Assembly (NCBI RefSeq): GCF_018336915.1 | Contig: NZ_CP064923.1 | Coordinates: 5,380,924 to 5,404,923 of the forward strand | Length of the DNA: 24,000 bases | Reading direction: 5' to 3' | Origin: Acaryochloris marina S15 | GTDB taxonomy: Bacteria; Cyanobacteriota; Cyanobacteriia; Thermosynechococcales; Thermosynechococcaceae | Shown: positions 1 to 24,000 of the stretch, one piece after another | How the letters are laid out: every line of letters starts with the position of its first letter | How positions within the stretch are numbered: position 1 is the stretch's first letter | The notes under the pieces: model-generated | Databases searched by the model: none | What the model was told of the DNA's origin: nothing | Seen by the model: only the letters and a program-made list of their open reading frames with translations | Position numbers and translations under genes: made by a program

Positions 1-1
1 T

Positions 2-928
2 CCATCCAGTTTGTGGAACTGGGTGCAATCCGTGGGTAACAAAGCTCAGCAGGAATTAGAAGCTCAACTCAACGCTCAATCATCAGGGACTCAGGCCCCT
101 TGTGAAGCGATTTCAGAGATGTTATCTGCTCTACCTTTGGCCATTGCCGCCGATGGTGTGATGGTCCCCTTTCGCCCCACCCCGAACTCACCCAAGGGAA
201 AAATCCAGTGGCGAGAAGTCAAAGTCGCCATCTTAGCTCGCCTGGGAACACGGGTTACCCGAGCTAAAAAGGAGGTCCCCCAATTACTGCGTCGAAGACT
301 GGTGGCAGTATTGGGCGATATCGACCAGTTCATCCCTTTACTTCAACTCGAAGCTCACAAACAAGACTTTGAATCTGCTCCAAAAGTCATCTGGCTCAGT
401 GATGGGGGACGAGGCTTCTGGCGAGTCTATCGCACCTTGTTCTCTCATTGTGCTGTGGCAGTCCTCGACTTTTTTCATTCAGCAGGCCATCTGGCACGAG
501 CAACTAAAGCGATGTTTGGAGATGCCCGCTCTGCTCAAGCCCAAGCCTGGTTCCGGCACTGGCGACACCAATTGCGACACGGGCAACACCTACTTGTATT
601 ACGGTCCTTGACGATATTGATTCACTCACAACTGTTAACGGGAAAGTCTTTTTCAACGTTGCTCCAGGTGCAGGCTTATTTCCAACGCCATCATAACCAC
701 ATCCGTTATCGGCACTTTGAACAGCAACAGATTCCTCTCGGGTCAGGAATGGTTGAAAGTGCATGCAAGTGGTTGATTCAGCAGCGCTTTAAGGGAGTTG
801 GCATGCGCTGGAGTGAGGATGGTTTCAACCATTTACTGATCTTGAGAATTGCCTGGGTCAATGAACGGTTTGACTCCTTATTCCCAGAGGTGACCATTCC
901 GAAAACTAAGGCATCCCCGATCCGCTAA
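2..928 (+). CDS. ISKra4-like DDE transposase, C-terminal ~305 aa (5' end lies outside the window)
   Basis: The frame is open to the window edge. The C-terminal motifs resemble ISKra4-family transposases as I remember them: WLSDGGRGFW, LDFFHSAGHL, and GSGMVESACKWLIQQRFKGVGMRWSEDGFNHLLILRIAWVNERF. The internal ORFs 91-333, 369-611 and 504-764 are shadow frames. Confidence 0.7.
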   Translation, partial: PSSLWNWVQSVGNKAQQELEAQLNAQSSGTQAPCEAISEMLSALPLAIAADGVMVPFRPTPNSPKGKIQWREVKVAILARLGTRVTRAKKEVPQLLRRRLVAVLGDIDQFIPLLQLEAHKQDFESAPKVIWLSDGGRGFWRVYRTLFSHCAVAVLDFFHSAGHLARATKAMFGDARSAQAQAWFRHWRHQLRHGQHLLVLRSLTILIHSQLLTGKSFSTLLQVQAYFQRHHNHIRYRHFEQQQIPLGSGMVESACKWLIQQRFKGVGMRWSEDGFNHLLILRIAWVNERFDSLFPEVTIPKTKASPIR

Positions 929-1261
929 ATACGCCCCATCATCACCGTGATCGCTTATCCGTACCTCAGCATAGTCAGTGGCGGGAATAGGAACCTGTTG
1001 TTCAAACCAGTTAAGTTTCCAGCTAGCGTTGATAGCGATGTTGTCTGGGCGGGGTTGAAAGGTATTATTTATAACTGATTCTAAGGTATTATTTGTAGCT
1101 GATTCTATTGATAAACCTAGCTTTAATGCTCGGCATCGTTTTGGCCAAGTATCTAAACTCAACCCGGATGGTGGCTTTAAAGCTTGACTTTTGGCGCAAC
1201 TCGTTACGGCAATCAGCCCCAAACAGACCAAGAGTTTTGAAATAGAATTATTATGGTTCAT
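878..1261 (-). CDS. hypothetical lipoprotein, 3' end probably replaced by the adjacent IS
   Basis: ATG at 1259-1261. The N-terminus MNHNNSISKLLVCLGLIAVTSC has a signal peptide and a lipobox (VTSC). The last ~17 codons run into the transposase 3' end (878-928), which fits truncation by the IS insertion. The region is AT-rich and I recognise no family. Confidence 0.35.
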   Translation of the reverse strand: MNHNNSISKLLVCLGLIAVTSCAKSQALKPPSGLSLDTWPKRCRALKLGLSIESATNNTLESVINNTFQPRPDNIAINASWKLNWFEQQVPIPATDYAEVRISDHGDDGAYLADRGCLSFRNGHLWE

Positions 1262-1534
1262 TCTCAAGCCCAAACCTATTATTGAAGTCCTGAATTTATG
1301 ATGTTCTTAAGATGCCCAATAAGGGTCATTTCTCTGATGTTGTCAAGAGAATTACGACATTGTTTATGGACTATTATTAAAGATGTCAAATATCCAATTG
1401 TAGAAATATCACCTAATGGTAGTGGGGACTGTATGTGAGTCCATCAATTATCATTAATGGACTAAAAATTACTCAGAATATCCTTGGCGCTGGGGTTGTC
1501 ACTGAGCTAATCATCAAGTAGCTCATCGGCTCGA

Positions 1535-2110
1535 TTAGGAACTTTTGCTGGTATCTGCTTGTAAAGTATCAATCACTTCTTGACACCAATCGATCCATTC
1601 TTGTTCATATCGAATTCCTCGTCTCAGGGTCAAGTACCGGAATTGCATAGCTGGCTCTGGGGCTTCTACCTGTTGGAAACAGATTTCCTTCTCTAGATAT
1701 CGGTCCAATTTTTTCTGGTGGAGGGCTTGACGCGCTTTGACCTGTTGAATCAGCAGGGAACGGGGTACGTAGGGGCCTGCCAGTACTTTGACTAAGAGAT
1801 CCTCGCGAATAGGCGTAGGTGTGGAAGGCTGAGCATACCAGTCCAGCAACTCTTGCTTACCCACATTTGTGATCTGATAGAGCTTCTTATCTGGCTTGCC
1901 TTGTTGGGGAACCAGTTCATAGGTCACCCAGCCTTGGGTTTCTATTTTGGATAACTCTCGATAAATCTGTTGCTGGCTGGCTTTCCAAAAGCAGCTCACC
2001 GATTCCTCAAAGCGTTTGCTGAGGTCATAGCCGCTATGGGGAGCCTCAGATAAAACCGTCAAAATCGTGTGGGCTAGAGTCATGGAATGGTGATGGGGTG
2101 GCGTTGACAT
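1535..2110 (-). CDS. PadR-family transcriptional regulator (winged HTH plus C-terminal dimerisation domain)
   Basis: The translation ILTVLSEAPHSGYDLSKRFEESVSCFWKASQQQIYRELSKIETQGWVTYE...GKPDKKLYQITNVGKQEL matches the PadR wHTH pattern. The long helical C-terminal half is typical of two-domain PadR proteins. Start is uncertain: TTG 2119, ATG 2110 or ATG 2083. Confidence 0.9.
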   Translation of the reverse strand: MSTPPHHHSMTLAHTILTVLSEAPHSGYDLSKRFEESVSCFWKASQQQIYRELSKIETQGWVTYELVPQQGKPDKKLYQITNVGKQELLDWYAQPSTPTPIREDLLVKVLAGPYVPRSLLIQQVKARQALHQKKLDRYLEKEICFQQVEAPEPAMQFRYLTLRRGIRYEQEWIDWCQEVIDTLQADTSKSS

Positions 2111-2176
2111 ATCCAACAAGGCGAGTATAAATTATTGTTGAATACTCAACAAATTGTATATCAACAAGTTGGATAT
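2109..2176. promoter_or_regulatory. divergent padR/MFP control region with nested palindromic operator and a sigma70-like padR promoter
   Basis: Perfect inverted repeat TTGTTGA-ATAC-TCAACAA at 2135-2152. An outer inverted pair ATATCCAAC (2109-2117) and GTTGGATAT (2168-2176) is centred within 1 bp of the same axis. On the minus strand, TTGTTG (2152-2147), a 17-nt spacer and TATACT (2129-2124) form a -35/-10 pair. The palindrome therefore overlaps the -35 element and the spacer. Confidence 0.45.
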
Positions 2177-2202
2177 GAACGATAACTCAATCCTCCCCTT
2201 CG

Positions 2203-2910
2203 TTGCCCAAACGCGCTCAATCTTCTTTTAGACTTCGCTCTTGGAAATCACCACGAACCTTGGGATGGGTGGTTTTGGGAGTGAGTGCAGTGGCGATTGG
2301 CATAAAAACTTGGGGTGCGCCTCAGACTGGACCTGCTCCTAGGCAGGCCATCTTGCCTGTGGCTACTTTGGCACTGCAGCCGTCTACCTTCTATGACATT
2401 CAGCGCACCTACGCGGGGGAAGTCCAGGCAAATCGCACCAGTGAATTGGGGTTTGAGCTGACGGGGACCTTGATTGAGATTGCTGTGGATGAAGGGGATT
2501 GGGTGCAGCAAGGTATGCCCCTAGCTCGTTTGGATACTCGTAGCTTAGCCGCTCAACGCCAGCAGCTTTTGGCTCAAAAAGCCCAGGCCCAAGCCCAGTT
2601 CCGAGAGCTAAAAACAGGACCGAGAACGGAAGAGATTGGAGCGGCTCGGGCTGCCGTTGAAGATTTAGGACAGCAGCGCTTGTTGGCAGAAAAGCAAAGT
2701 AAACGCCGCCAAGAACTCTATGAAAAAGGGGCTATTTCCCGCGAGGCTTTTGAAGAACGATATTTTGCCGCTCAAGCATTGAAAAAACGCCAGGGCCAAG
2801 CTCACAAACGGTTAGAAGAATTGCTAGCGGGGACACGGGTGGAGCAGGAAAAGTCAGATCAGAAATCTCGTCAATATCAGCCTGAGACGGTAGTTGCGAT
2901 CTCAGCTTAG
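2203..2910 (+). pseudogene. truncated HlyD-family membrane-fusion (periplasmic adaptor) protein, N-terminal ~215 aa only
   Basis: It has an N-terminal TM anchor (LGWVVLGVSAVAIG), a lipoyl-half motif (GTLIEIAVDEGDWVQQGMPLARLD) and a coiled-coil hairpin (LAAQRQQLLAQKAQAQAQFRELKTGPRTEEIGAARAAVEDL...). Similarity to adaptor proteins ends near 2850. The second lipoyl half, the beta-barrel and the membrane-proximal domain are all absent. No transporter gene follows. Confidence 0.7.
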
Positions 2911-2993
2911 GGATGAATGAGGCAGGTTGGCCAAGGCTGGGATGGGGGTCTGAACCAGCTCGACATTTATCTTGGCAACATCTCAAATCAGTA

Positions 2994-3004
2994 GGTTCTA
3001 TTAG
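2994..3004. repeat. target-site duplication, left copy (GGTTCTATTAG) of the ISAs1-family IS
   Basis: GTTCTATTAG at 2995-3004 is repeated exactly at 4335-4344. The match is 11 bp if the ambiguous G at 4334 is counted. Confidence 0.85.
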
Positions 3005-4334
3005 CAGGGTAAGCGCAAGAAAATCAAGCCTCTGAAAGGCTAGACTGTAAAGGAATAGAAGCGCCTAGAACTTTGAGCATATACGCTTCATCCATGCTCG
3101 CCCGTTTTAGTTTTTGACGGGTACTTTTCTTAAAGGACGTTTCTTGATTGAGAAGGTTGATGCTCCAGCGCCTCAGGATGGCCATGTTTTCCGGTGCATG
3201 TCCTGTGCGAATGCGGCTAGCATCTTCGCCAAAGGTCACATCTAAGACCCAGTGGAGTTGGTTCTCAATCGACCAATGCTGGCGGATGGCTTTGCCCAAC
3301 TGCTGAGCATTTGGCGGTAGAGAGCTGATATAAAACATCACCTCATAGGTGGTTTTGTTCCACAAGTGGCGGGTCCGAGCGACCTTGACGATGGTTTGCA
3401 AGCCCTTCCACTGCGCCTGCTTGTAGAGAGGACCCATCTGTTGAAGGGACACGGCCCAAACTTGTCGTTTCTCGCGACGATGGTGCCCTGCTTCCACCCG
3501 GGCATCATAGCTGTGCTCAATGCCCTTAAACTCATTCGCTTCAGCCGTTTCAAACCATTGCTCAACCTGCTCAAACAGCGTGGGATGATTCTCCTTGAGG
3601 GCCAGCACATAGTCAGCCTCTTTAGCTTGAATGTGGCGGGCAATCTCGTGCTGAGTTCCCATTGCATCAATGGTAATAATGCACCCGGCAATGTCTAATA
3701 GCTCTAGCAGTGCTGGAATAGCGGTAATTTCGTTACTCTTGTCTGCAACTTTGACCTGTCCTAGAAATAACCGATACTCACTGGCCCAAGCACTGACCAG
3801 ATGCAATGCGGATTGGTCTTGATTGCGATCATAGGAACCTCTGAGTTGTTTGCCGTCAATCGGTATCACTTGAGCGCCGAGGGTTGTCACTACCTGATCC
3901 AACCAGTGATTGAAACTCCGCTCAAAAGCGGAGGGGCAAATACGCTCAAACACTCGTCGATAGGTGTCTGCTGTCGGTATCCCGGACGGTAGCCTCAGAA
4001 AACTCGACAACCAATCTTGATGGCTTAGACCATAGGTTTCAATGTCTTCCCACCCTTGTGCGCCACCTAAACTTGCCAATAGTCCAATCACGACGATGCT
4101 GACAAACGGATGCTGGACACCTTGGCCTCCACGTGGATCAGGCAAATCTTCAAAACACTCGGACAATTGTTGATAAGCCTGATCGCAATCACTGGCAGGC
4201 AGGAGTGACGAGGATGAGTCAGTGGAAGCTGGTGAGGAAGGAGGCTTGCTGAATCCTGTAGCCATGGGGAAACCCTTTTAACAGAATGGAGTTCCAAAGC
4301 ATATTACAGCTTCATTTTTCTTGCGCTGCCCCTG
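3005..4334 (-). mobile_element. complete ISAs1-family insertion sequence (~1330 bp)
   Basis: Left end CAGGGTAAGCGCAAGAAAAT (3005-3024). The reverse complement of the right end (4314-4334) is CAGGGGCAGCGCAAGAAAAAT, giving 17 matches over the first 19 positions. It carries a single intact transposase ORF and is flanked by a 10-11 bp direct repeat. Confidence 0.9.
3024..4265 (-). CDS. ISAs1-family (H-repeat-associated) DDE transposase, 413 aa, intact
   Basis: Motifs LPDPRGGQGVQHPFVSIVVIGLLASLGG, IPIDGKQLRGSYD, KSNEITAIPALLELLDIAGCIITIDAMGTQHEIA, RQHWSIENQLHWVLDVTFGEDASRIR. Confidence 0.95.
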   Translation of the reverse strand: MATGFSKPPSSPASTDSSSSLLPASDCDQAYQQLSECFEDLPDPRGGQGVQHPFVSIVVIGLLASLGGAQGWEDIETYGLSHQDWLSSFLRLPSGIPTADTYRRVFERICPSAFERSFNHWLDQVVTTLGAQVIPIDGKQLRGSYDRNQDQSALHLVSAWASEYRLFLGQVKVADKSNEITAIPALLELLDIAGCIITIDAMGTQHEIARHIQAKEADYVLALKENHPTLFEQVEQWFETAEANEFKGIEHSYDARVEAGHHRREKRQVWAVSLQQMGPLYKQAQWKGLQTIVKVARTRHLWNKTTYEVMFYISSLPPNAQQLGKAIRQHWSIENQLHWVLDVTFGEDASRIRTGHAPENMAILRRWSINLLNQETSFKKSTRQKLKRASMDEAYMLKVLGASIPLQSSLSEA

Positions 4335-4344
4335 GTTCTATTAG
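4334..4344. repeat. target-site duplication, right copy of the ISAs1-family IS
   Basis: Exact repeat of 2994-3004 lying directly outside the right inverted repeat. Confidence 0.85.
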
Positions 4345-4385
4345 ACCTGCGGAACACTTTGTTTTAGATTGCCAGTGAGGTGACT

Positions 4386-4407
4386 GTTACGTCTTTAGAG
4401 ACGTTAC
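4386..4407 (+). other. imperfect hairpin 14 bp upstream of the Y1 transposase start (possible IS200/IS605-type or REP-like subterminal structure)
   Basis: GTTACGTCT-TTAG-AGACGTTAC: a 6-bp perfect core (ACGTCT/AGACGT) extended by two more pairs across one T-T mismatch. Confidence 0.3.
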
Positions 4408-4420
4408 TTAGAGATGCTCC

Positions 4421-5200
4421 ATGCCACGTCATCCGCGAACGCTGAAACCTAGCTATTGCTATCACATCACCACCCGCTGTAATAATCGTGACTTTCGGTT
4501 AGTGCGGGAAGAATGTCGGGATGTTTTGCTCTATGCCATTCATAAATGCCAGGTCAAATATGGTTTTAAGCTGTATGCCCTCTGCATTATGAGCAACCAT
4601 GTCCATTACCTGTTGGAACCTGCCCAGCCCCAGGACCTGCCCAAAATCATGCACTGGCTGAACTGGTATACGGCCATGTGTTTTAACCGGATGCTCAATC
4701 GCAGTGGGCACTTCTGGGAAAAGCGCTATCACAGCACGGGGTTTCCGAATACGGATAAGCGACGGGCGTTGAATACGCTGCGGTATATCCATGCCAACCC
4801 GAAAGCGGCGAAGATGCAGCAGGGCTTTTTCTATGATTACAGCAACTATGGCAGCTATGAGCGGCTAACCAATGACGGAATTAGCCAATGGCATCCAGCT
4901 TTTCTGGCGTTGGGAGCGACAATTGAAATTTGTGCTCGGGCTTATCGGCGCTTTTGCCAGCGGTACAAGCCCAAGCCCAAACCACCCAAGCGCATTTATT
5001 GGGGCACGAACCTATTGGCGAAGTTGAGGTTAAAGCGGAAAGTCCATAAACCATCCCCTGGACAAACTCGGTTGCCTTGGGATGATTGGGATGGGGTAGA
5101 CCCAGAGATTCAGGCAGTGGCGATGAAGTTTGTGTTGGCAAATTGCTTAAACCCGGAGGTGGTGAAGACTCGATATGAGCCTGATTTTATACAGTTATAG
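4421..5200 (+). CDS. HUH-Y1 tyrosine transposase, IS200-like / REP-associated (RayT-like), 259 aa
   Basis: YHITTRCNNRDF, the HUH motif SNHVHYLL (His60-Val-His62, nt 4598-4606), GHFWEKRYHS, and the catalytic Tyr region LRYIHANP. At 259 aa it is longer than classical IS200 TnpA and fits the COG1943/RayT-like group better. Confidence 0.8.
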   Translation: MPRHPRTLKPSYCYHITTRCNNRDFRLVREECRDVLLYAIHKCQVKYGFKLYALCIMSNHVHYLLEPAQPQDLPKIMHWLNWYTAMCFNRMLNRSGHFWEKRYHSTGFPNTDKRRALNTLRYIHANPKAAKMQQGFFYDYSNYGSYERLTNDGISQWHPAFLALGATIEICARAYRRFCQRYKPKPKPPKRIYWGTNLLAKLRLKRKVHKPSPGQTRLPWDDWDGVDPEIQAVAMKFVLANCLNPEVVKTRYEPDFIQL

Positions 5201-5316
5201 ATAAAAAATTGGGTTTGCTAGGTGCCAGGTAAGGAATCGCTAAAAGGACGGGTTTTATGTTGATCTGAATGTGGAAATGAAATTTAAAAATGCTCAGGAC
5301 TGTCTCGTGCTACAGT

Positions 5317-7581
5317 CTACAAGTCTTTGCGCGAGAGAAGAGATTGCGCGAGAGAAGAGAGAATACCCAACGGTAATTCTCCCTCAAATCCAAACGGTAA
5401 TTCTCCGTCAAGAGAATTTTCGAGATCGTATGTTGGATTTTGCCACTTGCCATTGTTTGTCCAGCCGATGCGATCGCAGAACGTTCTTGTAAACTCATTG
5501 TAATCTGTCGGGCTTCCGCACTCTTCCCAAATCCGTTTTTGAACACTAAAGCCCCACTTGCCATCGCTGTACTTAACCCACAGACGATCCAGCATTTGCA
5601 AATCGTCGCAGGGAAAAGTCTTTAGGTCATCGCTATTCAAATATTGCCCTTCTTCTTTCCCCACGGTGGTAATCATCAACCGATAGGTCTCCTGGTCGGC
5701 TTCACGCCATTGTTGGGTTTGTAGAAGCGTCTCTAGGTTGGCATATCGAGACGTTTCAACTTGGGAGGTAGTTTTTTCAAATGCAGCCAATTCCTCTGCA
5801 GTTAAGTCCAGCCGTTTGGTAGTGTCTTGCTGGATGGTATAGGCCAAATCAATGGCCTCTTGGCGCAAAGCTTCCCGAATCAATGGCGTAGGGTTGACCT
5901 GGGAGGCATAGAGCAAAATCGTCTGTTTCCACCAATCATTCTGGAGATGTTTATAAAGCAACGCTTCTTGCTTATCATCAGCAATCTGAGTGGCAGCCAA
6001 ATACTCTTGCAAACTGAGATGAGCGAACTCAAATTCACCCAATTCCCGCTCTACCAGCAATTCGCTAATTTGCACCACTTCTGCCAAGAAATTCTTTTGT
6101 TCAACTTGTTCCTGTTGCAGTTTTATATATTTCTTGATTCGTTCCTCTAGGTCAGAGTGACCCAACCGCTCCTCATGGGCTTCCATCATGGATAACGCCA
6201 ACCGTTGCAAGATAAGCTGGGCTTCACAATCGATTAAACAAGTCTTCAGCTTTCGTGCCCTTGGCCGGTCTCGAAGCTGTAACGTACAAATCTCTCGATA
6301 TAGTTCAACCCTGCGTTTAGGTAACTCTGCGCCGGGATATCGCCAATGGAACGACACAATCATATTCAGCAAGAGTGGATTTCTGGCTAAATCCTTCAGC
6401 TCTTGCCGCGCTTCAATTTGGGTTAGCAGTTCCTCAGCGGCAGTTTTTGCAGCATGCTCAACGTCGGGAGTCAACTCTCCCCCACTGGCATATTGCTCTT
6501 GGTACAAATACCAATTCTCTACAAAATTTCGGCGTTGGGATTCGCTAAAGTCTTGCACCCAAAGGATAGGAAGTTCCAATCGGTCGACTAGCTCCTGATC
6601 TTTATAGGCTTTAGGACGTGAAGTGACTATAAATACTGATTTGCTGTAATGGCGCATCTGATCATTAATCCATCGAGCCACCACCGGACGTTGCCCAGAG
6701 GCCACCTCATCGAAGCCATCCAGCATTACCACTGCTTCACCTTGATTAAGCTTCTTTTTAACCCAATCTTTTGGTAAATCAGCTAACTTATCAAAATCCG
6801 GCAAATCTGGAATATGGTGATTTCTAATCAACTCCGGTAAAGTCGGTGGTTGCTCTTGAGCCAATAGGTCTCGATGTTTACGCAGCACCAGCAAAAAAGG
6901 GACTCGTCTGGGTACACCGTATTTACCTTGTTGGTTCATGCCATAGGTATAGGCAATATGCTTTAGCAGCGTCGTTTTGCCATAACCACCCCAAGCCAGT
7001 ACCCCAATTTGGCTGTGGGTCATGAAGTTTGAGTCTTTCCAGGTCTTACTCAGAAAATCCCAAATTTCACTCTCCTGCATCTCATTAAAGGAAAGCTTTG
7101 TAGGATGTTGCATAGGAGACTCTCTCAAACCCGACGGTAAGGAGTTCCGGTCCAATTGCAAAGGAACATAAATCTCCTCCAGTAGAGGCCGGAAAATGCC
7201 ATCGTGTTGAATCACCCCTTCAGATTTCTGGCGACGGCAAGCCCAAGCTTGACATCGAAAATACTGTTCTTCTACGCCACTAACTTTAGCAATGCCATGA
7301 TCAATCGCTTTATTGGCTGCTTCTCCTGCTTTTGTTAGGCGATCTTGAGTACCTTTATGAACCGGGTTTAGCAAACTGGCTCCATAGGAAATCCCCAAAC
7401 CAATCACCCCAGATGCCAAGGCTTTGGGGATATCACTATCATTGAACAGAGACCAAAACGCACCTGCTCCACCTACCGTCACCCCGCCTGTCCGTACTGC
7501 TTTAACAACAACATCTGCAATCTGGTCACTGAGAGAAACCTTAGCTTTAGGTTTTGGAGTAGGTTTATCAGTCTTGGTCAT
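5317..7581 (-). CDS. NACHT-family STAND NTPase with Gly-zipper-like hydrophobic N-terminus and C-terminal GUN4 domain (754 aa)
   Basis: Walker A VLAWGGYGKTTLL (nt ~6970-6993) and Walker B AVVMLDGFDEV (nt ~6705-6733), followed by IVTSRP and a helical/winged-helix region. The C-terminus READQETYRLM...LKTFPCDDLQMLDRLWVKYSDGKWGFSVQKRIW...FCDRIGW matches the GUN4 signature (nt ~5376-5760). The N-terminus carries GGVTVGGAGAFWSLF and ALASGVIGLGISYGASLL (nt ~7356-7521). Confidence 0.85.
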   Translation of the reverse strand: MTKTDKPTPKPKAKVSLSDQIADVVVKAVRTGGVTVGGAGAFWSLFNDSDIPKALASGVIGLGISYGASLLNPVHKGTQDRLTKAGEAANKAIDHGIAKVSGVEEQYFRCQAWACRRQKSEGVIQHDGIFRPLLEEIYVPLQLDRNSLPSGLRESPMQHPTKLSFNEMQESEIWDFLSKTWKDSNFMTHSQIGVLAWGGYGKTTLLKHIAYTYGMNQQGKYGVPRRVPFLLVLRKHRDLLAQEQPPTLPELIRNHHIPDLPDFDKLADLPKDWVKKKLNQGEAVVMLDGFDEVASGQRPVVARWINDQMRHYSKSVFIVTSRPKAYKDQELVDRLELPILWVQDFSESQRRNFVENWYLYQEQYASGGELTPDVEHAAKTAAEELLTQIEARQELKDLARNPLLLNMIVSFHWRYPGAELPKRRVELYREICTLQLRDRPRARKLKTCLIDCEAQLILQRLALSMMEAHEERLGHSDLEERIKKYIKLQQEQVEQKNFLAEVVQISELLVERELGEFEFAHLSLQEYLAATQIADDKQEALLYKHLQNDWWKQTILLYASQVNPTPLIREALRQEAIDLAYTIQQDTTKRLDLTAEELAAFEKTTSQVETSRYANLETLLQTQQWREADQETYRLMITTVGKEEGQYLNSDDLKTFPCDDLQMLDRLWVKYSDGKWGFSVQKRIWEECGSPTDYNEFTRTFCDRIGWTNNGKWQNPTYDLENSLDGELPFGFEGELPLGILSSLAQSLLSRKDL

Positions 7582-7720
7582 AGCTCTAGAAATATGGCAC
7601 TGCTTTTAATACAAGACAAAACTTTTTCAGCTAGCTAGGGGTATGTTTTTTAGGAGAGCACGACTCCTCACAATTAGATCCGATGTTTTTCTAGTCAACA
7701 GTCTCAATTATGCTGCATTT

Positions 7721-7795
7721 GCCCCCTAAATCCCCCATTCTGGGGGACTTTGATTGTCGATCAATGCTTTGCTCACTCGCATGTCTGATTTTGCC
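7721..7795 (-). pseudogene. orphan copy of the last ~25 codons of a DUF559 gene plus the 33-bp motif
   Basis: 7721-7791 aligns with 7812-7882 at a 91-bp offset with only a few mismatches. Reverse translation gives ...ASEQSIDRQSKSPRMGDLGG, matching the C-terminus of the intact DUF559 ORF. No upstream coding part is present. Confidence 0.6.
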
Positions 7796-7807
7796 AACAT
7801 CTTCTGT

Positions 7808-8316
7808 ATTAGCCCCCTAAATCCCCCATTTTGGGGGACTTTGATTGTCGATCAATGCTTTGCTCACTCGCATATCGGATTTGCTGAAGTACATGATCTA
7901 GGTGGTGCATGACGTCTGAGTTATGGAATCGGATCACTCGGTAACCTAGCTGGTTGAGCTGCTCGGTACGGGCTTGATCATACTCCACCTGCTGATTGTG
8001 GATGTCGCCGTCTAGCTCAATCACTAACCGGCATTGGGGACAGTAAAAATCGACAATGAACGAACTAATGGCGTGTTGACAGCGGAATTTCAGGCCGCTG
8101 AGTTGACGTTTTTGCAGTGCTTTCCACAGCTTTTGTTCGGCTGGTGTCAGATTGAGTCTTAGTCGTCGTGCGGCGGCAACGACTGCTGGAGTCGTGCCGC
8201 GAATGCGGTGGTGTTGCGTTGGCTTCTCTCGCATCTTGTTACCCCCAACCCTGTCTCCCATCTAGGATCATCATAAATCTCAAAGTCCCCCAAAATGGGG
8301 GATTTAGGGGGCAAAT
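7808..8316 (-). mobile_element. candidate 509-bp cassette: DUF559 endonuclease gene bounded by 33-37 bp terminal inverted repeats
   Basis: 7812-7844 (GCCCCCTAAATCCCCCATTTTGGGGGACTTTGA) is the exact reverse complement of 8280-8312. Pairing extends to 7808-7844 / 8280-8316 with one mismatch. I could find no target-site duplication, so mobility is only an inference. Confidence 0.35.
7809..8261 (-). CDS. DUF559 / Vsr-like (PD-(D/E)xK fold) endonuclease-domain protein
   Basis: RRLRLNLTPAEQKLWKALQKRQLSGLKFRCQHAISSFIVDFYCPQCRLVIELDGDIHNQQVEYDQARTEQLNQLGYRVIRFHNSDV is the canonical DUF559 pattern. An alternative ATG lies at 8234 (MREKPTQ...). The last 11 codons are encoded by the left inverted-repeat arm. 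Confidence 0.9.
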   Translation of the reverse strand: MGDRVGGNKMREKPTQHHRIRGTTPAVVAAARRLRLNLTPAEQKLWKALQKRQLSGLKFRCQHAISSFIVDFYCPQCRLVIELDGDIHNQQVEYDQARTEQLNQLGYRVIRFHNSDVMHHLDHVLQQIRYASEQSIDRQSKSPKMGDLGG

Positions 8317-8800
8317 TCAGGGTTTAACTAGGCTTCCAAACCAACTTCTCAACCCAGCTCATGATGACGGCAGAGAGTGATAGCTTCAATTGTTGTCCTG
8401 TAACTGAGGGCGCTGCTTTATTGTGTTCTAGCCATCTCCTGAAGGTCTCCCATCGAGGATAATCATAAATCTCAAAGTCCCCCAAAATGGGGGATTTAGG
8501 GGGCAAATTCAGGGTTTAACTAGGCTTTCAAAACAACTTCTCAACCCAGCTCATGATGACGGCAGAGAGTGATAGCTTCAATTGTTGTCCTGTAACTGAG
8601 GGCACTGCCTTATTGTGTTCTAGCCATCTCCTGAAGGTCTCCCATCTAGGATCATCATAAATCTCAAAGTCCCCCAAAATGGGGGATTTAGGGGGCAAAT
8701 GCAGGGTTTAACTAGGCTTTCAAAACAACTTCTCAACCCAGCTCATGATGACGGCAGAGAGTGATGGCTTCAATTTTTATCCTATAACTGAGGGCACTGC
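8253..8800. repeat. tandem array, 192-bp unit x ~2.85 copies, each unit carrying the 33-bp C5/G5 motif
   Basis: Units are 8253-8444, 8445-8636 and 8637-8800 (truncated). The anchor GTCTCCCAT occurs at 8253, 8445 and 8637. Motif copies sit at 8280-8312, 8472-8504 and 8664-8696. Units differ at only a handful of positions. The array ends exactly at the stop codon of the downstream gene (8801). Confidence 0.95.
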
Positions 8801-10009
8801 TCAATCGTATTGAACAACCAATTCCAACCCCTTCGCCCCCCTCAACCGAAACGCATTCAACACAATCGGATCCTTTAACTCCAAATCTGCAGTCGGATCA
8901 TAATCCTCAAAATAAGCCGCAGCAGGCGCATCCCCATCTAAAAACTGAATCACCGCATCTTCCCCAAACCTTTGCTTCGCCACCGTCAAACAATCCTTCA
9001 TCAACAAAGACGGCGTAATCATAGAGCCCACATACGCCTTCGTTTCCTCATCAAACACCCGAATCCCCCGCGCCACCGACTGGGTTTCATGCAGCAAAAA
9101 CGGACCACCCCGCTTATACTCCCCCCGCTCCAACACCGCCTCAATATCCTTCGGCTGGCGAATCACCCCATGGGTATCAATCGTGACCATCGCCACATCT
9201 GGTTGGGCCTCCAGCTGCTCTAGCTCCTTGCGAATTTGCCCCTTAATATCATCCAGTCGCTCATTACTGGTCTTCCCCTCCCCTTCCAGATCACTGAAAT
9301 CCAGATAAGCCGACCGCCCATCGGCATAGGTCACCAACCCCGACAACAGAATATTGGGGGCAGATTGCCCAGAAATCTTGGAAGAACGATAAACAGGCAA
9401 ATCCGTTTTACCCGCATTCTTCGGCAATCGATTGGGATTGAAATAGGCATAGCTAAGGGGAATCGATTCCTTCTTTTTGGTAAAGCCCTTGAACGTCGTG
9501 CCAAAAATCCCCAGCACCTTGCCCCCCGTGCTCTCCACCTCCGCTTTAACCGTCTTATAGCTGTGATCGGGCAATAGGGGCAAAATCACCGTGCCCGGTT
9601 TAGGCTCAAACACAATCGCCGGACCCTGGCCATACCAATTCAGCGGCGTATCCGTTAGCACCGACTTGCCTTCTATATTGGTGCGACCGGGCACGGGATA
9701 GGTTACATATTCTCGACCGTTATTATCAAGGGCGAACTGGGGTTTATTGCCGCGATACTGAAGGGGCGCAACGTCAACGGTTTTGATCACCTTCTTCCAG
9801 TCGAAGTCATAGTCATAAAAAGAAAGCTGAAACACCTTGCTCAAGGGCACAGCAGGCTTAGACGCTAAAGACTCATACTCAATAGGCATTGCTTCTAACC
9901 GAAAGGCATCGGGTTCAGAGGCTTGCTTACGCAAGAGGGTGCAATTCACCAATAGTGTTGAACAACCGATCAGCCCGATCAGTTGAATTGATGGAGCAAT
10001 CTTCACCAT
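8801..10009 (-). CDS. hypothetical lipoprotein, 402 aa, family not recognised
   Basis: N-terminus MVKIAPSIQLIGLIGCST has a signal peptide and a lipobox (LIGC). It lies 23 bp downstream of the rhomboid gene on the same strand, so an operon is likely. The ORF is long and uninterrupted, with strong G-ending codon bias. Confidence 0.7.
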   Translation of the reverse strand: MVKIAPSIQLIGLIGCSTLLVNCTLLRKQASEPDAFRLEAMPIEYESLASKPAVPLSKVFQLSFYDYDFDWKKVIKTVDVAPLQYRGNKPQFALDNNGREYVTYPVPGRTNIEGKSVLTDTPLNWYGQGPAIVFEPKPGTVILPLLPDHSYKTVKAEVESTGGKVLGIFGTTFKGFTKKKESIPLSYAYFNPNRLPKNAGKTDLPVYRSSKISGQSAPNILLSGLVTYADGRSAYLDFSDLEGEGKTSNERLDDIKGQIRKELEQLEAQPDVAMVTIDTHGVIRQPKDIEAVLERGEYKRGGPFLLHETQSVARGIRVFDEETKAYVGSMITPSLLMKDCLTVAKQRFGEDAVIQFLDGDAPAAAYFEDYDPTADLELKDPIVLNAFRLRGAKGLELVVQYD

Positions 10010-10032
10010 AAAAGCAGCTTCACACTCACACG

Positions 10033-10725
10033 TTAACGGCGGGACCGATCGTTATCAAACAGCCCCATCAATGGTCCCAGCAATGCCCCAAACACAAAGC
10101 CGCCAGCATGGGCCCAATAGGCAACCCCTCCCATATTCATGGGGGCATTCAGGCTAGCGACGCTATTAAAAGCCTGCTGGGCAAACCAGAACCCCAAAAA
10201 GAAGACTGCAGGCAGATTGACCGTCCAAAAGAAAAATCCTAGGGGAATCAGGGTCAAGACCTGCGCCTTGGGGAAGCGAATAATATAGGCCCCCATCACC
10301 CCTGCGATCGCACCACTGGCTCCCAAGGAAGGAATATCAGAATTGACGCTAAAAAACCATTGACTGAGGGCAGCTAGAGCACCACAGCTGAGGTAAAATA
10401 CCAAGTATTTTACATGGCCCAGCTGGTCCTCAATATTATTCCCGAACACCCATAAAAACAGCATATTCCCGGCAATATGCAAAATTCCCCCGTGCAGGAA
10501 CTGGGAGGTAAACAGGGTAATCCAAGCCGGATGAGGCAATCCCGTGGGTTGCCCCTGAAAACTAGCGGTCAAGTCTCGGGGAACCACCGCCCATAGGCGA
10601 AAAAAGGCATCTAGCTCTGGCCCTAGGCGCAATTCATGGAGAAAAACGACCACATTCAGGGCAATCAGAACATAGGTAACAAAAGGCGTAATCCGAGTGG
10701 GGTTATTATCGCGTAGGGGTACCAC
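10033..10725 (-). CDS. rhomboid-family intramembrane serine protease
   Basis: Multi-TM protein with FLHGGILHIAGNMLFLWVFG (HxxxN) and the catalytic GASGAIAGVMGAY (GxSG), followed by AHAGGFVFG. Confidence 0.9.
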   Translation of the reverse strand: MVPLRDNNPTRITPFVTYVLIALNVVVFLHELRLGPELDAFFRLWAVVPRDLTASFQGQPTGLPHPAWITLFTSQFLHGGILHIAGNMLFLWVFGNNIEDQLGHVKYLVFYLSCGALAALSQWFFSVNSDIPSLGASGAIAGVMGAYIIRFPKAQVLTLIPLGFFFWTVNLPAVFFLGFWFAQQAFNSVASLNAPMNMGGVAYWAHAGGFVFGALLGPLMGLFDNDRSRR

Positions 10726-10857
10726 AGTTTTTTTTGATCGATTCCACTAAAAGTGCACTATTCTCTACATGGGGCCAAGTCGCTCTCCTGAACTAAGCGA
10801 TGGGTCTGACCAGGATTAGCGATTTCAGGAGCATAGGCTCTAAAAACCGGACAGGGC

Positions 10858-12708
10858 ATGACAGAGCAGGCAGCAGCACAGACACAACCCCTTCAGTTCA
10901 TGTTAGCGGATACCGATCCGATCTTTCGGGTCGGGTTAAAGGCGTGCCTAGAGGCCGTGCCGGATATTCAGATAGTGGCTGAAGCAGAAGATCCCGCCCA
11001 AGTTTTACAGCTGTTCTCGACTCAGCCCGAAGCAGACACCAGCCCAGACGTCGATCCGCAATCCCTGGACTTACTGATTCTCGATATCAGTCGCGTTGCA
11101 GATACCGAAGCGAATGGCCTTCTCTGTCAACAGTTGAAGAGGCGCTATCCCCATCTGGCCCTGTTTGTTTTATCGGCCACCGTCGAACCCGATCAGCTCA
11201 CCAAGCTGTGGCAAGTAGGGGTGGAAGGCTTCTGCCGCAAAGGCAGTGTGGACACCCCCACCTTAATTCAGCAGCTCCGGCGAGCCAGCCAAGGACAGCG
11301 AGTTTGGGATTCAGCCCAGAAGGCCCAGGCCCAGATCGTCCAGCAGCCCGCTGCCACCCCCCAGATAGCCACCCAAAATGTGACGGCCTTTACCCTGTTG
11401 CGGCAAGTGTTTATGCAAACGGGGTTAAAGCAAATTGAACAAACCCTGGAGCAGCTCCAAAGCCGTCGCCAAGGAGAAGCCCTTACCCAATGGCAGCGAA
11501 CCATTAATGAGGGACGAGAGCGGGAACTACAAACCGTGAGCTGGTTGGTGCGCCAGTATATGGAACGCCAAAGTGATGACTCTGATGAAGAGCCTCTAGA
11601 ACCCGAGGAGCCTGCCTTTTCTTGGGCTAATGTCGATCCGTGGGAAACCGATGAGTTAACGGCGGTCCCCTCGCGGATTACCGAAATTAGTGACGGGGGT
11701 GACCTCGCTGCTCAGCCAGAAATCACCACCGTGCTGCTGGATGGGTTACTGGCCAAACTCCCCACCAGCCTCTCCAATCGCACCCAAGATCCCCTAGAAA
11801 TTGATATTCTCAAAGCCCAAAAGCGCCAGGATTTATTTCTGATTGTGCTCAAGCAATTTGAAACCGTAGTTGAGGATTTGAGTTATTCCCAAGTGACGCG
11901 ATCGCAACTCGTATCCAAACGAGCCAAACTTCTGCAAGACCTGTGGCTCGGGTCTACCGCCGACTTTTTTGGCAAGTATTTGACTATCCCCTTATCCTCA
12001 TCTGTAAATACTCAAGGCCTAGAGGATATTGAAATTGTCAGTGTGCTCCAACAAGATCAGGCCATTGTCGAAGCGGAAATTCTCGACAAAATCCCCCTGG
12101 TGACGGAACTGCTGGATCATCTCCTATTTAAAGCCCCTTTACTGGTTGACAATACCCTGTCCGCCGTCGGTTCTCCCGAAGCCATGCTCCAGGCAGAAGC
12201 CCTCTTGAGCAACCTCGTGGTGAGTGTCGCTAATGGCGTGCTGCAGCCGTTGCTCAATCGCTTTGCTACGAATGAAGCGATTAAACAAAGCTTCTACGAC
12301 CGGTCTTTAATTTCTACCCGCGACATCGAGCGGTTTCGCAATGCCCTCTCCAATCACTACCGTTCTCGGCGGTTGTTTAAAGAGCCCACAGAAATTTTTG
12401 AAAGTCAGTATGGATTAATCGTGTTTAGTGAGGCTGGGCTGCAGAAAATCGCCGTCTATGGCTCCCGTGATCAGGAGCTGAAACAGCTCCAAGGGACTCG
12501 ATTTTTCGTCACCTTGGCTTTGGAGGGAAGGGATGCGATCGCACCCCCACTACAGGCCACCTTTACCTTCCTGGGTCGAGGGGTCGTCTATATCCTTACC
12601 CAAGTGGTTGGGCGGGGTTTAGGGTTAATTGGTCGCGGCATCTTGCAAGGGGTCGGCGGCACCTGGCAAGACATTTTCGTCAGCCGTAAAAGCCATCAAG
12701 AAAAATAG
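10858..12708 (+). CDS. receiver-domain protein with large C-terminal DUF3685 (Ycf55-like) region, 616 aa
   Basis: The N-terminus is NarL-type receiver-like: LADTDPIFRVGLKACLEAVPDIQIVAEAEDP, LDLLILDIS, FVLSAT, GFCRKG. The C-terminus ends in a Gly-rich hydrophobic tail (GRGVVYILTQVVGRGLGLIGRGILQGVGG). The DUF3685/Ycf55 assignment is from memory of this architecture. An alternative start ATG lies at 10900. Confidence 0.6.
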   Translation: MTEQAAAQTQPLQFMLADTDPIFRVGLKACLEAVPDIQIVAEAEDPAQVLQLFSTQPEADTSPDVDPQSLDLLILDISRVADTEANGLLCQQLKRRYPHLALFVLSATVEPDQLTKLWQVGVEGFCRKGSVDTPTLIQQLRRASQGQRVWDSAQKAQAQIVQQPAATPQIATQNVTAFTLLRQVFMQTGLKQIEQTLEQLQSRRQGEALTQWQRTINEGRERELQTVSWLVRQYMERQSDDSDEEPLEPEEPAFSWANVDPWETDELTAVPSRITEISDGGDLAAQPEITTVLLDGLLAKLPTSLSNRTQDPLEIDILKAQKRQDLFLIVLKQFETVVEDLSYSQVTRSQLVSKRAKLLQDLWLGSTADFFGKYLTIPLSSSVNTQGLEDIEIVSVLQQDQAIVEAEILDKIPLVTELLDHLLFKAPLLVDNTLSAVGSPEAMLQAEALLSNLVVSVANGVLQPLLNRFATNEAIKQSFYDRSLISTRDIERFRNALSNHYRSRRLFKEPTEIFESQYGLIVFSEAGLQKIAVYGSRDQELKQLQGTRFFVTLALEGRDAIAPPLQATFTFLGRGVVYILTQVVGRGLGLIGRGILQGVGGTWQDIFVSRKSHQEK

Positions 12709-12831
12709 CCTCCGGTCCGTAGATTCACCATCGGGGCTCCCTAAAATTCTCTCGTGATCGGTATATTCACTCTTCTCACTTCCAGAAGCCAATGACTAAG
12801 ATCAAAGCTAAGGATTTGAATAGGTTGAACC

Positions 12832-13605
12832 ATGATGCAAGTAGCCGAGCTACTGGAGCGCTACGCCGCCGGAGAACGAGATTTTTGTGAAATAGAGTTA
12901 AAAAATGCGGACTTAAGCCAGCAAAATTTGTCCGGCTCGACCTTTATTAAGTCCAAGTTCAGCCATATGAATTTGGAGGGCGCTTACTTGTATGGGGTCA
13001 ACTTCAAACATAGCTACATCGCCGATACCAACTTAGCCGGTGCTCTTTTATGTGGTGCCAATCTATGGGGCGTTAATTTTCAGGGTAGTGTCCTCGCCGA
13101 GGCCAACTTAAGTGATGCCTATATCCGAGGCACCTATCTCCTCAAAGCAGATTTGAGTAAAGTCAATTTACAACGGGCCAACTTGCAACGGTCCTATTTA
13201 TGGGGAGCCACCCTCAACCATGCCGATATGCGGGATGCCAATCTCACCGGTGCTAACTTAGATTCTGCAACCTTAATGTTCGCGGATCTCAGCGAAGCGA
13301 ACTGCCAAGATAGCTCCATGAAAGGGGCTAATTTGAGTGGTGCTTGCCTCATTGGTGCTTGTCTAGATCGCGCTAACCTCAGCCACGCCAACTTGAGCAT
13401 GGCAGAACTCAGCGAAGCCCGTATGAAGTTTGCCCAACTGACGGACGCTATTTTCCAGCAGGCCAACTTAAGCAGCACTAATTTGGCCTATGCCCAAGTC
13501 CAGCTACAAAGATTGCAAGACGCCATCTTGTCTCGAACCATCCTGCCGGATCAGCGAGTAGTCAACAATCTCACTCCAGCAATGGCCGTTAGCGTCACCC
13601 ACTAA
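12832..13605 (+). CDS. pentapeptide-repeat protein (cytoplasmic type)
   Basis: About 40 consecutive A(D/N)LxX pentads, for example ANLSDAYIRGTYLLKADLSKVNLQRANLQRSYLWGATLNHADMRDANLTGANL. Confidence 0.9.
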   Translation: MMQVAELLERYAAGERDFCEIELKNADLSQQNLSGSTFIKSKFSHMNLEGAYLYGVNFKHSYIADTNLAGALLCGANLWGVNFQGSVLAEANLSDAYIRGTYLLKADLSKVNLQRANLQRSYLWGATLNHADMRDANLTGANLDSATLMFADLSEANCQDSSMKGANLSGACLIGACLDRANLSHANLSMAELSEARMKFAQLTDAIFQQANLSSTNLAYAQVQLQRLQDAILSRTILPDQRVVNNLTPAMAVSVTH

Positions 13606-14065
13606 TCGCCCCCGTTTGAATCAACTGGCGAATCTCTTGGCGAACTTGCATTAAGATTTTTCCCAACTGGTTATGCCCCTTGCCATCGGCACCACAGCCC
13701 CAATAGGAATCTAAGGGCGAATTTTCGACAATCCGTTCATCCCCCGTGGACAACAGTTCGGCCTGAATCGTCGGATGAGTTAAAAATTTAACGTGCACAG
13801 CAGCATACATAATCTCAGGCTTGATCACATCCCAATTGTCCTGCTCGGCATATAGGGGATTACGCCCTATGGCTGCAGCAGCTTCAGGGGTCGATGTCTG
13901 TCGAATCTCTTCACACAAGGCTTGATGAGGCGTACCTTGGTATTTTTGGGCTTGATAGTAATGTTCTGAGGTGGGCCAGGTCTGTCCTTGCAGGTCAATA
14001 CTATAAAGTGAAAAATTGGAAAAACATCCGTAAGGATCCTGGACTTTGTAGAAGAAAATGGTCAT
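13595..14065 (-). CDS. NADAR (DUF1768, YbiA-like) family protein
   Basis: FFYKVQDPYGCFSNFS...WPTSEHYYQAQKY...IMYAAVHVKFLTHPTIQAELLSTGDERIVENSPLDSYWGCGADGKGHNQLGKILMQVR matches the NADAR pattern. Its 3' end overlaps the convergent pentapeptide gene by 11 nt. Confidence 0.85.
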   Translation of the reverse strand: MTIFFYKVQDPYGCFSNFSLYSIDLQGQTWPTSEHYYQAQKYQGTPHQALCEEIRQTSTPEAAAAIGRNPLYAEQDNWDVIKPEIMYAAVHVKFLTHPTIQAELLSTGDERIVENSPLDSYWGCGADGKGHNQLGKILMQVRQEIRQLIQTGAISG

Positions 14066-14584
14066 CCTCAGCTAATTTACCCGACTATCTATTTCTATGA
14101 TGACAGCAAACCTGACTTAGCAAGAACGTTCTTTTTCCTACAACTGCCAAACTCCACACTGGAAAGGGTGCACTTCTAACGACTGAAATTGCACATCCAT
14201 GAGTCCCTCCTGACTCTGCCCAAGGCTCAGCACATCCAGACGGGCTAGAGCATATTGCCAAAGGGATAGCACCCATCCCGAGCACACAGCTCATGGTCCT
14301 GCTTCAAACCGCTGGTTCCTGTTTTCAGATGATCAACCCATGCTCAACAATGGCCCTGAGCATCTTATGCCCATTTCCGGTGATGCCAGGTTTGCCATCG
14401 CTTTACTCCGTATGGCCCCAACACCAAGCGCTTCAATCCGTTCAGATCGTCATACCTGTAAATTTTTGAAAGATTTAGGTTAAAGCTTCCAAAAAAAGAT
14501 ATTTTTCTGAGGGGTTATACATCTTAAGCCCAATATTTTTCACGATGACGGGTTTGCGAAAAATAATGACGAAAGGATGAGTCA

Positions 14585-15061
14585 ATGCCTACCTCTCGAA
14601 AAATTTCTAGTTCTTTTTTTGCGATTGTTCTCATTTGTTTCTTCTTGCCCTTCATCACGATTTCTTGCGATCGCACCCCGGTATTGGAGTTATCGGGCAT
14701 ACAGATGACAACAGGGACGACGGTGGAAACGCCATCGTTTGCCGGGCCAGCCGAGTCTAAGAAAATCCCTGCAGATGGCAAAGCAATATTCGCGTTTACC
14801 TGTTGTGCAGTGGGATTAGGCAGCAGTCTAATCAAGCAAACCCGTAACAATAAAGTTCTACCAGCTTGTGCAGGTGGATTAGGGGCGTTTTTAATTCTGT
14901 CCATCAAGTCTGGTTTAGATCAAGAGCTGACCAAACAAGGGGCAGGTTATGTGGGGTTCAATGCAGAATATGGCTTGGGTTTTTGGGGAGCCTTTATATT
15001 TTTCCTGGCCGCAGCCCTTTACAATGTCTGGCAAATCGTTAACCCCATCCCCACGGACTAG
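14585..15061 (+). CDS. hypothetical integral membrane protein (about 4 TM segments)
   Basis: Hydrophobic segments FFAIVLICFFLPFITI, IFAFTCCAVGLGSSLI, ACAGGLGAFLILSI and FWGAFIFFLAAALYNVW. An AGGA-type sequence precedes the ATG. The overlapping minus-strand ORF 14524-14907 looks non-coding. Confidence 0.5.
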   Translation: MPTSRKISSSFFAIVLICFFLPFITISCDRTPVLELSGIQMTTGTTVETPSFAGPAESKKIPADGKAIFAFTCCAVGLGSSLIKQTRNNKVLPACAGGLGAFLILSIKSGLDQELTKQGAGYVGFNAEYGLGFWGAFIFFLAAALYNVWQIVNPIPTD

Positions 15062-15158
15062 CCTCCATTTTTAGCTCTCCTATTTTCTATATCCCTGTGC
15101 TACTCAGTTATTAGATAATCATCCAAACACCAGACTTCAACCTATGGGAAAGATCAAC

Positions 15159-15488
15159 ATGTTAGTGACCACAACGGATGTCATTCAGGGCGCTGTTATC
15201 GAAAGCTATTGCGGCATTGTCACAGCTGAAGTTGTGTATGGCAGTAATGCCCTGCGAGATTTTTTTGCAGGCATTCGCGATATTATCGGTGGTCGCACCG
15301 CCAGCTATGAACGAGTGTTTGAAAAGGGACAGCAGGATGCCATTGCTGAGCTGGAAAAACGGGCAGATCGATTAGGCGCGAATGCTGTCATCGGGGTTCG
15401 GGTCAGTACCGACACCATTAATATTGATGAAACAGGAGTTTTACTGTTAATCACTGCAGCTGGGACAGCCGTAAAAATGGCCCGTTAA
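15159..15488 (+). CDS. YbjQ/UPF0145 family protein
   Basis: MLVTTTDVIQGAVIESYCGIVTAEVVYGSNALRDFFAGIRDIIGGRTASYE...LGANAVIGVRVSTD aligns by eye with E. coli YbjQ. An upstream ATG at 15144 is possible but would add a non-conserved extension. Confidence 0.85.
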   Translation: MLVTTTDVIQGAVIESYCGIVTAEVVYGSNALRDFFAGIRDIIGGRTASYERVFEKGQQDAIAELEKRADRLGANAVIGVRVSTDTINIDETGVLLLITAAGTAVKMAR

Positions 15489-15559
15489 GACTCGTCCCAT
15501 TTAGCTGAATCTGTTACAGTACGTTTTGGAGCTGTCGCGACGGAAGTAAAGAAAAACGC

Positions 15560-16072
15560 ATGAGATTTGGTGTTTTTGCGATTGCACTCACCCTTGGGGT
15601 GACTGTAGGTAGCTCTGCTCTCGCCGCAGACCCTAAACATGTTGCCCAACTTAAACAAGTTAATTCCTGCGAAGGCTGCGATCTCAGTGGCGCTGATTTA
15701 AGTGGGTTAATTCTGATCCGTGCCAATCTTCGCAATGCTAACTTGCAAGGGGCCAACCTCCGCAATACCTCTTTACTGCTGAGTAATTTAGAGAATGCCA
15801 ATTTAGAAAATGCTAACTTCACCGCCGCCTATCTCTACGGCAGCAATTTAGAAAACACCCAGCTCACCAGCACTGACTTTACCCAAGCTGTTTTGCGGAG
15901 TGCCAAATTGCAAGGCGCTGATGTTTGTACTGCCACCCTTGCCGGGACGGACTTGACGGATGCTGATGTCGATTTAGACGACTGCCCAACTTCCCCACCC
16001 CCTAGCGCTTCAGAAGCAGAGGTTAAACAGGAAGAGTCGCTGATCAAAGATACGCTGCCTGAGAATCCTTAA
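15560..16072 (+). CDS. secreted pentapeptide-repeat protein
   Basis: Signal peptide MRFGVFAIALTLGVTVGSSALA, then pentapeptide repeats (ADLSGLILIRANLRNANLQGANLRNTSLLLSNLENANLENANF). Confidence 0.85.
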   Translation: MRFGVFAIALTLGVTVGSSALAADPKHVAQLKQVNSCEGCDLSGADLSGLILIRANLRNANLQGANLRNTSLLLSNLENANLENANFTAAYLYGSNLENTQLTSTDFTQAVLRSAKLQGADVCTATLAGTDLTDADVDLDDCPTSPPPSASEAEVKQEESLIKDTLPENP

Positions 16073-16083
16073 CCTGAATTGGG

Positions 16084-16560
16084 TTGGTGACCGTCCACCT
16101 TTTCACCTACGGAACGCTCACCTTTCCTGAAGTCATGCAAGCGGTTACAGGTCAACACTTTCCAGCAACGGACGCTTGGTTGCCTGGATATGAGCGGTTT
16201 TGTCTTGTGGAGCAACTCTACCCAGGCATTATCAAAACCGGTCAACAGTCCACCTTGGGTAGAATTTATTTCGATATCGATCCCATTTCCCTCCACCGCC
16301 TCGATTACTTCGAAGGGGATCTGTATAGCCGACAAGCCGTAACGGTCGTTCTGCCCGAGCACTCAACCATATATGCCGATACCTATGTTGTTCCCCTCAG
16401 CCAAATAAATCAGTTATCCCATCGATCGTGGAATGCAGAACAGTTTCGCACCTCACATCTACCCCAGTTTCTAGTCCAAGTCCATGCTTGGATGGATGAC
16501 TACTCTCTCAGTCCATCCCCTGCAGCCGATGAACAGGATACCTGGGATCTAGAGCCTTAA
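16084..16560 (+). CDS. gamma-glutamylcyclotransferase-like (AIG2/GGACT family) protein
   Basis: The N-terminal LFTYGTL motif, PGYERF...YPGII...G and LDYFEGDLYSRQ fit the AIG2-like fold. It starts 11 bp after the upstream pentapeptide gene, so co-transcription is likely. Start is TTG 16084 or GTG 16087. Confidence 0.75.
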   Translation: MVTVHLFTYGTLTFPEVMQAVTGQHFPATDAWLPGYERFCLVEQLYPGIIKTGQQSTLGRIYFDIDPISLHRLDYFEGDLYSRQAVTVVLPEHSTIYADTYVVPLSQINQLSHRSWNAEQFRTSHLPQFLVQVHAWMDDYSLSPSPAADEQDTWDLEP

Positions 16561-16565
16561 AAAAA

Positions 16566-16604
16566 TCAGTCCTCTGGGCTAGGGGGAAGCATCCAGAGGA
16601 CTGA
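16566..16604 (-). terminator. intrinsic terminator for the minus-strand gene 16643-16957, lying between convergent genes
   Basis: Perfect 11-bp stem CAGTCCTCTGG (16567-16577) / CCAGAGGACTG (16593-16603) with a 15-nt loop. On the minus strand it is followed by ATTTTTT. Confidence 0.6.
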
Positions 16605-16642
16605 GTCAGACATGAGGATCTCTAAAAAACGCCCAATTAGGG

Positions 16643-16957
16643 TTATTGCTGGGTCGCAACGACCTCTGGTTGAGCCTTCTGATCAACCGCTACGGGTTGA
16701 GTTTCTTGAGCTTCAGGGGCCGAGGCTTTGAAGGTAAAGCCCAAACGAGCTTCTTCTACAGAATTATCTGGTGAATGCTTAGGAGCAGAGGTTGCGGACA
16801 GATGTCGGCAACCCGCAGGTACGACTTTGACAATAGACGCAGCACCATTAGGACCGCAGGTCACTAAAGTCCCTGCATGGGCGGTTGGTGCTAGGGCTGA
16901 TGCGCTGGCTAAAGAACCAAAAATCAATGCGGTATGAAGTAAGGCTTTCGTGTTCAT
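16643..16957 (-). CDS. small secreted hypothetical protein (104 aa)
   Basis: Signal peptide MNTKALLHTALIFGSLASASALAPTAHA. The mature part has 2 Cys and a low-complexity acidic/Gln tail. A terminator follows. I recognise no family. Confidence 0.5.
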   Translation of the reverse strand: MNTKALLHTALIFGSLASASALAPTAHAGTLVTCGPNGAASIVKVVPAGCRHLSATSAPKHSPDNSVEEARLGFTFKASAPEAQETQPVAVDQKAQPEVVATQQ

Positions 16958-17372
16958 CTTCCTGACCTACTTATAGTCTCATTTGCTTATGGGAACAGTA
17001 TGGAATTCCTAGCTGAGATCAGCCTGAAAAATGTATTAGATTATACTAATTTACTTTATCTAAGTTTACTGTTACCCCCAAAGTAAGCGCTTAGAGAGCA
17101 GCCAGGACTGACATCATTTTATAGATAAAATCTTGAATTTTACCCATTCTCGGCAGTATTCAGCATTTTTGTCGACAAGCTGTTTTTCTCCCCTTTAGAC
17201 CCTGCAATTAAGCGTCGAAAGCTGACTTTAGAGTGGGAATCATAACGATATAGAAGGTCTGATTACGGTCTAGCCATAGCTGGTGGCCAAACCTCTCTTC
17301 AAACGATTGCAGTCTGTCAGTTTTGAGGGGCGAAGGATCAGCCTATCCATCATTTATCTTGTCTAGATCTTA

Positions 17373-20300
17373 ATGAAAACATCGGTAGAACTCTCCCAGT
17401 CTGTCTTTGATCGTCTATTTGCCTTAATGGAGCAAGGGTTCTATCTCCAGGCCTATGAATTATGCCAATCCGTTGACCTGCTCGCGACCCGGCAAGACAC
17501 AGCGACCCAAATTTTGGCAGGCCGACTAGTCGGGTATCTGGGGGCACCCCGACAGCGAGCTGCTGTATTACTTCGAGCCTGGCGACAGAATCCTACCGAT
17601 CCAGACGCCTTGTATTACTACATCAGTACAAGGCTTTGGCGGCAGGGTCCCTTAGCTGCCTATCGTCTAATCCAAAAGTACCAACCGCAGTTTGAGCGCT
17701 TCACACCGGACCAACAAGCCCATTGGCTGGGGTTAAAAGCCCAGGTGGTTTTAGAATTCCGAGACTTTGATCGAACGGATGCCTATCTCCAAGAGGCAGA
17801 AACCCTAGCCCCAGACGATCCTTGGATCACCCTTCTCCGGTCTCGTCTGTTGGAGCAAGAAGATAACTATCCAGAGGCCTTGGCCATGACCCAACAGGCC
17901 TTGGCACAGCGCCCCTGGTATCGCCCTGCTGTATTGACAGCAGCCCATTTACATACCCTCTTAAGCCAAGATGACCAGGCACTGCACCTACTGCAGCAGG
18001 CCACTACTCAGCTCGAAAGTGGTGAGCTTTGGGCCCAATTGGCTGCACTTCAACTGGAGTTAGGGCAGTATGCCCAGGCTCAACACAGTTATCAGCAATA
18101 TGAACAAGCCTGCCCACTCCTAGAGAAGGCAGGGCAAGCCCGACTGTGGTCCGCCCAAGCTGACATTGCTTATCAGATGGCGGATTTTAATCACGCCCAT
18201 CACTTGGCTCAGAAATTGGCGGAGTATCCCTACTACCAGTCCTTAGCCCAACGCTTGCTGGATTTACCCGAGGGGAAACGGGTGATTTTGCCCGTCGGTT
18301 TTGTGCGCCAACACCACATGACTTGTGCCCCCGCCACATTGACCACCCTTTGTGCCTATTGGGGCATCTCGGTGGATCACCATCAGATTGTGGACAGCAT
18401 CTGCTACAACGGTACGTCTAGCTATAGTGAGCGGGACTGGGCCAGTCAACAAGGATGGGCGGTCTGCGAATTTACGGTTACCTGGGACAGCATTATCCAG
18501 CTGATTGATGCAGGCGTTCCTTTTACCCTCAGTACCGTTGAAGCCACATCAGCCCACTTACAGGCCGTGATTGGTTATGACAGCCGATTGCAAACCCTCA
18601 TGATTCGTGACCCTTACCACCGGGGTATTGTTGAACCCTGGGCGGAGGAGTTTCTAGAGCGGTATCGGGCATCCGGTCCCCGAGGCATGGTCATTCTTCC
18701 TGCTAAGAAAGCGGGACTACTAGAAACCCTAGAACTTCCTGACAGCCGTCTTTACGATCAGCTCCACGATCTACAAGCAGCGCTGCTCAAACATGATCGC
18801 TCCACAGCCAGTGACTGGAGCCAACGGATGAATGGGGTCGCTCCTCACCATCGCCTTGCCCTCCAGGCTCAGTTCGAGCTGGCTTACTATGATTCTGACC
18901 AAGCCAGTGGTTTGACCGTCATAGAACAAATGCTGGAGCAGTTTCCTGCTGCCCCACAGCTAATGTTGCAGAAACTTCAATACTTACAGGAACTGGCCAG
19001 CCGCCAAGATTGCCTCGATTGGCTCGCCCATATGATTGAGCAGGACCAGTTCCATCCCATTTTTTGGACTCGGCTAGCCAAACTCTTCAGTGACGATGCC
19101 AAGGCGAGTGAATCAGCCATTGGTCTGCTGCTGCGGTCTATCGGTGCAATGCCGACGGAAGCCTATAACTACTTTTTATTGGCTAACCTGTATTGGTCAC
19201 AACGCCAGTTTGACCTAGCCCTGGACTTATATCGGTTTGCAGCCTGTCTAGAAGATAAGGAGCAAACCTATGGCCACAGCTATTTTCTGGCAGCTCGGGG
19301 CTGTCGACAAACGTCTGTGGCCTTACAGCTCTTACAACAACGGTGGCACCGGGACCAAAAGCAGTCGACCCGTCCTGTTTATGCTTTGGCTATCGCCTAT
19401 GACCATTTAGATCGCCCGTCCGAAGCCATAGAGGTTTTGGAACAAACCCAAGCCTGGCACCCGGACGATGGCGATTTACTGTTATATCGGGCCAAGTACC
19501 TGGGCGAGCATGGTCAGTTTGCCCAAGCCCATACCCTGCTAGACGAGGCCAAAGCCAAAACAGCCCATAGTCATTGGTTAAGTACGGCTGCCAAACTCGC
19601 GCAGTTTGAATACAAGCCTGACAAAGCCCTCGACCTATGGCAACAGCTCGTCACAGCCGATCCTTTGGATATCGAGGCGAATCGCGCTGTCAGTCAACTG
19701 TTAGCAGAACAGGAAGGAGTCACTGCCGCCCGTGAGTTTTTAGCAGCCACCTGCAGCACCTTCCCTGACCATGCCGGGTTACATCACCTCTGGTATGAAC
19801 AGGTGCAAGAGGGAGATCCGATCGTCGCAGAACAGGTGCTGCAACGACTGGTGGAGATTAACCCTAAAGACGCTTGGTCCTGGCGACAGATTGCCTGGCA
19901 ATTGGGTCGACAACAGCAGCTAGAGGCAGCATTTGAAACCTGCGAAACCGCTCAGCACCTAGATCCTCACAGCACGGCCTATTTCACCATCTATGGGTGT
20001 CTCTGCATTTTGGCAAAAGACATGCCCACCGCTAAGACCGCGTTTAAAGAGGCGATTCAACGGTCTGTAGACTCTAGCCGAGCCATCTCAGAACTGATGG
20101 ATATTTGCCAGTCCATAGAAGAACAAAAAGACGTTCTCGACTTTATCTTTCAAGAGTTTCAGCAACAGGTGATTACGGGGGATAGCCTGTTCACCTTTTA
20201 TCAATACGCTCGCACTGTCTTGACGCCCGCAGACTTTGATCAACGCATACAAGAAGTTCATGCCGCTCGGCCCGATTTATGGCAGGCCTGGACCGTCAGG

Positions 20301-22430
20301 AGTCGGCAGCTCCTCAGCAGCGACCGAACAACGGAAGCCTTGGCAATTGCAGGGGAAGCAGCGGAGCGCTTTCCCCTCTTACCCAGAGTTTGGGTGGATT
20401 TAGCGATCGTGCATCGTACCCGCAAGGATGATGAGGCAGAAGAACAAGCCCTGCAAACCGCTTTACGAATTAATCCCGGGTGGGACAGCGCCATTCAACA
20501 GTTGGCGGATCTTTATGACCGCACTGATGCTCTAGACAAATGCAAAGCCCTGTTAGAAACAGCCCTGATGCATTCACCCCTGGAGGCCTATCTTCATGGC
20601 TATCTTGCAGATGCACTGTGGAAACTGGATGGCCAAGAGACCGCACTGCAGCACTTACAGAAGGCCCTTCGCCTTGATTCTAACTATGACTGGGGATGGA
20701 ACAAGTTAAGAGAATGGGCTCAAGCATTGGAGCGTCTGCATCTAACCGCAGATCTGGCTCGGGAGCTAACAGTCACTCGATCGGGAGAGGCCCAATCCTG
20801 GTTGCGGTTAGCTGAGCACCTGGCCGAGGAGGACACGCTGGATGAACGGCTTGCTGCTGTAGATCAGGCGATTGAGCTCAATCCTTGCTATTGGGATGCC
20901 TATGATTTGAAGGCTCGGGTGTTGGCAGCCGCGGAGCGATTTGAGGATGCGATCGCAACCTGTACTCCCACCCAATTAGATGATGACTTACCCGTATCCT
21001 TGGCAGCTCGGGCCGCTTGGATTAAATACCAGCAAGGCAAGTTTGACGAGGCCATCCAAGACATGCAGGCTGTGGTTGCCAAAGACCCTGGCTATTATGC
21101 GGGATGGTATACCCTGGCCGATTGGTATCGGCAACAAAACAACCTAGAAGGATATCTAACTGCAGCGCAACAGCTGGTGCGGCTAGCTCCCAAAGATGCC
21201 ATTTCGTGGGGATATCAGGGAGACGCTAAACACAAAACAGGGGATCGGTTAGGCGCGAAAGCAGATTTTCGCAAAGCCTTTGAACTAGATCCTGAATATA
21301 GCTTTGCAGGGTTGAGTCTATTTGATCTGGAATTAGAGGGCCTGGAGACTGAGTCAGCAGCAAAGACCCTAGCTCAATTAAGGGAGCAGGATAATGATGA
21401 ATTTGTCTTGGCTCGTACCGTCCAGTTAGCAGCCAGACAAAATGACCTTAGTACTGCCACTCAAACCTTAGAGAAACTGTGTCTCTATCCCTGCGACTCT
21501 GAATGGCCCTTGAACACAGCCGTTGAGACTATGATTGCGGCTAATTGGACCACTCAAGCCCAAACCATTTTATTTGACGCCTTCCCTCAGCCCAAGGTCT
21601 ATCCACAGGTCGGGCATCACTGGGTCTATTGTTGTGTCAAGCTGAAGCAGCAGAAATTTTGCCAGAAGCAATTACGTAAGTTCCATCCTGAAAATCCAGT
21701 CCAAAGACAGGCACTGATCACCTATATCCGAATTTTGTCTTATCGCAATTCTTCCGCTCCCCTGATGAAGTTTCTTAGGGCGAACCGTGACGTCTTGAGA
21801 TCGCACACTGAAACCTGGGGCATCGTGGGGTATGCCTTATCAGAACGGAAAGAGCACAAAATCAATCTCAAATGGTTATCCGATTGGAAAAATCGTAGTG
21901 AGGTGCAGCCTTGGATGCTACTCAATCTGGTTCAATCATTCCAAGCAACCAAGGATCCTGCTAACGCTATCCCAGTCAGTCAATATGCCCTCACACTCCC
22001 AGACGATGATGGCACCCCAGTCCATCGGCTCTGGTTAGCTTATGCAGCGAGCTATGAAGGGCAGACTGCCAAAGCCAGTCAATATTTGCAGGACATTAAT
22101 CCACAATATTTGGAAAAGGAATATCTGTTTCTTCAATATCTAGTGAAAGCCAATCTGGCGATTGACTGCCAAGAACTGCCCCGTCATCAGCGTATGGAAC
22201 AAGCCAAGTTACATGTCCAGCAAGCGATGGCTGTGCATCCCGAGTTTCGAAGTCGTTTTTATTGGCAGCATGTTTTTTCGAATAGCGTGTGGAGAATTGC
22301 TAAACGGCGTCAAAGTATCAGCGGTTATATCTGGGCTCTCTCCCAAAGCATTCCACCCGATATCTTCTGGGCCATTATCTATCTACTGGGAACGTTCTTT
22401 TTTCTCATCCTCAAAATTATGAATCCGTGA
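17373..22430 (+). CDS. giant (1685 aa) TPR-repeat protein with embedded C39-like papain-fold cysteine peptidase domain and C-terminal TM anchor
   Basis: TPR-like helical repeats run through most of the protein. The segment at aa ~300-440 (nt ~18273-18693), VRQHHMTCAPATLTTLCAYWG...GVPFTLSTVEATSAHLQAVIGYD...LMIRDPYH, fits the Peptidase_C39-like pattern. Candidate triad: Cys318 (18324-18326), His395 (18555-18557), Asp413 (18609-18611). C-terminal hydrophobic helix IFWAIIYLLGTFFFLILKI (nt ~22350-22418). Confidence 0.8.
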   Translation: MKTSVELSQSVFDRLFALMEQGFYLQAYELCQSVDLLATRQDTATQILAGRLVGYLGAPRQRAAVLLRAWRQNPTDPDALYYYISTRLWRQGPLAAYRLIQKYQPQFERFTPDQQAHWLGLKAQVVLEFRDFDRTDAYLQEAETLAPDDPWITLLRSRLLEQEDNYPEALAMTQQALAQRPWYRPAVLTAAHLHTLLSQDDQALHLLQQATTQLESGELWAQLAALQLELGQYAQAQHSYQQYEQACPLLEKAGQARLWSAQADIAYQMADFNHAHHLAQKLAEYPYYQSLAQRLLDLPEGKRVILPVGFVRQHHMTCAPATLTTLCAYWGISVDHHQIVDSICYNGTSSYSERDWASQQGWAVCEFTVTWDSIIQLIDAGVPFTLSTVEATSAHLQAVIGYDSRLQTLMIRDPYHRGIVEPWAEEFLERYRASGPRGMVILPAKKAGLLETLELPDSRLYDQLHDLQAALLKHDRSTASDWSQRMNGVAPHHRLALQAQFELAYYDSDQASGLTVIEQMLEQFPAAPQLMLQKLQYLQELASRQDCLDWLAHMIEQDQFHPIFWTRLAKLFSDDAKASESAIGLLLRSIGAMPTEAYNYFLLANLYWSQRQFDLALDLYRFAACLEDKEQTYGHSYFLAARGCRQTSVALQLLQQRWHRDQKQSTRPVYALAIAYDHLDRPSEAIEVLEQTQAWHPDDGDLLLYRAKYLGEHGQFAQAHTLLDEAKAKTAHSHWLSTAAKLAQFEYKPDKALDLWQQLVTADPLDIEANRAVSQLLAEQEGVTAAREFLAATCSTFPDHAGLHHLWYEQVQEGDPIVAEQVLQRLVEINPKDAWSWRQIAWQLGRQQQLEAAFETCETAQHLDPHSTAYFTIYGCLCILAKDMPTAKTAFKEAIQRSVDSSRAISELMDICQSIEEQKDVLDFIFQEFQQQVITGDSLFTFYQYARTVLTPADFDQRIQEVHAARPDLWQAWTVRSRQLLSSDRTTEALAIAGEAAERFPLLPRVWVDLAIVHRTRKDDEAEEQALQTALRINPGWDSAIQQLADLYDRTDALDKCKALLETALMHSPLEAYLHGYLADALWKLDGQETALQHLQKALRLDSNYDWGWNKLREWAQALERLHLTADLARELTVTRSGEAQSWLRLAEHLAEEDTLDERLAAVDQAIELNPCYWDAYDLKARVLAAAERFEDAIATCTPTQLDDDLPVSLAARAAWIKYQQGKFDEAIQDMQAVVAKDPGYYAGWYTLADWYRQQNNLEGYLTAAQQLVRLAPKDAISWGYQGDAKHKTGDRLGAKADFRKAFELDPEYSFAGLSLFDLELEGLETESAAKTLAQLREQDNDEFVLARTVQLAARQNDLSTATQTLEKLCLYPCDSEWPLNTAVETMIAANWTTQAQTILFDAFPQPKVYPQVGHHWVYCCVKLKQQKFCQKQLRKFHPENPVQRQALITYIRILSYRNSSAPLMKFLRANRDVLRSHTETWGIVGYALSERKEHKINLKWLSDWKNRSEVQPWMLLNLVQSFQATKDPANAIPVSQYALTLPDDDGTPVHRLWLAYAASYEGQTAKASQYLQDINPQYLEKEYLFLQYLVKANLAIDCQELPRHQRMEQAKLHVQQAMAVHPEFRSRFYWQHVFSNSVWRIAKRRQSISGYIWALSQSIPPDIFWAIIYLLGTFFFLILKIMNP

Positions 22431-22515
22431 ATTCGGCAGTTACCTCCTACCCCTTGGCCCTGGCACAATCCCTAGGGCATACATCAGCTAGTCCGGTGAC
22501 AGGATCAATGGCAGA

Positions 22516-23676
22516 TCAGTGTCGCTGGGCAGCAGTCATAGGGATTTGCAGCTGAGCTTGTAAAGGCTGATCGGATTCAATGACTAACCCTTGGCCTCCC
22601 TGTTGGTGACCATTTGCAGTATTAGGATGCGGCCAAAATAGCCAACAACTTCCTGGCGGTAATGCTGATATACCACTCGGATCAGCCGTCAGCCAGACAA
22701 CAGACTGTTGGGGAAGCGGCGCAACCGTCACTTCTCCGGCTTGCACTTGGGCGAGGGTTTCTAAGATGGCTTGTCGCCCCGTTTGCAACCCGATCTGGGC
22801 CGTCCATAGCTGCACCTGATCTTGATGCTTTTGGCCGTAAGCATAGAGAGACGCTGCGGCAATGACCGCTTGTTCAAACTGATCAGACTGCCAGTTACCA
22901 GAACTATCCAAAGCAATGACCAGGGTTTGCCCCCCCGCAAACATTTCCAGCTCGCGAATGCGCAGTTCATTATGGCGGGCACTGGTGCGCCAATGGACCA
23001 GTCGCAGAGGGTCACCCCAGCGATAGGGGCGAATTGACCGAGTTACCCCTTCATTATTGTTGTGGGGACCAATCTGTTGGGCTTGACGCTGGCGATCTTG
23101 CTCATGACCTGAATGATCTAGCAGGGGGCATTGCTGTAAGGGCAAGATTTGGGGATAGACAATCGCCTTGGCCTTGACGGGGCGACTCCGGCGACACCAA
23201 AACAGTCCTAAGGGTGCCGCACTTCGCAACTGTACATTTTGCCAACGATAGACCCCCCTTTGTTCCGGTTGAAGGGTATAGGTCCAGGTGTGGGTCGCTT
23301 GGGAAGGAATATCAGCAATGCTGTGAGCGGTGACGGCTCCCAGATTTTTGGGTGGGTGGTCCTGGACCTGTAACAGGGACTTCGCAGATTTGGTCGAGTT
23401 AGACAGCTTTAACCCTAAATTCAGGGATTCACCCACACTAACGGGCACTAGGGGCAGTCGCTCCACCTCCAACCCTTGCAAAGACTTAATCGGTAAAACG
23501 GCAGAGACCAATAACAGCCCTAACCCCAGTCCCCCTAGAACGTATAACCAGCCCGCTAGGGTATTCGCCGCAGCTAGCAAAAAAAATGTCGTGAGGCCCA
23601 AGATTACCCAACCCGCATAGGCTGGCACGGCCCAATGGGTTTCTAACCAAGAAGCGAGTTTATGGATGAGATGCAT
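22516..23676 (-). CDS. DUF58 domain-containing protein (vWA-like, MoxR-associated family)
   Basis: Two N-terminal TM helices plus the DUF58 signature IRPYRWGDPLRLVHWRTSARHNELRIRELE. It lies 30 bp downstream of the glcF-like gene on the same strand. Confidence 0.85.
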   Translation of the reverse strand: MHLIHKLASWLETHWAVPAYAGWVILGLTTFFLLAAANTLAGWLYVLGGLGLGLLLVSAVLPIKSLQGLEVERLPLVPVSVGESLNLGLKLSNSTKSAKSLLQVQDHPPKNLGAVTAHSIADIPSQATHTWTYTLQPEQRGVYRWQNVQLRSAAPLGLFWCRRSRPVKAKAIVYPQILPLQQCPLLDHSGHEQDRQRQAQQIGPHNNNEGVTRSIRPYRWGDPLRLVHWRTSARHNELRIRELEMFAGGQTLVIALDSSGNWQSDQFEQAVIAAASLYAYGQKHQDQVQLWTAQIGLQTGRQAILETLAQVQAGEVTVAPLPQQSVVWLTADPSGISALPPGSCWLFWPHPNTANGHQQGGQGLVIESDQPLQAQLQIPMTAAQRH

Positions 23677-23706
23677 AGGGAAGGGGGCTGCAGCAATCAG
23701 GCCAGT

Positions 23707-24000
23707 TTAAAGGGTCCTGTCTTGAGCATTCCCTACAGCCGTTGACCAAGAAACACCCCGAATCGAGCAATCTAGCAGCTGCATAGGATGGAGCACAGGA
23801 GTCGTATGGTCCTGTTCATCTAAATGTTTGCGAATCTGCATGGTACAGCCCACATTAGCTGAGGCAATTAAGGTGGCCCCCGTTTGGGTGAGGTTCTGCA
23901 CTTTTTGCTGCCCTAATTCTTCCGCGATTTCCGGTTGGAGAATGTTGTAGACCCCAGCACTGCCACAACAGAGAAAGGCATCCCGGGGTTCCCGGAGTTC
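23707..24000 (-). CDS. glcF: C-terminal part of a glycolate oxidase Fe-S subunit-like (GlcF / CCG-domain) protein, truncated by the window edge
   Basis: The frame is open to position 24000. The translation ELREPRDAFLCCGSAGVYNILQPEIAEELGQQKVQNLTQTGATLIASANVGCTMQI shows the CCGxxGxYN and NxGC motifs of the cysteine-rich CCG domain. Confidence 0.7.
   Translation of the reverse strand, partial: ELREPRDAFLCCGSAGVYNILQPEIAEELGQQKVQNLTQTGATLIASANVGCTMQIRKHLDEQDHTTPVLHPMQLLDCSIRGVSWSTAVGNAQDRTL

Follow-up and report, generated by a model that had tools for sequence, protein, structure and literature searches.

The NACHT-GUN4 Gene and Its Protein

The window analysed here, a stretch of 24,000 nucleotides from Acaryochloris marina S15, carries on its minus strand an open reading frame (5317-7581) for an NLR-like STAND NTPase of 754 amino acids, delimited by the ORF call, Pfam and structural analysis, whose ATG start is in register with the starts of its aligned homologues and whose product is 100% identical to the NCBI protein "GUN4 domain-containing protein [Acaryochloris marina]". 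Along the protein there follow a family-specific N-terminal module, a putative effector or anchor (aa 1-100, 7282-7581, minus strand), the NACHT NTPase core (aa 199-357, 6511-6987, minus), delimited by Pfam, invariant columns and Foldseek, the helical and winged-helix part of the NACHT module together with a linker (aa 361-600, 5782-6501, minus), taken from the AlphaFold model, and the core of a GUN4-fold domain (aa 609-729, 5395-5757, minus), which is based on Pfam and PDB profile matches and ends at a G-E-L-P motif. Pfam places NACHT (PF05729, aa 199-357) at E=2.3e-12 and 47.5 bits against a cutoff of 26.7, and GUN4 (PF05419, aa 609-721) at E=2.7e-32 and 112 bits against a cutoff of 29.2, while DUF7755 and HTH_TANC1 match aa 361-600 below threshold. 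Walker A reads LAWGGYGKTT (aa 195-204), with GGYGKTT (6970-6990, minus) invariant across 101 homologues, as is Walker B, VVMLDGFDE (aa 284-292, 6706-6732, minus). The AlphaFold model has a mean pLDDT of 78, with the NACHT and GUN4 parts mostly at 85-97 and the helical and winged-helix part, assigned from predicted secondary structure, at 85-96; it has the NBD, helical and winged-helix fold of NLR proteins, and its top Foldseek matches are NLRC4 (E=4.6e-11), NLRP3 and NOD2. The earlier note on this DNA, made from the letters alone, had named the NACHT core by its GGYGKTT and VVMLDGFDE motifs and the C-terminal domain by a GUN4 signature, and had proposed Pfam and AlphaFold as checks; the quoted motifs are there, and both domain calls hold. 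Homologues keep a constant architecture at 50-60% identity in many genera, and all these data support a tripartite NLR-like STAND protein with an N-terminal module, a NACHT domain and a C-terminal GUN4-fold domain.

In the N-terminal module a helix comes after two weakly hydrophobic segments rich in Gly, Ala and Ser (aa 32-46 and 54-71), and I60, G61, P73 and G86 are invariant in the family alignment. A profile search of 1.84 billion representative proteins gave only 66 matches, and every long match checked was NACHT+GUN4, barring one spurious Ig-like match, so that this search did not find the module as a portable part of other systems. The "membrane-type" N-terminus of the earlier note stands in part: both Gly/Ala-rich segments are there and strongly conserved among family members, and the membrane character is unproven, as the Kyte-Doolittle 19-residue mean peaks at 1.32 (aa 54-72), below the usual level of about 1.6, segment 1 spans about 15 residues, and no Gly-zipper or TM Pfam family matches at E<=10 except noise. 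The AlphaFold pLDDT of this module is 31-43. Given such marginal hydrophobicity, the membrane activity is putative, as is the effector role, both being suggested by composition and position.

A Divergent GUN4 Domain

Profile matches to PDB 7e2r, 1z3x, 4ykb and 1y6i, with E values of 1e-16 to 1e-21, identify the GUN4-fold core, which aligns as far as the GHLP motif with the GUN4 Mg-chelatase cofactor (1Y6I, 1Z3X, 4YKB, 7E2R) and has its fold and many of its "greasy palm" residues; these palm hydrophobic residues are largely kept in the family, with W668, F678 and W707 invariant. In GUN4 itself, Arg214 is "absolutely essential" for porphyrin binding (PMC1084334), and the LxNxLR motif is needed for porphyrin/bilin binding in SynGUN4 and CrGUN4, its Asn211 serving bilin binding (PMC10156173). 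We scored this motif with GHLP as the anchor, using a profile alignment to five GUN4 crystal-structure sequences, and found LxNxLR with Arg214 in none of the 101 NACHT-GUN4 members and in none of 36 GUN4 domains linked to the Y1 gene described below. In the window protein the corresponding residues are GELP and then FGFEGE. Unlike the stand-alone cofactor, the window domain is fused to NACHT, lacks LxNxLR including Arg214 and Asn211, and has a variable tract in place of the C-terminal helices, and it resembles the GUN4 "paralog clade" that Rockwell et al. proposed to have lost bilin binding. At the level of sequence, the motif scoring shows this domain to belong to a divergent class without the porphyrin/bilin-binding LxNxLR/Arg214 lid. 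Since Arg214 and LxNxLR are missing from the family, the tetrapyrrole binding that the earlier note had built upon cannot be assumed, and it is improbable that these fusions sense chlorophyll precursors in the manner of true GUN4.

A Hypervariable 3' Tract and a Conserved Three-Frame-Stop Element

Directly after the GUN4 core the gene runs into a G/T-rich hypervariable tract (5344-5394, minus strand), translated as FGFEGELPLGILSSLAQ and recognised by its repeats, strain comparison and statistics. In the window allele this tract consists of duplications of both flanks, namely a perfect 17-nt tandem repeat (5327-5343 and 5344-5360) and a 22-nt repeat (5366-5387 and 5390-5411). Between the window and strain NIES-2412 the tract is unalignable, whereas both of its flanks are 93-100% identical, and the same picture of an unalignable tract between conserved flanks was seen again in five more close pairs. 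In the tracts compared the length is 20-136 nt; the tract is read in any reading frame with no preference for multiples of three, its G+T content is 73%, half of the tracts contain homopolymer runs, and copies of the flanks are present in 9 of 70 tracts against 0.15 expected. In strain-level clusters, the proportion of differing positions is 3.3% in NACHT, 7.2% and 18.3% in the two halves of GUN4, and 70.1% in the tail; P0095 and P0359 share all but 2 of 735 residues before their tails, which are unrelated. Length, sequence and frame of the tract differ even where strains are nearly identical. The alignment to GUN4 structures shows that this sharply bounded tract stands where the ligand lid would be. 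We suggest keeping in mind that the G/T bias may simply arise because stop codons are selected against wherever the tail is translated, and that the polar gradient may stem from ordinary homologous recombination between co-existing alleles, with no dedicated mechanism.

The tract is followed by a conserved non-coding element of about 150 nt between convergent genes (5201-5343, minus strand), defined by family comparison of the loci and composed of block 1 (~5306-5345, minus), which is readable in any frame and has stops in all three, and block 2 (5221-5247, minus), defined by its consensus. The window element supplies one minus-strand stop codon per frame, TAG at 5317-5319, which is the one used, TAG at 5310-5312 and TGA at 5294-5296. 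It is present in 63 of 76 loci with the three frames used in a ratio of 13:23:18, and stops in all three frames fall within 48 nt in 86 of 98 elements against 12.2 expected. What look like three separate C-terminal motifs in the family are a single DNA stretch read in its three frames; the "conserved C-terminal motifs" of GUN4 fusions are DNA signals and not protein motifs. In the loci and the window scanned the element is single-copy, with one per locus and one in the 24,000 nt. Rfam gave no match to it, and RNAalifold found no consensus fold on either strand (E=0 on both). A hairpin suspected at first was dropped when stems of at least 6 bp turned up in 33% of loci versus 27% of shuffles, and so no REP-like recognition structure is demonstrated.

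The RAYT-Like Y1 Gene

Convergent with NACHT-GUN4 lies a plus-strand gene of 259 aa (4421-5200; Pfam Y1_Tnp) for a RAYT-like, class 2 TnpA-Y1 HUH protein, here called Y1. Compared with the motifs defined by Quentin et al. 2018 (PMC6006769), Y1 has those of class 2, differing from those of IS200 class 1.1, and the HUH motif NHVH, WE and RYIHANP (RYIHxNP) are intact in 13 of 13 Y1 proteins; its best fold match is 4er8, a RAYT from the E. coli RAYT-REP complex, with an rmsd of 2.9 A. There are 829 homologues at 68-78% identity across orders, low in copy and mostly one contig per cluster, and the exact protein was found on only one further contig, where it again adjoins NACHT-GUN4. Y1 stands beside NACHT-GUN4 in 13 of 60 loci by flank clustering and in at least 20 by tblastn, and in every linked locus the two genes converge, some 100-200 bp apart. 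Remnants of the Y1 3' end persist in many apparently Y1-less loci. About three quarters of the NACHT-GUN4 loci, including that of MBIC11017, are without an intact Y1 in cis, and their tails still vary. Seen from the other side, a GUN4 gene lies downstream in all four Y1 genomes checked reciprocally, and a GUN4-domain gene in 41 of 47 metagenome loci seeded with Y1 (87%), the GUN4 domains near Y1 being fused to NACHT, caspase, TIR, AAA_35, CHAT or kinase domains. The co-divergence of Y1 and NACHT gives a Mantel r of 0.375 (p=0.006), but a Spearman coefficient of about zero. Across the loci no conserved sequence was found upstream of Y1, and thus there is no second transposon end.

Judged by linkage and motifs, then, Y1 is a conserved partner of this divergent GUN4 class with its catalytic motifs intact, and it may also be the cause of the tail diversification. 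With RAYT/TnpA-REP class 2 proteins (4ER8, PMC6006769) it shares the HUH motif NHVH, WE, YIHANP, low copy number and a C-terminal tail; it differs from them in having no dispersed REP/REPIN family, its element being single-copy per locus and without a conserved hairpin, and in its linkage, which is to the 3' end of a single class of protein-coding domain. Neither the two subterminal hairpin ends nor the multiple identical copies of IS200/IS605 have a counterpart here: there is no conserved left end, the motifs lie outside class 1.1, and the exact protein recurs on just that one further contig.

Neighbourhood and Evolution of the Locus

Two transposase-type genes do lie near the NACHT-GUN4 gene, and the "mobile-element-rich patch" of the earlier note is a misreading all the same: one is Y1, a conserved partner, and only the other, an ISAs1-type DDE transposase outside the module (3024-4265, minus strand; Pfam), is a strain-specific insertion, missing at the corresponding position of NIES-2412. 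The DUF559 endonuclease-like neighbour was also correctly named (7809-8261, minus strand; Pfam, E=7.6e-37). It adjoins NACHT-GUN4 in Acaryochloris and one other locus, 3 of 60 loci in all, and since this adjacency is nearly confined to Acaryochloris the gene is probably not a partner.

Among A. marina strains the NACHT-GUN4 protein is 79-83% identical, versus 90-100% for seven syntenic neighbours, and between the window and NIES-2412 its dS is 0.69-0.88 versus 0.08-0.30 in the neighbours, with an overall dN/dS of 0.13-0.17 that indicates purifying selection. The alleles are mosaic, the N-terminus being 97% and 68% identical to two strains and the GUN4 core, in reverse, 67% and 92%. The locus is a synteny breakpoint within A. 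marina, and in other genera it lies in unrelated neighbourhoods, often among housekeeping genes and occasionally near toxin-antitoxin genes; NACHT-GUN4 is therefore not a syntenic core gene across genera. These comparisons of sequence support the view that NACHT-GUN4 evolves as a conflict gene rather than as a housekeeping gene.

Relation to Known Systems

Contrary to the claim that no GUN4 sensor was known, NACHT+GUN4 and TIR+NACHT+GUN4 are catalogued in Table S1 of Kibby et al. within bNACHT clade 1, with a predicted role as a "photosynthesis-status sensor" for NACHT+GUN4 (bioRxiv 10.1101/2022.07.19.500537), and the same sensor prediction was made for GUN4 fusions by Kaur et al. 2020 (PMC7159879). 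The window protein shares with this clade the domain order, the NACHT fold, the cyanobacterial distribution and the predicted GUN4 sensor role, and the Baaleninema protein WP_083862248.1 likewise has an unannotated N-terminus, NACHT at 210-622 and GUN4 at 637-773. The bNACHT proteins tested for defence include no GUN4-bearing member. In the published prediction, chlorophyll precursors are what the protein senses, but the binding motif is missing from the window protein. The hypervariable tail, the three-frame-stop element and the Y1 partner find no mention in the literature text and tables searched.

Defence models of PADLOC/NCBIfam match the NACHT-GUN4 protein weakly and uninformatively (mad8 at 2.5e-4; DS8 at 9e-4, far below its cutoff). 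The GUN4 half of the PD-T4-6 sub-model PDLC04062 (PADLOC-DB) matches aa 542-729 at E=2.6e-36, and a Y1-linked kinase+GUN4 protein matches this model over its full length. PD-T4-6 comprises about 25 PADLOC sub-models built on kinase homology; for a protein without a kinase domain, such as the one in the window, a match of this kind says nothing in favour of an anti-phage function.

A further parallel is with the variable proteins of diversity-generating retroelements (DGRs), whose C-terminal ligand-binding domain is hypervariable at its extreme 3' end and has a conserved cis element behind it. The GUN4 fusions are likewise hypervariable at the extreme 3' end, after which comes a conserved cis element, and the cyanobacterial DGR variable proteins, near which IS200/IS605 transposases have been noted (Vallota-Eastman et al. 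2020, PMC7517822), have the same kinds of N-terminal partner, namely kinase, caspase, TIR and STAND. A scan of window ORFs of at least 100 aa turned up no reverse transcriptase, nor was there a template-repeat-like copy of the tract in 4200-5450. In contrast to DGR targets, the tail varies by indels, duplications and frame changes and not by adenine-specific substitutions, with an HUH nuclease/transposase homologue as its partner enzyme.

Interpretation

We consider it somewhat probable, at roughly 55%, that the NACHT-GUN4 protein is a cyanobacterial NLR-like conflict sensor or switch whose C-terminus diversifies rapidly. If it works as other STAND/NLR proteins do, the GUN4-fold C-terminal domain would keep the protein off until a trigger binds, nucleotide-dependent oligomerisation would then gather the N-terminal modules, and these might disturb the membrane or recruit another factor. 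As to the mechanism that diversifies the tail, we infer that the conserved element, which Y1 may nick or bind, is the anchor for indels, recombination and duplication nearby. The C-terminal end diversified in this way would give the protein a recognition surface that evolves fast and serves conflict or self/non-self discrimination.

Three other explanations have to be weighed against this one. The earlier note had the GUN4 domain sensing a tetrapyrrole or its mimic and a glycine-zipper N-terminus perforating the membrane, as a pigment-guarding abortive-infection switch. The confirmed GUN4 fold, the retained palm residues with their three invariant positions, the published prediction for the same architecture, a conserved N-terminus with small-xxx-small/GxxxG-type spacing and a sister architecture that puts TIR in the N-terminal slot, thus pointing to an effector position, all speak for it. 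We nevertheless judge it unlikely, as the Arg214 and LxNxLR motif is absent from all members, the lid region is hypervariable and frame-indifferent, which is hard to square with one fixed small-molecule ligand, the hydrophobicity stays under the usual TM threshold with no TM or Gly-zipper family match, and the neighbourhoods compared do not look like a defence island; a fixed tetrapyrrole sensor is, in any form, an unlikely fit for this protein. The loss of the binding motif also weighs against a housekeeping regulator that would relay chlorophyll or heme status to a cellular response; here the element would be no more than a shared regulatory site or bidirectional terminator, and slippage in low-complexity DNA would make the tail vary. 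That explanation would agree with a widespread family of 50-60% identity and constant architecture in many genera, with the frequent housekeeping surroundings, with purifying selection at a dN/dS of 0.13-0.17 and with homopolymer runs in half of the tracts; yet the strains diverge at this gene far more than at its neighbours, synonymous sites included, and carry mosaic alleles, the sibling fusions to caspase, TIR and CHAT are typical of conflict systems, no terminator-like consensus structure was found, and the 87% linkage with Y1 finds no place in it, all of which makes it very unlikely.

The Y1 linkage would in turn be accounted for if Y1 and the conserved element were a selfish, IS200-family-like unit that prefers the 3' ends of GUN4 genes and leaves the tract as a functionless scar in an unconstrained tail. 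Y1 does belong to the TnpA-Y1 superfamily, its truncated remnants at many loci recall decaying transposases, flank duplications in some tracts look like footprints, and IS200/IS605 transposases occur near cyanobacterial DGR variable proteins (PMC7517822). We rate this explanation as improbable too, for the Y1 motifs are those of class 2, RAYT-like and domesticated, and not of IS200 class 1.1, the gene is low-copy and 68-78% identical across orders with its catalytic residues intact, the want of conserved sequence upstream leaves no second transposon end, the element occurs once per locus, undispersed, and conserved three-frame stops together with a polar gradient into GUN4 are unexpected of inert scars. 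Moreover, transposition of IS200/IS605 elements is seamless and would leave no footprints.

Going beyond the conflict-sensor reading, the locus might house an unrecognised diversification system, in which a RAYT-like HUH enzyme and a bipartite DNA signal make junctional variation in the would-be ligand lid, a bolder proposal that we put forward as doubtful. The variation would then consist of indels, flank duplications, G/T-rich filler and gene-conversion tracts with 3'-to-5' polarity, and the built-in three-frame stop cassette would let every outcome be translated. If true, this would provide a changing receptor repertoire for NLR-like, caspase, TIR, CHAT and kinase proteins in mostly filamentous cyanobacteria, a functional parallel to DGRs, pilin antigenic variation and V(D)J junctional diversity achieved with other enzymology.

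Bacterial NLR-like proteins count as ancestors or analogues of the innate immune sensors that animals and plants have, and to our knowledge, how their sensor domains track changing targets is largely unknown outside DGR-linked cases, just as the cellular role of RAYT-like enzymes is, as far as we know, a long-standing puzzle. What is new here is the combination of GUN4-type tail variation, a three-frame-stop element and Y1, recurring across many cyanobacterial cell-death-type proteins. A widespread class of GUN4-type sensors tolerates tail variation between near-identical strains through a conserved three-frame stop signal, and this variation goes closely with a domesticated transposase gene. 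Even if the link to Y1 is not causal, two assumptions are corrected, namely that these proteins sense chlorophyll precursors as true GUN4 does, which they probably do not, and that their C-terminal motifs act at the protein level; if it is causal, prokaryotes would have a new way of diversifying their receptors, and RAYT-like enzymes a new role.

The NACHT-GUN4 Protein and Its Family

The ORF at 5317-7581 on the minus strand (754 aa) is present exactly as the earlier note described it, and NCBI has a 100% identical entry, "GUN4 domain-containing protein [Acaryochloris marina]", whose contig measures 5.88 Mb. Both Pfam domains scored over their curated thresholds, NACHT with E=2.3e-12 (aa 199-357) and GUN4 with E=2.7e-32 (aa 609-721), and the Walker A (GGYGKTT) and Walker B (VVMLDGFDE) motifs were invariant among 101 homologues. 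The AlphaFold model made from the homologue alignment (mean pLDDT 78, pTM 0.72; mostly 85-97 across NACHT and GUN4) has NLRC4, NLRP3, and NOD2 as its closest structures. The family comprises at least 941 matches, the best 120 of which are all about 750 aa long with 49-82% identity and 94-100% coverage, and the 267 relatives in species-representative genomes come nearly all from thin filamentous cyanobacteria, whose genomes carry one or two copies each. Two contigs with this cyanobacterial gene (L013 and L079) are assigned to MAGs labelled Rhizobium sp. Q54 and Phycisphaeraceae, probably through binning contamination. The protein is very probably an NLR-like NACHT protein, and we give a probability of roughly 0.6 to our main reading that it is a STAND switch with a conflict or self/non-self role, where the GUN4 end would be the recognition surface and the N-terminus the output.

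It is also a new member of an architecture already catalogued. The earlier note knew of no characterised defence system with a GUN4 sensor; "NACHT+GUN4" is found in clade 1 of the bacterial NACHT proteins of Kibby et al. (bioRxiv 10.1101/2022.07.19.500537), with an example from Baaleninema simplex (NACHT 210-622, GUN4 637-773, N-terminus unannotated), together with "TIR_2+NACHT+GUN4" and "EAD1+NACHT+FGS+GUN4". These authors predict a sensor of photosynthesis status, and Kaur et al. 2020 reason likewise about GUN4 joined to kinases, caspases, trypsin, and TIR (PMC7159879). The sensing idea of the earlier note is therefore a published, experimentally unproven prediction. A PADLOC PD-T4-6 match, considered as a sign that a validated defence protein uses GUN4, was discarded: the model concerned, PDLC04062, belongs to a set of about 25 sub-models based on kinase homology, and it joins a kinase with GUN4, of which the window protein matches the GUN4 half alone, so that the match is no evidence of defence.

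The N-Terminal Module

Residues 1-100 are strongly conserved in the family (consensus GGxTxGGxGAFWxL...SDIPKAIASAVIGLGISYGAKLLxPIHxGN), with I60, G61, P73, and G86 invariant. The membrane-type N-terminus proposed before was borne out as a conserved Gly-rich module and left doubtful as a membrane segment, given that the best 19-residue Kyte-Doolittle mean is 1.32, compared with a usual membrane-span value of about 1.6, and that no Pfam family matches it. Although conserved, this N-terminus is left unmodelled by AlphaFold (pLDDT <50, with aa 1-74 at 31-43). A profile search of 1.84 billion representative proteins, made with a portable effector common to other systems in mind, returned this family alone: the module occurs in only 66 proteins, and the long ones checked were all NACHT+GUN4, save one spurious match to an Ig-like surface protein, and therefore the module is family-specific and not portable. 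Its position is a plausible effector slot because TIR occupies it in sibling architectures, and a membrane-active N-terminus, perhaps a hairpin, is a tentative candidate.

A Divergent GUN4 End without the Canonical Ligand Motif

The GUN4 fold itself is well supported, since the core aligns with the GUN4 crystal-structure sequences 7e2r, 1z3x, 4ykb, and 1y6i (profile E-values from 1e-16 to 1e-21) up to the conserved GHLP motif. After GHLP, genuine GUN4s continue with L-x-N-x-L-R-G, whereas the window protein has GELP followed by FGFEGELPLGILSSLAQSLLSRKDL. Within that motif, Arg214 is "absolutely essential" for porphyrin binding (PMC1084334) and Asn211 is required for bilin binding, and loss of bilin binding has been proposed for cyanobacterial GUN4 paralogues without the motif (PMC10156173). 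We found L-x-N-x-L-R in none of the 101 family members and in none of 36 further, independently sampled GUN4 domains. As judged from sequence, the canonical ligand motif has been lost in this divergent GUN4-fold C-terminus; tetrapyrrole sensing is thus not inferable from the Pfam name, and sensing of the canonical kind by the window protein is unlikely.

The Three-Frame-Stop Element

Following the GxLP motif, family members carry 14-66 variable residues, among which Gly, Leu, Val, Phe, and Trp abound, and then one of three endings, SLLS[HR]xDL, LFSRxxTCxL, or SSLAxRLVxCS. In the window, a 22-nt repeat at 24-nt spacing (5366-5411) lies within the last 30 codons of the ORF, and a perfect 17-nt tandem duplication at 5327-5343 and 5344-5360 is read in two frames, as SSLAQ and SLLSRK. 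It was this duplication that led us to translate the 3' end in all three frames and gave the clue to the element: one and the same stretch of window DNA reads ...LFSRAKTCRL*, ...SSLAQRLVDCSTRQS*, and ...SLLSRKDL*, which are exactly the three family endings.

The element (5201-5343 in the window) has a consensus, TTCTCTTCTCTCGCATCSAGACTTGTRAACTGTAGC, present in 63 of 76 loci, and ORFs end 22, 29, 36, or 45 nt into it, with a frame use of 13:23:18. Its block 1 (about 5306-5345) reads TTCTCTTCTCTCGC...TGTAGC, and conservation runs on to block 2 (5221-5247; GATTCCTTACCTGGCACC, consensus TTTnnGnGATCCGTTACCTGGCACC), about 95 nt downstream. Stop codons stand at offsets 19, 26, and 33 of block 1 in 94, 97, and 66 of 98 non-redundant elements, respectively, and in 86 of the 98 every frame meets a stop within 48 nt, against 12 expected from shuffles. 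The stop at offset 19 is kept while its spelling changes, since the codon alternates between TAA, TGA, and TAG. What is constrained in the tail is the DNA rather than the protein. In five compared loci (L019 at about 3050-3110, L046, L010, L074, and L078) and in the homologous proteins P0083, P0339, and P0342, block 1 is tandemly duplicated in part or in full (35-70 nt), yielding repeated read-outs such as SVAQRLLDCSWMSSLAQRLTHCSTRQS or GEVLFSRTLGEVLFSRAKTCRL.

Several other identities for the element were set aside. In the loci and the window scanned it is not a dispersed repeat, with one copy in each, and Rfam returned only noise at E<=10 for a known RNA family. A REP-like covarying hairpin beside the stop codon, convincing by eye, failed against shuffles (contiguous stems of at least 6 bp in 33% of loci vs. 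27%), and RNAalifold found no consensus secondary structure among 60 sequences (E=0 on both strands); stems of 10-12 bp are present at the element in a few lineages and are not general.

Hypervariability and Strain-Level Diversity

Between the GxLP codons and the element lies a tract (5344-5394 in the window) that we characterised at 70 non-redundant loci. It measures 20-136 nt (median 52), and lengths divisible by three are not favoured. Half of the tracts contain homopolymer runs, and 9 of the 70 contain copies of their own flanks, against 0.15 expected; the window tract itself is made up of duplicates of its left and right flanks with short filler added. Compared with its closest relative, A. 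marina NIES-2412, the window is 93-100% identical on both sides of the tract, while the tract is unalignable and different in length, where the neutral expectation from the dS of the adjacent GUN4 core (0.29) is about 75% identity. A break with equally sharp bounds recurs in five more close pairs. In these alignments the tail is hypervariable and frame-indifferent.

Diversity also rises along the gene. Metagenome contig pairs (L096/L170 and others) were tried as strain variants and had no useful overlap at the tract, and 90%-identity protein clusters were used instead, in which full-length members were compared and differing positions pooled. These amounted to 3.3% in the NACHT module, 7.2% in the first half of GUN4, 18.3% in its second half, and 70.1% in the tail, the rise toward the 3' end being seen in six of seven clusters. 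Proteins P0095 and P0359 differ at 2 of the first 735 positions, and immediately beyond GEFPGI their tails are unrelated. In cluster 5, about 690 residues are essentially identical among the members, whose C-termini nevertheless use all three frames, in some cases with the element read out in duplicate.

Ordinary recombination among alleles could produce this gradient. Among A. marina strains the NACHT-GUN4 gene is 79-83% identical, against 90-100% for seven syntenic neighbours; its dS clearly exceeds the neighbours' values between the window and NIES-2412 (0.69 vs. 0.08-0.30) and overlaps them between the window and MBIC11017 (0.88 vs. 0.20-0.87). The alleles are mosaic, with the window N-terminus 97% identical to MBIC11017 and 68% to NIES-2412, and the GUN4 core 67% and 92%, respectively. 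The Acaryochloris cluster with P0005 and P0327-P0333 has two distinct kinds of N-terminal allele, MTKTDKPTPKPKAKVSLSDQIADVVVKAVRTGGVTVGG... and MTTTDKPDPSSQPKISRSDQIADFLIKLVMTGGVTAGG..., in shuffled combinations with differing GUN4 ends, and therefore recombination reaches the 5' end too. The composition of the tract (G 41%, T 33%, A 16%, C 11%), set against a G+T of 52% in the adjacent GUN4 core, could likewise reflect stop-codon avoidance.

The Y1 Gene and Its Linkage to GUN4

The gene at 4421-5200 (plus strand), previously counted to a mobile-element-rich patch, proved to have a different standing: when flanking ORFs were clustered at 60 family loci, its homologue, a TnpA-Y1 gene, was the sole recurrent neighbour, lying immediately downstream in convergent orientation at every occurrence, with about 100-200 bp between it and the NACHT-GUN4 stop. 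Intact Y1 in cis is absent from most NACHT-GUN4 loci, that of strain MBIC11017 included; many loci seemingly without it keep a remnant of its coding sequence, the first 40-100 nt at the 3' end, so Y1 is ancestral and has been repeatedly lost. At four loci (L024/L007, L056, L072, and L087) the downstream place is taken not by the window-type Y1 but by another Y1-type gene, about 222 aa long and with RAYT-like motifs.

The 829 Y1 homologues (about 255 aa) are 68-78% identical across cyanobacterial orders, mostly with one contig per cluster. Their signatures assign them to the RAYT-like branch (class 2) of the TnpA-Y1 superfamily (PMC6006769), with the E. coli RAYT-REP complex (4er8) as the closest structure, and HUH (NHVH) and RYIHxNP are intact in 13 of 13 full-length copies; the latter motif, RYIHANP in the window, holds the catalytic Tyr. 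The C-terminal half (aa 125-259) shows high conservation and many invariant Trp, Cys, Tyr, and Pro residues; Pfam has no match for it, and its AlphaFold pLDDT is 25-50. A two-ended IS200 unit was rejected, as no conserved sequence lies upstream of Y1. Repeats of 95-260 bp, 86-92% identical, occur just upstream of the Y1 start in some metagenome loci, at L146 (3119-3213 and 3387-3480) and L112 (1990-2860), with no conserved equivalent across loci.

In a reciprocal test with four genomes from genera outside the NACHT set, the gene convergent with Y1 was a GUN4-domain gene in all four (GUN4 alone, caspase+GUN4, NACHT+GUN4, and kinase+GUN4), with tract and element alike in each. A Y1-seeded census of 80 metagenome loci, 47 of them with enough downstream sequence, found a convergent GUN4 ORF within 600 bp of Y1 in 41 of the 47, and among 36 complete GUN4 ORFs the partners were NACHT (14), caspase (5), TIR (5), AAA_35 (4), CHAT (2), and kinase (1), the rest being GUN4 only. 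Therefore, the conserved unit is [any N-terminal partner]-GUN4(divergent)-tract-element-Y1. By genomic comparison, Y1 is a RAYT-like gene with intact catalytic motifs, tightly linked to GUN4. Co-divergence of Y1 with NACHT-GUN4 (Mantel r=0.375) was driven by the Acaryochloris pair, with a Spearman value of about 0. A causal role of Y1 in the tail variation is rather doubtful.

Other Genes in the Window

An ISAs1-type DDE transposase (3024-4265, minus strand; DDE_Tnp_1 and DDE_Tnp_1_assoc), between the Y1 gene and an HlyD-like fragment/PadR gene, is a strain-specific insertion, since it is absent at the same position in NIES-2412 (L004). The DUF559/MTES_1575-like endonuclease-fold gene directly upstream of the NACHT-GUN4 gene (7809-8261, minus strand) was dropped as a system partner, being kept only in the Acaryochloris strains (all) and at one other locus, L058. 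The gene at 17373-22430 (plus strand), for a 1685-aa protein that combines a Peptidase_C39-like domain with many TPR repeats, adjoins a DUF58/BatD-like gene (22516-23676). Two conserved ORFs have no Pfam family, one of 402 aa (8801-10009, minus strand), syntenic and 93-96% identical across A. marina strains, and one of 305 aa (11-928, plus strand).

Meaning of the 3' Module

Our literature search found no mention of GUN4 together with RAYT, HUH, or tyrosine transposases, the nearest published remark placing IS200/IS605 transposases in the vicinity of certain cyanobacterial DGR variable proteins (PMC7517822); the 3' module around the window protein has no description in the literature that could be searched. 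That it is a categorically new diversification system is improbable. We propose that the element, possibly through the action of Y1, would promote local duplication, indels, and recombination, and that these may diversify a recognition surface at the GUN4 end. The 3' module alters how GUN4 fusions should be read.

Follow-up and report, generated by a model that had tools for sequence, protein, structure and literature searches.

A DUF559 nuclease gene between inverted palindromic arms inside a probable MITE-type mobile element of Acaryochloris marina

On the minus strand of the window analysed here, a 24-kb (24,000-nt) stretch of the Acaryochloris marina S15 genome, a small DUF559 gene has as its neighbours a NACHT-GUN4 gene and a gene for a 402-aa protein without Pfam match. 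DUF559 is a very widespread bacterial domain that has no settled function. Both ends of the gene are marked by copies of a palindromic motif, arranged as inverted arms:

7809-8234, minus strand: DUF559 gene (Vsr-fold PD-(D/E)xK endonuclease), 141 aa, Pfam E=7.6e-37
7804-7844, minus strand: inner arm in plus sense relative to the gene, covering the final codons and the stop codon of DUF559
8280-8320, minus strand: opposing inner arm, inverted; the ATG at 8234 lies 45 nt downstream of it
7722-7746 (minus), 7813-7837 (minus), 8287-8311 (plus), 8479-8503 (plus) and 8671-8695 (plus): the five copies of the 25-nt core CCCCCAAAATGGGGGATTTAGGGGG

An alternative upstream ATG at 8261 would give a longer reading frame (7809-8261, minus strand), of which residues 29-129 match DUF559 in Pfam; relatives start at 8234. 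In the PDB the protein matches 3HRL (E=4e-21) and, as a distant relative, 3R3P (E=0.005), the latter deposited as ‘Mobile intron protein’ and taken by us to be the homing endonuclease I-Bth0305I. D71, E82, D84 and H88 are invariant among 35 relatives, and the gene is under purifying selection (dN/dS 0.07-0.23 in seven copies). A Pfam scan with E up to 0.01 returned DUF559, MTES_1575 and PvuRts1I-like_N, without a match to PF03852 (Vsr); given this, the lack of a linked C5-cytosine methyltransferase and the differing neighbours, we rejected assignment to the Vsr very-short-patch repair enzymes. In Caulobacter, a DUF559 protein causes DNA damage in vivo (PMC12907096), and Vsr-like homing endonucleases have been reported (PMC2677866). 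DUF559 is mentioned in only 25 open-access papers, of which none treats its genomic setting, and a literature search for the motif strings found no match.

Positions 7812-7844 and 8280-8312 are perfect reverse complements over 33 nt; the pairing extends to 37 nt if one mismatch is allowed (7808-7844 with 8280-8316) and to 41 nt at 95% identity (7804-7844 with 8280-8320). The first two of these lengths had been given in a preliminary description of the locus, made from the sequence alone, and were confirmed by recomputing the pairing. Its other sequence statements hold as well: the 509-bp arm-bounded unit contains only the DUF559 ORF, the C5 and G5 tracts of the motif allow two mutually exclusive hairpins, the left arm is translated as the protein tail SPKMGDLGG-stop, and the two candidate ATGs are 18 and 45 nt away from the right arm. 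Likewise, a strand-resolved search recovered the five motif copies within 1 kb, two one way and three the other; all of them lie within the element described below, with no further copy of the 25-nt core in the 24-kb window and no match in 100 shuffles. Read inward, the arm hairpin and the T-rich tail that follows it score as a terminator. The arms are explained by no known RNA family, as an Rfam scan of 7400-9000 with E up to 1 gave no match, and a promoter scan of 7500-8900 found none, including outside the arms.

The unit shared between loci reaches ~100 nt past each arm, where it ends in terminal repeats of its own flanked by a target duplication of 8 bp; all of this the preliminary description had omitted. 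Alignment of copies from four unrelated genomic contexts set the boundaries of this larger element:

7604-8792, minus strand: entire transposable element, 1189 bp, with outer terminal repeats, modules A and B, inner arms, DUF559 and internal tandem duplications
8793-8800, minus strand: target-site duplication GCAGTGCC, upstream copy, immediately after the stop codon of the 402-aa gene
7596-7603, minus strand: target-site duplication GCAGTGCC, downstream copy, 8/8 identical to 8793-8800
8777-8792, minus strand: outer terminal repeat, A end (CTCAGTTATAGGATAA...), which every context preserves in the same register; internal duplicates at 8585-8600 and 8393-8408
7604-7621, minus strand: outer terminal repeat, B end (...TTTTGTCTTGTATTAAAA)
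7604-7712, minus strand: module B, non-coding, which joins the distal arm to the B end
7713-7882, minus strand: 91-bp tandem duplication (x1.9) of the gene 3′ end and arm; distal arm copy at 7713-7753
8253-8801, minus strand: 192-bp tandem array (x2.9), whose unit consists of 28 nt that were once host flank, the 8-mer, the A end, module A, the arm and ~35 nt; additional arms at 8472-8512 and 8664-8704, internal 8-mers at 8601-8608 and 8409-8416

Stripped of its duplications, this element is ~715 bp long (707-718 bp in copies without them) and has been copied whole to at least four unrelated Acaryochloris sites. Its A end (CTCAGTTACAGGACAA) and B end (...TTTTGTCCTGTACTAAA) form an imperfect inverted repeat with the core TACAGGACAA, which is weak in Acaryochloris (about 13/21 positions). 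The flanking octamers lie in register with these conserved ends and match at 8/8 positions in the window and at loci L121 and L207, at 7/8 in L123 and L208, and at 5/8 in L125. One empty site was found in all: in L208, a diverged strain with 77-82% identity, a single related octamer (GTGGTGCC) occupies the position. For a second context, sought via a neighbouring 442-aa protein, homology ends 213 nt short of the element and gave no clean empty site. DUF559 is the sole supported ORF inside the element, which holds no recognisable transposase.

These comparisons partly support what had been proposed for the locus. The gene and its inverted arms do belong to a mobile unit, with paralogues bearing identical-type arms at unrelated loci, and both filled and empty sites exist among strains. 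The 509-bp arm-bounded segment is not that unit, however, because in Acaryochloris ~715 bp moved (1189 bp here), with its own outer ends and 8-bp duplications. Nor are there target duplications at the arms themselves, either immediately outside the arms of 14 non-cyanobacterial loci or in L216 and L217. Of the suggested ‘minimal mobile or homing unit’, the mobile half is supported and classical homing is not: the gene is intergenic rather than inside an intron or intein, and the inserted unit in Acaryochloris has terminal repeats and 8-bp duplications.

Parts of the element also amplify in tandem. Here it has grown from ~715 bp to 1189 bp through two tandem duplications (192 bp x3 and 91 bp x2), which the preliminary description passed over and to which the five motif copies belong. 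The 28 nt of flank in the 192-bp unit are host-derived, since they are seen at the L208 empty site. This unit occurs once in MBIC11017, twice in ‘Moss Beach’ and CCMEE 5410 and three times here; comparable 3′ duplications are found in L128 (~121 bp, 3 copies) and L217.

Selection maintains both the gene and its arms while the outer modules drift. Between copies, the coding sequence is 89-93% identical, the arms mostly 91-100% and the modules 62-86%, with module B at 69-86% between unrelated loci, i.e. at about the neutral rate. Across genera, too, the arms are nearly unchanged and the outer modules drift: in Acaryochloris, L126 and L210 the arms differ by 0-3 mismatches per 33 nt and yet adjoin DUF559 genes whose proteins share only 61-76% identity, whereas among 108 partner arms of gene-less MITEs only 18% are as intact as this. 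Divergence among the Acaryochloris copies is uniform and old (dS 0.17-0.37), which fits rare transposition of the whole element; neither homing nor gene conversion has left a recent trace in it. No gene-less copy was found in ~130 kb of Acaryochloris DNA.

With the outer ends as reference, the arm-bounded gene segment occurs in both orientations. In L207 and L208, modules A and B are swapped and reverse-complemented, with breakpoints within the arms, so that the gene segment is inverted in two of four contexts. Taken with the 14-fold enrichment of ‘DUF559 domain-containing protein’ among predicted inversion targets (PMC9881135), this might suggest a programmed switch in which the arms serve as recombination sites that flip the gene and turn DUF559 on or off by phase variation. 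Such a switch is very improbable, as the two orientations are fixed differences between old paralogous copies rather than variants of one locus, the insertion at context (a) has a single orientation in all five strains that share it, no invertase or recombinase gene lies nearby and no promoter was detected outside the arms. A rare flip is explained by homologous recombination between the 41-bp inverted repeats.

In other cyanobacteria, DUF559 occupies the centre of rare copies of an otherwise gene-less MITE family. The motif is the central palindrome of this abundant family of 125-195-bp elements, which have 9-11-bp target duplications, many of them perfect, and which fold into a long hairpin (dG -43 kcal/mol, z -8). 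Of 17 terminal-repeat pairs with the ends CTACCGTGTACACACAAGTC, 15 are spaced 123-193 nt apart; the terminal repeats of L126 and of 15 gene-less copies are 19-20 nt long and perfect or near-perfect. In L126 and L210, DUF559 has been placed between the arms of such a MITE, and gene-bearing and gene-less copies have their terminal repeats and target duplications in common. The arm-gene-arm module is conserved in these two loci and in L216 and L217, where outer terminal repeats were looked for and none found. In P. priestleyi, which has at least 15 motif blocks, the DUF559 gene is flanked by inverted copies of the strain's own abundant repeat. A plasmid search with the whole unit matched only the DUF559 coding part, in Picosynechococcus, where the copy sits amid a thicket of related hairpins instead of a simple inverted pair.

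Among the matches listed, 119 of 120 motif-bearing 8-kb blocks lack DUF559. The abundance of the motif in several genera could thus be read as coincidence, a generic repeat having piled up on both sides of an intergenic gene. This is scarcely credible and already contradicted: the arms lie at equal distances from the gene in both A. marina paralogues, in two copies in IP29b_bin.148 and in L126, L210, L216 and L217, the window has no other motif copy, and such flanks never occur at other genes in the same contigs. Closer to the mark for these other genera is the earlier suggestion of a gene captured between dispersed palindromic repeats, in so far as an abundant MITE that mostly lacks the gene has the motif at its core.

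Beyond the cyanobacteria, unrelated bacteria also have inverted hairpins as flanks of their DUF559 genes specifically. In a survey of metagenome contigs with neighbouring genes as controls, 20 of 39 DUF559 genes reached an inverted-repeat flank score of at least 14, against none of 85 other genes on the same contigs (Fisher p=1e-12). The 14 strongest cases all have an arm upstream of the gene and a second, inverted one at its stop codon or close by, and only 3 further arm copies occur in their 51.6 kb. Similarity of arm type is weakly and not significantly related to protein similarity (54% vs 49% identity, p=0.057). Since the layout recurs around DUF559 genes in many bacteria, the gene may be a selfish rider or a driver of repeats.

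The same facts can also be read with DUF559 as passive cargo: a gene useful to the host, such as a defence nuclease or a Vsr-type mismatch nuclease partnered by a cytosine methyltransferase encoded elsewhere, that sits in the loop of a MITE, its arms merely bidirectional terminators or insulators and its protein unrelated to the repeats. Purifying selection on the gene, the inward terminator score of the arm hairpin with its T-rich tail, the age and stability of the insertions (five strains at context (a)) and an arm type that barely follows protein similarity all agree with this, as does the functional link of Caulobacter VsrA, a DUF559 protein, to an unlinked methyltransferase (PMC12907096). 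Another point in its favour is the PCC 7002 copy, which lies between DUF499 and DUF1156 genes, presumably a defence-type gene cluster. Cargo status nevertheless leaves unexplained why one family should have constant geometry with different arms in many phyla (the 20/39 vs 0/85 above), why non-palindromic parts of the arms are repeated in inverted form, and why arms are so much better conserved beside the gene than in gene-less MITEs. We regard it as unlikely.

What moves the element was sought nearby and more widely. No transposase with matching terminal repeats was found in 1.5 Mb of loci, in which repeat pairs were only 123-583 nt apart, and a plasmid search with a repeat end plus module returned only short MITE-like matches and no partner insertion sequence. 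Within the window, an ISAs1 element (3005-4334) was rejected as partner because its ends are unrelated, and a RAYT-like gene (4421-5200) because it has no motif flanks and is absent from strains that have the element. Among known classes, IS200/IS605 does not apply to a unit that has terminal repeats and target duplications and no Y1 gene inside, nor does the integron gene cassette, since the gene has an arm at either end and the Pfam scan of window ORFs turned up no integrase.

A further possibility is that DUF559 itself drives the repeats, disseminating them as RAYT does REP and REPIN, with the gene-bearing copy as master and the gene-less MITEs as its non-autonomous offspring. In REPtrons and TIRtrons, inverted REPs or TIRs flank the gene for a tyrosine transposase, RAYT or TIRYT (PMC3733652), and the layout is alike: a small gene, present once or twice per genome, lies between inverted copies of a hairpin repeat of which many more are dispersed elsewhere (P. 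priestleyi has at least 15 blocks). Moreover, the most intact arm copies are those at the gene, copies with and without the gene have the same terminal repeats and target duplications, and GTAG, by which REP families are tagged, is found at the MITE ends (PMC3733652). By its enzyme, however, the element falls outside the REPtron class, as its protein is a PD-(D/E)xK DUF559 nuclease of the Vsr fold and not an HUH/Y1 tyrosine transposase; it also differs in having target duplications and in the gene lying at different loci in different strains. PD-(D/E)xK nucleases of 120-140 aa are not known to have strand-transfer activity, the 8-11-bp target duplications suggest a DDE-type enzyme instead, arm type is not tightly coupled to protein clade, and the ~130 kb of Acaryochloris DNA contain no gene-less offspring. 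We hold dissemination by DUF559 to be improbable.

Our preferred reading, held with a little more belief than doubt, is that 7604-8792 is a MITE-type transposon carrying a putative selfish Vsr-fold nuclease module. The outer element would be moved in trans by a DDE-type transposase, as the target duplications left behind suggest, and the arm-DUF559-arm segment would be a selfish module that lives at the centre of palindromic repeats. Its protein would most likely recognise the C5/G5 arm, or a hairpin or cruciform form of it, and the module could spread or persist through break-induced gene conversion among repeat copies while hitch-hiking on transposition of the MITE. The arms may double as inward-facing terminators that insulate the gene.

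Several known systems share parts of this picture. Mobile insertion cassettes, of which MIC231 of Bacillus cereus is an example, and MITEs in general resemble the element in their short terminal inverted repeats and target duplications (of 8 bp in this element and 9-11 bp across the wider family), the lack of a transposase gene, the many short gene-less copies next to few with a passenger, and the long hairpin fold. Here, in contrast, the passenger is always one nuclease family, placed exactly between the inner palindrome arms, and it is these arms and not the termini that are most conserved. With Vsr-like homing endonucleases such as I-Bth0305I, the protein shares a nuclease superfamily, as the 3R3P match indicates, a free-standing small gene and plausibly selfish behaviour; a hairpin upstream of the ORF was also noted for the ‘fractured gene’ endonucleases (PMC2677866). 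Unlike them, DUF559 here is associated with no intron, intein or split host gene, and it has inverted arms along with, in Acaryochloris, terminal repeats and target duplications. TnpB and IscB of IS200/IS605 (PMC10690162) are likewise transposon-borne nucleases rather than strand-transfer enzymes, and like them DUF559 could help its element to persist or spread if it cut sites that are empty or lack the gene, although its fold is different and no guide RNA was found here (no Rfam match). A further transposon-encoded accessory nuclease is TnsA of Tn7. Finally, Elhai et al. (Genome Res, 2008) reportedly described cyanobacterial dispersed repeats of very small size that lie inside carrier repeats, akin to the short conserved motifs inside larger hairpin-forming repeats seen here; we know of no link between those families and DUF559.

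With more doubt than belief, the argument may be extended to all bacteria: DUF559 with hairpin-bearing inverted arms would then be an unrecognised, bacteria-wide class of minimal selfish elements, in which a nuclease that recognises its own arms or their cruciform colonises, maintains or even propagates REP-like and MITE families. Were this true, it would constitute a PD-(D/E)xK counterpart of the RAYT-REPIN or TnpB-IS605 partnerships and provide a biological role for one of the commonest domains of unknown function.

Tails encoded by the motif, such as SPKMGDLGG and PPKSPILGDF, in many database proteins represent repeat read-through and not features of the proteins. The locus shows that the centre of a palindromic mobile element is constantly occupied by DUF559. 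If our reading holds, it turns an anonymous annotation into the testable hypothesis of a nuclease acting on its own repeat, offers an origin or a partner for an abundant cyanobacterial MITE family, and would explain the prominence of DUF559 in screens for inversion-prone genes.

At 7604-8792 (- strand) the window carries a MITE-type transposable element, with a functional DUF559 gene inside its central palindrome. The preliminary description had regarded this gene and its 33-bp arms (the inner inverted copies of a C5/G5 motif) as a possible 509-bp single-gene selfish cassette. The sequence features given there are confirmed: the inverted repeat is exact across 33 nt (7812-7844 and the reverse complement of 8280-8312), and with two mismatches the pairing extends to 41 nt (7804-7844/8280-8320). 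As had also been noted, one arm encodes the final nine residues of the DUF559 protein, and the motif occurs five times. Its 25-nt core CCCCCAAAATGGGGGATTTAGGGGG lies at 7722, 7813, 8287, 8479 and 8671, with no further copy in the rest of the 24-kb window and no match in any of 100 shuffles. These five copies are not independent, all of them falling within two tandem duplications.

7604-8792, - strand: whole element, 1189 bp (about 715 + 2 x 192 + 91)
7713-7882: 91-bp tandem duplication, takes in the 3′ end of the DUF559 gene
7809-8234/8261, - strand: DUF559 ORF, the sole supported ORF inside the inner arm pair (Pfam E=7.6e-37)
8253-8801: tandem array, 192 bp x 2.9

Three short ORFs (8159-8314, 8324-8506 and 8528-8698, - strand), which start MPPKSPILGDFEIYD... 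and are encoded by the arms and the 192-bp units, match no family and most probably are not genuine genes; comparable motif-encoded peptides form N- or C-terminal extensions on database DUF559 proteins.

The best protein matches are all from Acaryochloris, namely 'Moss Beach' (98% identity) and A. marina (95% and 91%), and comparison of the DNA surrounding seven Acaryochloris copies resolves four unrelated genomic contexts.

Context (a): 402-aa gene / DUF559 / NACHT-GUN4 gene; window, 'Moss Beach', MBIC11017, AP026075, CCMEE 5410
Context (b): AAA_35 gene / DUF559 / ATPase/nSTAND gene; both A. marina genomes
Contexts (c), (d): two other sites; Acaryochloris sp. IP29b_bin.148

The same flanks were thus found at other DUF559 genes, as the preliminary description had proposed to look for: in all four contexts, every Acaryochloris copy has an inverted arm ~45-55 nt before the start ATG and a second arm located at, or shortly after, the stop codon. 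Downstream of the element in the window lies a 754-aa NACHT NTPase-GUN4-like fusion gene (5317-7581, - strand), whose product shows a C-terminal match to the PADLOC candidate defence family PD-T4-6 (E=2.6e-36). STAND-type ATPase genes also adjoin the other copy in A. marina.

Beyond each arm, ~100 nt are homologous among copies from unrelated loci. Alignment of these outer parts delimited two modules, A and B, whose outer ends lie in conserved register (CTCAGTTACAGGACAA... and ...TTTTGTCCTGTACTAAA) and constitute an imperfect inverted repeat with the core TACAGGACAA. Immediately outside these ends, all contexts show an 8-bp direct repeat.

Octamers flanking the element in Acaryochloris loci (left; right; identical positions)
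Window and L121: GCAGTGCC; GCAGTGCC; 8/8
L123: ATGCTCTC; ATACTCTC; 7/8
L207 (IP29b_bin.148): TCTAATCC; TCTAATCC; 8/8
L208 (IP29b_bin.148): TTGAAGTT; GTGAAGTT; 7/8

Context (a) in IP29b_bin.148 is without the element, and its intergenic region (...AACACAATTAGG / GTGGTGCC / ATGCC...) holds a single octamer. Both the empty site and the target duplications envisaged in the preliminary description therefore exist, and terminal inverted repeats combined with target-site duplication are the signature of a transposable element. The notion of a mobile unit comprising DUF559 and its arms thus stands, but not its boundaries: the 33-bp arms form an inner palindrome, the termini lie farther out, and the unit is about 715 bp rather than 509 bp (707-718 bp without internal duplications).

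The 28 nt preceding the octamer in the IP29b_bin.148 empty site are found again wherever two 192-bp units of the window meet, which shows that the array arose when host flank, octamer, A end, module A and arm were duplicated in tandem; strains carry 1, 2 or 3 units. Arm-adjacent tandem amplification, which may arise by slippage or unequal exchange promoted by the arms, recurs independently at four loci.

Window, 8253-8801: 192 bp x 3; 7713-7882: 91 bp x 2
L128, 4280-4650: about 121 bp, 3 copies, gene 3′ end
L210 (P. priestleyi), 4290-4900: three whole MITEs, 185-bp period, 5′ of the gene
L217 (Oculatella), 700-805: 3′ arms, one decayed and one intact

In MBIC11017 (L125, 10416-10577, context a), ~180 extra nt separate the gene end from the intact downstream arm and the DUF559 ORF ends early (…SKSPE), indicating that the 3′ region of the element was remodelled differently per strain.

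Relative to the gene, contexts (c) and (d) show modules A and B exchanged and reverse-complemented, with switch points within the arms, meaning that the gene segment has flipped at least once. A programmed inversion switch, for which such flipping might speak, is nevertheless unlikely, since at any one locus the orientation is fixed (identical in all strains having context (a)) and there is no recombinase gene nearby. The element has thus entered several genomic sites; its central part is able to flip, and segments of it undergo tandem amplification.

Pairwise dN/dS among the seven Acaryochloris DUF559 genes is 0.07-0.23, and 35 relatives all retain the catalytic-type residues D71, E82, D84 and H88. 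Among solved structures, the nearest are 3HRL (E=4e-21) and 3R3P (E=0.005), the latter an intron homing endonuclease domain. Identity among copies is 62-86% for modules A and B, close to the neutral expectation from a dS of 0.17-0.37, versus 89-93% for the coding region and mostly 91-100% for the arms. The element must therefore have been copied in its entirety long ago; what has been retained since is the gene with its arms, not the ends.

An exact-pattern motif scan covering one genome per species yielded at least 120 blocks (each ≤8 kb; 803,871 bases). Among the matches listed, hosts include Phormidesmis, Phormidium tanganyikae, Petrachloros, Leptolyngbya, Pseudanabaenaceae, Oculatella and Thermosynechococcaceae, and DUF559 is encoded in the A. 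marina block alone. In these matches the motif occurs as an inverted doublet, placed centrally in a 123-193-nt MITE with terminal repeats CTACCGTGTACACACAAGTC...GACTTGTGTGTACACGGTAG and target duplications of 9-11 bp, perfect in many copies, which folds into a single long hairpin (dG -43 kcal/mol, z -8). A frequent insertion site is the palindrome CCCTCTCC...GGAGAGGG, whose loop holds MITEs at L002, L013, L028, L088, L107 and L126; CCCTCTCC-N-GGAGAGGG is also the hairpin type around DUF559 in non-cyanobacterial L136, L171, L173, L174, L178 and L189.

Many cyanobacterial DUF559 relatives (57-70% identity) have motif-encoded tails (e.g. SPSMGDLGG) or starts (PPKSPILGDF). On one metagenome contig (L126, 66% identity), the gene lies within perfect arms, with the same MITE terminal repeats and an 11-bp duplication, and in P. 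priestleyi ULC007 it occupies the last in a tandem series of MITEs native to that genome. Arms and gene are likewise present in Leptolyngbya NK1-12 and Oculatella; a search for outer repeats there detected none. DUF559-adjacent arms carry 0-3 mismatches to the 33-nt consensus while their proteins are only 61-76% identical; among the matches listed, only 18% of 108 gene-less MITE partner arms are equally intact. The arm-gene-arm module is thus conserved across genera. On plasmid pAQ6 of the model strain Picosynechococcus sp. PCC 7002, DUF559 lies amid a thicket of related C5/G5 hairpins; there (L209, 19500-21700), a PIN-domain gene is followed by DUF559 between DUF499 and DUF1156 genes, with directly repeated blocks of C4-5/G4-5 hairpins on both sides rather than a simple inverted pair.

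Beyond cyanobacteria, 80 metagenome loci with DUF559 genes 38-66% identical to the query were surveyed. A flank-to-flank inverted match scoring at least 14 (shuffled-control maximum 12) was found at 30 of 56 testable DUF559 genes, and on the same contigs at 20/39 DUF559 versus 0/85 neighbouring genes (Fisher p=1e-12). The 14 strongest cases, spanning 443-749 bp, always pair one upstream arm with an inverted arm on or close to the stop codon, with only three further copies in 51.6 kb and no target duplication flanking the arms. Coincidental proximity of gene and repeats is excluded by this enrichment, by the constant geometry with few extra arm copies, and by the same arm placement at every Acaryochloris copy. 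Arm sequences vary by lineage (e.g. ACCTCACCCC...CCCTCTCC-loop-GGAGAGGG) on a common design of an outer C-run followed by a C-run/loop/G-run hairpin, and arm type tracks protein similarity weakly (p=0.057). In an independent published screen, the predicted inversion targets show a 14-fold enrichment of 'DUF559 domain-containing protein' (PMC9881135).

The window also holds an insertion sequence and a further transposase gene.

2995-4344: complete ISAs1-family insertion sequence
3024-4265, - strand: ISAs1 transposase, 413 aa (NCBIfam transpos_ISAs1 E=1.8e-123)
3005-3023 and 4316-4334: ISAs1 19-nt terminal repeats
2995-3004 and 4335-4344: perfect 10-bp target duplication GTTCTATTAG
4421-5200, + strand: Y1 (IS200-like) transposase gene, 259 aa

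'Moss Beach' is without the ISAs1 element at the corresponding spot, so this insertion is recent and strain-specific. The best match of the Y1 protein is a REP-associated tyrosine transposase model (68 bits versus a cut-off of 80); its gene is shared with 'Moss Beach', is missing at that position in MBIC11017 and CCMEE 5410, and is flanked by a weak 25-nt inverted repeat only, with no C5/G5 motif.

The DUF559 element is neither IS200/IS605 nor an integron cassette nor a canonical Vsr gene. Structurally it corresponds to a MITE or mobile insertion cassette, the partner transposase excepted. Since the duplications span 8-11 bp and the element encodes no transposase, a putative DDE-type enzyme would mobilise the outer element in trans. 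Vsr-like homing endonucleases (PMC2677866) share their fold with DUF559 but differ in genomic setting, and the literature searched yielded no description of DUF559 within inverted repeats or MITEs. We favour a model in which the arm-gene-arm module is selfish: its nuclease would most likely recognise the arm or the extruded arm hairpin, and the module would persist via break-induced copying among repeat copies, riding MITE transposition; its arms also look like inward-facing terminators. Two alternatives cannot yet be separated from this model with the present data. DUF559 could be passive cargo, carried between arms that act as terminators; or it could drive the repeat family as a REPtron does, to which the layout is alike, although the defining Y1 transposase of REPtrons is absent from the element. 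More widely, it is moderately probable that DUF559 is a hallmark gene for a class of palindrome-dwelling selfish modules.
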